DNA of 63,987 nucleotides, filler included, from Nemertoderma westbladi (lineage: Eukaryota > Animalia > Xenacoelomorpha), in the NCBI GenBank assembly GCA_032718475.1. It is 3 parts of 3 records of this genome, joined end to end, with 100 filler letters (N's around TTAATTAATTAA, not from the genome) between each part and the next. Parts side by side here need not be neighbours in the genome. Positions count along the whole stretch, not along the records: positions 20,629 to 46,017 come from JAUCBJ010001390.1; 2 more parts are not named here. One strand, given 5' to 3'. Each line of letters begins with the position of its first letter. The stretch's first letter is position 1. The notes beneath the pieces were generated by a model, which saw nothing but the letters and a program-made list of their open reading frames with translations, ran no database searches and was not told the DNA's origin. This document shows, one piece after another, positions 1-63,987 of this stretch. Made by a program: the position numbers and the translations under genes.

Positions 1-1193
1 ATGTAGATAGCGAGGATAGCGGGATAAATGGGTGAGGTGGTGGAAGAAATTTTAAAATAGTAATGGTGATGGATTTAAGTATAATAATCAAATTTGTCTG
101 TATAATGATAATATTATAAATACAATAACCTTACTTCGCCGTAGCTCGCCCCACAACTCATTAATGGCGCCCATATGCTAAGGCTTCACTCGCTTCATGG
201 CTCGCCCCATTTTTTCAATGTTGGAAAGGAATGAAGGGGACGTCGGGTGATGGTGGTAGCGGTAATGATGTTGTGGGTGAGGAAGAACTCACTTCACGGC
301 TCGCCCCCCATAAGTCTGTGTTTATTTACCTTTTTTAGTTGTTGCGTCATAACCTTACTTCGGCACTATCACTCACACTTCGGCGCTATCACTCACTTCA
401 TGGCTCGCCCCATAGGTAGAATAATCAAATCATGTTAAAGACTTTTATAATAACAAACGTCTGCAACCCACTTACTATATTGGGTTTTACCTATTGCGGT
501 TCAAGGTCAAACGCCGACCGGTAGACACGAATTAATTAAATTACTTCCGCCTGCAAACTGGTCTTATACCGCGTATGTCACATATATACACAGCGGTGAC
601 ATATGTTACATATGCACAATGGTAACCATGGTAACCATAGTAAGTGGGTGGGGCAACAATAGTAATCATAGTAAGTAGGCGGGGCAAGAGCCGTTCGGCA
701 AATTCTTTAACATGGTAGACTATGGCAGACGCTGTCTCAATCACGTTGTTTAACGTACTACTTATATCGTTATATATTAATCAGGGTCAACTTTATATGG
801 AGTCGAATTTCATTACCACACACAGTATGGCGCCATGGTGGCATTGACAACCATGTATTTATTCCATGTGTTTATTTCTGTATTTACTTAACTAACTCTC
901 TTCTCTTGAATAAGTAAAACTGAAACTAATATGAAACTAGTATGAATCTAATTTAAACACAATTAATTAACATACTTATTTATATTTATTTAATTATCAA
1001 TACAAACTCTGATTCTACGCCTACAATACAATTTAAGACCTACCGGGTCCCCCCATTGCAATATCTTAGGTCTAACAACCGCACAGACAGACTGCATACC
1101 TATGATGAGTTAGTCCAATCTGCCTTTTGTAATATTCTTTCCATACACTGTTTATAGTGTAAGAATAGTTTCCAGTTGGGATATTTTTCTAAA

Positions 1194-2309
1194 ATGAATA
1201 ATGTAATTATGTGCATCAACGACATACGAATTCTTCCAGAAACTGGACAAATAATTTTCTGTACAAACGAGAAGGTTTCTGTGGCCGGCTGCTCGAACCT
1301 TTACGAGATAATTGATCACCTAGTCTTACCCGATGACGTCCTAGCGACTGGGTTCTGGAGATTGTCTGCGACTCGTAATGGCTCCCGTATAGCCAGCACT
1401 ACTAAAGAAGGACACATTCTAATTTGGTACAAAAAGGATTCGACATATTATTGGGAACTGAAATTCGTAATTCTCGGGAGTACACTAAATACAACTGTTG
1501 TTAGAAGGAGATCGATCGACTTTCATCCAACAAATGAAAACGTTTTGTGCTGCAACTATAGTAATGCATGTTTCATTAACATAATCCATCTTTATGAGGA
1601 TGAATACAATATAATATGTAGTTGGGAGGCTCATTCGTTTAATATTAGCGAAGTGCGTTTCAACCAGGCCGGTTTGCTATTGGCTAGCGCTGCTGGTGAT
1701 AATAAAGTGAAGATTTGGTTGGTTAAAACAATGGAGGTGTTAACTGTTTATAAGGGTCATACAGATTGGGTTTATAGTTTGTGTTGGTTTGACGACTCTG
1801 TTGTATCGTTACAGCTGGGCGGTGTGATTCATAGATTTTCTGTTCCGTCTGGTAAGTTGATATGGAAACAGACAAAGAGTAAAGGCGTTGTTCGGTTGGG
1901 TGTTTGTTTTGGCGGTTCTAGAATATCTGCTGCAGGTCGTGTTGGATTGGTTTATATAATAAACTCAAGAAATGGATCGATTATTAATAAAGTTAAAATA
2001 AATTATAGCGATATCTGGTGTGTTGCATTCCAGGAGAGTGAACGGAATATTATGTTTACAGGCGATAACGATGGGACAATCGTACGACTCGATTCAATTA
2101 GGCCTACTAAAGGTCCCATTTACATAAATAAAAGTTTACAGTTCGTATCGAAACTGATAGAAGAATCTACTCGACTCCAATGGAAAGATATATCTACGTA
2201 TATCGGACGCATTGGGCCTATAAGTTTATATCTTCAGGAGAAAATAACTCTGATAATAAAATCTACTGTAGATTTATTACCTGAAGATATTCTGGAATTT
2301 CAACTTTAA
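1194..2309 (+). CDS. Intronless WD40-repeat (beta-propeller) protein
   Basis: Open frame with WD40 units (AHSFNISEVRFNQAGLLLASAAGDNKVKIW; GHTDWVYSLCW; IWCVAF...FTGDNDGTI). First in-frame ATG is at 1194; the ORF track starts at TTG 1176. Confidence 0.8.
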   Translation: MNNVIMCINDIRILPETGQIIFCTNEKVSVAGCSNLYEIIDHLVLPDDVLATGFWRLSATRNGSRIASTTKEGHILIWYKKDSTYYWELKFVILGSTLNTTVVRRRSIDFHPTNENVLCCNYSNACFINIIHLYEDEYNIICSWEAHSFNISEVRFNQAGLLLASAAGDNKVKIWLVKTMEVLTVYKGHTDWVYSLCWFDDSVVSLQLGGVIHRFSVPSGKLIWKQTKSKGVVRLGVCFGGSRISAAGRVGLVYIINSRNGSIINKVKINYSDIWCVAFQESERNIMFTGDNDGTIVRLDSIRPTKGPIYINKSLQFVSKLIEESTRLQWKDISTYIGRIGPISLYLQEKITLIIKSTVDLLPEDILEFQL

Positions 2310-2680
2310 TTGAAGGCCTGTTTCCTCGCTGCTCTTTTTCGAGCATTTTTTAGTTAGAACAATTTCTAGAAATACATTGCTTTCCTGATAATTTTGGAAT
2401 GTTAAAACATCAACTGTAGAATAAAACCAAAAAAAACTAATAAATACAGTAGCTTGAAAAGTTAGTGTAAATGTAATTAGGCTCAGATTCTCTAATTCTA
2501 GAACATTCATATTATATATCGGCATTGGCTAAAAAGATAGAAAAGGACCAAAAAGCTCTAAACAAAGTTTGAAAAGTCAAAAAAATGCTAAGAACTCAAC
2601 ACAGAAAAAAGTAGTGCCGAAACGGGCCTGACCTTTGTTCTCATCAGTTATATTAATTAGAGGCATTACTTATTCTAGAA

Positions 2681-2763
2681 GCCGGTTAGTGCAGTGGTTG
2701 CATTGAATTCACATCTATCCGGAGTTCGTGGGTTCGATCCCCGCATCGGAACCGGGCACTTTT
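2681..2763 (+). mobile_element. tRNA-like sequence: SINE head or tRNA pseudogene
   Basis: A box TAGTGCAGTGG, B box GGTTCGATCCC, ends GCCGGTT...AACCGG that can pair, followed by TTTT. No convincing anticodon arm. Confidence 0.6.
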
Positions 2764-3019
2764 CGTTTCGATATGAAACAATTTATACTTATAAGGTATA
2801 ATTATTAATCTACTCTACTGAATAGTAGAAAAGTTTTACAAAAAGGCGATGATAAGAAAAGTCAAAATACGCCTAAAGAATATTTGTTAAAAATATAAAA
2901 AAGTTATTTTAAATTGTTAAATTTTACTTTAATTAATTACAAAATATTGTATTATATATGTGTGGAAATAATTTTTCCAAAAGATAAACTTTAAATAAGA
3001 AGCACTTTAAAGCGTTATG

Positions 3020-6000
3020 GACACCAACGAACCCGCTCTTACCCAATGTTTTTATCTTGTAGACGTGCGTTTCTGTTTCTGACACCAACAAACCTGCTCT
3101 TACCCAATGTTTTTGTCTTGTAGACGTGCGTTTCTGACACCAACGAACCCGCTCTTACCCAATGTTTTTATCTTGTAGACGGGCGTTTCTTACACCAACG
3201 AACCCGCTCTTCCCCAATGTTTTTATCTTGTAGACGGGCGTTTCTTACACCAACGAACCCACTCTTACCCAATGTTTTTATCTTGTAGACGGGCGTTTCT
3301 TACACCAACGAACCCGCTCTTCCCCAATGTTTTTATCTTGTAGACGTGTGTTTCTGACACCAACGAACCCGCTCTTACCCAATGTTTTTATCTTGTAGAC
3401 GGGCGTTTCTTACACCAACGAACCCACTCTTCCCCAATGTTTTTATCTTGTAGACGGGCGTTTCTTACACCAACGAACCCGCTCTTACCCTATGTTTTTA
3501 TCTTGTAGACGGGCGTTTCTGACACCAACAAACCCGCTCTTACCCAATGTTTTTATCTTGTAGACAGGCGTTTCTTACACCAACGAACCCGCTCTTCCCC
3601 AATGTTTTTATCTTGTAGACAGGCGTTTCTTACACCAACAAACCCGCTCTTACCCAATGTTTTTATCTTGTAGACGGGCGTTTCTGACACCAACGAACCC
3701 GCTCTTATCCAATGTTTTTATCTTGTAGATGGGTGTTTCTTACACCAACGAACCCGCTCTTCCCCAATGTTTTTATCTTGTAGACGGGCGTTTCTTACAC
3801 CAACGAACCCACTCTTCCCCAATGTTTTTATCTTGTAGACGGGCGTTTCTGACACCAACAACCCGCTCTTACCCAATGCTTTTATCTTGTAGATGGGCGT
3901 TTCTTACACCAACGAACCCGCTCTTCCCCAATGTTTTTATCTTGTAGACGGGCGTTTCTGACACCAACAACCCGCTCTTCCCCAATGTTTTTATCTTGTA
4001 GACGTGCATTTCTGACACCAACGAACCCGCTCTTCCCCAATGTTTTATTTTGTAGGCGGGCGTTTCTGACACCAACGAACCCGCTCTTACCCAATGTTTT
4101 TATCTTGTAGACGTGCGTTTCTGACACCAACGAACCCACTCTTCCCCAATGTTTTTATCTTGTAGACGTGCGTTTCTGACACCAATGAACCCGCTCTTAC
4201 CCAATGTTTTTATCTTGTAGATGTGCGTTTCTGACACCAACGAAACCGCTCTTACCCAATGTTTTTATCTTGTAGACGGGCGTTTCTTACACCAACGAAC
4301 CCGCTCTTCCCCAATGTTTTTATCTTGTAGACGGGCGTTTCTTACACCAACGAACCCGCTCTTCCCCAATGTTTTTATCTTGTAGACGGGCGTTTCTGAT
4401 ACCAACAACCCGCTCTTACCCAATGTTTTTATCTTGTAGACAGGCGTTTCTTACACCAACGAACCCGCTCTTCCCCAATGTTTTTATCTTGTAGACGGAC
4501 GTTTCTGACACCAACAACCCACTCTTCCCCAATGTTTTTATCTTGTGGACGTGTGTTTCTGACACCAACGAACCCGCTCTTACCCAATGTTTTTATCTTG
4601 AAGACGGGCGTTTCTTACACCAACGAACCCGCTCTTCCCCAATGTTTTTATCTTGTAGATGGGCGTTTCTTACACGAACGAACCCGCTCTTCCACAATGT
4701 TTTTATCTTGTAGATGGGCGTTTCTTACACCAACGAACCCACTCTTCCCCAATGTTTTTATCTTGTAGACGGGCGTTTCTGACACCAACAACCCGCTCTT
4801 ACCCAATGTTTTTATCTTGTAGACGGGCGTTTCTTACACCAACGAACCCGCTCCTCCCCAATGTTTTTATCTTGTAGATGGGCGTTTCTGACACCAACAA
4901 CCCGCTCTTCCCCAATGTTTTTATCTTGTAGACGTGCGTTTCTGACACCAACAAACCCGCTCTTACCCAATGTTTTTATCTTGTAGACGGGCGTTTCTGA
5001 CAACAACGAACCCGCTCTTACCCAATGGTTTTTATCTTGTAGACGTGCGTTTCTGACACCAACAACCCACTCTTCCCCAATGTTTTTATCTTGTAGACGT
5101 GCGTTTCTGACACCAACGAACCCGGTCTTACCCAATGTTTTTATCTTGTAGATGTGCGTTTCTGACACCAACGAACCCGCTCTTACCCAATATTTTTATC
5201 TTGTAGACGGGCGTTTCTGACACCAACGAACCCACTCTTACCCAATGTTTTTATCTTGTAGACGGCGTTTTTGACACCAAAAACCCGCTCTTACCCAATG
5301 TTTTTATCTTGTAGACGGGCGTTTCTGACACCAACGAACCCGCTCTTACCCAATGTTTTTATCTTGTAGACGTGCGTTACGTTACAGACACCAACGAACC
5401 CGCTCTTACCCAATGTTTTTATCTTGTAGACGTGCGTTTCTGACACCAACGAACCCGCTCTTCCCCAATGTTTTATCTTGTAGACGTGCGTTACAGACAC
5501 CAACGAACCCGTTCTTCCCCAATGTATTTATCTTGTAGACGTGCGTTTCTGACACCAACGAACCCGCTCTTCCTCAATGTTGTTATCTTGTAGACGTGCG
5601 TTTCTGACACCAACGAACCCGCTCTTACCCAATGTTTTTATCTTGTAGACGTGCGTTTCTGACACCAACGAACCCGCTCTTCCCCAATGTTTTTATCTTG
5701 TAGACGTGCATTTCTGACACCAACGAACCCGCTCTTCCCCAATGTTTTTATCTTGTAGACGTGCGTTTCTGAGACCAACGAACCCGCTCTTCCCCAATGT
5801 TTTTATCTTGTAGACGTGCGTTTCTGACACCAACGAACCCGCTCTTCCCCAATGTTTTTATCTTGTAGACGTGCGTTTCTGACACCAACGAACCCGCTCT
5901 TCCCCAATGTTTTTATCTTGTAGACAGGCGTTTCTTACACCAACGAACCCGCTCTTACCCAATGTTTTTATCTTGTAGACGGGCGTTTCTTACACCAACG

Positions 6001-7695
6001 AACCCACTCTTCCCCAATGTTTTTATCTTGTAGACGGGCGTTTCTGACACCAACAACCCGCTCTTACCCAATGTTTTTATCTTGTAGACGGGCGTTTCTT
6101 ACACCAACGAACCCGCTCTTACCCAATGTTTTTATCTTGTAGATGGGCGTTTCTGACACCAACAACCCGCTCTTCCCCAATGTTTTTATCTTGTAGACGT
6201 GCGTTTCTGACACCAACGAACCCGCTCTTACCCAATGTTTTTATCTTGTAGACGGGCGTTTCTGACAACAACGAACCCGCTCTTACCCAATGTTTTTATC
6301 TTGTAGATGTGCGTTTCTGACACCAACAACCCACTCTTCCCCAATGTTTTTATCTTGTAGACGTGCGTTTCTGACACCAACGAACCCGGTCTTACCCAAT
6401 GTTTTTATCTTGTAGATGTGCGTTTCTGACACCAACGAACCCGCTCTTACCCAATGTTTTTATCTTGTAGACGGGCGTTACGTTACAGACACCAACGAAC
6501 CCGCTCTTACCCAATGTTTTTATCTTGTAGACGGGCGTTTTTGACACCAAAAACCCGCTCTTACCCAATGTTTTTATCTTGTAGACGGGCGTTTCTGACA
6601 CCAACGAACCCGCTCTTACCCAATGTTTTTATCTTGTAGACGTGCGTTACGTTACAGAAACCAACGAACCCGCTCTTACCCAATGTTTTTATCTTGTAGA
6701 CGGGCGTTTCTGACACCAACGAACCCGCTCTTACCCAATGTTTTTATCTTGTAGACGTGCGTTACGTTACAGACACCAACGAACCCGCTCTTACCCAATG
6801 TTTTTATCTTGTAGACGTGCGTTTCTGACACCAACGAACCCGCTCTTACCCAATGTTTTTATCTTGTAGACGTGCGTTTCTGACACCAACGAACCCGCTC
6901 TTCCCCAATGTTTTATCTTGTAGACGTGCGTTTCTGACACCAACGAACCCGCTCTTCCCCAATGTTTTATCTTGTAGACGTGCGTTTCTGACACCAACGA
7001 ACCCGCTCTTACCCAATGTTTTTATCTTGTAGACGTGCGTTTCTGACACCAACGAACCCGCTCTTCCCCAATGTTTTATCTTGTAGACGTGCGTTACAGA
7101 CACCAACGAACCCGTTCTTCCCCAATGTTTTTATCTTGTAGACGTGCGTTTCTGACACCAACGAACCCGCTCTTCCTCAATGTTGTTATCTTGTAGACGT
7201 GCGTTTCTGACACCAACGAACCCGCTCTTCCCCAATGTTTTTATCTTGTAGACGGGCGTTTCTGACACCAACGAACCCGCCCTTCCCCAATGTTTTTATC
7301 TTGTAGACGTGCGTTTCTGACACCAACGAACCCGCTCTTACCCAATGTTTTTATCTTGTAGACGTGCGTTTCTGACACCAACGAACCCGCTCTTCCCCAA
7401 TGGTTTTAACTTGTAGACGTACGTTTCTGACACCAACGAACCCGCTCTTAGCCAATGTTTTTATCTTGTAGACGTGCGTTTCTGACACCAACGAACCCGC
7501 TCTTACCCAATGTTTTTATCTTGTAGACGTGCGTTTCTGACACCAACGAACCCGCTCTTCCCCAATGGTTTTAACTTGTAGACGTACGTTTCTGACACCA
7601 ACGAACCCGCTCTTAGCCAATGTTTTTATCTTGTAGACGTGCGTTTCTGACACCAACGAACCCGCTCTTCCCCAATGTTTTTATCTTGTAGACGT
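3020..7695. repeat. 55-bp tandem satellite, about 85 copies
   Basis: Unit ACACCAACGAACCCGCTCTT(A/C)CCCAATGTTTTTATCTTGTAGACG(T/G)GCGTTTCT(G/T); period 55 checked at 5641/5696. Confidence 0.97.
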
Positions 7696-8073
7696 CAGGT
7701 TCTTGAGATATGGAGTATTAATTTCAAAGCCAGCTGCCATTTTATTAGCCCCTGAGTTTTTGATTATTGATAGTAACAATGTGTTGGCAAGCTGATGAGA
7801 CCCAGTAAGGTCGAAACGCGTACGTGGTTTGGAGAGATATGAGATATTAATTTCAAGAAAAATTACGCGATTCTTAAATTTGTACACTACCTGGTTAAAA
7901 AGTACGCATGTGATGGGATTAGTCCTCCAATTGCGCCAATAAAAGATAAGTTATTTTCGGTAAAATAAACTTATCAGTCGAGGCAAAGACCCCTAGATCC
8001 CTTCCTATAATAAATGTATAATAACAAACACCTCGAAAAATACAGCTTGCCAACACATTGTTACTATCAATAA
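7696..8073 (+). mobile_element. Truncated copy of the 416-bp hammerhead element with inverted 5' segment
   Basis: 7696-~7794 is the reverse complement of the 3' part of the 33549-33964 unit. From 7792 the forward copy starts at CTGATGAGACCCAGTAAGGTCGAAACGCGTACGTGG, and the 5' strand of stem I is lost at the junction. Confidence 0.9.
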
Positions 8074-9076
8074 CCAATGTTTTATTACCGAGTTCCAATG
8101 CGGTAACGACCGTTGCGTTCCTACCGACTGGATTTGCGACAGAGACGGGTGTAAACGTTACGCCGACAGCCGACAACCGACACTCAAAAACCGACAACCA
8201 ACAACCGGCAACCGACAGTCGAAAACCGACAACAGACAGCCGACAACCAAATCCGAAAACCATTATTAACGGTAATTAAATAACAACAATAAAAAGAGCA
8301 ATTTGGAGAAGAAAAATATTCATAAACTGTTCGTGCCTTGTATTCTTTTAAACTCTATACTTTATAAAATAAATTAAGTGTGCATTATTTAAGATAATGA
8401 ACTATATTTAACACCGAAATAAGATTATTAAATACACTACCAATAATTTAAAGGTCACGCATGGGCCGGTCACGTCGCGTTTCGGCAACTGTCTCGTTTA
8501 GGCAACTCAAATTCGCGTTTCGGCAACTGAACAACTACGTTTCACAAACTGCTATATTTGTGTTTCGGCAACTCGTTATTGCATTTCGGCGAACTGAAGT
8601 CGCGTTTCGGCAACTAGGTGACAAACCCGCGTATGTAATGTAACTGTGACTAACATGTTCATTATGTAAGTAAATGATAAATGGTGACAACTTTAAGTTA
8701 GTTATAGTTTTGACGGCAGAGTTGTTAACTATTTGAGTTAGTTAGTTAATTTTAGGTCGTTTATATGTGTACATTGCCAGTTTGCACATGTGGCAGTGAT
8801 AAAATATGATTTTGTGTTCTGATTGATAAATGTATAATTTTTTTCCATCCGTGACGCTGGACAGCTGTTACTCAAACTAACCTAAAATTAGAATCATTGT
8901 ACAGTACGCTCTCCATTTTGGGCTCAAACTGATCCTGAGAGATGTGAGATTCTAAATAAAATAACTCTATCGACTGAGTCGAACGCGAGTTGAAAAACCA
9001 AAATTGAAAAGCGGAATAGATAAACAGTACTGTATGGATTAATATCAGATTGAATTATAATATCATTAATAATATA

Positions 9077-9274
9077 TAATATTATGGTTTTGTTCAGAAA
9101 TGGAAAAAATGAGAAAGCGCGTCACCGGGGGTTGACAAAAGTCACAAGTGGCTGAACTGGTTAGCGCGACTGATGAGGCTTGATAGGCTGAAACGTACTG
9201 TACGTATAGCGCTGGTTCAACCCCGGTGACGCGCTTTCTCATTTTTTCCATTTCTGAACAAAACCATAATATTA
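9077..9274. repeat. Near-perfect ~58-bp inverted repeat enclosing the family B hammerhead
   Basis: TAATATTATGGTTTTGTTCAGAAATGG...CACCGGGGGTTGA (9077-9135) is the reverse complement of 9217-9274, apart from one extra G. Confidence 0.92.
9163..9213 (+). ncRNA. Type I hammerhead ribozyme (family B)
   Basis: AGCGCGA-CTGATGA-GGCTTGATAGGCT-GAAAC-GTACTGTAC-GTA-TAGCGCT. Conserved core, stems I-III can pair (one mismatch in stem I), GUA cleavage triplet. Confidence 0.85.
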
Positions 9275-10324
9275 CATCTTTAATTACAGTTGCAACAGCT
9301 TAACTCCAATTTATCATTAATAATATCGAATGAATGCTCATTCAGGCTTACTGGTACAATGATTACATCATACAATGATACATACATAAAATGAAGAATA
9401 CCAGACTTTCTGCCGTTATATTTCACTTTGCAGTTACCCCCATGTGAAGAATACCAGGTTTTCACCAAAAACACAGGTTACAGAAGGGCTGAATCTAACC
9501 AAAACAATAACACCCCCCCCCCCCCCCCCCCCCAACAGCCCCCCTAATTTTTCTACAAATCTTAATGAGATTTCATGAAATTTGAAACAGGGATTATTTT
9601 CATTTCCCGACCTCTTACTGGGTGAGCCAGAATTTAAATTTTTGCTTTCAATCTTTAGCTACAAACGTTTAAAAAAAGTGTTCCCACCGCAGCTATTCTT
9701 CTACCTTATAGCTGTTAGTTGGTACTGCTAGAAAGCTGGCCATGCAAGGATTCCAAATATGTAGCACAACCTGAATTTCGTTAAAAAATAGCTGAGGCGG
9801 GCGTTCAAAAGTTGCATGGTTTTGCATCAGCGCCAGGCTATTTTATACTATTTAATAAATACACCATATTCTTAAAACAAATACAAATTATTCATATATA
9901 AAAAACTGTAATATACAATACATCACTGAAAAGTGAAAACTGTCGGTTGTCTGCTGTCGGTTGTTGGCTGTCGGTTGTCTGCTGTTGGCTGTCGATTGTC
10001 GGCGTAAAGTTTACACCCGACGGAGACGAGGATTGCCAGGATTCTTCGGATGAAGATAACTGCCAACACCAACTCGGTTAGTAACGCAATATTAATTATA
10101 CAATTAACACTTCTTCTTCCTAAATTAACTATGAGGTTTGAACTGTTACAGTCCGGCCACTGAAAAATATACAATTCGTTTTTAGATTTCGATGATCAAA
10201 AGTAGATAAATTATATTGGCGTCAAAAAAAATGGTATCCATAACTTCAATTATTTGTCTAGTCTAGAACATAGCCCATACGTAATTATTTATTAAATTAG
10301 GAACTCATCACACCATTCATACAC

Positions 10325-10816
10325 ATGGGCAGTAATTATTCTTATTCTAAATGGATGTCCGATGGCGACGGGGTTGGTTCCAATGCCACAGGGGGAGTTA
10401 GTAGCAGACTTGGTAAATTAAAAGGCGGCTTAGTATGTCCGAAATGCTACAATGTATTTATCGACCCAACTACATTGGAATGCACCCACACCATGTGCAG
10501 TTATTGTGTGCTGAAATCAATCCAACAGAAACTTGGTTGCCCTTCGTGTAGCAAACCTATTAAGATAGTAAGTCGGAATAAATTACTTGAAGGCATGGTC
10601 AACAAAGTAGTGGACGCGTTGATGGATATAGAAGATAAGAAAGCGAGGAACGACATTATAGCTAAACGGGGAGACGATGTTTTGGTGATCCCAGAGATCG
10701 TGGATGTCTGCGGCCATCATGCTTATGTTCCTAGTGACGTTGATGATGACGATGATAACACTGATGAAGACACCGACAATGGCGATGAAGACGAAACCTC
10801 TGTTGATAGTGAATAA
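10325..10816 (+). CDS. Small C3HC4 RING-finger protein, RNF8-like RING with acidic tail
   Basis: CPKC...LECTHTMCSYC...CPSC followed by a helical segment (LLEGMVNKVVDAL...KARNDIIAKR) resembling the RNF8 C-terminus. No FHA domain and no intron. Confidence 0.75.
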   Translation: MGSNYSYSKWMSDGDGVGSNATGGVSSRLGKLKGGLVCPKCYNVFIDPTTLECTHTMCSYCVLKSIQQKLGCPSCSKPIKIVSRNKLLEGMVNKVVDALMDIEDKKARNDIIAKRGDDVLVIPEIVDVCGHHAYVPSDVDDDDDNTDEDTDNGDEDETSVDSE

Positions 10817-11055
10817 GTTTTGAACTCATTACGATCATATTAATAACTTCTCCAGCATTTACCACTTGCTATAATCCTCCTATAATCTTCCTAAAATTTT
10901 GAAAATATTATTTAGCTACGTAATTAGTGAACACTTAATTTCCAAATTGTGAACAGTCTGAGGTGAAACTTAGTAAAAAAAATTTGAAATTGGCTGCAGT
11001 TCCGTGTGCCACTACACTAACAATGGCTACATTTCAGTGTGCCACTACACTAACA

Positions 11056-11253
11056 ATAGTAACAATGTGTTGGCAAGCTGTATTTATCGAGGTGTTTGTT
11101 ATTATACATTTATTATACTGTATAATTTGTACACTACCGGTTAAAAAGTACGCATGTGAAGGAATTAGTCCTACCATTGCGCCAATAAAAGATAAGTTAT
11201 TTTCAGTAAAATAAACTTATCATTCGAGGTTAAGACCCCTAGATCCCTTCCTA
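11056..11253 (+). mobile_element. Third fragment of the 416-bp hammerhead element (inverted + forward, no ribozyme)
   Basis: 11056-~11117 is reverse complement of the unit; ~11123-11253 is forward (AATTTGTACACTACC...GACCCCTAGATCCCTTCCTA). It lies within 33-bp satellite units. Confidence 0.85.
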
Positions 11254-11280
11254 CAGTATACTACACTAACAATGGTAATA

Positions 11281-11966
11281 TAGGGTATTAGTATGGCCTG
11301 TGACCCCACTTTTTGATGAAAAAAACTAACTAGATAGTCTATTTAGATAGAGTCTAACTAAACTGGAAAAAACTAACTAGATAGAACGATCTATTGCGAT
11401 GTTCCAGAATGTCATTTGACAGTTGCTATGGTTACCATTTTGGAGAAAAAGGGCGTTTTAAGAATGTTAGTTTTGAAAATTTATGTACAATAAAATTGCT
11501 TAATTTTGCGTGTAAAAACCATAGTTATGAGTTTCTGGAACATTATATTCAGTCAAACCTTCAATAAAATGATGAGGCTTGATGAGGAACAAGAGAGGAA
11601 CCAATAAGAACCTGTTACAGAATCATCTCGCTGAATTTTGGTGGCGAAATTACAACAGGGAGGCCCCATTCAGCAAACTGATAACACTAATAAACAATAG
11701 CGAATTATAGAAATCTGTTTACTTCAGTTCAAAAACAAAAAACTAATCAATTTACATTGTTATATTCATTAAATAACATATTCGATTAACCTTCAATAAA
11801 TCATTATTTACAACACTTGGTTACCATAGCAACACAAGAAAAATGTTCCAGAATGTAGAACTTGAGTGGGGCAAACATAATACCAACATATGTAGCTAGT
11901 ATATCATAAATTACTAGCTAGTTTTTTTCATCAAAAAGTGGGGTCACAGGCCATACTAATACCATA
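11281..11966. mobile_element. MITE of about 685 bp with ~50-bp TIRs
   Basis: TAGGGTATTAGTATGGCCTGTGACCCCACTTTTTGATGAAAAAAACTA and its reverse complement ending at 11966; flanked by TA on both sides. Confidence 0.88.
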
Positions 11967-11989
11967 TAGGTAAGATAATATAGTTCCGT

Positions 11990-14705
11990 GGATCTAGGAC
12001 ACTTCCCCCCGGACAATATGCAATATATACGATACAATACGATACGAAAAATATACAATATGTTTTACTTTCTAAATGTCATGGCAACGCGACAGAATTG
12101 TTAATAAAGTGTCTTTAATTTAAAAAGTCTTTAATATCTGTTAGCCGTTTACACTGTTGCGTTTAGAGTAGTTCGCGTATTGCACAAAAAAGATATATTT
12201 TTGCCGCAAAAGCTTTTACAAATAGGACCACTACAGTAGTCATACTACTACTGCACCCCTACTACTGTAGTCATTAGTCATTTTTATTTAAAAAACTAAT
12301 ACTCTGAAATTTTAACACACAGTTGCTGAACATTTTGGTGATTATATGTTTTAAGAATATTCATTGAAAAATAATTAAGTAGTAGGGAATTTAGTGATGA
12401 AATATGTCAAAATTTCAATTAATCAAAAACAAAAATAAATTTCAATCACAAAAAAGTTAAATCACACTACTTATATTAAAGCACATATTTGATTCAATCA
12501 ATCTAGACTGTGATTTTGTTTAATTTTTAAAAGTCGAATCGAATCAAACATTTTCTTTCGATTTTCGATTCGATTTCGTCATTTTTCGATTCGATTTCTG
12601 GAAAGATAGCTTTCGATTCGATTTCGATCCAGTTAAATTCGTTCGATTCGATTTCGATTCGAACCCTGTCCCTGCTAAATACACAGTTGCAACATGTGCT
12701 GGATTTAATACTCCCTTGCCTAGTCACTTTGTGTCAGACTCCTTTACAATGGGAGCATTAGATAATTTTGATCACCCTGATAAATCATCCCTATCAGGGG
12801 GGACCCATGGTGATCACGATACAGTTCAGGTTCTATTACAAGTGCCACCGGTTTATGGCTGGTTGCCTTCTAAGCCGAACATATCTGTTGTTGACCTTAA
12901 TAACATAAATATACCTGGGAAGTTGCCTTGCCAGAAGATAACGCCATTTTTTTCCACTGTTGAAAAGTCAAGCATTCCTAATGACTTCAATGTGGAGCCT
13001 GATATACTTGAATTAGGGGAAGTTAAACAGGCATGTAGAGATTTTGAATTTGTTCTGAATCTGGTTAAATGTATCTGGTATGTTGTCGTTTTATCTGGCA
13101 GGGTTATGGGTAGTAATGTGAATGAAGAAGCAACTAAGATATAGGCCTACAACAATACTGAGACCAACATTGAACATTTGAGATCTGATCTAGAGGAAGC
13201 CGATATGAGACTAATACCACACATATAACATTCAATAAACAACGGCCAGCCCAATAAATACCTTTCACCAATTTCTGATTCACTAGTAAATACATGTGCC
13301 TGTCAGAAAGACTGCTTGACTCAGCGATGCTCTTGTAGGCGTAACGGTGTTATGTGCAATGAATACTGTCGGAATTGAGATTATTGTCACAATTTAATTC
13401 CATATAGTTAAGAATGTTATAATTGTGATTAATTTACATAGTGTAAACGGCTAACAGATATTTAAAGACACTTTATTAACAATTCTGTCGCGTTGCCATG
13501 GCATCTAGAAAGTAAAACATATTGCATATTTTTCCTTATACTCGATATAGTGGCGGTAGAGGTTGATTTTAAAACGCTGCGGCTAATATGTAGCATGTTT
13601 TTAGTCAAGGTTACTCGTTGCCACGGTAACTAGAAACTGAAAAAGAATGCATATTGTTCCTTATACTTGATATAATGGTGGTAGACTCTGATTCCATCAT
13701 GATACGACCACTGAATACGCATTACAAAGCCCGTTGCTATGAACATTGTCAATGTGGCTATCTTTGAAGGTCGTTTTCGCCTGGTTGCTATGGTATTTTC
13801 AAAAAACGAAATATGCCATTAAATTCTTCAAATCCAAAATATGAATCTGCTATAAATTTTAAATCGTCATATCTATTATAAGAGCTGTTGCTATGGCAAT
13901 TTTCTCCGTTGCTATGTTTAAGACCCCCTAAAAAACGAGCGCAACCATTTGGTGAAGTCTACCCAAATTTTTTTAAATGTCCCAAGTCTGCACTAAACAT
14001 CTATGTAGGGTAGCCGAGTCATATATAAAATTCCTACGGGGTCATAGGCTGGAGCCTGTATACTATATATAATTCAACAAAATCCTATTAAAAATATTGC
14101 AAGTAACCAGGAAATTTAATTAATTCATCAATATGTAATGCTGAACACAGAATACAGGTCGACGCATGTCGATTTTACCCTGGAGAGGTATAATTTTGAT
14201 TACAACAATAATATTCATCCCCAACTGCTACAATTTGAAGAAGACTATTACATAATAATACCTATAATTAAAACAATTAATTATTATAATTCTATAGTTT
14301 AATAAAAACAGTATATCATTCGGGGGATGGGATTTATAGGTCATCTAATTAATTGTTTAAAGATTAGCAAACAATACAATGTAATTGCATTGATAAAACC
14401 CATAAATAAAACTTGGATATAAAATGTAAAATCGGGATGCAAAAGATCACTTTCTGAGCTACGAAAGGAAAATTGGATATAACTTGTCTGGATACAAGCG
14501 GTCCGTTTACCTTACAAAATAAAAAATAAGAATCTGCGAAGTTAAGAACAGTCGGGGGGGGGGGGGGGGAGTGTCCGGGGGCGGGGGGGAGTGACCGGGG
14601 GGAAAGTGTCTGGGGGGGAAGTGTCCGGGGGGGAAGTGTCCTACTTGAGCGGGGGGGAACTGTCCGGGGAGAAGTGTCCGGGGGGGGGGGGGGTGTCCGT
14701 ACACC
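11990..14705. mobile_element. TIR element with C-rich/G-rich GGACA subterminal repeats, carrying a nested insertion
   Basis: Left end GGATCTAGGACACTTCCCCCCGGACA; right end has repeated GGGGGAAGTGTCC and ends GTGTCCGTACACC. Flanks AGTTCCGT/AGTTCAGT belong to the 33-bp satellite. Confidence 0.6.
12040..14065 (+). pseudogene. Internally deleted transposase-like relic with CXC-type Cys-rich C-terminus
   Basis: Fragments DNFDHPDKSSLSGG..HDTVQVLLQ (12716-13144), EEADMRLIPH (~13194-13223) and CACQKDCLTQRCSCRRNGVMCNEYC (~13296-13370). ~100-bp inverted repeats at ~12060-12157 and ~13438-13530. Confidence 0.6.
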
Positions 14706-17700
14706 AGTTCAGTGTGCCACTACACTAACAATGGCTACAGTTCCGTATGGCATTACGCTATCAATGGCTACAGTTCAGTATGCCACTATATTAGCAATGG
14801 CTACAGTTCAGTGTGCCACTACACTAACAATTACTACAGTTCCGTGTGCCACTACACTAGCAATATATACAGTTCCGTGTGCCACTACACTAGCAATAGA
14901 TACAGTTCAGTGTGCCACTACACTAATAATGGCTACAGTTCCGTATGGCATTACGCTATCAATGGCTACAGTTCAGAATGGCATTACGCTATCAATGGGT
15001 ACAGATCCGTGTGCCACTACACTAGCAATAGATACAGTTCAGTGTGCCACTACACTAACAATGGCTACAGTTCCGTGTGCCACTACACTAGCAATAGATA
15101 CAGTTCCGTATGGCATTACGCTATCAATGGGTACAGATCCGTGTGCCACTACACTAGCAATAGATACAGTTCTGTATGGCAATACACTACCAATTACTAC
15201 AGTTCCGTGTGCCACTACACTAACAATGGCTACAGTTCCGTGTGCCACTACACTAGCAATAGATACAGTTCCGTATGGCACTACACTATCAATGGGTACA
15301 GATCCGTGTGCCACTACACTAGCAATAGATACAGTTCCGTATGTCATTACGCTATCAATGGGTACAGATCCGTGTGCCACTACACTAGCAATAGATACAG
15401 TTCAGTGTGCCACTACACTAACAATGGCTACAGTTCCGTGTGCCACTACACTAGCAATAGATACAGTTCCGTATGGCATTACGCTATCAATGGGTACAGA
15501 TCCGTGTGCCACTACACTAGCAATAGATACAGTTCCGTATGGCAATACACTACCAATTACTACAGTTCCGTGTGCCACTACACTAACAATGGCTACAGTT
15601 CCGTGTGCCACTACACTAGCAATAGATACAGTTCCGTATGGCACTACACTATCAATGGGTACAGATACGTGTGCCACTACACTAGCAATAGATACAGTTC
15701 CGTATGGCATTACGCTATCAATGGGTACAGATCCGTGTGCCTCTACACTAGCAATAGATACAGTTCCGTATGGCATTACGCTATCAATCGGTACAGTTCA
15801 GTGTGCCACTACACTAACAATTACTACAATACCGTGTGCCACTACACTAGCAATAGAGATAAAGTTCAGTGTGCCACTACACTAACAATGGCTACAGTTC
15901 CGTGTGCCACTACACTAGCAATAGATACAGTTCCGTATGGCATTACAAAAGACAATGGCTACAGTTCAGTGTGCCACTACACTAACAACGGCTACAGTTC
16001 CGTGTGCCACTACACTAGCAATGGGTACAGTTCGTGTCCCACTACACTAGCAATAGATACAGTTCAGTGTGCCACTACACTAACAATGGCTACAGTTCCG
16101 TGTGCCACTACACTAGCAATAGATACAGTTCAGTGTGCCACTACACTAACAATGGCTACAGTTCCGTGTGCCACTACACTAGCAATAGATACAGTTCCGT
16201 ATGGCACTACACTAACAATTACTACAGTTCCGTGTGCCACTACACTAACAATGGCTACAGTTCCGTGTGCCACTACACTAGCAATAGATACAGTTCCGTA
16301 TGGCACTACACTATCAATGGGTACAGATCCGTGTGCCACTACACTAGCAATAGATACAGTTCCGTATGGCACTACACTAACAATGGCTACAGTTCAGTGT
16401 GTCACTACACTAACAATGACTACAGTTCCGTGTGCCACTACACTAGCAATAGATACAGTTCCGTATGGCATTACAAAAGACAATGGCTACAGTTCAGTGT
16501 GCCACTACACTAACAATGGCTACAGTTCCGTGTGCCACTACACTAGCAATAGATACAGTTCCGTATGGCATTACACTAACAATGGCTACAGTTCATTGTG
16601 TCACTACACTAGCAATGGGTACAATTCGTGTCCCACTACACTAGCAATAGATACAGTTCAGTGTGCCACTACACTAACAATGGCTACAGTTCCGTGTGCC
16701 ACTACACTAGCAATAGATACACTTCAGTGTGCCACTACACTAGCAATGGGTAGAGTTCCGTGTGCCACTACAATAGCAATAGATACAGTTCAGTGTGCCA
16801 CTACACTAGCAATAGATACATTTCCGTATGGCATTACAAAAGACAATGGCTACAGTTCAGTGTGCTACTACACTAACAATGGCTACAATTCCGTGTGCCA
16901 CTACACTAGCAATAGATACAGTTCCGTATGGCACTACACTATCAATGGGTACAGATCCGTGTGCCACTACACTAGCAATAGAAACAGTTCAGTGTGCTAC
17001 TACACTAACAATGGCTACAGTTCCGTGTGCCACTACACTAACAATGGCTACAGTTCCGTGTGCCACTACACTAGCAATAGATACAGTTCAGTGTGCTACT
17101 ACACTAACAATGGCTACAGTTCCGTGTGCCACTACACTAACAATGGCTACAGTTCCGTGTGCCACTACACTAGCAATAGATACAGTTCCGTATAGAATTA
17201 CAAAAGATAATGGCTACAGTTCAGTGTGCCACTACACTAACAATGGCTACAGTTCCGTGTGCCACTACACTAGCAATGGGTACAGTTCCGTATGGCATTA
17301 CAAAAGACAATGGCTACAGTTCAGTGTGCTACTACACTAACAATGGCTACAGTTCCGTGTGCCACTACACTAACAATGGCTACAGTTCCGTGTGCCACTA
17401 CACTAACAATGGCTACAGTTCCGTGTGTCACTACACTAGCAATAGATACAGTTCAGTGTGCTACTACACTAACAATGGCTACAGTTCCGTGTGCCACTAC
17501 ACTAGCAATAGATACAGTTCCGTATGGAATTACAAAAGACAATGGCTACAGTTCAGTGTGCTACTACACTAACAATGGGTACAGTTCCGTGTGCCACTAC
17601 ACTAGCAATAGATACAGTTCCGGATGGCATTACACTAACAATGGCTACAGTTCAGTGTGCCACTACACTAACAATGGCTACAGTTCCGTGTGTCACTACA

Positions 17701-18405
17701 CTAGCAATAGATACAGTTCCGTATGGCATTACACTAACAATGGCTACAGTTCAATGTGTCACTACACTAGCAATGGGTACAGTTCGTGTCCCACTACACT
17801 AGCAATAGATACAGTTCAGTGTGCCACTACACTAACAATGGCTACAGTTCCGTGTGCCACTACACTAGCAATAGATACAGTTCAGTGTGCCACTACACTA
17901 GCAATGGGTACAGATCCGTGTACCACTACACTAGCAATAGAAACAGTTCCGGATGGCATTACACTAACAATGGCTACAGTTCCGTGTGCCACCACACTAA
18001 CAATGGCTACAGTTCAGTGTGCCACTACACTAACAATGGCTACAGTTAAGTGTGCCACTACACTAACAATGGCTACAGTTCCGTGTGCCACTACACTAGC
18101 AATATACAGTTCCGTATGGCATTACACTAACAATGGCTACAGTTCAGTGTGCCACTTCACTAGCAATAGATACAGTTCAGTGTGCCACTACACTAGCAAT
18201 AGATACAGTTCCGTATGGCATTACAAAAGACAATGGCTACAGTTCAATGTGTCACTACACTAGCAATGGGTACAGTTCGTGTCCCACTACACTAGCAATA
18301 GATACAGTTCCGTATGCCACTACACTAGAAATGGCTACAGTTCCGTGTGCCACTACACTAACAATTACTACAATACCGTGTGCCACTACACTAGCGGTGG
18401 CTACA
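14706..18405. repeat. 33-bp tandem satellite, about 110 copies; relic units also at ~10995-11055
   Basis: Unit CAGTTC(C/A)GTGTGCCACTACACTA(A/G)CAAT(GGC/AGA)TA, matching the 11-aa periodicity in the ORF track. Confidence 0.97.
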
Positions 18406-18596
18406 GCGCCTTTCAAGTTTGTTAATGCCTTTATTTATTCTAGAATATGTTGTTGCTATAGCAACTTGTAGAATAATTTTAATATGAATAAATAGTTTAC
18501 AGTTAGTGTTTTTTTAAAGAAGTTGCCATAAAATATAACACCTTCTTATTTAATAAAACATTATAAATAAAAATAATTATAGACCCATAAACTTAC

Positions 18597-19369
18597 ATTT
18601 GACCACTTAGAAGAGCAACTGTAAACCGATTGCTAGTTACAACGACGTCATTAGGGGTTACCGTAGCAACAACCAAATGCGGAAGTCTATCGACCACACA
18701 CACCGTGGTGCTGGTCAATCGAACGAGACTCTTAACGCCGAACACCGTCGCCTGGTAACCCGTGACAACCAACTCCCCGACGCGATGTGGTCGCACCTTC
18801 AGTCGCAGTTGCGCTCGCGTCGATATTGGCGCGATCACTACTGATTGGCTGGGACAATCGGCGTCTAAGTCGTTGCAAAGCAACGATATGTTACTAACGT
18901 GGAGCTCTTGGTTAAGAGGATTGTAGAAATCCACTATGACGTCACACCAACATCCGCGGACACAAGTCACTCGAGTTCGTTTATCTTTCGGTTTAACCAG
19001 CTGCATCGGAGAGTAAATAAACACCGGCGTCGATTCGAATTTCCCGCCAGTTTTGGAGGTTCGCGGCAGGAGCGAGGGCTCTAGTTCTAGAAGGCGAAAG
19101 ACTCTGGCCTCGGGGATATTGGATAGTGGTACCGGGGGCAGGATTAGTCCGGTATCTATGGCGACGGCACTAGATTTGGCTACGTGTTCCTTCGCGAGGA
19201 TGGCCAGCAGGTGCGTGTATTCGCGTTGCGCAGCAACGCCGAGTCGCGGTAGTTGAGTGTAGAGGAGTAACGCTAGATGGCGCATCGCTACATCGGGACG
19301 TTCTATTTTACGCGCCGCGTGAATTAATTCGAAGAGAACTTTAAGTTGCAGAGAGGGCCATCCGTCAAT
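18597..19369 (-). CDS. TRAPPC9: Internal exon of trafficking protein particle complex subunit 9
   Basis: IDGWPSLQLKVLFELIHAARKI...RHLALLL...LILPPVP...FIYSP...FYNPLNQELHVSNISLL matches recalled TRAPPC9/NIBP motifs. CAG acceptor at 19372-19370, GTAAG donor at 18596-18592. Confidence 0.85.
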
Positions 19370-19529
19370 CTGGTGGGAACGAGGGAGAGAGAAGGATTAG
19401 TAGTCAACAGGAATGTATAGTACGACACACCAATCACCCTCAAATAATCATTCAATTAACATTACTCGTTATTTAATTGATCGAACACTGGACGTAACTC
19501 GCCCCGCACTGATTAAAAACTTGACTACA

Positions 19530-19955
19530 AACAGCTGCCAACCCCACCACTCAGCTGCCAACCCCACCACCCAGCTGCCAACCCCACCACCCAGCTGCCA
19601 ACCCCACCACCCAGCTGCCAACCCCACCACCAGCTGCCAACCCCACCACCCAGCTGCCACCCCACCACCCAGCTGCCAACCCCACCACCCAGCTGCCAAC
19701 ACAACCACCCAGCTGCCAACCCCACCACCCAGCTGCCAACCCCACCACCCAGCTGCCAACCCCCACCACCCAGCTGCAACCCCACCACCCAGCTGCCAAC
19801 CCCACCACCCAGCTGCCAACACAACCACCCAGCTGCCAACCCCACCACCCAGCTACCAACCCCACCACCCAGCTGCCAACCCCACCACCCAGCTGCCAAC
19901 CCCCACCACCCAGCTGCCAACCCCACCACCCAGCTGCCAACCCCACCAGCCACCC
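19530..19955. repeat. 21-bp C-rich intronic minisatellite
   Basis: CCAGCTGCCAACCCCACCACC repeated about 20 times inside the TRAPPC9 intron (19370-19975). Confidence 0.93.
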
Positions 19956-19975
19956 TACCTCCCTGCTAAACTCAC

Positions 19976-20127
19976 CTGACTACATTCTTTCGGATCGAAC
20001 TTTATTCTATAACCGGATGTAGTTTCTATCGACATATTGTAAAAGGAATTCCAGGAAGGTCGGGCGCATTTCTGAATGCACTGAATCGCCGCAATTCGTT
20101 TAAAAAATGCCGCTTTTCGGTGAAAAC
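19976..20127 (-). CDS. TRAPPC9: Upstream internal exon of TRAPPC9
   Basis: (G)FHRKAAFFKRIAAIQC...GYRIKFDPKECSQ resembles TRAPPC9 GFHRKSAFFKR. CAG and GTGAG boundaries; phase 0 joins the next exon in frame. Absent from the ORF track. Confidence 0.85.
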
Positions 20128-20159
20128 CTGTCAATCAATAAAGAAGTGAAAATATAGGG

Positions 20160-20528
20160 AGGGTGGAAATCGGCTTCAAGGGGGAGGGGGCAATCAGTCT
20201 CAATAGGAGGAGAGGGGAGGGGGCAATTGGTCTCAAAGGGGGGGCGCAATCGGTCTAAAGAGGGAGGGGGCAATCGGGTCCAAGGGGGGAGGGGGGAGAA
20301 CGTCCCAAGGGGGTAGGGGCTATCGGGCTATCGGGGGGGGGGGGGGAAATCGGTGTCAAGGGGGAGGGGCAATCGGTCCCAAGGGGGGGGGGGGCAATCG
20401 GTCTAAAGAGGGGTGGGGAACTCGTCCCACGGGGGGGGGGGAAATCGGTCCCAATGGGGGAGGGGCAATCGGTCCCAAGGGGGGGGGGGGGCAATCGGTC
20501 CCAAGTGGGGAGGGGCAATCAGTCTCAA
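20160..20528. repeat. G-rich degenerate minisatellite running into the gap
   Basis: Repeated GGGGGAGGGGCAATCGGTCCCAA units. Confidence 0.85.
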
Positions 20529-20628
20529 NNNNNNNNNNNNNNNNNNNNNNNNNNNNNNNNNNNNNNNNNNNNTTAATTAATTAANNNNNNNNNNNNNNNN
20601 NNNNNNNNNNNNNNNNNNNNNNNNNNNN
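20529..20628. other. Artificial contig linker (N-run with TTAATTAATTAA)
   Basis: 100-nt N block with a central palindrome that places stops in all six frames; identical to the block at 46018-46117. Confidence 0.95.
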
Positions 20629-20738
20629 CGAAGTTGAACCCAGGTTTACTTACTGTGTTCCAGCTCTTGCCTACTATTGTGTGTAGAGAGATGTTTGAAG
20701 GTAGATTTCTCTAATAGTTGTTTCTTTGCGATATTCGG

Positions 20739-22596
20739 GGATAGTACTCTACACGAATCTGGACCGAACTGGATCGAAAGAGAGGCGAACTGGACCGAAC
20801 TGTACCGCCAAATGAAAGATAATGCAAAAACAACCACCCATGCAGACAAGTGAAAATAAAATATTGAAATAAATATTGTTATTTCATCCATTGTAAATAA
20901 AATAGCGTATAAGATGCCGCTAAATTAAGATTACTTCTTCTAACATTGATGTTGCACTGCTTTCACCAGTACCGGTACCAGTCCCACACCTGCATGTCTG
21001 TAGATTGCAGTATTTTGTGCACCGGCTGACCGGTAGTTCAAAAGTTGTGTTCAATGACATGTAGAGAGACCTACCACATAATACTGCAATATACTCATAT
21101 ACATACGTAACATTATTATCTTTACCATCTTTATTTTTCTAAAATTAAGCTCACTTAGCAGCTTAGTACTGTAGTGTTCGCATCACAGGACCATCGTCGT
21201 TTGGTTGACTGGGGTCATTCATAAATATGATATATGAATGGGTGCTGGTTCCAGCGTACTTCCATCGCCATTCACGACAACTCACATTCCCAAACGCAAC
21301 ATGTTCTAAATTCGTTGTCGGATATTCGCCAACCGTATTTCCCGATAGGCCTAGTTGCTCCGGACTACCGCCACTTGGACTTGAGTTGCAAATAAAGTTT
21401 ATTAATTCCTTGGTACTTCGGCTACCGGTACCGTCTATCATTGCTGCATTGTTCAATTATCCGTTACATTGCATCAAACATAATTTGGCCCTTAACCAAA
21501 CAAGCAGAAATTCAAATAAGTAGGCATACCGGCAACCGGTACTGAATTACTCCAACCAGTATATACGTCTAGGCTGCTAGGTGCAGAGATACTACTGTAC
21601 TACAGTACTAAGCTGCTAAGTGAGCTTAACTAGATTGCACGTGCCAGGTTAGGCAGTTAGGGTGGCCCAAAAAAGTTCGTGTGATTATTTCTTGAGATAT
21701 TATACCTAGATATCTCGATATCGATAGGCCTAGATAGATATCTCGAGATATATATTCTCCAAAAGTTGAATTTTAAATCCTACGCCCAGACTACAAAACA
21801 TGAATTATAATAAAAAGTTTAATTTTAAAAAATAAAGATGGTAAAGATAATAATGTTACGTATGTATATCAGTATATTGCAGTATTATGTGGTAGGTCTC
21901 TCTACATGTCATTGAACAGAACTTTTGAACTACCGGTCAGCCGGTGCACAAAATACTGCAATCTACAGACATGCAGATGTGGGACTGGTACCGGTACTGG
22001 TGAAAGCAGTGCAACATCAATGTTAGAAGAAGTAATCTTAATTTAGCGGCATCTTATACGCTATTTTATTTACAATGGATGAAATAACAATATTTATTTC
22101 CATATTTATTTTCACTTAGATAGATTTATTTATACATTATGTAAAAACAATAACAAATACACCAAACAATGTACCGGTATAAAGGTATTGTCCAACATAA
22201 CATATAGGATTACCCCTAAAGCTTTGCAGCTTATTTCCAAGGGGGTCCTTTATGTTACTTGGTTACAAATACAATATTACACTACGTTAACCTAAAACCA
22301 ATATAAAACGTAATTACACTATGTACTGTACATGTACAACTTTACCGAGAGCGTGACAATGCCCGACTCAACGATAAAGATGTAATGTACAGAACAATTT
22401 ATTATAAAACGTAATTACAGTATAAATAGTAAATAATTAATAAACTAATAACTTACTGTAGGACTATTGTAGGACTTGTCTGCATGGGTGGTTGTTTTTG
22501 CATTATCTTTCACTTGGCGGTCCAGTTCGGTCCAGTTCGCCTCTCTTTCGATCCAGTTCGGTTCAGTTCGGTCCAGATTCGTGTAGAGTACTATCC
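20739..22596. mobile_element. Non-autonomous Mutator-like element with ~400-bp TIRs, inserted in satellite
   Basis: Ends GGATAGTACTCTACACGAATC / GATTCGTGTAGAGTACTATCC; 9-bp TSD GATATTCGG (20730-20738, 22597-22605). The right TIR is interrupted by an insert at ~22118-22474. Confidence 0.88.
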
Positions 22597-25500
22597 GATA
22601 TTCGGAGTTGAACCAAGGTTCACTGTGTTTCAGCTCTTGTCTACTATTGTGTGTAGAGAGATGTTTGAAGGTAGATTTATCTAATAGTTGTTTCTTTGCG
22701 ACATTCGGAGTTGAACCAAAGTTTACTGTGTTCCAGCTCTTGTCTACTATTGTGTGTTGTAGAGAGATGTTTGATAGTAGATTTATCTAATAGTTGTTTC
22801 TTTGCGACATTCGGAGTTGAACCAAGGTTTAATGTGTTCCAACTCTTATCTCTTATTGTGTGTAGAGAGATGTTTGCTAGTAGATTTCTCTAATAGTTGT
22901 TTCTTTGCGACATTCGGAGTTGAACCAAAGTTTACTGTGTTTCAGCTCTTGTCTACTATTGTGTGTAGAGAGATGTTTGAAGGTAGATTTATCTAATAGT
23001 TGTTTCTTTGCGACATTCGGAGTTGAACCAAAGTTTACTGTGTTCCAGCTCTTGTCTACTATTGTGTGTTGTAGAGAGATGTTTGATAGTAGATTTATCT
23101 AAGTTGTTTCTTTGCGACATTCGGAGTTGAACCAAGGTTTAATGTGTTCCAACTCTTATCTCTTATTGTGTGTAGAGAGATGTTTGCTAGTAGATTTCTC
23201 TAATAGTTGTTTCTTTGCGACATTCGGAGTTGAACCAAAGTTTACTGTGTTCCAGCTCTTTTCTACTATTGTGTGTTATAGAGAGATGTTTGATAGTATA
23301 TTTCTTTAATAGTTGTTTCTTTACGACATTCGGAGTTGAACCAAGGTTTAATGTGTTCCAACTCTTATCTACTATTGTGTTTAGAGAGATGTTTGCTAGT
23401 AGATTTCTCTAATAGTTGTTTCTTTGCGACATTCGGAGTTGAACCAAAGTTTACTGTGTTCCAGCTCTTATCTACTATTGTGTGTTGTAGAGAGATGTTT
23501 GATAGTATATTTCTTTAAAGTTGTTTCTTTGCGACATTCGGAGTTGAACCAAGGTTTAATGTGTTCCAGCTCTTGTCTACTATTGTGTGTAGAGAGATGT
23601 TTGCTAGTAGATTTCTCTAATATACTTGTTTCTTTGCGACATTCGGTGTTTGTTGAACCAAGGTTTACTGTGTTCCAGCTCTTGTCTACTATTGTGTGTA
23701 GGGAGATGTTTGCAAGTAGATTTCTCTAATAGTTGTTTCTTCGCGACATTCGGAGTTGAACCAAAGTTTACTGTGTTCCAGCTCTTGTCTACTATTGTGT
23801 GTAGAGAGATGTTTGAAGGTAGATTTATCTAATAGTTGTTTCTTTGCGACATTCGGAGTTGAACCAAAGTTTACTGTGTTCCAGCTCTTGTCTACTATTG
23901 TGTGTTGTAGAGAGATGTTTGATAGTAGATTTATCTAAGTTGTTTCTTTGCGACATTCGGAGTTGAACCAAGGTTTAATGTGTTCCAACTCTTATCTCTT
24001 ATTGTGTGTAGAGAGATGTTTGCTAGTAGATTTCTCTAATAGTTGTTTCTTTGCGACATTCGGAGTTGAACCAAAGTTTACTGTGTTCCAGCTCTTTTCT
24101 ACTATTGTGTGTTATAGAGAGATGTTTGATAGTATATTTCTTTAATAGTTGTTTCTTTACGACATTCGGAGTTGAACCAAGGTTTAATGTGTTCCAACTC
24201 TTATCTACTATTGTGTTTAGAGAGATGTTTGCTAGTAGATTTCTCTAATAGTTGTTTCTTTGCGACATTCGGAGTTGAACCAAAGTTTACTGTGTTCCAG
24301 CTCTTATCTACTATTGTGTGTTGTAGAGAGATGTTTGATAGTATATTTCTTTAAAGTTGTTTCTTTGCGACATTCGGAGTTGAACCAAGGTTTAATGTGT
24401 TCCAGCTCTTGTCTACTATTGTGTGTAGAGAGATGTTTGCTAGTAGATTTCTCTAATATACTTGTTTCTTTGCGACATTCGGTGTTTGTTGAACCAAGGT
24501 TTACTGTGTTCCAGCTCTTGTCTACTATTGTGTGTAGGGAGATGTTTGCAAGTAGATTTCTCTAATAGTTGTTTCTTCGCGACATTCGGAGTTGAACCAA
24601 AGTTTACTGTATTCCAGCCCTTGCCTACTATTGTGTGTAGAGAGATGTTTGCTAGTAGATTTCTCTAATAGTTGTTTCTTTGCGACATTCGGAGTTGAAC
24701 CAAGGTTTACTGTGTTCCAGCTCTTGTCTACTATTGTGTGTTGTAGAGAGATGTTTGCTAGTAGATTTCTCTAATATACTTGTTTCTTTGCGACATTCGG
24801 TGTTGAACCAAGGTTTACTGTGTTCCAGCTCTTGTCTACTATTGTGTGTAGGGAGATGTTTGCAAGTAGATTTCTCTAATAGTTGTTTCTTCGCGACATT
24901 CGGAGTTGAACCAAAGTTTACTGTATTCCAGCCCTTGCCTACTATTGTGTGTAGAGAGATGTTTGCTAGTAGATTTCTCCAATAGTTGTTTCTTTGCGAC
25001 ATTCGGAGTTGAACAAAGGTTTACTGTGTTCCAGTTCTTGTCTACTATTGTGTGTTTTAGAGAGATGTTTGCTAGTAGATTTCTTTAATAGTTGTTTCTT
25101 TGCGACATTCGGAGTTGAACCAATGTTTACTGTTTTCCAGCTCTTGTCTACTATTGTGTGTAGAGAGATGTTTGCTAGTAGATTTCTCTAATAATTGTTT
25201 CTTTGCGACATTCGGAGTTGAACCAAAGTTTACTGTATTCCAGCCCTTGCCTACTATTGTGTGTAGAGAGATGTTTGCTAGTAGATTTCTCCAATAGTTG
25301 TTTCTTTGCGACATTCGGAGTTGAACAAAGGTTTACTGTGTTCCAGTTCTTGTCTACTATTGTGTGTTTTAGAGAGATGTTTGCTAGTAGATTTCTTTAA
25401 TAGTTGTTTCTTTGCGACATTCGGAGTTGAACCAATGTTTACTGTTTTCCAGCTCTTGTCTACTATTGTGTGTAGAGAGATGTTTGCTAGTAGATTTCTC

Positions 25501-27347
25501 TAATAGTTGTTTCTTTGCGACATTCGGAGTTCAACCAAGGTTTACTGTGTTCCAGCTCTTGTCTACTATTGTGTGTTGTAGAGAGATGTTTGCTAGTAGA
25601 TTTCTCCAATAGTTGTTTCTTTGCGACATTCGGAGTTGAACAAAGGTTTACTGTGTTCCAGTTCTTGTCTACTATTGTGTGTTTTAGAGAGATGTTTTCA
25701 GGTGGATTTCTCTAATAGTTGTTTCTTTGCGACATTTGGAGTTGAACCAAGGTTTACTGTGTTCCAGCTCTTGTCTACTATTGTGTGTTTTAGAGAGATG
25801 TTTTCAGGTAGATTTCTTTAATAGTTGTTTCTTTGCGACATTCGGAGTTGAACCAATGTTTACTGTTTTCCAGCTCTTGTCTACTATTGTGTGTAGAGAG
25901 ATGTTTGCTAGTAGATTTCTCTAATAGATGTTTCTTTGCGACATTCGGAGTTCAAACAAGGTTTACTGTGTTCCAGCTCTTGTCTACTATTGTGTGTTGT
26001 AGAGAGATGTTTGCTAGTAGATTTCTCCAATAGTTGTTTCTTTGCGACATTCGGAGTTGAACAAAGGTTTACTGTGTTCCAGTTCTTGTCTACTATTGTG
26101 TGTTTTAGAGAGATGTTTTCAGGTAGATTTCTCTAATAGTTATTTCTTTGCGACATTTGGAGTTGAACCAAGGTTTACTGTGTTCCAGCTCTTGTCTACT
26201 ATTGTGTGTTGTAGAGAGATGTTTGCTAGTAGATTTTTCTAATAGTTGTTTCTTTGCGACATTCGGAGTTGAACCAAGGTTTACTGTGTTCCAGCTCTTG
26301 TCTACTATTGCGTGTTGTAGAGAGATGTTTGCTAGTAGATTTCTCTAATAGTTGTTTCTTTGCGACATTCGGAGTTGAACCAAGCTTTACTGTGTTCCAT
26401 CTCTTGTCTACTATTGTGTGTTTTAGAGAGATGTTTGCTTGTAGATTTCTCTAATAGTTGTTTCTTTGCGACATTCGGAGTTGAACCAAGATTTACTGTG
26501 TTCCATCTCTTGTCTACTATTGTGTGTTTTAGAGAGATGTTTGCTAGTAGATTTCTCCAATAGTTGTTTCTTTGCGACATTCGGAGTTGAACAAAGGTTT
26601 ACTGTGTTCCAGTTCTTGTCTACTATTGTGTGTTTTAGAGAGATGTTTGCTAGTAGATTTCTCTAATAGTTGTTTCTTTGCGACATTCGGAGTTGAACCA
26701 ATGTTTACTGTTTTCCAGCTCTTGTCTACTATTGTGTGTAGAGAGATGTTTGCTAGTAAATTTCTCTAATAGTTGTTTCTTTGCGACATTCGGAGTTGAA
26801 CCAAGGTTTACTGTGTTCCAGCTCTTGCCTACTATTGTGTGTAGAGAGATGTTTGCAGGTAGGTTTCTCTAATAGTTGTTTCTTTGCGACATTCGGAGTT
26901 CAACCAAGGTTTACTGTGTTCCAGCTCTTGTCTACTATTGTGTGTTGTAGAGAGATGTTTGCTAGTAGATTTCTCTAATAGTTATTTCTTTGCGACATTC
27001 GGAGTTGAACCAAGGTTTACTGTGTCCCTTCTCTTGTCCACTATTGTGTGTTTTAGAGAGATGTTTGCTAGTAGATTTCTCTAATAGTTGTTTCTTTGCG
27101 ACATTCGGAGTTGAACCAATGTTTACTGTTTTCCAACTCTTATCTACTATTGTGTGTAGAGAGATGTTTGCTAGTAGATTTCTCTAATAGTTGTTTCTTT
27201 GCGACATTCGGAGTTGAACCAAGGTTTACTGTGTTCCAGCTCTTGTCTACTATTGTGTGTTGTAAAGAGATGTTTACTAGTAGATTTCTCGAATAGTTGT
27301 TTCTTTGCGACATTCGGAGTTGAACCAATGTTTACTGTTTTCCAGCT
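22597..27347. repeat. 103-106-bp tandem satellite with higher-order structure (also 20629-20738 and 32195-32525)
   Basis: Unit GCGACATTCGGAGTTGAACCAAGGTTTACTGTGTTCCAGCTCTTGTCTACTATTGTGTG(TTG)TAGAGAGATGTTTGCTAGTAGATTTCTCTAATAGTTGTTTCTTT. An 836-bp block is duplicated (identical ORFs at 23112/23948 and 23424/24260). Confidence 0.97.
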
Positions 27348-28071
27348 TGAACTTGAACATTAATAATTCCAATAAAATATGGTACGACAGACCCAGCACC
27401 AGCACGATAGCAAACGCGAAATAAAGTAATATAGATACATTTAATTATTGGGTGAGGATCCGAATTCGAATGAAATCCACATAGTAGCAAGTGCCACTAG
27501 TTCGTGGATTTCATGCAAATACTCGAAATTTGAGTTGGACTGCGCCGCGTCCATGATATTTGTATGGAAAATGAGTAAAAATAATCTACTCACATGTACA
27601 AGATATTTTTAAGTGAAAGATTACTGCACAAAAGAAGCACACCAAGAAAGACAAAGCAAGAGAAATAGCATAGAAGGTAAAGCGAAAAAAAATTAATCTT
27701 ATGAGAATTGAAAAGCGAAGACCACCGTGAATTTTCTGATTCCAATGTTTATTCAAAGTGTGTGTACCAAATTTGTTATTTCTATAAGTTATTACAGTAA
27801 TAATATCAAATAATATCAATTATTACAACCTAGGAAACGAGAAATCATATTATAATTTTTAACAAAAAATAAAATAAATAAATAAAATGCGATCATCACA
27901 AAGAATGGACCATTAGGAAAGGGAAATAAGAGTTGATTAATTTTTACATATTAGTATAATTTTTATTAATATTTATAAACAATTGTTTATTTAATTGTTA
28001 TTTATAACATTAGCTGCTATGCTAGCTAGGAAATTAATGCTAATTAATATTAATATTAATAATTAATACTA

Positions 28072-28948
28072 ATGGCTGACCCAGATTCGTTTGCCAGGGC
28101 GGAGACCGACCTTCGGGCTCTGTTCTGTGCAATAAAAAAAGAAGAAAAGTGTATCAACCGACGACGAGAACCAGCTAGGAGACATGCTCGCACGGATCAA
28201 TGCTCAGTATCGAGAATCTCAGTACGACTACAGGGCTGCACTGTCAGACTTAGCAGAGTCGCGAAAGGAAACTGCAATAGCGCGAAAAGAAACAATAGAG
28301 GCAAAGGACGATCTGTTAAAGCACCTCCAGTCGGAGAGTTCTCGACAACGGAACTCGAACTCGAACTCCCGCTCATTTGCATCGGTAGTCCGGGGAACTG
28401 GTTACGCGGCCTCAACCGGAAATGCTTACCGCTCCGTCAACGAAAATCCGGCAATGAACTCCATATCGAGACCCGACAGTAACTCCCATACAGGAAGCGG
28501 CGGCGGTTCGGCATCAATGAACCACCCGACAGACTATAGGAGGCCTGCGCCGGTACGGGGTTGTCGGTCTGGTGGCCCTCTCCGTGTTGTAAAGGGAAAC
28601 GAGGATCAAAACGGCAAGAAGGCGCACGTTTACATTGGGCGGTTGGACCCAAACACTACGGAGGATGAGATTAAAGATTTCCTTGAAGGAGAAAGTCTGA
28701 ATATTGATGATGTCCATGCTCTCCCGCTGAAAGATGGGAACTCGCCATTTAGGGGATTCCATATTACGTGCAAACAAGCGGACCGTGATCGCATTATGGA
28801 CCCCAACCTATGGGAGTCAGGTATAGTAATTCGGGACTATTTCCTTACCAACACTGAGCGGCAGGCACTCGGCTTGCGGATGAGACAGCCAAGCCGCCGC
28901 ACAACCGCAACTGCAGACAGTGAGACAAATCATGGCCAGTCTGATTGA
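28072..28948 (+). CDS. LINE ORF1: coiled coil plus RRM-like domain; probable frameshift near the A-run at ~28134
   Basis: HVYIGRLDPNTTEDEIKDFL...FHITC...IMDPNLWESGIVIRDY is a typical RRM-type ORF1 C-terminus (frame 28184-28948). The ATG at 28072 is in another frame. Confidence 0.75.
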
Positions 28949-31738
28949 CATGAGGATTCTGGTGAGTGCTCTTTTGTTGTCTCTTTTTGGAATATTGAAG
29001 GTTTAAACACGATACTACTTTTGTCTCACGAAAAGCCGATTTTTGTGCAATCCGATGTTATTTTACTAGCAGAAACTCTATATTGGGATGGTCCAACATG
29101 TATACCAGGCTTCTATACCTATGATTATCCGGCAGTAAAACCAGAAAGAGGTAGACTGTATGGAGGTTTAACTATTGCAATTAAACCTGAGCTTGAACCT
29201 AAACTAATTCAATCGTGTAAAGAATTCATTATGGTATCCTCGAACGAGGGTATATTTGTGACTTGTTATTTTCCTCCAACTACAAGTTTAACTGATTTCA
29301 TAGATGGTGTTTTATATATTTTCGATGCTATTCCAATGAACTTTGATGGGTCTGTAACCATAGGTGGTGATTTTAATGCGAGACAAGATATTGAGCCTAC
29401 TTCCAAAGCTCTGGCTCTTGAAATCCTGATGGAGGACTTCAATCTAGTTATGCAAAACGACCCATCTGAGCCCACATATGTTTGTAATGGATCGTCAGTA
29501 ATCGATTTGATTTTTGCAAGTAAACAGTCAATCAATATAAGTGTAAGGCCTGATGACATTCGTAAACATTGTATTATTAGTTCAGTTTGGAAGCGGGAGA
29601 CAGGAAGGCAGCCTACAAACGGGGCCCAATCTGTTCCTCATTCGCGTAAAGTAGATACTGATAAGCTTCTGCAAGATGGGCGACTAGAAACTATCAATGA
29701 TTTTCTTATGGATAAGAACGTCGACGACGCCTACGACCTTTTAGTTGAATCCATCATCGACTCATCTCCTAAAATTACGGTAAAAAGTAAGTTCTCAAAG
29801 AGATGGTTTGATAAAGAATGCTACAATAAGCGCAAAGATGTTTTACTATTAAGCCATGCAGTCAAAAATGATTCATCATTACTAGACCAGCTCCGCGTTC
29901 AAAAACAGCAGTACAAAGACCTTTTAAAATGTAAACAGAAGAGTTATTCGCTGCTAAAAGAAGAAAAGCTCATACAAGAAGCCGAGGAGAAACCATATCT
30001 ATGGGCTAAGAAGAAGAACCAAGAACAAAGTTATCCAATTGATTTAAAGACTTGGGAAACACATTTTGAGAATATCTACAATCCCGAAGGTGAAACTTCA
30101 TTAAGCGAAGATAGCGAAAGTGAAGCTGAGGCTGAATGTGTTGAAGAACCTCCCTTCTCTATGGAAGAGGTAGAAGAAATAATAAAGGGGAAACCAAGTA
30201 ATAAATCGGGTGGTCCAGATAAAGTATATTATGAGTCATTAAAATCGTCATTACCAGTAACTCTCCTTCTAGTGACAACTTTGTTAAATGTCTGTTTACA
30301 AACAGGTACCCTAGTAAATAAATGGAAGAACAGTGTAATTAAGGTATTATATAAAAACAAAGGCTCAAGATCGGATCCTGATTGCTATCGTGGAATTGCA
30401 CTTTTGTACAATATGTTTAAGATATTCACCAGTTTAGTAGAGAAGCGTTTGCGTTTACGAGTGTCTAATAAGCTGCCATCAGAACAATATGGATTTATGC
30501 CCGGCAAGTCGACTATAATGGCATTAACCAAGTTCATTAAAGATATTCAATCTAAACTGTCTCGACCAAGATCACCATTATATGCAGTTTACGTTGACTT
30601 TCGTAAAGCTTTTGACAGTGTACCGCGTAAGTTACTTCTGTACAAGCTCTATTATCATTTCAATATTCGTGGAAGCCTCTACAGAATAATTAAAGCCATT
30701 TTGTCAACAAATTTTATTAGAATATATGATGGACTGCGGTTATCTAAGATTATAGCCCAGATACGGGGATTGGCACAGGGTGAATGTCTCAGTCCTTTAT
30801 TGTTTGTGATTTTCATTTCTGATATTGTTGGTTTTGTTAGAGAAGCAGTACGGAAAATAGGCGAAGTTGTAATATTGCTGTTTGCTGATGACCTTTTATT
30901 TTACGCCCATACTAGAGAAGAAATTCAAGCCGCATTAGACGCCCTTTGGGATTGGACACAAGCAAATGGTCTTGAAGTTAATTTGGATAAAACTGCTATT
31001 ATGAAGTTTCGACGAGGTGGGAAGTTGTGTCTAAACGATAAATTTTACTTAAATGGAAAACTAGTCAAAATAGTAAATAACTACAAGTATCTTGGAATGA
31101 TTTTTCAACCGTCCCTATCGTTTACCAAACATTGTGTTGCAGTCACTTGTAAATATTTAAAAGCAATCCATTCCATACACGATCCGCACTTATTGTCAGT
31201 ATCGACAGCTATGCGCTTATTTTCTATTAAGATTGTGCCGGTCATAACATATGGTTTACGAGTAATATGGCCCCATTTGAAATCCAGTGATATGGAAACT
31301 TTAGATAAAATTAAAACAGTCTATCTGAAGAAGACTCTATCAGTTTCAAAATTTAATAAAAATCGCCTAGTCTACGCATTGGCTCAGGAACCTCCGTTGA
31401 CACTGGAATTGGTGGACAAGTTAAATCTTCCACTCACAACAGAGTTTAATATCTATCACAGTAATATTAATGAAAAACTAGACGACATCCAAAGTGAATT
31501 TTGGTCTTTAGGACTCCACTCTGATCGAAGTTGGGCGAACTCGAACCAAAAGTCTCGACAAATTCTCTCACGTTTAGCAATGCACGGATACCATCACCAT
31601 ATTTGCTCGACAGGGCGTTTTCACGAAGCCTCTAGTAGTTGCTGTTGTAGACTCTGTGGCGAGCCTGCGTCGCAGTACCATCTCATATCTTGTAGAGCGA
31701 ACTCTAAAAGTTTATATTATTACAGCAATCTTAATTAA
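28949..31738 (+). CDS. LINE ORF2: AP endonuclease, reverse transcriptase, C-terminal CCHC
   Basis: SFWNIEG, LAET, GGDFNAR and SVIDLIF (APE); YRGIALL, QYGF, VDFRKAFDSV, GLAQGECLSPLLF and LFADD (RT); CRLC...H...C tail. Uninterrupted frame. Confidence 0.95.
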   Translation, partial: HEDSGECSFVVSFWNIEGLNTILLLSHEKPIFVQSDVILLAETLYWDGPTCIPGFYTYDYPAVKPERGRLYGGLTIAIKPELEPKLIQSCKEFIMVSSNEGIFVTCYFPPTTSLTDFIDGVLYIFDAIPMNFDGSVTIGGDFNARQDIEPTSKALALEILMEDFNLVMQNDPSEPTYVCNGSSVIDLIFASKQSINISVRPDDIRKHCIISSVWKRETGRQPTNGAQSVPHSRKVDTDKLLQDGRLETINDFLMDKNVDDAYDLLVESIIDSSPKITVKSKFSKRWFDKECYNKRKDVLLLSHAVKNDSSLLDQLRVQKQQYKDLLKCKQKSYSLLKEEKLIQEAEEKPYLWAKKKNQEQSYPIDLKTWETHFENIYNPEGETSLSEDSESEAEAECVEEPPFSMEEVEEIIKGKPSNKSGGPDKVYYESLKSSLPVTLLLVTTLLNVCLQTGTLVNKWKNSVIKVLYKNKGSRSDPDCYRGIALLYNMFKIFTSLVEKRLRLRVSNKLPSEQYGFMPGKSTIMALTKFIKDIQSKLSRPRSPLYAVYVDFRKAFDSVPRKLLLYKLYYHFNIRGSLYRIIKAILSTNFIRIYDGLRLSKIIAQIRGLAQGECLSPLLFVIFISDIVGFVREAVRKIGEVVILLFADDLLFYAHTREEIQAALDALWDWTQANGLEVNLDKTAIMKFRRGGKLCLNDKFYLNGKLVKIVNNYKYLGMIFQPSLSFTKHCVAVTCKYLKAIHSIHDPHLLSVSTAMRLFSIKIVPVITYGLRVIWPHLKSSDMETLDKIKTVYLKKTLSVSKFNKNRLVYALAQEPPLTLELVDKLNLPLTTEFNIYHSNINEKLDDIQSEFWSLGLHSDRSWANSNQKSRQILSRLAMHGYHHHICSTGRFHEASSSCCCRLCGEPASQYHLISCRANSKSLYYYSNLN

Positions 31739-32700
31739 TCGTGCGTAATCTCTTCGTAATACCATATGCATATGTGAAATTTTGTACATTGTTTTTACTG
31801 TACCAATATTTTTGGTTTAATAAATTATATTATAAACAATTGTAATATTAATTAAGCGTTTTCCAGGAGGTATTTTTTTAAAAGTTTAGTAAATGTATGT
31901 TTTGATTTGGAAGCCCGAATATTTTCGGGCAGGTCATTCCAAATTTTGACTCCCTGAAATTTAAATGAGCGGTGCGCGACTAAGAGACGGACATTGGGGA
32001 AATAGTAATTTTTTGATGTTGTCGCTCTCGTGTTATATGTGTGGATTTCTGAGACCTTAGAAAATAAATTTGACAGATTAGATTTGTCGAGATTGTTGGA
32101 TATATCAAACATTGCCGAAGCTACTTGCTGTATGTACAGCTTTTCAATTGGAAGAATTCCTAGCTCTTTGTAGACTGGAGTTGCCGAGGATCGGCAGCTC
32201 TTGTCTACTATTGTGTGTTGTAGAGAGATGTTTGCTAGTAGATTTCTATAATAGTTGTTTCTTTGCGACATTCGGAGTTGAACCAAGGTTTACTGTGTTC
32301 CAGCTCTTGTCTACTGTTGTGTGTTGTAGAGAGATGTTTGCTAGTAGATTTCTCTAATAGTTGTTTCTATGCGACATTCGGAGTTGAACCAAGGTTTACT
32401 GTGTTACAGCTCTTGTCTACTGTTGTGTGTTGTAGAGAGATGTTTGCTAGTAGATTTCTCTAATAGTTGTTTCTTTGCGACATTCGGAGTTGAACCAAAG
32501 TTTACTGTGTTCCAGCTCTTGTCTATCGACCGAACTATAGAGGAACCGGAACCGAACATGGCAATTTTTAAATTTTGATTGTGTTGAATTGTCTATGATT
32601 TTTGTAAGTGTTATTGTTCAATTATTACATTACTTATTATCTTGTTATGATTTGAATCAATATTTTCCATTATTAATCCACTCCATTACTTTCTATATAG

Positions 32701-33182
32701 GCGACCAATCACAACCATTCCCTGATGATTCAGACATGCTCATTTCCGACGCCGACGATGACGTAACACCCAGAAGTATAAATAATTCCTTCGACCAACC
32801 TGGTCCCTCTCCCTCTGGGATTCAACCCCAGGACATTGTGAAAGGAAACCGCTCCAATGAGAAGCCCTTCAGCTGTGATACTTGTGGTAAGACGTTCGCA
32901 TGGAACTGTCGCCTAATTGCGACAATAACCACATGCGACATCTGCAACAAACGTTTCTCTCACCTGTGCAACCTAATCTCGCACAAGCGGACGCATTCCG
33001 GAGAGCGACCGTTCGTGTGCGACACGTGCGGAAAGGGATTTACAGTGAGCGGCAATCTAAACGCTCACAAGAGATTACATACAGGGGAACGACCGTTTAG
33101 CTGCGATACATGCGGTAAATGTTTCTCCCACCGACATCAAGTATCGAGCCACAAATGTATCCGCAGTGAGGAGACTCAGTAA
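32701..33182 (+). CDS. Terminal exon of a C2H2 zinc-finger gene (paralog 1, first finger damaged)
   Basis: Acceptor TAG at 32698-32700; CxxC...HxxxH fingers with SGERPF/TGERPF linkers. Finger 1 lacks its His pair. Intron end and 3' UTR closely match 40990-41655. Confidence 0.75.
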
Positions 33183-33556
33183 CTGTAATGTTTGTAAGAA
33201 ACGTTTATCCACTTCCGGTGATATTGTTGGACACAGATAAACTAAAATTCTGTATGTAGTTAGTTGTAGATTATGATAATTAAATTTAAAAACAGTTAGA
33301 TTATCAGAAGAAATTTAAAGAACCAAATATTTACATTAACAACATTATAACATTATATTATCGCGAAGTGTGAAATGGATGTGGGGAAAGTTGGATATAT
33401 GTAAATCAAATTGATTCCTGATCATTGATAGTAACAATGTGTTGGTTGGCAAGCTGTATTTATCGAGGTGTTTGTTATTATACATTTATTATAGGAAGGG
33501 ATCTAGGGGTCTTAACCTCGAATGATAAGTTTATTTTACCGAAAACAACAAGAACC

Positions 33557-33612
33557 TGTGGCCTAGTGGTTGTAGTCTCGGCTTCCACCTCGAGGTCCCA
33601 AGTTCGAATCCG
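33557..33612 (+). promoter_or_regulatory. tRNA-like head with Pol III A and B boxes (also 33973-34028, partial from 34389)
   Basis: A box TGGCCTAGTGG; anticodon-like arm CTCGG-CTTCCACC-TCGAG; B box AGTTCGAATCC. Confidence 0.75.
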
Positions 33613-33614
33613 AC

Positions 33615-33657
33615 ACCACGCTGATGAGACCCAGTAAGGTCGAAACGCGTACGTGGT
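33615..33657 (+). ncRNA. Type I hammerhead ribozyme (family A, copy 1)
   Basis: ACCACG-CTGATGA-GACC-CAGTAA-GGTC-GAAAC-GC-GTA-CGTGGT. Perfect 6-bp stem I, 4-bp stem II, palindromic minimal stem III ACGCGT; predicted cut after 33651. Confidence 0.92.
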
Positions 33658-34030
33658 TTGGAGAGATATGAGATATTAATTTCAAGAAAAATTACGCGGT
33701 TCCTAAATTTGTACACTACCCGGTTAAAAAAGTACGCATGTGATGGGATTAGTCCTACAATTGCGCCAATAAAAGATAAGTTGTTTTCGGTAAAATAAAC
33801 TTATCATTCGAGGTTAAGACCCCTAGATCCCTTCCTATAATAAATGTATAATAACAAACACCTCGATAAATACAGCTTGCCAACCAACACATTGTTACTA
33901 TCAATGATCAAAAATCAGGGGCTAATAAAATGGCAGCTGGCTTTGAAATTAATACTCCATATCTCAAGAACCTGTGGCCTAGTGGTTGTAGTCTCGGCTT
34001 CCACCTCGAGGTCCCAAGTTCGAATCCGAC

Positions 34031-34073
34031 ACCACGCTGATGAGACCCAGTAAGGTCGAAACGCGTACGTGGT
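34031..34073 (+). ncRNA. Type I hammerhead ribozyme (family A, copy 2)
   Basis: Identical to 33615-33657, 416 bp downstream. Confidence 0.92.
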
Positions 34074-35659
34074 TTGGAGAGATATGAGATATTAATTTCA
34101 AGAAAAATTACGCGGTTCCTAAATTTGTACACTACCCGGTTAAAAAAGTACGCATGTGATGGGATTAGTCCTACAATTGCGCCAATAAAAGATAAGTTGT
34201 TTTCGGTAAAATAAACTTATCATTCGAGGTTAAGACCCCTAGATCCCTTCCTATAATAAATGTATAATAACAAACACCTCGATAAATACAGCTTGCCAAC
34301 CAACACATTGTTACTATCAATGATCAAAAATCAGGGGCTAATAAAATGGCAGCTGGCTTTGAAATTAATACTCCATATCTCAAGAACCTGTGGCCTAGTG
34401 GTTGTAGTCTCGGCTTCCACCTCGAGGTCCCAAGTTCGTAAAACTGTCTCTGTTTCAAATTTTGCCATTTTATTATTACTAACAAATATTTTTAAGACGC
34501 CGTATACACGATGTTCTAGACGCAGAGTAAAAAAATAATACCTTGAATATAAAATAACATAAAATCACTTGAAAAAGGTTCAATAAAGAAAATGAAAAAT
34601 GAATATTTGTAAAGTCTTTATTTGTTCAACCAAATTTTATATATTTGGTATCTGGTGAAGCTCTTTATCAATTTTATCTCATATTACTTGACATTCTATG
34701 ATCGATATAAGTTGATGGCAATGAAACCATCAAATTCCCTTGTGCCTTTAGTACAGTTGACAGTCACTATACTTTACTACAGTACTAATACGATTATTTT
34801 TCAATTTACGCTGTCAGTCTGACTGTGCCCGGTCCGATCACCTCTAATTTCAACAACCGGTAGGGTCTAGGTACTGTATGTGGATGTACATCAGCAGTAG
34901 GCATACAGTACATGGCTTTTTGCCTTTACATGATTTTACACAAAATGCCCTTTTACATCCGAAAAGTAATGTATATGTTTTTGTACAAAAATCACATCAG
35001 GCCTTAATAATATGAAAATGGGAGACATTGTCAGGAATCCGCATGCATAAATGCCCTTTTGCCTTTTTACCGACGATTTGGCTGCAAGGCATGGATCAAC
35101 CTGAACATGCGACTAGTGAATAGACTTTGCAATTGCATTAAGGTAAACCCTAAGCAAACGTGGATACACTTTGAATATTAATTAGGGTTTGGGCCGCCAC
35201 TCGAGTGAGATGAACTGGAGCTAGGATCTGCTGAAGCCGATTAAGGACTAACGAGTTTCAGGGCCTCCACCTGCATTTGACCTACAGTACTGCAGTAACA
35301 GTACAGTGTGACTGTCTGTTTATTGTTTTGGTTAGAAACGCCCGCCTCTGTAACCTGCTCCTTTCCCTCAATTGGTAAAGATGCCGTTTATTTGTTTTGG
35401 TTAGACAAGCCTGCCTCTGTAACCTGCTCCTTTCCCTCAATTGGTTTATGGCGTGTGTTACTTATTTATGAAAAAAAAATGTTTATGAAAAAAAAATTAA
35501 AAAAGTGTTTCATAAAATAAGCGGTAGGGCCTACATATAAAAGTGTTTCACAAAATAAGTTGTAGGGCCTTAAAAGTTTTTCATACAATGGTCCCCAAAG
35601 GAGGCCCCCAAACACGTTCATCCCGCCGATTATAATTAATCAAAGGCTACCAATTAAAG

Positions 35660-36130
35660 TCATCCCAAAATAGATGAAAATTTCACCAAAAAAAATTATT
35701 TTATACCAAATTAAATAATGTGACCCCAAAAAAATTATTCAACACCAAATAAAATAAAGTCACCCCAAATAAACTTATTAATTCAAACACCAAAATAAAT
35801 TTTTCAAAACCAAAAACAATTATTCAACACCAAAACCAATTATTCGATACCAAAATAAATAAATGCTCCCCAAAACCAATTATTAGCACCAAAATAAATG
35901 ACATAACCCCCAAAATAATTACAAATTTTCCCAAAACAAATACATTTTCCCCCAAAACAAATACATTTTAGCCCAAAATAAATACTTTTTCCCCCAAAAC
36001 AAATACATTTTTGCCCAAAATAAATACATTTTCCCCCAAAACAAATACATTTTCACCCAAAATAAATACATTTTCCCCCAAAACAAATAAATTTTTGCCC
36101 AAAATAAATACATAATCCCCCAAAATAAAT
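35660..36130. repeat. ~21-bp degenerate repeats (CCCAAAA(T/C)AAATACATTTT); related inverted array at ~38290-38580
   Basis: C/A-rich array here and a G/T-rich array TTTTTGGGGGATGAATAATTG at 38290-38580; possibly subterminal repeats of TIR elements. Confidence 0.7.
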
Positions 36131-36714
36131 ACTATACTACTGCAGACAAAAACCGCAATAATTTTTATGGTCCGTTTAAATCCTTTTTTTGTCCTTTTTT
36201 TTTTATTTTTTATGTCCTCCAAAAATCTAATGTTAGGTTCCATGCTACCGGTTTCTCTACTGCTGTTCTCTCAGGCTATCAGTACCGGTATTAGTATACA
36301 GATAGCACTATTTTGCTGTATTGTATGTACAGATGTAGGTATAAAGCAGGTATTTCTGTATTTTAGTAACTGCTGTAGGCCTACTGTGTAGCCTACCATT
36401 TAAATACGGAAATGGTAGGCCTACCGGCTGACCGGTTGTGCTAATAAATTTAAAATAATTGATAGGCCAAACTTGATTGCAGGATTGTGGAAAATGTGGA
36501 TATACCTTTCACATAATTTAGGCCTATTACTGTATTAGTTTTATAATCAATAATGGATCATGTCATGACTACTGTCTGAGTAGTGTTACGGATAGCGGCA
36601 CCACTACTTCCAACAGCACAGATCAGTTCATAAACTCATACGTACTCAAAAAAACTACTTATACATGTTATACCCCGTTACCGTTTCGTTTAGTAAAGTA
36701 CCGATCATTTAGTA

Positions 36715-37610
36715 AAGTGACTGTTTATTGTTTTGGTTAGAAAATCCCGCCTCTGTAACCTGCCCCTTTCCCTCGCAATTAGTTAAATTATCGTTTATTG
36801 TTTTGGTTAGAAAGTCCCGTCTCTGTAATCTGCTCCTTTCCCTGATTTGGTACAGTGACCGTTTATTGTTTTGGTTAGAAAGGCCCGCCTCTGTGCTCTG
36901 TAACCTGCCCCTTTCCCTCAATTAGTTAAATGATCGTTCATTGTTTTGGTTAGAAAATCCCGCCTCTGTAACCTGCCACTTTCCCTCAATTAGTTAAATG
37001 ATCGTTTATTGTTTTGGTTAGAAAATCCCGCCTCTGTAACCTGCTCCTTTCCATCAATTAGTTAAGTGATCGTTTATTGTTTTGGTTAGATAATCCCGCC
37101 TCTGTAACCTGCTCCTTTCCCTCAATTAGTTACGTGATCGTTTATTGTTTTGGTTAGGAAATCCCGCCTCTGTAACCTGCTCCTTTCTCCCAATTGGTAA
37201 TGTTATCGTTTATTGTTTTGGTTAGAAAATCCCGTCTCTGTAACCTGCTCCTTTCCCTGATTTGGTAAAGTGACTGTTTATTGTTTTGGTTAGAAACTCC
37301 CGCCTCTGTAACCTGCTCCTTTCTCTGAATTGGTGATGTTATCGTTTATTGTTTTGGTTAGAAAATCCCGTCTCTGTAACCTGCTCCTTTCCCTCAATTA
37401 GTTAAATGATCGTTTATTGTTTTGGTTAGAAAATCCCGCCTCTGTAACCTGCCCCTTTCCCTCAATTAGTTCAATGATCGTCTATTGTTTTGGTTAGAAA
37501 ATCCCGCCTCTGTAACCTGCTCCTTTCCCTGATTTGGTAATGTGACTGTTTATTGTTTTGATTAGAAAATCCGGCCTTAACCTGCTCCTTTCCATCAATT
37601 GGTAATTGTT
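36715..37610. repeat. 68-bp tandem satellite, about 13 copies
   Basis: Unit GTTTATTGTTTTGGTTAGAAAATCCCGCCTCTGTAACCTGCTCCTTTCCCTCAATTAGTTAAATGATC (period checked at 37003/37071). Two units at ~35308-35445; inverted relics at ~52845-52910 and ~53445-53525. Confidence 0.93.
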
Positions 37611-38974
37611 TTTGGCTATAAAATGAGTGTTTTGCTACGTCATGTGGTAATCGATTATCGACAACAATCACAAACTATTAAATTTAGAGTCTTTTTACCA
37701 CAGGCGCATATGGAATTCTATCTCATAGTCTATAAATCATGGAATCATGGAATGTTTTGGCACAGGCATAGTGTAACCAACTGCCCGACAGACCAGAAAT
37801 CAACAAATTTTGAATGTTTTGGCATAGGCATTTTGAAATCAACTGTCTGACAGTCCAGAAATCAGCAGTCTGACAGTTTGAAGAAATACATACATCAAAA
37901 GTTATTAAAAGGACAACAAAAGTCATTAAAAGAACAACAAAAGTCACTATGCACAATTCGTAAAAAAAGGAGGACAAAAAAAGTCAAATAAAAGGACATA
38001 AAAAATCACTGCCGACAAATACTTCAGTACGGTACTGCTGTAATACTGAAACCTAATAACAGAATAAGTAATACAGTAGGACATAGGCAATAATAAATAG
38101 GCAATAGGCCTATAGGTACGAATACTGAAACTGAAGTAGGCATAATACTGTAGGTACATCGGTACGAAACCTAATAACAGAATACGTTGTTCTGAAAGCA
38201 ATACGCCTATCGGTACGAATATTGTAACTGAAGACTGAAGCATGCGCCCATGTCAGCATGTGAAGAATACCAGGATTTAATATAAAATATTTGGTGCTGG
38301 AATAATTTTTTTTTGTTTGACAAGTACTTGTAATTATTTTTGGGGGATGAATAATTGTTTTTGGGGAATCAATAATTGTTTTTGGGGGTAGAATAATTGT
38401 TTTTGTGGGATGAATAATTGTTTTTGGAGGATGAATAATTGTTTTTTGGGGGAAGAATAATTATTTTTGGGGGATGAATAATTGTTTTTGGGGAATCAAA
38501 TATTGTTTTTGGGGGACGAATAATTGTTTTTGGGGGATGAATAATTGTTTTTGGTGGATGAATAATTGTTTTTGGGGAGATATCGGCACGGTAGGAATAG
38601 TTGGGGTATCACACAGTAACCTGGTTACCGGGATATTCAGCCATGACCGGGATAATTTTGATGAAAATGGTAAGACGGTTGGGATTGCATTGCAAATAAC
38701 TACAATAAAATTGGAAAAATTCAATGCTTTTGATTTGGTAACGCAGTCCTTATTAATCTAATAAAGTAAGTGATTGCTGGTCTGTCCATGTTTTCTGTGT
38801 CTTTTGAAACACCCGGTTATATTGTAGTGTTATTGGGGTGTTTACTATTAGGCAGCACTGCAGTACTGCATTTCGCTGATTCAGTGATTCGAATAGGCCT
38901 ATATCTGTTTAAAATTTTATTATTTGCTTCTCGAACCGGCACGACCTGAACTCTGAAAAGACAACAATCAGACA

Positions 38975-41562
38975 ATGGAACGGTTTACTTGTGAGTCGGA
39001 CAACGCATTGGTAATTACCAAATCTATGTTCGTGAACATCTGTTCAGAAAATGACACGTTTGTGCGGAGATTTCTCGAAGAATACTTGGAAGTAAACTCG
39101 TGTTTTCTGGACGATTATGTTGTTAAGAATTGTACGGCTGGTCGCATTACTGAGTGGCTACAGCATTCACTCTCCTATCCCTCTAACAACGCCGCCACCA
39201 TCTCGGCTTTGCCCCAATACATAACTCAATCACCGACCACTGTCCCGACTACCGGGTACCGTAAGACCAGTCTGCCACTGCCGCAGAATCCATTGAGGAC
39301 ATCAGTGACGACAAATGGCGGTACTAGGTTCTGCCACAATGACAATCCTGCGACCGGAATTGGTTTCCACCCTAAATCTCGAAACTCGAATCCACACACG
39401 CCACGTACCGAACCCTCATCCATGCACCCTGTGGTGGGGTTACCATATCTCAACCAGGCAGACCTCCCCGGAAATCAAATACAAATGAACCCCAAACTGA
39501 GTCTGATAGACACCAAACCAAACCCCATTGTATCTGAATCGTCTAATAAGACAGCCAGTTTAACTTTATTATCTGATAACAACATATCGTATACCCCCGC
39601 AGTAACCACAACCAACTCAACCAATAATTCTACACAACCTCTATCAGAGCCATCCGATGCTCCGGAAATCATATTCATTGAGACGGAAGACGAACTGGAA
39701 TATAAACCCGACGTAGGTGAGGTTGGCGATGTCTTAAATGAATTTTTCTTCGATATAAATAGACCACATGGAATCCATATAGACAAATCGACCCCCCACC
39801 CCCACACCACCCAGGGTCTCTCCCCACTCACCAACTACTTAACCCCCATCTCTACTCAGCCTCTAGGCGACTTCGACTTAGACCTTCCCAATACCTACAA
39901 CCTCCATTTCAGACCCAAATCAACAGTTTCCGGTATCGGTGAGTTACTATATGTTAGATTAAACAACATTTAGTCCGTATTGCCTGCATAGGAAAACTTA
40001 TCAGGTTCAGGTAACATTTGATGTGGATGATTTTGCTGAATATTCAAATTAAAATAAAAAATGTCAGTCGATATCACATATGTTAGGCCCTATAGTTAAA
40101 ATTATTTAACTTAAATTAAAAACGGTTCCAGGGATAGGTTGTCGGCAGTCTGCGTAGCGTTTACACCCACTTTGTTCTGCAGGGTGATGAGGTCACGATA
40201 CGATTTTGTTCAAAAATATAAAATGGTAGTTTTGGTGGTGTGATATACAGTAACTTATATCTAAAATTGTCTTTGCATACAAGATAATTCATTGCAAGAT
40301 ATCATTATGGGAATTTGTGTTTGCTTTGAATATTTTGCGACTGCAGAACTTATAATGTGCTAACTCAACGACATTACATTGTTAATAAAATACATTGGTT
40401 TGAGTTTATTTGGCGTCTGATCTGATCTACAACATATTGGATAATGTGTTTGTTTTGAATATTTCGCGACAGCAGAAATTGTAAAGTTCTATCTAGAAGA
40501 CAATATTTTTTTATGATAATACATTGATTGTCTTAAATATGTTGCAATTAAGCATTCAATTTAGCCACCAGTAGCACAATCATGTCTATGTTTCCCTTTT
40601 AGTAATTACATTTCCTTAGGCTGTGGAAATATGCTTTTGCAGCATTTAATACAGTAAATTTTAATTTCAAAAACTTTTTTTTAATTTGAATTGACCTGAT
40701 AATGGAACTGTACAAAATTAATATTTTTTTAAATTATATCTCATCTCATATCTCTATCAGAGGTTCGACATGATTCTAGTATAGGCCTATGTTAAAATGA
40801 AGCGGGGGAAATTACACTACATATACAGTAATAGTACGTATTAAGCCATAAGGCATTTAGGCTGCGCTGGTTCAAATCTTAGAAAAGTCATTCCACAATT
40901 TTTCATTTTTGTAAAACACCTTATTATATATTTGGTATCTCCAATCGGATTAAAACCGATAAAACCGAATCGTATATAAACAAATCGGATATTGTGTTGT
41001 GTTGAATTTTCTATGATTTTCGTGAGTTTTATTGTTCTATTATTACATTATTATAGTGCATTACTTACATATTCTGATATTAATCAATATTCTCCATTAT
41101 TAATCTACTCCATTACTTTCTGTAGGCGGCCAATCACAACCATCCCCCGATGATTCAGACATGCTCACTTCCGACGATGACGTAACACACGGAAGAATGA
41201 ATAATTCCTTCGTCCAACAGCAGTTCAGCTGTAATACTTGTGATAAGACGTTCGCATATAACAGTCAACTAATTACACACCAACGGATCCACACCGGCGA
41301 GCGACCTTACCAATGCTGCATCTGTAACAAACGTTTCTCCCAACTAAATTCCCTAAAGATACACAAACGTACGCATAGTGGAGAGAAACCGTTCGTGTGC
41401 GACACGTGCGGGAAGGGATTTACGCAGAGTAGCAATCTAATGCGCCACAAGAGATTACATACAGGGGAACGACCGTTTAGCTGCGATACATGCGGGAAAT
41501 GTTTTTCCCAACGCCATCATGTATCGAGCCACAAATGTATCCGCAGTGGGGAGACTCTGTAA
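38975..41562 (+). CDS. C2H2 zinc-finger protein (paralog 2); exons 38975-39938 and 41126-41562
   Basis: Donor G|GTGAGT at 39938/39939 (phase 1) fits acceptor TGTAG|GC at 41125/41126 (phase 1). Four fingers with TGERP/SGEKP linkers; S/T/P-rich middle region. Confidence 0.75.
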
Positions 41563-41653
41563 CTGTAATGTTTGTAAGAAACGTTTCTCTACTTCCGGTG
41601 ATATTGTTGGACACAGATAAACTAAAATTCTGTATGTAGTTAGTTGTAGATTA

Positions 41654-41860
41654 TGTGACGGGATCTGAGAATCCCGATTTATCCGGTTATCTTGTTTACG
41701 CGTCCCCGCCGTGTGTGTGAAAAGAGTTCTGATATTATTGAGTTGCTCTGACCATTGTTGGTAACGTATGTATAAATATATATAATAAAGTATAAGCACA
41801 GTTGGCAATAAAGTGATAGTTGAGTACCGGTAATATAGTTGAATGATGATGGCGGCAGTG
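41654..41860 (+). mobile_element. Possible LTR fragment with primer-binding-site-like motif
   Basis: Starts TGTGACGG exactly where homology with the paralog 1 UTR ends, contains AATAAA, and is followed by TGGCGGCAGTGG. No canonical CA end and no second LTR seen. Confidence 0.3.
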
Positions 41861-42917
41861 GACGGTGACAAGAGTTACCGTTCCGCCCTAACTGAACTGA
41901 CTAACTGAGTAAATGAATGTGATACACCGACCGGTAATATACTGCTCTAGTTTGGCCATATTACTCAGCGGATGCCTGCCCCCCATTGGCTGATAACATA
42001 ATTCTCGCCCTCCCATCTCTCTGGGAGTGTTCTCCCCTCACTACTGTCACTCTCTCTCTCTCGGAGGTATAACCTCTGACCCCCTTTGTGTGTGTCCTTT
42101 GGGGTTTCTCGTCCCCGTTTATTGGGGTGATACGAGGTTGATTGGCAATCAACCTCGTGCTCCTAATATTGCTTAAAGCTAACTTTGTGGGGTGGTTAGC
42201 GGAATTGAATTCGCTAACACTCCCCCCCATGCTATCTTCCCGGTGAGAAGATAGCATCCACCTCTAGTGCGCTACAATTCCGCTGGATCCCGATCTACTA
42301 TCGGGTGTGGGGTGGAGCTATTTTTTCGGAGCCGGCTTTCCAGGCCGCTCCCTATGGGTATGATATCGCTACCCCGTCTTGGTACAACTTTACCTATCTT
42401 GCACCAAGACATCTGGCGTCACGTGTCGGGCCGATCGTGCGCTTCTCTCACACAACTTTTGTTTCCCCAACACTTTCACCACTCTAACCCCGCACTTAAC
42501 TGACTCTAAGCACACTCTCATCCTATCTCTCGGACCTCCCTGTCCCTTGTTCTGCCTCTTGCCTCTCCCCCCCCCCCCCCCCCACACTTGAATTGCACCC
42601 ACACTCTCTCCGCGCTATCACTCAACCCCCATCTCAGCCCGCTTACTCCTGACGAGTCTCACCCCCCTCCCTGTGCCGTCGCACTCAGGAAGTGTGAAGT
42701 CGTCCAGCGTCTCGTTTGTCATAGTCAATTGGTCCCCAGTCCCAGTAGCTAATTGGAAAAGGTTATATGGCTATAGTATTTACTTTGATTATATTTGCTT
42801 ACTAGACTAATGATTACTACATACGTACATACTAATTGCACTTTTAATTATTTAAATTTCGCAGTTAGGAGTTCGTACTTCTCACGTGGTGCCTTCCAGG
42901 CATCCCACATCCAAGTC

Positions 42918-45495
42918 CTAGTTCGTTCCACCTGACTTTGGGAACCATCTCCAGTCCTTCCCTCTGTCGTCCTCTTTTCTTGGTCGTTTCCTGGCCGCTG
43001 CTGCTCCCTTGGTCTTATCTCCCTTCAGGCTCTTGACCCTCGCCGTCACCTCTCTACTAATCCCGGTCGTCGACTCCTTGGGCGCTGGTGTTATTAGCTC
43101 CCGATATCGCTTCGCGGGTGGCCCCTCCGAGTGGCCCTGTTGTCTCCCCCTGGTGGCGTCCCATAGGATCACTTTCATCACCCGTGGCACATGCTCCGCC
43201 AAGAAATCTCTGAACTCCCCTCTGTTCTGTGGCATCCACCTGTCCATTTATCACCCCGGCATACGACGCCGCCGTCGCTACCTCCTGGTAGGTAAACAGA
43301 CGTCTCCATTTGATAATCTCCAAGTGGGCCTCCTGGTTGATATTAAAGAAGCCCCACCGGAACTCCTGGGCCTTCATACGTTGCCGAGTCATGGCCCCGA
43401 TGTCGGCCCACTCCTCGAAGATCCTAAACTTCTCTTCGTCGTCCATCCAGTCGCACTGGCGTCCGTAGTGCCCCCGGAAGTTACACTTCGAACACCGGTT
43501 GTGCAACCGTGGACACGCCCCCATCCTGTGGCTCAACTCGCGGCAGTAGAGACAACTAGTCCCTTTCTGGAACCGGTACAGACAGCTCCTTTCCTGGTGG
43601 GTTTGCCTCCCACAGTAATCATAGCCGAGCACCAATGTCTCCCGCCCCACGTCGTCTTTTGTCCCAAGCGATCTCCGCGGTCTGTGGAGTCGCTGGTAAG
43701 CGAACTTTTGGACATTAGCGTCCCTTTCCACGTCTATCTTCTCGCACCTCCCGGGCATCGTCTCCCCGAATACTACCCGTGGTGCCGTTCCCGGTTGCTC
43801 GCCCAACCTGATGGTGCTCCCCGCGAAATCCATCGTCGGCTCCTCATGCACCCAGGCCCGCTTGCCGGGTCTATCCCAGAAGGCCCTCGCCCCACTGGCC
43901 GTCACCACCCTCCCGCCAACCCAGTCCGTGTCCGAGTGGCCGATTCTCCCGATGGGCGGCATCTCTCCGAACTCGTCGTCATCCTCGTCCTCCTCTGGGA
44001 GTGGCTCCAACCCCGGTATCCCGGTGGACCCACTGCGTCCCTTCCCACCTTGGCTCTCGCCCGTGACTTTCCATCCTTCCAGCTCCCCTAGCCTCCTTAG
44101 CGGGTGATTGCCCTCGGTGCCCGCTGGTATGGGCGTCGTCTGCAATCCTGATGTCGACTGTTTCGGTGATTCCACCGTCCACCCTAATTCTCACCCTAGA
44201 GACTCCCCCGAACTCCCTGATGACGTCCAACGAAGTTCGTCTAAGGCCGCCTGTTCCTCGAAGCCGTAGCTCTGCCCTCTAGCTTCTTCCTCCCTTTCCT
44301 CTGCCTCTCTCCTTTCCTCTCTAGCGATTTCTTCCAATCGCTTCGCTTCTCGTCTATCCGCCTCTAGCTGCTCCCATCTCTGATACGGCGTATCCACCTC
44401 CCCGTCTACCAGATGTCGGCAGTTATAGTACACCGACTCGCCCTTCAGCCCCGGGTGGTCTACCAGACCCTCGAAAGCCGTCTTGAAGGCTCTTCTGTAG
44501 TTCAGGGGTGATCCCGATAGCAGGAATGCCGTTGGTTCTTTCCCAATGACGATGGTCATGAATAGGTTTAGCAAACCCATCATTATCCAGTCCTCCTGCA
44601 GGATATATCGCTTCTGATATACCTTTATCGCTCCTCTCCGGAATTGATACACCTCTTGTTTCCCTGGCCTCGCTCCCCACTTCAGCGAGTTTGCCAACTC
44701 CGCTCCGTACTCCTCTCTGAACTTACTCCAGTCCATTGGTTTGTGACACACGAGCCCCATTAGCTGGCCCATCGCCACCGCTCTACAATGGCCTGAGTTC
44801 TCCACTAGTCCCAACCCGTCTGGTGCTGTCATAGCCATGTAGACCGTCTGCATGTCCAGGATGTTGGGGGTGTCCGGACCGATGATTCTCTCCGCATCGT
44901 CGCGGATCGCCGATCCCACCTTCGTCGTTGACTTCTCTCTCACTAGGATTTGCACCGCCTTTGGCAACCGGTTCAACTTCAGCCCGTTCTTCTTTCCATA
45001 CGTCCCTAGATCGAATAGGAATATATCCCCATTTGGCGCGGCCAAATGTAGGAGTATGGTTCTGGCCAACCCCGCCGATCCTCTCCTCAAACCTTCCTCG
45101 TCTTCCACAGTCCCCTCATCGTCTAGGACCATGTATCCTCCCCTGCTGATGGACTCTACGAACCTCTTCCAATCCTTTCTCGGTGGCTCCTTCGCGTACT
45201 TCGGAATCCCGAACTTCGCCTCGTCTCCCTTCACCACGTAGTGGAAATGCTCGAAGATCGCATTGTCCAGCGACGGCGTCCCGTAGGTCCCGACCAGCCG
45301 CTGTTCGTGCACCTTCCTGAAATGGTCCTCTAGCGCTCGCGCTTTGTGACCTCTCTCTAACCGCTCGTAGTATCCCCTCGTCTTCTCTTCCGGATGCCTC
45401 TCGGTGAAATCCACCAGTATCTCCTTTCCTCCTAACTCCGCCTTTCTCTTTCGGACAAGTTTCTCTGCCATCTCGAACTCTCCCCAATGGCTCAC
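42918..45495 (-). pseudogene. DEDDy-type 3'-5' exonuclease + coiled coil + CCHC knuckles; one in-frame TGA and a probable frameshift
   Basis: MVLDDEG...LLHLAAPNGDIFLFDL...LPKAVQILVREKSTTKVGSAIRDD...ILDMQ resembles the WRN/EXD2-like exonuclease. ORFs 44191-45495 and 43057-44175 share a frame. CLYCRELSHRMGACPRLHNRCSKCNFRGHYGRQC knuckles. Confidence 0.65.
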
Positions 45496-46017
45496 CCGTT
45501 AGGTGGTGCCTTGCCAAGGCGCTGTACGGATGAGTGATAAAGTTAGGATGGTTTATTCAGTTCGATAATGGCCTATTTCTCCCAGAAACCTAAGTTATAG
45601 CCTAATTTTCCTAACTAATTTTCTAAAACTACCAAATTGTACTAAATTTCGCAATTTTGTCCGTTACTTTAATTATGTTCCAGAATATTTTCCTACTGTT
45701 ACCATCATTTGTCTAATTTCTACCTTTTATTTTATTTTAATTTAATTCAATCCTACTACTGTGCTACTACTTATTCCTGCCAATGGATTATTCTATTTTA
45801 TAATCCACATTCTGGCCTACTCTGTGGGCTTGTGCAGTACAATAGTATGGGTCGCGTGGCCTACACGATTTATCCAGCTGTACTCACGTGCCCCCCTCTC
45901 GCTACTCACTACTAACTAATACTTATATTATACATACCCTTCTACCACTAACTCTTACTAACCGGTACTACATACCCTCTTACTAACTTCTAACTCCACT
46001 AACTCTTACTAACCGGT

Positions 46018-46117
46018 NNNNNNNNNNNNNNNNNNNNNNNNNNNNNNNNNNNNNNNNNNNNTTAATTAATTAANNNNNNNNNNNNNNNNNNNNNNNNNNN
46101 NNNNNNNNNNNNNNNNN
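46018..46117. other. Artificial contig linker
   Basis: N-run with central TTAATTAATTAA. Confidence 0.95.
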
Positions 46118-46500
46118 GAGTTAATAGATAAATAATAGAGTTAGTAGATAAATAATATAGTTAATATATAAATAATAGAGTTAGTAGATAAATGATATAG
46201 TTAATAGATAAATAATAGAGTAAATAGATAAATAATAGAGTTAGTAGATAAATGATAGAGACAATGGATAAATAATAGAGTTAATAGATAAATAATAGAG
46301 TTAATAGATAAATAATAGAGTTAATAGATAAATAATATATAGATAGATAAATAATAGAGTTAGTAGATAAATAATAGAGTTAATAGATAAATAATAGAGT
46401 TAATAGATAAATAATAGAGTTAATAGATAAATAATAGAGTTAATAGACAAATAATAGAGTTAATAGACAAATAATAGAGTTAATAGATAATAGAGTAATA
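46118..46500. repeat. 20-bp AT-rich minisatellite
   Basis: GAGTTAATAGATAAATAATA repeated; a relic unit lies at ~51465-51488. Confidence 0.93.
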
Positions 46501-47550
46501 GATTTTGTTTTCTATATCTATTTTTTTATTTATAAAGCTACTGTTCTGAAACTTTAACACAAAGATCTGTGATCTTTTACTAAGAAAACTAAGTATGGAT
46601 AGCTTCGTAAACCCGTTTGTTCGAAAAATAGGGCACTTTTTGTGCAGGTCGGTTTTTTTCTAAAATTGTATACTTTTTTAGGCTTTTATAATGTAAAAAA
46701 TAGCGTGTAGAAAGAAGGATCAGTACTACCTCCTGGGTTGAAGTTCTCGGTCCAAGATTTTGGCACAATGAACCTAGGTATAAGGCAATCTTTTATGAAA
46801 ATTTCAGCAAAAATTATTATTTTTGAATAATTTATGGGGACTTTAGTATGTTTGGGCTATTATTTTAGGAATCACATATTTTGTGATAGACAAAGGGTAG
46901 TAGTTCCAAAATCGGTTCTAGAACATTAAAGCTGTCATGTTTAACAAAATAAATACCTACCGGTACTCACGAATGTAGCCCTAAACCTGCTGAACATGAA
47001 AAATAAAAACGTGTAGGAATTTAGTGAGAAAAAATGTCGAAATCGACAAACTGAGAAAAATGTTGTTTTATACAGAGTCATGAATATAAGCCATAAAGAC
47101 TGTTGTTGAAAAGTGCAGTTTTGTGGCGAAAAGTGGGGAAAGCCGATGTCACCACATGAAAGCCCTTCTATCAAACTACAAAAATAGATGAAAACATATA
47201 TTTTTGTAAATTTTCGAAAATTTAACTTGTGTTGTGGTCTTAATTTAATACTACTACTACTACTACTAGGTCGAGCGAACTCGGACAGTGGAAATGAGAT
47301 CCTTCCAGGCTTCCCGATTCTCCATAGTTGTCGCAATTTCGTTTCTCCTAAGTTCAGTATCCCTTTCAAGTTGATCTATATATGTTATGGCCGGTCGTCC
47401 ACGACTACGCTTTCCATGAGGTGGTTGCCAGAAAAGTAGATCTGGTATGACCTCGTCTTTACTTCGCCAGCAGTGCCCACTGAATCTTAATCTGCGTTCA
47501 CGGAGGGTGGTTGATACAGGTGGTATTGTACCATAAAGCTCGGCGTTTGT

Positions 47551-49015
47551 ATACATAGTAGAAATGTACCGAACAACAAGAGTCCCACAAGAAATGAAAA
47601 CAAATAAGTTAGTGCCAGTTCCCAAGAAGGGCAACCTAACACTCTATGGTTCTTTTCGGGGAATCTCATTGATCTCGATTGCTGCAAAGCTATACAATAG
47701 GATTCTATTAAATCGCATCAGGGATCCCATTGAGAGACTGCTCTGTGGAAATCAGAATGGGTTCCGTAAAGGTCGTGGGACCATGGAGCCCATTTTGGCA
47801 CTTAGAAGGATAATTGAAGAATTATCAAAAAAGAAAGACAGGCATCTGGCTGTTATCTTTGTTGACTTCTTCAAGGCCTTTGATTCAGTCTCTCGCTCAC
47901 GTATGTTCAGCATACTTTCATTATATGGGATTCCTGATGAAATTATTGCAGCAATCAGATCAATATACGATGGTTCGACAACATTTGTGTCTACTGTTGA
48001 CGGTGACACAGAACCATTTGAAGTGTTATGGGGCGTCCTCCAAGGAGACACACTTGCACCATTCTTGTTCATTATTGTGGTTGACTATGTTCTACGCATG
48101 TCCTTATATCATCATAATGATGATGGGGTGATGATAACTCTACCTACTGGCTCCAGAAGTCGAGGAAATCCTGCCAAGTACCTAACTGATCTAGACTTTG
48201 CTGATGACTTAGGAGTACTCTCAGAATCATTAGAGGGAGCCCAACGGCTCCTCAGCTCATTAGAACATGCTGCTTCTAGTGTTGGTCTTTTTATTAACTC
48301 CAGAAAGACCAAAATTCTGACAGTTAACTTTGAAAGTCCTCAGCAAGTCTCTGATCGGATGAGCATAAGCTCAAAGGATGGTATGCTTGAGCATGTGGAC
48401 GACTTCTGTTACCTGGGATCATGGATCCGGAAGTCAGGTGAGGACCTTCGAATACGTAAGGGAAAGGCATGGGCAGCCTTGAATAGGCTTTCCAGGATTT
48501 GGAAGTCACCGAGAATTAATCGGAAACTTAAGGTCCAATTATTTAGAGCAGCAGTAGTTCCAGTACTCCTCTACGGGAGTCCATGCTGGGCTCTAACTGC
48601 TGAGGACACCAAATCTCTTGATGGCACATTCACAAGAATGCTACGCCGGGTTCATTGTGTCAAGTACAATGCACACATCTCCAACCAGACACTATTTAAC
48701 ATTGGAGGTGTCTCATTGGTTCCCCCAAGCTTGACACTAGAACAAAATCGCCTCCGCTTTGCAGGACATTGCTTTCGCCGTGAGGACCAGCCAGTGCATA
48801 ATCTTGTACTTTGGCAGCCTCATGGAGTGAATAAGCATGGTGGACAGCCCATGACTTTCTTGAGACGCATCTTAAAGGACACTGGCCTTAAAGATGCGGA
48901 TGATCTAGCAAATGTCATGGGTGATAGGGAGTTGTGGCGGTGCAATTTTGTTGACAAGCCGGCACAGCATTCCTAAAAATGCAGCTGCAATGCAGCATGC
49001 CGATCCTAGTAGTAG
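47551..49015 (+). mobile_element. RTE-clade LINE family B, copy 1 (5'-truncated; ORF 47564-48976)
   Basis: PVPKKGNL...FVDFFKAFDS...GVLQGDTLAPFLF...DFADD...RLRFAGH; ends GATCC-TAGTAGTAG; interrupts family A. Confidence 0.92.
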
Positions 49016-50077
49016 TATGTGTTGTCTCCAGCTAATGTTTAGGGCTGCCCTTAGTAGTCTTGTGTAGCAACCATCAATTCGTTGTTCAAGTGATTTAGTC
49101 AGTGTCCACTGTCCAGGTCTCACCCCCGTATAAAAATACACTTTCCACTGTGGCTCGAAAGAACTTAGTCTTCAGGTGCCTGGAGAGATCTGATTTCCAG
49201 ATGGTATCCATTTTTGATAGAGCTACCCAAGCCTTTGCTTTCCTAACTTCTATGTCCCTTTTTGCTACTCTCTATCCATGATCCAAGGTACTGGAAGTCA
49301 TCGACCTTCCTTAGTTGATTATTATCAATGGTTGTCAAGTTTCCATCAACATTAAAGGTCATGAATTCGGTCTTGGTAGCATTTATATGCAATCCAACCT
49401 CCTTAGCAGCCCTCTCCACTTTATTTAGTAGAAGCTGTGCATCTGCTAGCGTATTAGAGAGCAGGGCGATGTCATCCGCAAAGTCGGTGTCTGTGACTGT
49501 AGTTGCCGGATATCTACTACTTCTGCGTTCTTGAAGTGTGAATCCCAGATCTTCACCCTTTGTGGCCGTCCTTATTGCGTAATCCAGCACAATTACAAAT
49601 AGTAATGGTGCTAATGTGTCGCCTTGCAGTACGCCAGCCAGGATTGAGAAAAACTCAGTTTCACCATCTGGTGAGAGTACCTGCGCTTCTGTGTCACAAT
49701 ATAACAATCCAATGCCAGCAACAATTACTTCTGGTATTCCATAAGATCTTAGGATTTCAAGCATTTTACCTCTATGGATGGAGTCGAATGCCTTCTTGAA
49801 GTCCACAAAAGTCATGACTGCGGGGAGATTCTTTGACTTAATTCCTTCAATCAGTCACCGTAGTGCAAGTATCTGAGCTATTGTTGATCTACTTGGTCGA
49901 AATCCGTTTTGGCTCTTACGCAGTAGTTTCTCTATGTGAGGCCTAATCCTATATAGAATCATTTTATTGTATATTTTGGCAGCTACCACAAGCAGACAGA
50001 TCCCACGATAGTTTGTTGGTATGCCGAGGTCTCCTTTCTTGGGGAGAGGCTTTAGTTGACCTTTAGTCCAAATTGGT

Positions 50078-51245
50078 ACTACTACTACCAGGATCGGCAT
50101 GCTGCATTGCAGCTGCATTTTTAAGAATGCTGTGCCGGCTTATCGACAAAATTGCACCGCCACAACTCCCTATCACCCATGACATTTGCTAGATCATCCG
50201 CATCTTCAAGGCCAGTGTCCTTTAAGATGCGTCTCAAGAAAGTCATGGGCTGTCCACCATGCTTATTCACTACATGAGGCTGCCAAAGTACAAGATTATG
50301 CACTGGCTGGTCCTCACGGCGAAAGCAATGTCCTGCAAAGCGGAGGCGATTTTGTTCTAGTGTCAAGCTTGGGGGAACCAATGAGACACCTCCAATGTTA
50401 TATAGTGTCTGGTTGGAGATGTGTGCATTGTACTTGACACAATGAACCCGGCGTAGCATTCTTGTGAATGTGCCATCCAGAGATTTGGTGTCCTCAGCAG
50501 TTAGAGCCCAGCATGGACTCCCATAGAGGAGTACTGGAACTACTGCTGCTCTAAATAACCGGACCTTAAGTTTCCGATTAATTCTCGGTGACTTCCAAAT
50601 CATGGAAAGCCTATTCAAGGGTGCCCATGCCTTTCCCTTACGTATTCGAAGGTCCTCACCTGACTTCCGGATCCATGATCCCAGGTAACAGAAGTCATCC
50701 ACATGCTCAAGCATACCATCTTTTGAGCTTATGCTCATCCGATCAGAGACTTGCTGAGGACTTTCAAAGTTAACTGTCAAAATTTTGGTCTTTCTGGAGT
50801 TAATAAAAAGACCAACACTAGAAGCAGCATGTTCTAATGAGCTGAGGAGCCGTTGGGCTCCCTCTAGTGATTCTGAGAGTACTCCTAAGTCATCAGCAAA
50901 GTCTAGATCAGTTAGGTACTTGGCAGGATTTCCTCGACTTCTGGAGCCAGTAGGTGGAGTTATCATCACCCCATCATCATTATGATGATCTAAGAACGTA
51001 TCTAAGAACGTATCTGATATGATCTGCGTAGAACATAGTCAACAACAATTATGAACAAGAATGGTGCAAGTGTGTCTCCCTGGAGGACGCCCCACAACAC
51101 TTCAAATGGTTCTGTGTCACCGTTAACAGTAGACACAAATGTTGTCGAACCATCGTATACTGATCTGATTGCTGCAATAATTTCATCAGGAATCCCATAT
51201 AATGAAAGTATGCTGAACATACGAATTGGTGTCTTTCCGAATCAT
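50078..51245 (-). mobile_element. RTE-clade LINE family B, copy 2 (5'-truncated)
   Basis: Near-identical reverse complement of ~47900-49015; (TAG)n tail; 11-bp TSD TCCAAATTGGT (50067-50077, 51246-51256). Confidence 0.92.
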
Positions 51246-51526
51246 TCCAAATTGGTGGTGGCTTTTCCCCTTTTAACATCCGGTTGCAAACATTCAATAA
51301 TGGTCTATTTAGCACTCCGGTTTTCCATACCTCCGCTGGGATTTCATCTAATCCACTCGCTTTATTATTGGACATGCTTTTAATGCTTCTTTGGAGTTCG
51401 GCAGGTGTGAAGTCCCCTGTTTCTATAGGTAGTGTCTTGTCATATATTTAATAATACTGTGATAGAGAATAGAGCTAATAGATAAATATGCCTAATAGTG
51501 TGTACCGGTAACTATTCACTGTTTAC

Positions 51527-52573
51527 CTTTTGCCAAACGACGCCTCCGTCCTCTAACCTTCGCCTCTTCGGCGGGTTCGATTTGCGTTTCATTAGTAAAT
51601 CGGTTATCGGGAGTTCGAGAATAACGTAAGCGGGATCTTCTGGGAATTTTGGGAGAAGTTGTGGTTGTAGAGAAACGGCGGACTCGAAGAACAACAGAAC
51701 TGCGGAGTAGAACAGCGGTTTGTGTAGGGCGGGTTGGTAGAAGGATTCGTCTGTGGGCGGCCCAGCTTCCTTGTAGTAGGCCGTCCAAGTGTAGACCCAT
51801 CGCTGGGTTAGTGACCCACCGGCTGGGAACACAACGCCGGGGTTCCACTGACAGCGTTGAGCGGTGCGACGCAACAAGGAGGTAAGTCGCTCTATGGGCC
51901 GATCCAACGCGGTCTCCCGTTCGGCGAACTTTGGGTTGGCGTGCGAGTGGATGATGTACGGAAGAGCTTTCTGGAACCATTTGTTCGCCTGTTTAGCGGT
52001 AATTACCGACTCGCATTGTTTATCCTCGAACAGTAACGGCAATATCTCGCGAACAATAACCCCGCGGTAGGGATTTAAAACAGCTTTATATCCCTCCTCC
52101 TTTTCCTTCTCGAGTAAATCTTCTATTACTTGAGGTCCGTCTGTGGCTAATCGTTCTGGGAAACCCTTTAGCATCGCGAACTGCAGACGACATCGTTCGA
52201 CCGCGTCATCGCAATTACTTATAAGTTTATTAAACGCCGTCCGCTGCATCGCAACCGGAAGTAGTTTGAATATTTGTTTAGATTTATAGTTCGGATCGGT
52301 GCCGGATAGACCCCCGACCAATTCTAGAAGTTCGTTAGCCACCGCTGGGGTTCGCCAGTGATTGTTTATCATCTCCCCCAGTATACCGGCTGCTTCCCCA
52401 GTGTTGCCAAGGTGTTTCTCAAGCCGATATGACGTCACCAATACCGTAGTGTTTCCGGGGTACAAACTTTTGGCGGTTAGAACGATGGATCTCGCACAAT
52501 CCTTGTTTTTTAATACCAGTTCGTTCAGAGGGGGTAATACCCAGTCGGGTATGTCATTGATCTCCGTGCCCAT
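51527..52573 (-). CDS. INTS10: Integrator complex subunit 10, first coding exon
   Basis: ARSIVLTAKSLYP...YRLEK...IFKLLP...ERCRL...FPE...LNPYRGVIVREILPLL matches the recalled INTS10 N-terminus (AKAWLITARSLYP...VNCFRKLFVCDVLPL). ATG at 52573; donor AAG|GTAAAC at 51527/51526. Confidence 0.8.
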
Positions 52574-53869
52574 CTTACATCGGATATCCGTTAAATCAGT
52601 CACCAAATAGCCAAGCCGAATGCCGTGACGCTCACGAGTTATAGGTTAATATTTATAACAAGAGTCCAAAAACATTTATGTTCTGAGTTCTGAGGGCTGA
52701 GCAGCTGAGGGCTGAGTTGGTGTGCAAATATGAAATATCGATAACAAACAGAAAAAAATAATATCGCCTGCGCTTGGTGATGGTACCCCTATCGGCAGAC
52801 CGGGATTGTCCTGTTTTGGGGCCTCCAAAACCAGGCAGGTGAGTAAAGGCGCAGGTTACAGAGGCGAGTTGAAAGGCGAGTTTCGGGTTGAAACCAAAAC
52901 AATAAACGTGAGTTAGGAATGTTGTAGAATAGAAAACCAAATTAAAAACCACATTTAACTATTTAATTGAGAATCAACAGTCAGTCTGTCAGTATGCAAA
53001 TGCAGTATAGACCTACCGGAACTCTGAAAAGGCTGGAGGCCCCCTTCACACTTCAGGATAGAACCGGCAGACCGGTCTGGTACCGCCTGACCGTATACAC
53101 AACAGCACAACCTAGGGACCTGCCTTGTTGCCTACGGGCTGGGCTATATTATTACTGCAGTACTGCATTACCGGTAATCAATATCATATAACATCATTGC
53201 TCCTTTCATGCTTTCGAATTTCCCTCCTAAAAATTCAAATAGGATACGAATATCCCTCCTATTTCGCAAGTATAATGTGCACAGCATACATACATGCGAT
53301 GACTACCATCAACTTGTCAGCGGATTGAGTGGACGAGCAAACACTGCTGACAACGACAAAAACGGAGACAAGGGGGGGGGGGGGGGGGACTGGACGCAAA
53401 ACCCGCCTTGGCGAATTAAAATCCCGCCTCAATGTTAAATTCTCAATTTATGGAAAGGAGCAGGTTACAGTGGAACGTTATTTTAACCAAAACAATAAAC
53501 TAAACACAATAGAACAGGTTACAGTTTTATTTTTGCTCGTAAACAGCTGTTATTTGCGTCCAATTTCCCCTAGAGAGGGATGAATTTTTATTGCGTCCAT
53601 TTTCCACCCCCCCCCCCCCCCCCCCCCCCCCCCCCACCCCCCCTATCTGCCAAAACGACACCGTGCCCTGTGCTCTTGACTGTCGTCAAGTTATCATACA
53701 CATTAATTAATGTTAATATGTCTGTGATAACATGAATGTCTGTTTTCGTCGTATAAACATACGGATGGACGAATATCACGTATAAGATTTTGTAAGATAT
53801 TTTATTTCGTTAATATACGAAAAATAATTGACTGAACAGGTTATTAGCCGTGAAAAGACAATGAGGTGT

Positions 53870-55390
53870 AAAGCAGGGGGACATGGCGCCACGAATGAGG
53901 TGCACAGGAGGGGGACATGGCGCCAGGAATGAGGTGCACAGGAGGGGGACACGGCGCCACGAATGAGGTGTACAGGAGGGGGACATGGCGCCACGAATGA
54001 GGTGCACAGGAGGGGGACATGGCGCCAGGAATGAGGTGCACAGGAGGGGGACACGGCGCACGAATGAGGTGTGCAGGAGGGGGACATGGCGCCACGAATA
54101 TGGTGTACAGGAGGGGGACAAGGCGCCACGAATGAGGTGTGCAGGAGGGGGACATGGCGCCACGAATGAGGTGCACAGGAGGGGGACATGGCGCCAGGAA
54201 TGAGGTGTACAGGAGGGGGACAAGGCGCCCCGAATGAGGTGTACAGGAGGGGGACATGGCGCCACGAATGAGGTGCACAGGAGGGGGACATGGCGCCACG
54301 AATGAGGTGTACAGGAGGGGGACATGGCGCCAGAATGAGGTGCACAGGAGGGGGACACGGCGCCACGAATGAGGTGTTCAGGAGGGGGACATGGCGCATG
54401 AATGAGGTGCACAGGAGGGGGACATGGCGCCAGGAATGAGGTGCACAGGAGGGGGACATGGCGCCAGGAATGAGGTGTACAGGAGGGGACATGGCGCCAG
54501 GAATGAGGTGCACAGGAGGGGGACATGGCGCCAGGAATGAGGTGTAAAGGAGGGGGACAAGGCGCCACGAATGAGGTGTACAGGAGGGGGACATGGCGCC
54601 ACGAATGAGGTGCACAGGAGGGGGACATGGCGCCACGAATGAGGTGCACAGGAGGGGGACATGGCGCCAGGAATGAGGTGTACAGGAGGGGACATGGCGC
54701 CAGGAATGATGTGCACAGGAGGAGGACATGGCGCCAGGATGAGGTGTACAGGAGGGGGACAAGGCGCCACGAATGAGGTGTACAGGAGGGGGACATGGCG
54801 CCACGAATGAGGTGCACAGGAGGGGGACATGGCGCCACGAATGAGGTGTACAGGAGGGGGACATGGCGCCACGAATTTGGTGTACAGGAGGGGGACATGG
54901 CGCCACGAATGAGGTGTACAGGAGGGGGACATGGCGCCACGAATGAGGTGCACAGGAGGGGGACATGGCGCCACGAAGGAGGTGTACAGGAGGGGGACAT
55001 GGCGCCACGAATGAGGTGCACAGGAGGGGGACATGGCGCCACGAATGAGGTGTACAGGAGGGGGACATTGCGCCACGAATGAGGTGCACAGGAGGGGGAC
55101 ATGGCGCCACGAATGAGGTGTACAGGAGGGGGACATGGCGCCACGAATGAGGTGTGCAGGAGGGGGACATGGCGCCAGGAATGAGGTGTGCAGGAGGGGG
55201 ACACGGCGCCACGAATGAGGTGAACAGGAGGGGGACATGGCGCCACGAATGTGGTGTAAAGGAGCGGGACATGGCGCCACGAATGAGGTGTGCAGGAGGG
55301 GGACATGGCGCCAGGAATGAGGTGTACAGGAGGGGGACATGGCGCCACGAATGTGGTGTAAAGGAGCGGGACATGGCGCCACGAATGAGG
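53870..55390. repeat. 34-bp G-rich tandem satellite, about 45 copies
   Basis: Unit GACATGGCGCCA(C/G)GAATGAGGTG(T/C)ACAGGAGGGG; period checked at 54793/54827. Confidence 0.96.
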
Positions 55391-56193
55391 TTACAAAGTC
55401 GTGTGGCTACTAAGGAACTGGAGAGGGGCGGGCATATGGCCTTACCGGTCAATTTACAGTTCTCGTATATGGATATATACAGTATATATATATTATATGA
55501 ATTATTATCATATATTATATATACTGTACAATATTATGGTGTGGCCCAAAAGCAACGATTTTGGTTCGTTTCACATCACATGTCTTCATATTCACGAATA
55601 ATGGCATCTTTTATTCAAAAATTATAAAATACTTAAGGCCCTAGCCCTAATTAGGTCTTTAACAGCTGGTGTAGTTGTATAAAGTATGTAACACATTCTA
55701 ACTCAAACTCTAGAAGAGGCAACATTAACATTTATTATTATTAATCGTAAATTGCCTGACAGCCATAGATGTGGCCTTTTACTTGCAGTAGGCCTACCGG
55801 TAACGCTAAGCGTAAGCTGGATAAATTATTTTAAAAAATGTTTAATTTGCAGTTGTTCATCATCAAATACAATCGTTTCGTAATGTTGTTTTCAACTATT
55901 TACAGTACCGGTACTTATTGTAATGTTCTTTACTTACATTGCTCTACTTTTGTAATTATATTCGCACGTACCTTAACTGTAAGTAAAAGTGCTAGTTTAT
56001 TCACATAGTAGTTTGTTTATATATTTGTTATTCAAGTAAGATACACTTGTGTGCTTAGTCGGTATTCGCTGCTTTTCGCTACATTCGACTTCTCATAGCT
56101 CGCTCCGTAGTCGGCCTGTCAGTGCGGGAGATACTGCGACATTGGTTTCGACGAGTTGTTAAAACTTTCAGAGCAACGCCCACAGGGAACAAC

Positions 56194-56556
56194 ATGTCTG
56201 CTGCATGTGATGCTGCACTGAGTGCCTTGCAACGGTACTTAGATGCTTTCAATGCAGAGGATCTAGACGGCATTATTTCACATCTCGATGAAAACGTTGA
56301 AACCTTTTGCAACTCCGAGAAAGCATCCACTGGTAGGGATGTAATCCTGCCATCTTATTCCGCGGACTTTGTTATTCATAAAAGAGTGAAGGTAATTCGA
56401 CCGGCGGAAGCCAAGATGGATGGAGATGGTAACGTTAGGGTTTATGTTGGTCTTTCTACCCAAACTCACAGCCTGGATGTTACGTACGTGTATCGAATAG
56501 ATGACATGAAACAAATCAGACACGAGATCAATAATGTCAAAGAAATAGTTAATTAA
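56194..56556 (+). CDS. SnoaL-like / NTF2-fold protein (120 aa)
   Basis: ALQRYLDAFNAEDLDGIISHLDENV...TGRDVILPSY is the characteristic SnoaL-like N-terminal pattern. ATG at 56194; no intron. Confidence 0.7.
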   Translation: MSAACDAALSALQRYLDAFNAEDLDGIISHLDENVETFCNSEKASTGRDVILPSYSADFVIHKRVKVIRPAEAKMDGDGNVRVYVGLSTQTHSLDVTYVYRIDDMKQIRHEINNVKEIVN

Positions 56557-56753
56557 TAATTAATTCGAAAATAGTTTATAAAATAAATAAAATAATTAAT
56601 TCGAAAATAGTTTATAAAATAAATAGTTTAATTAATTCGAAAATAGTTTATAAAGATTTATTCGAAGTAATCCGAACTATAATATGTTTGTTGTGTTGTT
56701 TATCCTTATATTTAATTATATACCATTATCGCCCGATATTTTATTACATAATT

Positions 56754-57196
56754 AACTAGAAAGCCAGCAAGCTGGCTTTAAACAAACCTGCCCCTCAAAC
56801 CAGTACCCCGAGTGAGCGAAAATGAAAACACGATAATTGCCATCAACTCAACGATAGAAACACCAGCCTGCTCGTACTCATGTGGGCCAAGTAAGCTACT
56901 ACTATTTATTAAATGGATAGCCCAAACTGCTGAGAAGTATATTACTTGCCAAATTTATTTACTATCTCACTCTAACCCAGACAGTAATCAAACATCAACT
57001 GTAAGTTTGTATAATGTATTACCCCACCAGATGAATAGCTCTTCCCAGTGAATCCTATGACAATAATCTATAAGGTTACTCACTGCTATGTTAGGTGGGA
57101 GGGAGTTGATGATAATGAATGAGGAGGGACCCAACTAACACTACGTTTGTCTATATGGACGGTCTCCTTACAGCCAGCTGGCTGGCTTTTCTAGTT
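56754..57196. mobile_element. Short non-autonomous element with inverted ends
   Basis: AACTAGAAAGCCAGCAAGCTGGCT ... AGCCAGCTGGCTGGCTTTTCTAGTT. The internal part recurs at ~59002-59125. Confidence 0.7.
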
Positions 57197-58032
57197 GAAT
57201 CATATTATTCCGCAACTCAATAATTTACTCTTTTAGACGAATTTGTGCGTTTTTTGCCGGACTAACAAATTTTGGCGACGTTCTGTGTGAGATTGGCGAT
57301 ATTTGAAAAGATTCTGAGGTTCAAATATGTTGCTCAGATGACTGAATATCTCAAATAAAAAAGTTGGTGCATACTCGACGAGTAGAAATCAGTGAAATTC
57401 GACTTTAAATTTTCAAAACCGCTATTTTTCAGTGACCCCGTGATCGAAACGCCACAAAAAATATAGTCTTGTGCGCAACCAAAATTTATGGAGAGTTTGT
57501 TATTAAAATTTTTGCGTACCTGCTTGAGTTTTTGAGATATTGGATGGTTATACACACACACATAACCACATCGTGTTTTTGAACGGCTCAACTCTTGACA
57601 AGAACTACCCTGGCCTATTAATAGGCAGGTTCGTTATTTCCTTATTTGCCTTAGTAACAGTATTTATAGCTCAAATAGACAGCCCCTTGGACGCACGCCA
57701 GGCTGGATTGCGATTACTAAATACATCATCCAATATTTAGAAATATTGTATTCAACCGGAATAATAATAATACCTAAAAGTAACTAACAGTTATAAAACG
57801 CTTTTGAATAGGCGGTATATATCGGATCGGTGGGAAACACATGAAAATAAATGGGCATTTAATTCACGACAGAAAACTTTGTAGTCAAGTCAGTTGCAAT
57901 TCTGAATTGGAGTGGTAGACTGCTAAGGATTGTCGATGACGCAAACGAAAAGAAGAGACCACGGTAATATCTGGGTTTGTAACGGTGCACTTTATTACTG
58001 TACCACCCGAATGGCGTAATAATTCGATGTTA

Positions 58033-58678
58033 ATGTTCTAGAATGTAGGCTGGTGATTTATTATACTGGTCGTTCAAGTGTTCTAGAATGTAGGCTGGTG
58101 ATTTATTATACTGGGCGTTCAAGTGTTCTAGAATGTAGGCTGTTGATTTATTATACTGGTCGTTCAAGTGTTCTAGAATGTAGGCTGGTGATTTATTATA
58201 CTGGGCGTTCAAGTGTTCTAGAATGTAGGCTGGTGATTTATTATACTGGGCGTTCAAGTGTTCTAGAATGTAGGTTGTTGATTTATTATACTCGGCGTTC
58301 AAGTGTTCTAGAATGTAGGCTGTTGATTTATAATACTGGGCGTTCAAGTGTTCTAGAATGTAGGTTGTTGATTTATTATACTGGGCGTTCAAGTGTTCTA
58401 GAATGTAGGCTGTTGATTTATTATACTGGGCGTTCAAGTGTTCTAGAATGTAGGTTGTTGATTATTTATTATACTCGGCGTTCAAGTGTTCTAGAATGTA
58501 GTCTGGTGATTTATTATACTGGGCGTTCAAGTGTTCTAGAATGTAGGCTGGTGATTTATTATACTGGGCGTTCAAGTGTTCTAGAATGTAGGCTGGTGAT
58601 TTATTATACTGGGCGTTCAAGTGTTCTAGAATGTAGGCTGGTGATTTATTATACTGGGCATTCAAGTGTTCTAGAATT
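58033..58678. repeat. 45-bp tandem satellite, about 14 copies
   Basis: Unit GTTCAAGTGTTCTAGAATGTAGGCTG(G/T)TGATTTATTATACTGGGC. Confidence 0.96.
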
Positions 58679-59136
58679 GCGATTTCATAACTGCTATTTT
58701 AAATTAATTCGCCTTGCTGATGGCCTCGCTCATGTGCGTCCGCGGCTCTAGGTCTGCCCGTAAACGCCCAGCAGGCATATATCAGGACATCGCCCAAGCC
58801 TCCATCCGGTTGGCAAATGCCGATACAAGAATAAACTAATTTTGAAATTCCCGCTAAGCCAAGCAACATTGTACAGTAGCCTGGTGGTGGGTGAGGTTTT
58901 TCTTATTTTTTTATAACTTTTATGTGTCTTTTTATATATTTGTCTAGTTTGTCATTAAAAATAAAAAAAGCACTAAGCAGCCTAAAAAAACTGTTGATTG
59001 CATGGATAGGCCCAAACTGCAGTATTACTTGCCAGAATTTATTATTACTCTCTCACTCTACCCCAGACAAGTAATATAAAAAATCAACTGTTAGTTCTCA
59101 CTGTGTTATGTTAGGTGGGAGGCCAGCTGATTGAAT

Positions 59137-61940
59137 TCACTCCCTCAATCCGAGGTGTTCGCTTCGGGTTGTTACTCACTCCCTCAATCCAAGGTGTTCG
59201 CTTCGGGTTGTTACTCACTCCCTCAATCCAAGGTGTTCGCTTCGGGTTGTTACTCCCTCAATCCAAGGTGTTCGCTTCGGGTTGTTACTCACTCCCTCAA
59301 TCCAAGGTGTTCGCTTCGGGTTGTTACTCACTCCCTCAATCCAAGGTGTTCGCTTCGGGTTGTTACTCACTCCCTCAATCCAAGGTGTTCGCTTCGGGTT
59401 GTTACTCACTCCCTCAATCCAAGGTGTTCGCTTCGGGTTGTTACTCACTCCCTCAATCCAAGGTGTTCGCTTCGGGTTGTTACTCACTCCCTCAATCCAA
59501 GGTGTTCGCTTCGGGTTGTTACTCACTCCCTCAATCCGAGGTGTTCGCTTCGGATTGTTACTCACTCCCTCAATCCAAGGTGTTCGCTTCGGGTTGTTAC
59601 TCACTCCCTCAATCCAAGGTGTTCGCTTCGGGTTGTTACTCACTCCCTCAATCCAAGGTGTTCGCTTCGGGTTGTTACTCACTCCCTCAATCCAAGGTGT
59701 TCGCTTCGGGTTGTTACTCACTCCCTCAATCCAAGGTGTTCGCTTCGGGTTGTTACTCACTCCCTCAATCCGAGGTGTTCGCTTCGGGTTGTTACTCACT
59801 CCCACAATCCAAGGTGTTCGCTTCGGGTTGTTACTCACTCCCTCAACCCAAGGTGTTCGCTTCAGGTTGTTACTCACTCCCTCAATCCGAGGTGTTCGCT
59901 TCGGGTTGTTACTCACTCCCTCAATCCAAGGTGTTCGCTTCGGGTTGTTACTCACTCCCTCAATCCGAGGTGTTCGCTTCGGGTTGTTACTCACTCCCTC
60001 AATCCAAGGTGTTCGCTTCGGGTTGTTACTCACTCCCTCAATCCAAGGTGTTCGCTTCGGGTTGTTACTCACTCCCTCAATCCAAGGTGTTCGCCTCGGG
60101 TTGTTACTCACTCCCTCAATCCGAGGTGTTCGCTTCGGGTTGTTACTCACTCCCTCAATCCAAGGTGTTCGCTTCGGGTTGTTACTCACTCCCTCAATCC
60201 GAGGTGTTCGCTTCGGGTTGTTACTCACTCCCTCAATCCAAGGTGTTCGCTTCGGACTCACTCCCTCAATCCAAGGTGTTCGCCTCGGGTTGTTACTCAC
60301 TCCCTCAATCCGAGGTGTTCGCTTCGGGTTGTTACTCACTCCCTCAATCCAAGGTGTTCGCCTCGGGTTGTTACTCACTCCCTCAATCCAAGGTGTTCGC
60401 TTCGGGTTGTTACTCACTCCCTCAATCCAAGGTGTTCGCTTCGGGTTGTTACTCACTCCCTCAATCCAAGGTGTTCGCTTCGGGTTGTTACTCACTCCCT
60501 CAATCCAAGGTGTTCGCTTCGGACTCACTCCCTCAATCCAAGGTGTTCGCCTCGGGTTGTTACTCACTCCCTCAATCCGAGGTGTTCGCTTCGGGTTGTT
60601 ACTCACTCCCTCAATCCAAGGTGTTCGCCTCGGGTTGTTACTCACTCCCTCAATCCAAGGTGTTCGCTTCGGACTCACTCCCTCAATCCAAGGTGTTCGC
60701 CTCGGGTTGTTACTCACTCCCTCAATCCGAGGTGTTCGCTTCGGGTTGTTACTCACTCCCTCAATCCAAGGTGTTCGCTTCGGGTTGTTACTCACTCCCT
60801 CAATCCAAGGTGTTCGCCTCGGGTTGTTACTCACTCCCTCAATCCAAGGTGTTCGCTTCGGGTTGTTACTCACTCCCTCAATCCAAGGTGTTCGCCTCGG
60901 GTTGTTACTCACTCCCTCAATCCAAGGTGTTCGCTTCGGGTTGTTACTCACTCCCTCAATCCAAGGTGTTCGCTTCGGGTTGTTACTCACTCCCTCAATC
61001 CAAGGTGTTCGCTTCGGACTCACTCCCTCAATCCAAGGTGTTCGCCTCGGGTTGTTACTCACTCCCTCAATCCGAGGTGTTCGCTTCGGGTTGTTACTCA
61101 CTCCCTCAATCCAAGGTGTTCGCCTCGGGTTGTTACTCACTCCCTCAATCCAAGGTGTTCGCTTCGGGTTGTTACTCACTCCCTCAATCCAAGGTGTTCG
61201 CCTCGGGTTGTTACTCACTCCCTCAATCCAAGGTGTTCGCTTCGGGTTGTTACTCACTCCCTCAATCCAAGGTGTTCGCTTCGGGTTGTTACTCACTCCC
61301 TCAATCCAAGGTGTTCGCTTCGGGTTGTTACTCACTCCCTCAATCCAAGGTGTTCGCCTCGGGTTGTTACTCACTCCCTCAATCCGAGGTGTTCGCTTCG
61401 GGTTGTTACTCACTCCCTCAATCCGAGGTGTTCGCTTCGGGTTGTTACTCACTTCCACAACCCAAGGTGTTCGCTTCGGGTTGTTACTCACTCCCTCAAT
61501 CCGAGGTGTTCGCTTCGGGTTGTTACTCACTCCCTCAATCCGAGGTGTTCGCTTCGGGTTGTTACTCACTCCCTCAATCCGAGGTGTTCGCTTCGGGTTG
61601 TTACTCACTCCCTCAATCCGAGGTGTTCGCTTCGGGTTGTTACTCACTCTCTCAATCCAAGGTGTTCGCTTCGGGTTGTTACTCACTCCCTCAACCCAAG
61701 GTGTTCGCTTCGGGTTGTTACTCACTCCCTCAATCCAAGGTGTTCGCTTCGGGTTGTTACTCACTCCCTCAATCCAAGGTGTTCGCTTCGGGTTGATACT
61801 CACTCCCTCAACCCAAGGTGTTCGCTTCGGGTTGTTACTCACTCCCTCAACCCAAGGTGTTCGCTTCGGGTTGTTACTCACTCCCTCAACCCAAGGTGTT
61901 CGCTTCGGGTTGTTACTCACTCCCTCAATCCAAGGTGTTC
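59137..61940. repeat. 39-bp highly homogeneous tandem satellite, about 72 copies
   Basis: Unit ACTCACTCCCTCAATCC(A/G)AGGTGTTCGC(T/C)TCGGGTTGTT, with a recurrent shortened variant TTCGGACTCAC. Confidence 0.97.
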
Positions 61941-62159
61941 CCTTAACTGTTAGAAAATAAGTTAAATCAGCAATACTAACTAGATTGATTGTTAATTAAT
62001 TGTTACTTATTGTTACATTTGGTAATTGTGAACCAATACTGATAAGATTCATATAGAACAGGTAACAAAACAGGTTAATTTGTAAATGAATAAGGTTAAC
62101 TAATTGGACTGCAGTTTGTATATTTAATTAATTAACCAAAACGTTTATTTCTTCCTCTT

Positions 62160-63987
62160 TTAATCAACTTCTTCTATTGTAGGTCCGCCACTCCCAGAAC
62201 CTCCTCCCGGAGCTCCAGGCATCCCTTCTCCTGGCATCCCACCCGGCATCCCTCCAGGCATCCCTCCCGGAGCCCCACCCGCCTGGTACAACTTGGTCAC
62301 GATGGGTTGGGTTATCTTCTCCAACTCCTTCTGATGGAACTCGAACTCATCTTTCTCGGCGGCCTGGTTGCTATCCAACCATTTCAACGTCTCCTCACAC
62401 TTATCCATAACGGTCTTCTTGTCCTCCTCCGATATCTTATCCTTTATCTTATCGTCCTCGAACGTCGATTTGATATGATAGACGTAGGACTCCAGCCCGT
62501 TCTTGGCTTGCACTTTCTCAGCTTGGGCTTCGTCCTCAGCTTTGAACCGTTCCGCCTCGTTCACCATTCTCTCGATGTCCTCCTTACTGAGTCGCCCCTT
62601 ATCGTTAGTGATGGTGATTTTATTCTCCTTGCCGGTCGATTTATCCGCGGCTGTGACGTTTAGGATCCCGTTGGCGTCGATATCGAATGTGACGTCGATC
62701 TGCGGGACCCCTCGCGGCGCCGGCGGTATCCCCGACAACTCGAACTTACCGAGGAGGTTATTGTCTTTAGTCATGGTTCGCTCGCCTTCTAGGATCTGGA
62801 TGAGCACCCCGGGTTGGTTGTCCGAGTAGGTGGTGAACGTCTGGGTCATCTTGGTTGGGATCGTTGTGTTCCGTTTGATTAATGACGTCATCACACCTCC
62901 GGCCGTCTCTATCCCCATGGACAACGGGGCCACGTCCAGGAGAAGGAGGTCCTGGACTTCCTCCGACTTGTCCCCGGAGAGGATGGCGGCCTGAACCGCG
63001 GCTCCGTAGGCCACCGCCTCATCCGGATTGATCGACTTGCACAACTCCTTCCCGTTGAAGAAATCCTGCAGGAGTTTCTGTATCTTCGGTATCCTGGTGG
63101 AACCCCCGACCAGCACCAACTCGTGGATGTCTTTCTTCTCGAACTTCCCGTCCTTCAGCGCTTTCTCCACGGGGAGTAGCGTGTCCCGGAACAGATCGGC
63201 GCACAACTCCTCGAACCGAGCTCGCGTTATCGACGTGTAGAAGTCGATCCCCTCGAACAACGAGTCGATCTCGATCGAGGCCTGAGTGCTGGAACTCAGT
63301 GTCCGCTTGGCGCGTTCGCAGGCCGTCCGCAACCGACGGACTGTCCGTTTGTTCCCCGATATTTCCTTCTTGTGTTTCCGTTTGAACTCCTGCATGAAGT
63401 GGTTCACCATCCTGCTATCGAAGTCCTCCCCGCCCAGATGGGTGTCTCCCGCCGTCGATTTCACCTCGAATATTCCGTCCTCGATGGTCAACGTCGAGAC
63501 ATCGAATGTCCCACCCCCCAGATCGAAGATCAACACGTGTTTCTCGAGGCCGGACTTTTTGTCCAACCCGTAAGCGATGGCGGCCGCTGTGGGTTCGTTG
63601 ATGACCCGAAGAACGTTGATTCCAGCTATAACTCCCGCATCTTTAGTCGCTTGTCGTTGGCTGTCGTTGAAGTAGGCCGGTACAGTAATCACTGCATCCT
63701 TGACTGTTTTACCGAGGTAAGCCTCGGCTGTCTCTTTCATCTTCGTCAGGACCATAGAACTAATCTCCTCTGGGAAGAACTGCTTGGTTTCGGCTTTGTA
63801 TTCCACTTCGATCTTTGGTTTCCCGTCGACTTTTGCGACTTTGAACGGCCAGAGTTTCTTATCTGATTGGACAGTTGGGTCATCGTATTTTCGACCGATG
63901 AGGCGTTTCGCGTCGAACACCGTGTTACTGGGGTTCAGCGCCACCTGATTCTTAGCGGCGTCGCCGATGAGCCGCTCGTTGTCGGTG
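62160..63987 (-). CDS. HSP70: Cytosolic heat-shock protein 70 (HSC70/HSP70); 5' end lies outside the window
   Basis: [46 protein letters not shown] repeats and the GPTIEEVD terminus. The frame is open to the window edge. Confidence 0.98.

Follow-up and report, generated by a model that had tools for sequence, protein, structure and literature searches.

Head-to-head insertions of a tRNA-headed hammerhead repeat in Nemertoderma westbladi, likely made by a Penelope-like enzyme

How does a short repeat come to lie in a genome as two pieces of opposite orientation, and which enzyme put it there? The question is raised by a 63,987-nucleotide stretch of Nemertoderma westbladi DNA (GCA_032718475.1; three records joined end to end with filler), here called the window, which is repeat-rich animal DNA with LINE-type reverse transcriptase (RT) ORFs and zinc-finger genes. 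A first-pass annotation held that all three loci of a hammerhead-bearing repeat, at 7696, 11056 and 33419, are each made up of one piece of the unit in reverse complement and one in forward orientation, and blastn found this arrangement at 3/3 unit loci. We think it likely that these are three separate insertions of a retrozyme repeat by a Penelope-like enzyme that started copying from the two cut strands of the target, in most cases at set positions within the RNA, the copies then likely being joined. What is observed in support of this best explanation is the anatomy of the unit, the head-to-head geometry, the clustering of the ends and the absence of LINE-type tails. Published systems are compared throughout on the basis of parts of the cited papers.

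A tandem unit with a hammerhead and tRNA-type boxes

The right arm of locus 3 contains 2.14 identical 416-nt units arranged head-to-tail, the period being that found by tandem-repeat analysis of the window; positions in the unit are written u, with u1 at window position 33549. A and B boxes at tRNA spacing occupy u11-63 (33559-33611 and again 33975-34027, plus strand). The motif search returned these two matches in the window and none in 100 shuffles, scored against what we take to be the A/B-box consensus. Neither ARAGORN nor Rfam called a cloverleaf for the unit. A complete type I hammerhead, identified by Rfam HH9 and motif reading, lies at 33615-33657 and again at 34031-34073 (plus strand), with a 6-bp helix I, a 4-bp helix II and a short palindromic helix III. 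Its core spans u73-103 and the cut is predicted after u103 (window 33651). The HH9 match (E=0.00038, 26.6 bits) is under the gathering score of 52; Rfam gives 0 hits at gathering scores and a loose hammerhead pattern by itself is not above chance (13 vs 8.5). A short palindromic helix III marks the form of hammerhead described in PMC4209133, in the part drawn on here, as needing dimers.

Stops interrupt each of the three sense frames over u70-416, which makes the unit non-coding, and a protein search with its longest open stretch (56 residues), a weak test, found nothing. The family is high-copy, with 1330, 3412, 1 and 77 matching contigs in four sequencing runs, and the tandem joint is present in contigs of all four, one of which is possibly the window's own source.

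On its sequence, the 416-nt repeat would fit among the animal non-LTR retrozymes: it has a type I hammerhead in each tandem unit, a unit length inside 150-450 bp and no coding capacity. It shares internal A and B boxes with tRNA-derived SINEs, a LINE-type 3' tail is absent, and it is not classed as a LINE-dependent SINE. Nor is it classed as an autonomous EN+ Penelope-like element, being non-coding and having no ORF for RT plus GIY-YIG.

Three insertions and the positions of their ends

Locus 1 sits in the last monomer of a 55-bp satellite array. Its left arm (7696-7794, minus strand, u325-426) adjoins the last full monomer; its right arm (7791-8073, plus strand, u72-359) ends 3' at a site shared with the other loci and is flanked by a 12-nt partial monomer (8074-8085, plus strand), there being no clean target-site duplication. 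The arms meet with 4 nt of microhomology. At locus 2 the left arm (11056-11122, minus strand) comprises u288-353 plus 5 extra bases and has its outer end at the shared site, and the right arm (11124-11260, plus strand) runs from u158 to about u291. The same 5-base variant occurs in both arms, which overlap by 9 nt of template, and a 15-nt palindrome crosses the junction with its centre at 11119. A 14-bp direct repeat (11044-11057 and 11260-11273) encloses the locus; it lies within a two-monomer remnant of a 33-bp satellite and so could be either a duplication or a leftover monomer. The left arm of locus 3 (33419-33549, minus strand, u232-362), also with its outer end at the shared site, is identical to the forward copies at 131/131 positions, whilst the right arm (33549-34438, plus strand, u1-890) begins 10 nt before the A box and stops inside the third B box; one base is shared at the junction. 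Locus 3 has no target-site duplication, a distant search giving only 7-10 nt chance-level matches, so that a flanking duplication is seen at one of three loci (locus 2, 14 bp, satellite-ambiguous). The first-pass annotation spoke of copies of a hammerhead element. Locus 2 contains no hammerhead, its arms excluding the core at u73-103, and locus 1 retains an intact core and has lost the 5' strand of helix I.

Several neighbouring features deserve record. Just upstream of locus 3 lies one member (32541-33275) of a C2H2 zinc-finger paralogue pair, the other being at about 41100-41655; the latter (at about 41.2-41.7 kb) was tried as an empty site for locus 3 and set aside, as similarity stops at 33275, before the insertion. 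Thirteen nucleotides at 34463-34475, 25 nt past the right end of locus 3, match u378-390 on the reverse strand, which may be chance. Beside locus 2, at 11279-11968, is a MITE-like element whose 55-bp terminal inverted repeats are 96% identical and which is flanked by a 7-bp direct repeat, and an intronless RING-finger ORF (10301-10816) lies between loci 1 and 2.

At each junction it is the sense 5' ends of the two arms that meet head to head, leaving both sense 3' ends facing the flanks. The 5' ends of paired arms are 130-253 nt apart on the unit and junction microhomology is 0-4 nt. Loci 1 and 3 continue unbroken through the ribozyme cut site and have the same sequence in both arms (35 nt and 131 nt, respectively), from which it follows that the RNA copied was multimeric or circular, or that two molecules were used. 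Since flanks, junctions and private variants differ among the three loci, they represent separate events, as the first-pass annotation had proposed. It was right too that two of the three, loci 1 and 2, are at satellites. With tandem arrays making up 33% of the window this is unremarkable (~0.26, binomial). Its view that the breakpoints differ each time holds for the inner junctions, which are different at each locus, and fails for the outer ends: one per locus falls at u353, u359 or u362, a 10-nt window (P=0.012 for uniformly placed ends; post hoc, n=3). Whether a copy starts with its inverted segment depends on the strand read, and at loci 2 and 3 it is the left arm that carries the shared end. 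Two of the six outer ends (u10 and u58) fall off the clusters. Locus 2 has one outer end at or beside each of two 3'-end clusters, in the manner of a one-sided tail. A CAAT/ATTG word near each shared end was noticed post hoc and set aside.

The second cluster comes from loose ends in contigs, for which 18 of 439 contig rows, chosen for support, were considered; three edge artefacts and two alignment breaks whose letters continue the unit were dropped, leaving 13. Ten of the 13 are 3' ends, seven at u294-306, two at u357-358 and one at u224. From these, two preferred 3' ends emerge genome-wide, u294-306 and u357-358, in rows whose choice by support favours clusters and in which one locus may recur across runs; both lie in an A/T-rich stretch, in which the end of an alignment can shift. 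The remaining three of the 13 are 5' ends (u173, u245 and u406, one contig each, that at u173 close to the edge of its stretch), and the letters beyond them match neither strand of the unit by eye. Not every genomic copy therefore has an inverted arm: the universal inversion claimed in the first-pass annotation describes 3/3 copies in the window and does not extend to these contigs. Opposite-strand joints make up 1 of 15 joints shown (36 listed) in one set of contigs and 0 of 3 in another, and short-read contigs are likely to lose such joints. The one found (u236/u44), a fourth joint of this kind beside those of the three loci, is present in contigs of two independent studies; judged by the record coordinates, it would also be head-to-head.

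The two end clusters are 55-65 nt apart, and nowhere in the unit is AC content higher than in the interval between them (0.75 at u301-340); folding of the AC-rich segment is no better than that of shuffles (z=+1.08). Both clusters are A-rich and the ends stop before an A5 run at u362-366. A 19-codon ATG-led frame (8014-8073) spans the interval between the clusters; it may be chance, and ORF starts likewise span Penelope tails. The first-pass annotation had named LINE-type tails as evidence against a Penelope origin, and they are absent: none of the 6/6 outer ends of the three loci has a poly(A), A-run or simple-repeat tail.

Origin of the inverted arms

Junctions that are all 5'-to-5' would suggest that both target strands were primed and two cDNAs joined, rather than that one cDNA switched template. 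Arm 5' ends 130-253 nt apart and so little microhomology fit priming at both ends followed by end-joining, a better account than the template switching put forward in the first-pass annotation. The Anolis Penelope protein (PAc) supplies a biochemical model. As given in part of PMC11167929, PAc (i) nicks and extends both target strands; (ii) begins synthesis internally, at two positions of an AC-rich stem-loop in its RNA, with no base pairing to the target; (iii) uses uncleaved RNA as template. The model predicts that arms point tail-out, that their ends are fixed where the unit is richest in AC and that they run through the ribozyme cut site, as seen here.

We propose that polymerase III read-through of tandem units would supply an uncleaved multimer (or a re-ligated circle). 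A Penelope RT/GIY-YIG protein acting in trans would start copying near u353-362 or u290-306, and reverse transcription would be primed from both cut target strands to give two 5'-truncated cDNAs. These short cDNAs would then be joined to each other using 0-4 nt of microhomology. The non-standard outer ends, u10 and u58, may represent opportunistic second priming or later deletion. One suggestive case is the long arm of locus 3, whose first base lies where a polymerase III transcript would likely start. Counted against this explanation are the lack of a partner, the two ends off the clusters, the cluster spacing, the failure of the AC-rich segment to fold better than shuffles, the few opposite-strand joints among contigs, the choice of loose-end rows by support, the LINE RTs of the window, the sample of three with its post hoc clustering test, and the single duplication.

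A more specific version, tentative and in our judgement somewhat short of an even chance, would make the repeat a SINE of Penelope, in which a tRNA promoter, a hammerhead and a Penelope-type start region are combined, polymerase III delivers the uncleaved multimer and dual priming occurs at two fixed sites. If true, thousands of junction contigs would amount to insertion-level proof of the enzyme that moves animal retrozymes, and linear multimers, not circles, could be the template.

About 1 kb from locus 1 is a second, unrelated stub (family B) with a comparable plan. A 15-bp AT-rich direct repeat, likely a target-site duplication (9061-9075 and 9312-9326), encloses an inverted arm (9077-9135, minus strand) that is the reverse complement of 9217-9274, a forward arm (9136-9274, plus strand) and a 37-nt one-sided extension or tail (9275-9311, plus strand). 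The forward arm carries a type I hammerhead-like motif unrelated to that of the 416-nt unit, read by hand at about 9160-9216 with its core at 9170 and 9190; Rfam gave no match to it. The 15-mer occurs only twice in the window and 0/3000 flank shuffles reach 15 bp, whilst 4/4000 random window pairs do, pairs that could include the family B locus itself. The inversion junction has a 4-bp hairpin. This is the layout given for Penelope-like elements (inverted arm, one-sided tail, duplication) in the parts of PMC8557442 and PMC3846280 used here, and it makes it likely that a Penelope-type enzyme was active at some time in this genome. The tails of the two families are not significantly similar (score 17 vs 15 on the other strand). 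An inverted pair of 7-mer-repeat segments (8146-8217 and 9948-10019, about 81% identical) brackets 1.7 kb including the stub and is possibly an old non-autonomous DNA transposon.

Penelope-type mobilisation, as first proposed, is thus supported indirectly, by the head-to-head arms, fixed internal 3' ends, missing poly(A) and nearby stub, and no GIY-YIG/RT element was found. The search for one that the first-pass annotation had called for showed no GIY-YIG domain among the 11 window ORFs scanned, which gave RVT_1 four times (LINE-type) and an AP-type endonuclease once. Exact-pattern scans of metagenome and viral contigs gave no match, and neither a partner ORF nor pLTR homology was found in the window ORFs or contig scans. 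Multi-copy contigs of run X5 share parts of the unit at depths of 512, 73 and 401, one with nine T-to-C changes. Two of high depth leave the unit at u351 and run into 444 and 664 letters unlike it, as might be expected of a longer parent, and a coding test failed to support this. Two long high-depth X5 contigs tried as the autonomous partner are unproven in that role. In one of 600 nt (u223-351), the frame that scores best has 6/10 synonymous differences (null P=0.26) and still contains a stop; in one of 1831 nt (u28-136), changes in the hammerhead core give the look of a decayed copy inside another repeat. Elsewhere the window holds an apparently intact LINE (28136-31738; an ORF1-like frame, then a 929-residue endonuclease-RT frame) and two long LINE-RT copies in inverted orientation at 47537-51223, which are 95% identical over 1144 bp and enclose a third RT fragment. 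Two adjacent minus-strand ORFs of 377 and 435 residues (43057-45498) lie in a GC-rich island and have no Pfam match.

The LINE RTs of the window bear on the main competing account. On this view the repeat behaves as a tRNA-headed SINE mobilised by a LINE reverse transcriptase, and the inversions come from twin priming of the L1 type, with internal A-rich tracts as the priming sites. The A and B boxes, the four LINE-type RT ORFs and the A-rich end clusters with their A5 run would all suit it, and locus 2 has near-exactly the expected geometry: adjacent arms on one template, a 9-nt overlap and a 14-bp duplication within the 10-20 bp range given in part of PMC4245944. However, the insertions have neither poly(A) nor a repeat tail and their flanks lack A-runs, the ends stop before the A5 run, and loci 1 and 3 would require gaps of 61 and 173 nt on a multimer. 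In the same partly used source, 5' inversions were found almost only with human L1 in human cells, which would make 3/3 unusual. We regard twin priming by a LINE as unlikely.

That the enzyme was of Penelope type and the inversion arose by fold-back self-priming (the model in part of PMC3846280) or template switching of a single cDNA seems to us quite improbable. The palindrome over the locus 2 junction and the hairpin at that of family B are what fold-back might leave, but arm overlap plus 1 extra base explains most of the former, loci 1 and 3 have no mirror symmetry, and u360-426 of the locus 1 left arm is absent from the right arm and was therefore not copied from it. It is very improbable indeed that the inversions postdate insertion, having come about through recombination or through repair within repeat-rich chromatin, or that the assembly is at fault. 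Satellites account for 33% of the window, which also has an N gap, loci 1 and 3 have no duplications and the three junctions are those of the assembly; against this stand the same head-to-head polarity throughout, the perfect identity of the locus 3 arms, the duplications that still flank the whole inverted structure at locus 2 and family B, and the recurrence of an opposite-strand joint in two independent studies. Priming of both target strands by a Penelope-like enzyme is the explanation we retain.

Relation to known elements

The layout ascribed to Penelope-like insertions by the first-pass annotation is indeed published for them, as the cited parts of PMC8557442 and PMC3846280 attest. Inversion alone is not Penelope-specific, because L1 twin priming also makes it (PMC4245944, in part). 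EN+ Penelope-like insertions (Fig. 2 legend of PMC8557442; Adineta Pen2a in the portion of PMC3846280 used; Anolis PAc in part of PMC11167929) likewise have a head-to-head inverted 5'-truncated copy, partial tandems and a hammerhead. Their internal start sites, one-sided tail and optional duplication may have counterparts in the two end clusters and in locus 2. In contrast to these elements the 416-nt family has no RT/GIY-YIG ORF. Its tail interval is 55-65 nt, whereas 30-40 nt is published for Penelope-like elements in the parts drawn on and family B has 37 nt; its start sites lie ~190-260 nt after the ribozyme cut, as against ~85-92 nt in PAc (same part of PMC11167929).

L1 twin-priming 5' inversions, as set out in part of PMC4245944, resemble the present loci in that both target ends prime and the arms point tail-out, and locus 2 fits their geometry. 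Unlike them, the 416-nt family has no poly(A), its internal 3' ends are fixed, and its arms overlap or need a multimeric RNA. The schistosome Sm-alpha/Sj-alpha repeats (PMC2770079, in part), compared by description, are likewise tRNA-derived, SINE-like and equipped with a hammerhead.

Animal non-LTR retrozymes are the closest in unit structure. In the parts of PMC7229834 and bioRxiv 10.64898/2026.07.22.740005 used, they too are non-coding tandem units of 150-450 bp, each with a type I hammerhead and a palindromic short helix III, and Penelope-like elements have been put forward as their mobilisers or their source. The 2026 preprint argues, in its part cited, from co-occurrence and pLTR homology that retrozymes are non-autonomous Penelope-like derivatives. 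The 416-nt family differs in having tRNA-type A and B boxes, and its insertions show inverted arms and fixed ends. These two insertion features are not discussed in PMC7229834, from which the word 'inverted' is absent, or in the main text of the preprint, where neither 'tail' nor 'tRNA' occurs and 'inverted' appears in one reference title. In literature outside subscription journals and Repbase, we found no paper that takes inverted insertion of a tRNA-headed retrozyme as its subject.

The inverted layout is thus already published for Penelope-like elements, and the retrozyme-Penelope link is already in the 2026 preprint (both as far as the cited parts go). As the layout itself is known, the gain lies in corroboration and in a tRNA-headed example. 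Arguments over the enzyme that moves animal retrozymes have so far drawn on ribozymes in common, on co-occurrence and on pLTR homology. The scars left by insertion are evidence of another kind, for which three loci have modest value; in this case they favour Penelope-like elements and single out the RNA sites u290-306 and u353-362.

Follow-up and report, generated by a model that had tools for sequence, protein, structure and literature searches.

A high-copy, probably Penelope-type repeat of Nemertoderma westbladi with a hammerhead motif between putative A and B boxes

The window, by which the whole 63,987-nt stretch of DNA analyzed here is meant, contains Integrator subunit 10 and TRAPPC9 pieces, LINE-type reverse transcriptase (RT) ORFs and many satellites, as well as a neighboring pair of minus-strand ORFs (377 and 435 aa; 43057-45498) without a Pfam match in a GC-rich stretch. 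The insertion under study occupies positions 9076-9311 and is composed of an inverted 59-bp copy, a short filler and a forward unit of ~170 bp that belongs to a high-copy family, designated family B. The insertion and the element around it have the following features:

8147-10018, no strand assigned: non-autonomous DNA transposon around the insertion; its 77-bp TIRs are imperfect, and one mismatch separates the two copies of its 9-bp duplication (8138-8146 / 10019-10027)
9061-9075, plus strand: left copy of the target-site duplication, an exact match to 9312-9326
9077-9135, minus strand: inverted 5′-truncated copy of the unit, corresponding to 9216-9274 and without the tail
9136-9142, no strand assigned: junction filler specific to the 9076-9311 copy, with a depth of 0 in four of four sequencing runs
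9143-9311, plus strand: forward unit of family B, about 170 bp, with sharp ends in contigs
9275-9311, plus strand: probable Penelope-type tail of 37 bp, at one end only; copies end at about 9277 or 9311
9312-9326, plus strand: right copy of the target-site duplication, beginning exactly where other family B copies end

A fold-back of ~200 bp with inverted repeats of ~58 bp had been predicted from the sequence and was borne out: the arms 9077-9135 and 9216-9274 are 59 bp in length with 54 nt identical, and their fold-back has a z-value of -15.3. The limits of 9077-9274 that had been given for the element were wrong, as the forward unit continues to 9311 and a direct repeat of 15 bp (9061-9075 / 9312-9326) flanks the insertion. 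This repeat occurs twice in the whole window and nowhere else in it, and the chance of such a repeat within 30 nt is about 2e-6. The boundaries set by the direct repeat mean that the right arm is followed by 37 bp that have no mirror. No source of the filler was found nearby.

Other copies of family B were read from contigs of five sequencing runs (X1-X5) that were placed on the locus; five of the seven runs listed contain part of the stretch, and no RNA run is listed among these. The contigs placed on 9143-9311 numbered 1,608 in X1, 921 in X2 and 77 in X4. The summed depth of these contigs, which is not a copy number and is used for boundaries and relative shape only, was 0 at 9136-9142 in X1, 18,470 at 9143-9149, and 49,000-66,000 over the 5′ half; toward the 3′ side it was about 200,000 over 9241-9296, 111,720 at 9304-9310, and 68 at 9318-9324. 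The depth of the family is hundreds of times that of the flank and thins out toward the 5′ end. The 5′ start lies at 9143-9145, with a depth of 0 before 9143. Fourteen of 25 listed records, the longest having been kept with 2,668 others outside this list, start at 9144-9150; the deepest X4 contig starts three letters before 9145, and several listed records include hundreds of bases of low-depth flank upstream of the start (records 9 and 14 of X2; record 19 of X4). Loose contig ends place one 3′ end at 9311 (34 X1 and 31 X2 contigs) and a second at about 9277 (20 X2 contigs), where the long records 9, 13 and 14 also leave the family. Family B is an abundant, high-copy, non-coding repeat of ~170 bp whose copies look dispersed.

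Among eight listed joints, three are inversions, each at different points, and five run from inside the hammerhead motif described below to a T-run. A search for tandem copies had been proposed; in the three DNA runs, these eight joints include no head-to-tail junction. The five joints into the T-run skip from 9179-9199 to 9242-9244, most with 5-16 extra letters, and are possibly template switches at the U-run. A two-part origin of the unit with its junction at the T-run was ruled out, as depth climbs gradually over 9220-9254 without a step. In a second set of joints, 11 of the best 15 of 41 concern the insertion itself and connect arm to body; caution is needed with these, as both arms attract the same contigs.

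The transposon at 8147-10018 also carries 7-bp subterminal repeats and is Mutator-like by the usual rule for such elements. Nesting of the insertion in this transposon, as originally proposed, is supported by the coordinates, but not by an empty target site, with no joint across the insertion among the best 15 of 41 joints. Flank depth in X1 was about 1,500 upstream of the insertion and 33-85 downstream, a difference of about 20-fold, and therefore the interior of the transposon is not one uniform host family. At 9392-9500 there is a very high-copy repeat with 53-bp internal periodicity, the copy in the window being without the first ~8 bases of the others.

Penelope-like insertions are described as 5′-truncated, often with a truncated copy in inverted orientation 5′ of the unit and with a one-sided tail of 30-40 bp (PMC8557442); the tail has been tied to two RT start sites, and targets are AT-rich (PMC11167929). 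Family B insertions show an inverted 5′-truncated copy that varies among copies (three of the eight listed joints), a tail of 37 bp, and two 3′ ends at about 9277 and 9311. As the inverted copy, one-sided tail and two 3′ ends match the published features, family B is very probably a Penelope-type non-autonomous retroelement. A GIY-YIG partner was not detected in the 10 ORFs scanned of the 38 listed in the window. The original prediction of a second Penelope/retrozyme family stood with respect to the Penelope-type anatomy; head-to-tail units of the retrozyme type were not apparent in the eight joints listed. The same prediction had named fixed TIRs combined with loss of the core as evidence against it, and instead the copies keep the core and their junctions vary.

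The forward unit includes a hammerhead motif composed of the following elements:

9163-9213, plus strand: type I hammerhead motif, identified by a core-plus-three-helices rule and by family variants
9163-9169 / 9207-9213, plus strand: stem I of the motif
9170-9176, plus strand: core CUGAUGA, read directly from the sequence
9177-9189, plus strand: stem II of the motif
9190-9193, plus strand: GAAA of the hammerhead core
9193-9205, plus strand: stem III of the motif
9204-9206, plus strand: GUA, with a cut after 9206 predicted from the motif

The hammerhead motif that had been noticed here was confirmed by its core, GAAA and GUA elements. A loose core pattern was observed eight times in the window against 3.1 expected, and the core-plus-three-helices rule was passed at three places, namely the 9170-9206 motif and two units of a separate family, designated family A, which is represented in the window as follows:

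7696-8077, no strand assigned: family A copy (at 7788) that starts at the core and is without the 5′ strand of stem I, from sequence comparison
11044-11273, no strand assigned: family A insertion of Penelope type (piece 11058-11259) with a 14-bp duplication, from sequence comparison
33549-34438, no strand assigned: family A unit of 416 bp, tandem with an inverted 5′ piece; A- and B-box-like stretches precede its hammerhead

The sequences of the two families are unrelated, the units having in common only the core word of 8 nt and two words of 7 nt that match by chance, which is in keeping with the earlier view that two ribozyme-bearing families are present. In the family B motif, C3-A9, G12-A14, A15.1, U16.1 and H17 are present in order, and three helices surround the 13 core positions, all of which are in register. 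The core-adjacent pairs of this copy are A-U at 1.1-2.1, G.U at 10.1-11.1 and A-U at 15.1-16.1. The copy has flaws: the G.U pair replaces G10.1-C11.1, stem II includes a U.G pair, and the second pair of stem I is a G/A mismatch. Taken alone, the motif of this copy folds no better than its shuffles (z -0.19 to 0.06). The covariance-model check that had been suggested did not recover the motif, as the Rfam hammerhead models gave no match to it at E-values up to 10. At the Rfam gathering threshold there were no matches in the window; family A reached an E-value of 4.7e-5 with 26.6 of 52 bits, which also is below threshold.

Variation within the family is more informative on the fold. CUGAUGA and GUA showed no variant of 2% or more in any of four runs, and core changes at 9192 and 9193 were restricted to two single X4 contigs at 2-3% of depth. 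All four changes seen in stems I and II (9168, 9180, 9189 and 9208) create standard pairs, which favors a real ribozyme fold at the family level as judged from sequence. Position 9180 is C in 29,661 of 29,958 X1 depth (99%), turning U.G into C-G, and position 9189 is C in 1,181 of 1,530 X4 depth, giving G-C at 10.1-11.1 in 77%. The G.U pair at 10.1-11.1 accounts for 96-98% of X1 and X2 depth, the majority form of which also carries G/A as a mismatch in stem I. In the deepest contig of X4, G-C at 10.1-11.1 is combined with a pair at the mismatched stem I position, and 18 X1 contigs have both a fully paired stem I and G-C at 10.1-11.1. Non-canonical pairs are reported to be tolerated at 10.1-11.1 (PMC3088659). 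The commonest form of family B may be weak as a ribozyme. The longer stem III that had been described is present in this copy, but is not a family trait: a stem III shorter by 5 nt accounts for 20,833 of 23,623 X1 depth at 9203 (88%) and 4,554 of 6,312 X2 depth (72%). The shorter stem is a perfect 8-nt palindrome with a self-duplex energy of -9.8 kcal/mol and no hairpin; a palindromic, weak helix III is of the dimer type of metazoan PLE hammerheads (PMC4209133).

The hammerhead motif is flanked by candidate promoter elements for Pol III and followed by a T-run:

9149-9160, plus strand: putative A box of a tRNA-type (Pol III type 2) promoter, an exact consensus match; its middle is the distal 5′ strand of helix I
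9214-9224, plus strand: putative B box, an exact consensus match that also is the distal 3′ strand of helix I
9242-9247, plus strand: T6 run, Pol III terminator-like, the only run of four or more T in the unit

The patterns applied at the two sites are the general consensus sequences of A and B boxes. The original description of the element had been without a tail, a target duplication and A and B boxes, all three of which were found (9275-9311; 15 bp; 9149-9160 / 9214-9224). Among 100,000 dinucleotide shuffles of the flanks of the boxes themselves, an A-box match arose in 271, a B-box match in 50 and a loose B box in 600, the test having been chosen after the sequence had been seen. In a crude tRNA profile, built from nine tRNAs of retrieved loci with three of nine blocks off register, the A block held rank 2 and the T block rank 160 among 127,894 positions of the window. 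The A-to-B spacing is 66 nt in this copy and 61 nt in the majority form. In the nine reference tRNAs the spacing was 43-46 nt in seven and 61 and 66 nt in two long tRNAs. On the register of the boxes the tRNA +1 position is 9142, with which the family start at 9143-9145 coincides. The hammerhead core then comes directly after a D-arm-like stretch and the cut site just before a T-arm-like stretch, so that the ribozyme motif would occupy the place of the anticodon arm.

The predicted pairing of 9153-9158 with 9214-9219 joins the A box to the B box as distal helix I. Complementarity between the central A-box letters and the B box makes the two matches partly dependent, with selection for helix I alone supplying a part of them. 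The A-box letters outside the paired part also fit the consensus. The Rfam tRNA model scored 13 bits (E 2.8; threshold 29) in another register, 9164-9235, and ARAGORN found no tRNA in the unit at default settings, making a call only once the threshold was lowered. Differences between subfamilies show only a weak tendency to fall outside the boxes and the core (p 0.02; 0.18 with clustered changes counted as one event). The T6 run is kept in the X1 and X2 majority and is T5 in the X4 form. It lies 64 nt before the family end, and thus the RNA that is copied cannot be a normal Pol III product. The unit ends without an A-run or simple repeat. Overall, family B probably possesses a real tRNA-type Pol III head.

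Matches to the boxes were noted elsewhere. A 106-bp satellite (22596-27347 and 32195-32525) has a minus-strand B-box match in most units and supplies 39 of the 41 B-box matches of the window. A tRNA-like head with an A-box-like stretch and a B box (2731-2741) lies at 2685-2760; ARAGORN made no call there and it is probably an ordinary SINE or a tRNA pseudogene. Among the titles and opening abstract lines of the papers searched, no hammerhead between A and B boxes was found; the layout may be recorded in repeat databases or preprint supplements. A scan with a pattern of core plus B box yielded two viral and at least 119 metagenome loci, none of which matches family B (best blastn E-value 0.72). 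Among the 121 scan loci listed, three passed the type I helix rule, all without an A box, and eight contain an A-box-like match. A 124-nt metagenome repeat (L036:2-125), unrelated in sequence to family B, occurs with three different 3′ flanks (L036, L056 and L079). It has a type III hammerhead fold with a GUU triplet in which 11 of 11 hand-set pairs are standard, an A-box-like stretch in loop I and a B box just 3′, the minimum-energy fold being different. This repeat may hint that a design of boxes plus hammerhead arose more than once. Another metagenome locus (L003:369-457) is a tRNA that is class II-like by its long variable arm, with the anticodon GAU and an anticodon loop that resembles the hammerhead core.

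Folding of transcripts was predicted for different 3′ ends, for which one further feature is relevant:

9230-9235, plus strand: strand complementary to 9163-9168, predicted to displace stem I in longer transcripts

For transcripts of the majority form that end at 9247, the predicted probabilities were 0.93 for the A/B helix, 1.0 for stem II and 0.2 for stem I, and stem I was at 0.86 in the fully paired form with the same end. In transcripts that reach 9311, the rival helix between 9163-9168 and 9230-9235 was predicted at 0.99-1.0 in three of three forms. In this copy the rival helix is predicted to win already at transcript ends 9235-9247 (0.77-0.98).

On balance the data are best accommodated by a non-coding retroelement of ~170 bp that would be mobilized by Penelope and transcribed by Pol III from boxes on either side of the hammerhead motif, a model that is somewhat favored. 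In outline, TFIIIC would bind both boxes across the ribozyme motif and Pol III would start near 9142. Most transcripts would stop at the T6 run with a length of about 105 nt, and are predicted to keep helix I, in which the A and B boxes are paired, together with stem II. To form the palindromic stem III, the short RNA would depend on a second molecule and so would cut only as a dimer, probably weakly. Rarer read-through to the tail is predicted to refold the RNA, pairing 9163-9168 with 9230-9235 and switching the ribozyme off. A Penelope protein would start reverse transcription at about 9277 or 9311 on uncut RNA, from which the tail, an inverted copy on the 5′ side and a duplication of AT-rich target DNA would result. 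With a cut after 9206, the A box and the B box would end up on separate RNAs, and the 3′ product, with the B box only, would give rise to promoterless copies. The promoter would thus persist only in copies whose template had stayed uncut. Summed depth in X1, as a measure of relative shape, was 49,000-66,000 on the 5′ side of the cut site vs. 77,000-87,000 just 3′ of it. The 5′ depth is about 60-80% of the 3′ value for X1 and X2 and about 90% for X4, so that uncut RNA would have been the template of most copies reaching the site. Uncut RNA also is the main substrate of a reconstituted Penelope element (PMC11167929). A more elaborate version is put forward tentatively, and its odds as a whole are not high: a tRNA-derived head in which a working hammerhead has replaced the anticodon arm, with the boxes acting both as DNA promoter and as RNA helix, with short transcripts that would self-cleave as dimers, splitting the promoter, and with read-through RNA that would be ribozyme-off and copied by Penelope, might have a built-in limit on its spread.

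The unit might instead be a solo truncated pseudo-LTR of an autonomous Penelope element that is transcribed by Pol II, the boxes being a by-product of the long helix I. The hammerhead, tail and inversion are all traits of pseudo-LTRs, the T6 run is no obstacle for Pol II, and the A and B boxes are partly complementary. This reading is unlikely, as it has to contend with a sharp 5′ start at the tRNA +1 position, past which long low-depth contigs (X2 records 9 and 14; X4 record 19) continue for hundreds of bases, and with A-box letters that match outside the paired part. It is also improbable that each copy is a fragment of a larger retrozyme unit, tandem or circular, whose promoter, split by cutting at 9206, would be rejoined by ligation in circles and multimers only. 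A 371-nt X5 contig (record 25) holds 9203-9314, returns to 9203 after 341 nt and has a 30-nt terminal overlap; it bears another organism label, is only guessed to be RNA and has a depth of 5.5. Family A is tandem in the same window, family B is here a single copy, and short contigs could hide a longer unit. However, head-to-tail joints were absent from the eight listed, the 5′ half of the hammerhead did not align to the X5 contig, and most copies that reach the cut site also have the 5′ half.

A tRNA-derived SINE with a vestigial or accidental hammerhead, in which a cloverleaf at 9164-9235 would use stems II and III as D and anticodon arms, is rather more improbable still. The weak tRNA-model match and the relaxed ARAGORN call both use this register, the helix 9163-9168 : 9230-9235 is predicted to win in long transcripts, and a CUGAUGA loop occurs in the plain tRNA of metagenome contig L003. 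Nevertheless, the register 9164-9235 has no A box, the 13 core positions lie in register with three helices, and subfamilies exist with G10.1-C11.1 and a fully paired stem I. That a SINE was moved by an ordinary LINE, with the inversion caused by twin priming, is very improbable. The 15-bp duplication and 5′ truncation are compatible with any target-primed insertion, and APE-type and RT ORFs (RTE/CR1-like) are present in the window; but the unit end is without an A-rich or simple-repeat stretch, the inverted arm repeats sequence that is kept in the forward part and ends at the tail boundary, and the unit has no match to the LINEs of the window. Finally, near-perfect arms around a short core could denote a MITE whose spacer happens to carry a hammerhead motif, which is the least credible of these proposals: in place of the fixed TIRs and short superfamily duplication of a MITE, the right arm is not terminal and the duplication is 15 bp, inversion points vary among copies, and many copies enter the flanks with no mirror arm reported. 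The non-terminal arm, long duplication and variable junctions rule out a MITE identity.

The one reconstituted Penelope element works without a hammerhead cut (PMC11167929). In the Penelope-mobilized model for family B, the cut site would be inside the promoter and cleavage would have a plain genetic consequence. Genomic copies would record whether the template was cut or uncut, and mostly contain both halves. The unit of 170 bp has natural variants with ribozymes that are predicted to be strong and weak, and promoter, cleavage and mobilization could each be probed in it. If the model is true, one sequence is both a Pol III promoter and a ribozyme helix, and a SINE-like head rides on Penelope rather than on a LINE.

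Comparison with known systems places family B among several kinds of element. With canonical Penelope-like elements it shares the inverted 5′ copy, one-sided tail and 5′ truncation (PMC8557442, PMC11167929), as well as a hammerhead motif with palindromic stem III and a probably uncut template (PMC4209133, PMC11167929). Unlike these elements, it has no ORF, a fixed 5′ start at the boxes and G.U at 10.1-11.1 in the main subfamily. Metazoan retrozymes have been argued to be non-autonomous Penelope derivatives (PMC7229834, PMC7761336, bioRxiv 10.64898/2026.07.22.740005). The non-LTR retrozymes of metazoans resemble family B as short non-coding hammerhead repeats for which monomeric dispersed copies are described (PMC7229834, bioRxiv 10.64898/2026.07.22.740005), but are defined by tandem units and RNA circles, and the sections of these sources that were consulted mention no tRNA-type boxes. 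Helenus, a kind of tRNA-headed non-autonomous LTR retrotransposon, is similar in that A and B boxes are found on a parasite of a non-LINE retrotransposon, but differs in its LTR structure and 5-bp duplication and in that no ribozyme is mentioned in the portions of the report consulted (PMC10886601). Family B resembles SINE2 elements in the tRNA-like spacing of its boxes and in a 5′ end that lies at about +1; in contrast, family B has an internal terminator-like run (T6 at 9242-9247) and neither an A-run nor a LINE-type tail.

Sm-alpha and Sj-alpha of Schistosoma also are short, abundant, SINE-like, non-coding retroelements with a tRNA-derived Pol III promoter and a type I hammerhead (PMC6765202, PMC2770079). 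In these elements, as far as the relevant parts of the two reports indicate, the promoter is followed by the hammerhead and the units are often tandem (PMC6765202, PMC2770079), an order shared by family A in which the boxes precede the hammerhead with a spacing of about 43 nt in tandem units. Family B would function as an Sm-alpha-like element mobilized by Penelope. In family B, by contrast with Sm-alpha, the hammerhead motif lies between the boxes, the boxes are also predicted to form the distal part of helix I, and the copies look dispersed. Judged on the positions of the sequence motifs, what differs from the Sm-alpha kind is the nesting of the hammerhead between the putative boxes.

Follow-up and report, generated by a model that had tools for sequence, protein, structure and literature searches.

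The minus strand of a GC-rich island at 42918-45495 of the window, by which we mean the whole 63,987-nucleotide stretch of Nemertoderma westbladi DNA analyzed here, carries an interrupted gene predicted to encode a DEDDy-type exonuclease joined to CCHC zinc knuckles. Its first ORF runs from 45498 to 44191, with an ATG at 45471, a length of 426 aa and a TGA stop at 44193-44191; the same frame then stays open past the TGA for 377 aa (44190-43057), and a 109-aa ORF lies in a different frame at 43247-42918. An ORF of at least 377 codons arose in just 3 of 1,000 base shuffles of the ORF stretch, and the exonuclease ORF has no introns. A 389-aa ORF on the plus strand (42922-44091) was set aside as an antisense shadow, as the variants fit the minus-strand frame. 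These coordinates bear out the original prediction, made from the sequence alone, of an exonuclease ORF and a CCHC ORF in one frame with a single TGA between them, together with a basic tail in a shifted frame, the latter being the 109-aa ORF with its K/R-rich end. The prediction had also described an abrupt shift in base composition, which holds to the extent that the ORFs are 57% GC, compared with 36% for the left flank and 42% for the window; the step is wider than the ORFs, with 50% at 41999-42917 and 38.5% at 45472-46017.

The exonuclease domain (44497-45219, minus strand) begins about 100 residues after the ATG. Pfam, NCBIfam and PHROGs return no match for it, and the assignment stems from a profile of 40 bacterial PF01612 proteins, for which the exonuclease ORF ranked first among the 339 ORFs of the window (E 0.0044; next 0.52), with a score reached by none of 1,000 shuffles. 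An hhalign comparison (P 66.6, E 5e-5) aligned 75 columns, spanning ExoI to ExoII only. The putative catalytic residues on the minus strand are D117 (45123), E119 (45117), D192 (44898), Y289 (44607) and E293 (44595): D117 and E119 of the ExoI D-x-E motif and D192 of ExoII occupy family-invariant columns, as do Y289 of the ExoIII Y-x3-D motif and the Q before it, and the residue four after the tyrosine is Glu293, followed by Asp294. All five family-invariant columns are matched, and of the five catalytic positions that characterize DEDDy nucleases, four are present, the fourth acidic residue being Glu and not Asp. Overall, the DEDDy match is weak but real, and the Glu at the fourth acidic position may mean that nuclease activity is altered or lost.

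An AlphaFold model of the nuclease from the single sequence reached a pLDDT of 32, and one built with a DEDDy alignment a pLDDT of 70.6 and a pTM of 0.70. The latter gave VIA Z scores of 11-13.7 against NrnC, T. brucei RNase D (TbRND), WRN, RNase D and Nibbler, and a Foldseek search placed TbRND first (E 8e-6), with Egalitarian and EXD1 ranking high; matches to giant-virus DEDDy proteins in BFVD are at most 20% identical and reflect the fold alone. As the model was derived with the help of a DEDDy alignment, its support for a DnaQ/RNase H-like fold is not independent, and the evidence that stands apart from it is the HMM result with its shuffles. As modeled, the domain does adopt a DnaQ/RNase H-like fold. 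The original prediction had named a DEDDy exonuclease and proposed the fold as its check; the profile rank and the ExoI-ExoII alignment agree with it, and the fold comparison yields a DnaQ-like match from this alignment-dependent model.

Residues ~365-400 (44272-44379, minus strand) make up a charged E/R-rich helix; of the charged coiled coil reported earlier, the charged run is confirmed and the coiled coil itself is only predicted. Three CCHC zinc knuckles lie within 43453-43623 on the minus strand (43623-43582, 43554-43513 and 43494-43453). Two are complete CX2CX4HX4C motifs, and the first is without its first ligand in the window copy only; at 43622, all depth in four of four runs reads a base different from the window copy. 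The zinc knuckles noted earlier are therefore present as two complete motifs and one that is defective here, with a family count of three. The best PDB sequence match of the knuckle region, obtained without any alignment input and sharing the spacing between knuckles 1 and 2, is the zinc-finger domain of TbRND (E 0.14), and an Atlas zf-CCHC score of 0.85 for the knuckles serves only as a lead. The tail is basic, with K or R at 16 of the final 54 residues.

The C-terminal part with this tail (42918-43247, minus strand) is out of frame in the window copy only. Contig loose ends at 43246 carry 14 extra bases in X1 (10 and 3 contigs), X2 (7) and X5 (2), placing a 14-nt deletion at 43246-43250 as the frameshift of the window copy; this answers the read-level check proposed for a frameshift near 43250, the deletion being absent from the loose ends of other copies. 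The in-frame TGA (44191-44193) sits in a Ser/Gly-rich linker and is likely a nonsense change private to the window copy; its position is not among the variants listed (40 of 90). Selenoprotein-encoding Naiads would be recognized by a UGA at a conserved Cys position together with a 3' SECIS; here, three loose SECIS motif matches occur downstream of the ORF, none with a SECIS-like fold according to a pattern of our own making rather than SECISearch. After the TGA, an ATG-less low-complexity linker (43965-44190, minus strand; first in-frame Met at 43962) shows coding constraint in the exonuclease frame, with 13 of its 16 segregating variants at third codon positions (p = 1e-4). Among the variants listed (40 of 773 in one contig placement and 40 of 90 in the other), 51 fall in the ORFs, 32 segregating among copies and 19 private to the window copy. 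The segregating variants are concentrated at third positions (22 of 32, with 18 synonymous; p 4.5e-5), and the private changes are not (3 of 19, with 15 non-synonymous). Because the third-position bias is found on both sides of the TGA and the private changes of the window copy are free of it, we infer that the family likely encodes a single protein of ~855 aa, made up of a DEDDy-type exonuclease, a charged helix, three CCHC knuckles and a basic tail. The original prediction of a ~860-aa exonuclease-knuckle protein, interrupted in this copy, gains from both the frameshift that is absent elsewhere and the coding-type variation that continues across the TGA. Purifying selection on the gene within the family is clear.

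The island is a decayed member of a high-copy family of interspersed repeats, a mobile element of which ~4.4 kb is visible here (41654-46017, minus strand), with its 3' terminus at 41654 and its 5' part lost in the gap. Contigs placed on the 5.5 kb of the locus number 11,880 in X1 (at 85-100% identity), 7,148 in X2, 7,755 in X3 and 528 in X5; summed contig depth is high over 41972-46010 in four of four runs, and as many as 53 distinct contigs share a single variant. Over 16 variant sites in the ORFs, the summed depth, which is not a copy number, has a median of 10-14k, or ~400x that of long diverged contigs and 23-121x that of identical flank contigs. The insertion lies in the 3' UTR of a host gene whose C2H2 zinc-finger exon and UTR occupy 41104-41655 on the plus strand (Pfam zf-C2H2). 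A paralogue at 32541-33275 has the site empty: it is 88% identical over 349 nt, the two ending together at 41655/33275, and the paralogous 3' UTR does not resume before the gap. Loose ends at 41671 come from 10 contigs each in X1 and X3. This paralogue fixes a TG...CA-type terminus at 41654, for the one end only. The suggestion that the gene is cargo of an uncharacterized mobile element thus fits both the high copy in every run and the insertion boundary, and its alternative, a lineage-specific RNA-processing gene, goes unsupported as a single-copy host gene, since the gene is multi-copy and without a homologue in the collections searched. A Helitron-type end, sought by eye, was rejected, the sole CTAG near 41950 lying off the mapped terminus.

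A candidate 345-bp 3' LTR (TG...CA; 41654-41998, minus strand) has a firm outer end and an uncertain inner end, with alternatives near 42452 and 42514. Two of 65 TG sites start TGT after a run of 13 purines in 15, and the site at 42452 matches the terminus in inverted orientation over the greatest length (5 nt). The candidate polypurine tract at 42002-42020 (minus strand) is weak, the minus strand being 59% purine here, and candidate tracts stand next to each of the possible LTR ends (41998, 42452 and 42514) on a strand that is purine-rich throughout. A primer-binding-site-like word near 42414 was discarded, as other copies vary there. Depth over the candidate LTR is ~1.5-7k, roughly 5- to 20-fold below the interior and the opposite of the usual LTR pattern. 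A hairpin cluster in the 3' non-coding part (42040-42420, minus strand) contains the peak depth of the element (236k in X1 at 42156-42339) and an AATAAA at 42123-42118; its folding z of -6.7 was equalled by none of 100 shuffles, and Rfam has no match there at E <= 10. At the other end, the 546 nt upstream of the ORF look non-coding and run into tandem repeats at the contig end (45946-46017), where depth is still high and joints that go back lie near 45945-46004. The only acceptor candidate in these 546 nt, a branch point, pyrimidine tract and AG at 45522-45546 (minus strand), lies ~50 nt upstream of the ATG and is weak, three X1 contigs differing there; an upstream hairpin at 45760-45910 is not significant (z -1.8).

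Reverse transcriptase does occur in the neighborhood, and an earlier statement that there was none nearby is, as worded, incorrect. The window has RVT_1 ORFs at 47537-48973 (E 1e-28), 49246-49854 and 50124-51038, the first ~2 kb from the start of the exonuclease ORF and past the 100-base spacer gap at 46018-46117. They look like separate LINE copies and probably do not belong to the exonuclease element, which itself runs off the contig end at 46017, so that any reverse transcriptase of its own would lie past the visible part. The link to hammerhead elements that had been raised as a speculation finds no support. Motif scans of 41700-46017 turned up neither a credible hammerhead core nor a telomeric repeat; the strict core is absent, and four one-mismatch matches all fall within the ORFs, none of them in the 3' part. 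Rfam likewise has no hammerhead match in the element, and as Rfam also missed the true hammerheads of the window, it is the motif scans that carry weight. Nor does the element show any similarity to the hammerhead repeats of the window (7792, 33621 and 34037), which form a family of their own. The window as a whole yielded neither a tRNA gene nor a match to an Rfam family.

Neither the nuclease ORF (candidates of 234-746 aa) nor the knuckle region (candidates of 323-2000 aa and 100-321 aa) had a match in the 5.8-billion word search, and phmmer found no homologue among 1.84 billion representatives, its sole match (E 2.8e-4) being a repeat-rich bacterial-type protein that we judged spurious. For the virus cargo suggested earlier, phage records and viral contigs offered no relative, and metagenome contigs offered none that was confirmed. 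Two plasmid records at E 0.01, the one examined lying in an unrelated 704-aa ORF, and a single locus among genome contigs, 42 residues of an unrelated protein, were rejected. As few animal repeats are present in these collections, the blank searches speak of isolation from the collections searched and not of absence in nature. We found no paper uniting a DEDD exonuclease, a zinc knuckle and a transposable element ORF1, and none from 2017 on uniting an invertebrate retrotransposon ORF3, an exonuclease and a zinc knuckle. Cargo of this kind can escape both Pfam and billion-scale searches, and repeat annotation may easily miss it.

Our preferred explanation, with a probability of roughly one half, is that the island is the decayed 3' end of an LTR retrotransposon from a high-copy family, and that its gene encodes a predicted knuckle-guided 3'-5' RNA exonuclease. 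The TG...CA visible end points to an LTR element rather than to a Terminon. The gene would then occupy the third-gene (env) slot, between a pol past the contig end and the 3' LTR, and would be expressed from a spliced RNA. By analogy, it is best read as an accessory third gene like those of Juno and Vesta, though its product has domains arranged as in trypanosome RNase D. The published account of these two bdelloid rotifer LTR retrotransposons describes DEDDy ORF3s and TG...CA LTRs of 159-551 bp, with ORF3s of this type typically made from spliced messages (PMC5408684). As described there, the likeness consists of an RNase D-like exonuclease ORF on a repeated element beside a TG...CA end of comparable length, with splicing as a possible further feature. 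In contrast to the rotifer ORFs, which are described as having a DEED motif and being without coiled-coil domains (PMC5408684), the nuclease here shares one protein of ~855 aa with the charged helix, the three CCHC knuckles and the basic tail, and its acidic set is D-E-D-E, a distinction that follows the published description; by the same description, copies are few in rotifers, whereas this family is abundant. Against an LTR element, the visible 4.4 kb, which ends at the gap at 46018, shows no gag, pol, second LTR or readable target-site duplication. The depth of the candidate LTR below that of the interior, the weak purine tract and the ambiguous inner LTR end also count against it.

For TbRND, the published work describes a DEDDy domain followed by tandem CCHC fingers (PDB 7C42/7C45), with the knuckles raising RNA binding and cleavage (PMC7797062). 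TbRND also gives the longest VIA alignment of our nuclease model (200 residues, Z 12.8, rmsd 3.7). As described, it is a host enzyme of the mitochondrion that has four fingers and a linker of 28 residues. The present protein is borne by a mobile element, has three knuckles set ~280 residues away from the nuclease, and is 17-18% identical. We regard TbRND as a functional analogue with a likeness in domain layout. On this analogy, the charged helix would serve for oligomerization, and the knuckles would hold on to single-stranded RNA in the manner of the trypanosome enzyme; the basic tail would help to steer the exonuclease to RNA, leaving the nuclease to trim 3' tails. The role we deem likeliest is that of a selfish helper, in which 3' tails of the element RNA or of host small silencing RNAs would be trimmed or removed, favoring spread of the element. 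Why retroelements carry 3'-5' exonucleases was raised as an open question in 2017, when, according to the same account, catalytic activity had not been shown for the rotifer elements and their evolution within a genome seemed to be neutral (PMC5408684). The present family is abundant, is under purifying selection and has a knuckle array with an analogue in T. brucei that is, from the published work, biochemically understood; the coupling of nuclease and knuckles in one protein makes a counter-silencing or 3'-tail-trimming role testable.

It is possible, although we think it unlikely, that the element is non-autonomous, its sole gene being a gag-like nucleocapsid-exonuclease fusion mobilized in trans by the reverse transcriptase and integrase of another element. 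The three canonical CX2CX4HX4C knuckles and the basic tail resemble a nucleocapsid region, the joints among copies include one of head-to-tail type (42585>42053) and point to deletion derivatives (44359>45687), and the upstream 546 nt look non-coding and end in repeats; however, no capsid-like domain was detected in the protein, and a non-coding spacer with an acceptor site would fit an ORF3 equally, the visible part excluding the 5' half. Somewhat more doubtful is an abundant TG...CA-ended parasite of other retroelements that has no reverse transcriptase at all and only the exonuclease-nucleocapsid fusion as a gene, whose predicted RNA-binding 3' nuclease would trim host silencing RNAs or strip inhibitory 3' tails; if true, such an element would carry its own equivalent of trypanosome RNase D, and its success could be tested directly as a counter-defense.

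Depth climbs ~tenfold between 42032 and 42123, and this step could mark two nested elements, an LTR-type insertion at 41654-41998 and an unrelated, more abundant gene-bearing repeat from ~42050 to the gap, perhaps a DNA transposon or virus-like. DEDDy domains occur in giant viruses (BFVD) and, by the published description, in Dada transposases, a superfamily that also includes a C-terminal CCHC motif (PMC3706591). We consider this quite unlikely, since a single X5 contig, diverging beyond, spans the step by joining 41979 to 42244, the ORF has no transposase match in Pfam, and the viral searches and fold-only BFVD matches offer no relative. Dada, as described, differs further in that its nuclease lies within a DDE transposase (in fungal and algal families), introns are present in most members and snRNA or tRNA genes are the target of many (PMC3706591), whereas the ORF here is intronless and the target is a C2H2 3' UTR.

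It seems improbable that the gene is the 3'-terminal accessory ORF of a giant Penelope-like element (Terminon or Naiad type) in which the hairpin cluster takes the place of a hammerhead. Terminons (Athena Penelope-like elements) are described as large retroelements with accessory DEDDy and coiled-coil ORFs (PMC6431247, PMC5408684), Naiads have no canonical hammerhead and can be present in very many copies (PMC8557442), and the tandem joint noted above lies by a short GA microsatellite near 42053. A 3'-terminal hammerhead with reverse telomeric repeats behind it, as expected of a Terminon, is not seen in the present element, which has a sharp TG...CA end within the 3' UTR of a host gene. Last, a host small-RNA-processing gene or multigene family of Nibbler, EXD1, Egalitarian or TbRND type, here a pseudogene, is very improbable even though an exonuclease-plus-knuckle layout is described as a host enzyme in trypanosomes (PMC7797062) and Egalitarian and EXD1 stand high in Foldseek, because a host exonuclease of this kind (Nibbler/Mut-7, EXD1, EXD2, Egalitarian) would be expected to be a conserved single-copy gene with orthologues, the ORF here is intronless and without a homologue among the 1.84 billion representatives, and the reading is largely refuted by the very many diverged copies and the insertion in the UTR of another gene with an empty-site paralogue.

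By its C2H2 genes, its RTs of LINE type and its ORFs resembling TRAPPC9 and INTS10, the window is animal DNA. The gene lies on the minus strand of the island, its first ORF (426 aa) running from an ATG at 45471 to a TGA at 44193-44191, past which this frame continues without a stop as far as 43057; a 109-aa ORF in a different frame is found at 43247-42918, also on the minus strand. An ORF of at least 377 codons arose in 3 of 1000 shuffles. The single TGA dividing two same-frame ORFs is as originally predicted, and so are the shift in composition (57% GC in the ORFs vs 36% in the left flank) and the basic tail in a shifted frame, in which 16 of 54 residues are K or R. Also present are a charged run at residues ~365-400, the putative coiled coil, and the zinc knuckles, two complete and one that lacks its first ligand in the window copy.

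DEDDy motifs and zinc knuckles can be read in the predicted gene product. The nuclease has no match in Pfam, NCBIfam or PHROGs, no homologue of the gene's protein was found in searches of 5.8 billion and 1.84 billion proteins, and the ESM Atlas assigns PF01612 to the nuclease at 0.88, a lead only; because of this, a reference DEDDy profile was built from 40 bacterial PF01612 proteins. Against this profile the nuclease ORF ranks first among 339 window ORFs (E 0.0044; runner-up 0.52), with a score of 10.5 bits that none of 1000 shuffles reached (best 2.6). Profile-profile comparison with 36 of the 40 proteins aligned ExoI and ExoII (P 66.6, E 5e-5), the knuckle ORF serving as a control at P 0.1. 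When 31 of the 40 were aligned with the ORF, it carried the family's invariant residue in each of the five such columns (D117, E119, D192, Q286, Y289), and the position of the fourth acid is held by Glu293, followed by Asp294. AlphaFold gave the nuclease a pLDDT of 70.6 with the PF01612 alignment and 32 from the single sequence. The highest-ranked Foldseek matches of the alignment-aided model are T. brucei RNase D, Egalitarian, Rrp6 and EXD1, with VIA Z of 11-13.7 over DEDDy enzymes; this fold result is biased by the alignment supplied, yet the top Foldseek matches fall outside the subfamilies it contained. The predicted match to DEDDy exonucleases is weak but genuine. The best PDB sequence match of the knuckle region, which does not depend on the nuclease alignment, is also T. 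brucei RNase D, weakly (E 0.14).

Five DNA sequencing runs of one organism contain the stretch, and contigs of four of them (3 samples from 3 studies) were aligned to it. In one run, X1, 11,880 contigs fall on 40500-46010, with likeness from >99% down to <90%, and summed depth is mostly 20-60k across the ORFs, a few hundred in the flank and 236k at its peak (42156-42339). Median depth at 16 ORF variant sites exceeds that of the long diverged contigs ~400-fold and that of identical flank contigs 23- to 121-fold. Since summed depth is not copy number, we put the copies only at tens to hundreds or higher. The island is one member of a mobile multi-copy family, whose contigs also include a deletion derivative, joined at 44359>45687, and one head-to-tail joint at 42585>42053.

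The window copy is decayed, while the family gene keeps its reading frame. Loose contig ends at 43246 in three runs reveal that other copies carry 14 more bases, which accounts for the predicted frameshift near 43250. At 43622, all aligned depth reads a base other than that of the window, and the faulty first knuckle is therefore peculiar to this copy. Among the variants listed, which were chosen by support and not by codon position, 51 lie inside ORFs. In 19 of these, nearly all other copies differ from the window (3 at third positions, 15 non-synonymous); the remaining 32 segregate within the family, 22 at third positions (p 4.5e-5) and 18 synonymous; there is clear selection on the family gene. 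Between the TGA and the next Met (43962), 13 of 16 listed segregating variants are third-position (p 1e-4), so translation of this stretch followed the nuclease frame, and the family likely makes a single ~855-aa chain. The TGA, whose codon lies outside the best 40 of 90 variant rows, would then be a nonsense change private to the window copy; read-through is possible, and a motif scan downstream gave no structure like a SECIS. Selenoproteins can be encoded by Naiads (PMC8557442), a poor fit here, as the element's TGA sits in a linker. Of the 19 private changes in 42918-45471, 10 are C-to-T on the plus strand (G-to-A on the gene strand), 4 of them in CpG context, and 1 is of the reverse kind; base composition explains part of this strand bias, and deaminase editing is possible.

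Two C2H2 paralogous exons with common 3' UTRs (32541-33275 and 41104-41655, plus strand), a pair that belongs, judged by read depth, to a larger family, locate the insertion. The host gene at 41104-41562 (plus strand) and its paralogue at 32541-33182 are 88% alike through the 3' UTR and diverge exactly at 41655/33275, the host 3' UTR sequence being absent from there up to the gap. Loose ends occur at 41671 in ten contigs of X1 and ten of X3, and there too the consensus of X3 has a TG; the insertion therefore starts at 41654, ending in CA on the gene strand. With the multi-copy contigs, this break bears out the expectation of mobile-element cargo.

Our overall reading, to which we give a probability of about 0.5, is that an LTR retrotransposon carries it as its third gene, expressed from spliced RNA. 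Upstream of the ATG lie one candidate branch point and acceptor (45546-45522) and, at the contig end, tandem repeats. On the simplest reading, a candidate LTR of 345 bp (41998-41654, minus strand) follows a purine run (42020-42002, minus strand, itself purine-rich), with other possible inner ends at 42452 and 42514. Depth across 41654-41970 is below that of the interior, which argues against a common LTR, unless different LTRs flank a common interior in the various subfamilies; one X5 contig, aligned over 42244-41979 and diverging afterwards, fits the latter. The LTR class is likely, if unproven, since the element's 5' half is missing. Between gene and terminus lies a hairpin cluster with AATAAA (42040-42420, folding z -6.7, no Rfam match), whose depth is ~5x that of the gene; the 42585>42053 joint suggests a short non-autonomous derivative. 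The hairpin at 42375-42412 is missing from other copies.

If the gene does serve an LTR element, its nuclease would trim the 3' end of single-stranded RNA held by the knuckles and basic tail, by analogy with T. brucei RNase D, in which deletion of the CCHC domain sharply lowers binding and cleavage (PMC7797062). The benefit would likely be that the element's own RNA is matured or de-tailed, or that host small RNAs are trimmed. Nibbler trims small RNAs, and LINE-1 is restricted by 3' uridylation. Less probable is a non-autonomous element of which this would be the sole, gag-like gene; nested unrelated elements are unlikely, and slightly more so a Penelope-like element, motif scans having found neither a credible hammerhead nor a telomeric repeat in the element. 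A host gene is very improbable.

The feature is real, an exonuclease carried as cargo by a mobile element. Such cargo is already known: DEDDy ORFs are carried by the rotifer LTR elements Juno and Vesta and by Terminons, and are reported to have the motif DEED and to lack coiled coils (PMC5408684, PMC6431247), whereas the element's gene has Glu293 as fourth acid and its charged run. DnaQ-like domains are listed among the known accessory domains of LTR elements (PMC6338049), and in Dada transposons the nuclease sits within the transposase (PMC3706591). What sets the gene apart is its unusual triple-knuckle architecture, high abundance, clear selection and lack of a detectable homologue in the databases searched; no published exonuclease-plus-knuckle TE gene was found in a literature search mostly outside subscription papers.

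The suggested link to hammerhead elements was not upheld. The window's hammerhead cores belong to a distinct repeat family (7696-8077, 11056-11272 and 33412-34438; identical cores at 7792, 33621 and 34037) in a 416-bp tandem and inverted arrangement, missed by Rfam at its gathering threshold and presumably of Penelope-like pseudo-LTR or retrozyme type. Nor did the claim that no RT lies nearby hold: RVT_1 ORFs, which look like ordinary LINE pieces and which we take from their motifs to be RTE-type, begin at 47537. These lie beyond the 46018-46117 gap, at which the island's contig ends; in this gap and that at 20529-20628 (100 bases each), a 12-base spacer is flanked by 44 N on either side, so contigs without known adjacency may be joined in the window. 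A seemingly complete LINE lies at 28136-31738 (plus strand; its ORF1 matches RRM weakly, and its ORF2, of 929 aa, has endonuclease and RT), and an uninterrupted 377-aa INTS10-like ORF (51512-52645, minus strand; Pfam INT10, E 1e-15) adjoins RT fragments. Other long uninterrupted ORFs encode a WD40 protein (1158-2309, plus), a RING finger (10301-10816, plus), a piece of TRAPPC9 (18593-19396, minus) and, by a weak match, a SnoaL/NTF2-like protein (56059-56556, plus).
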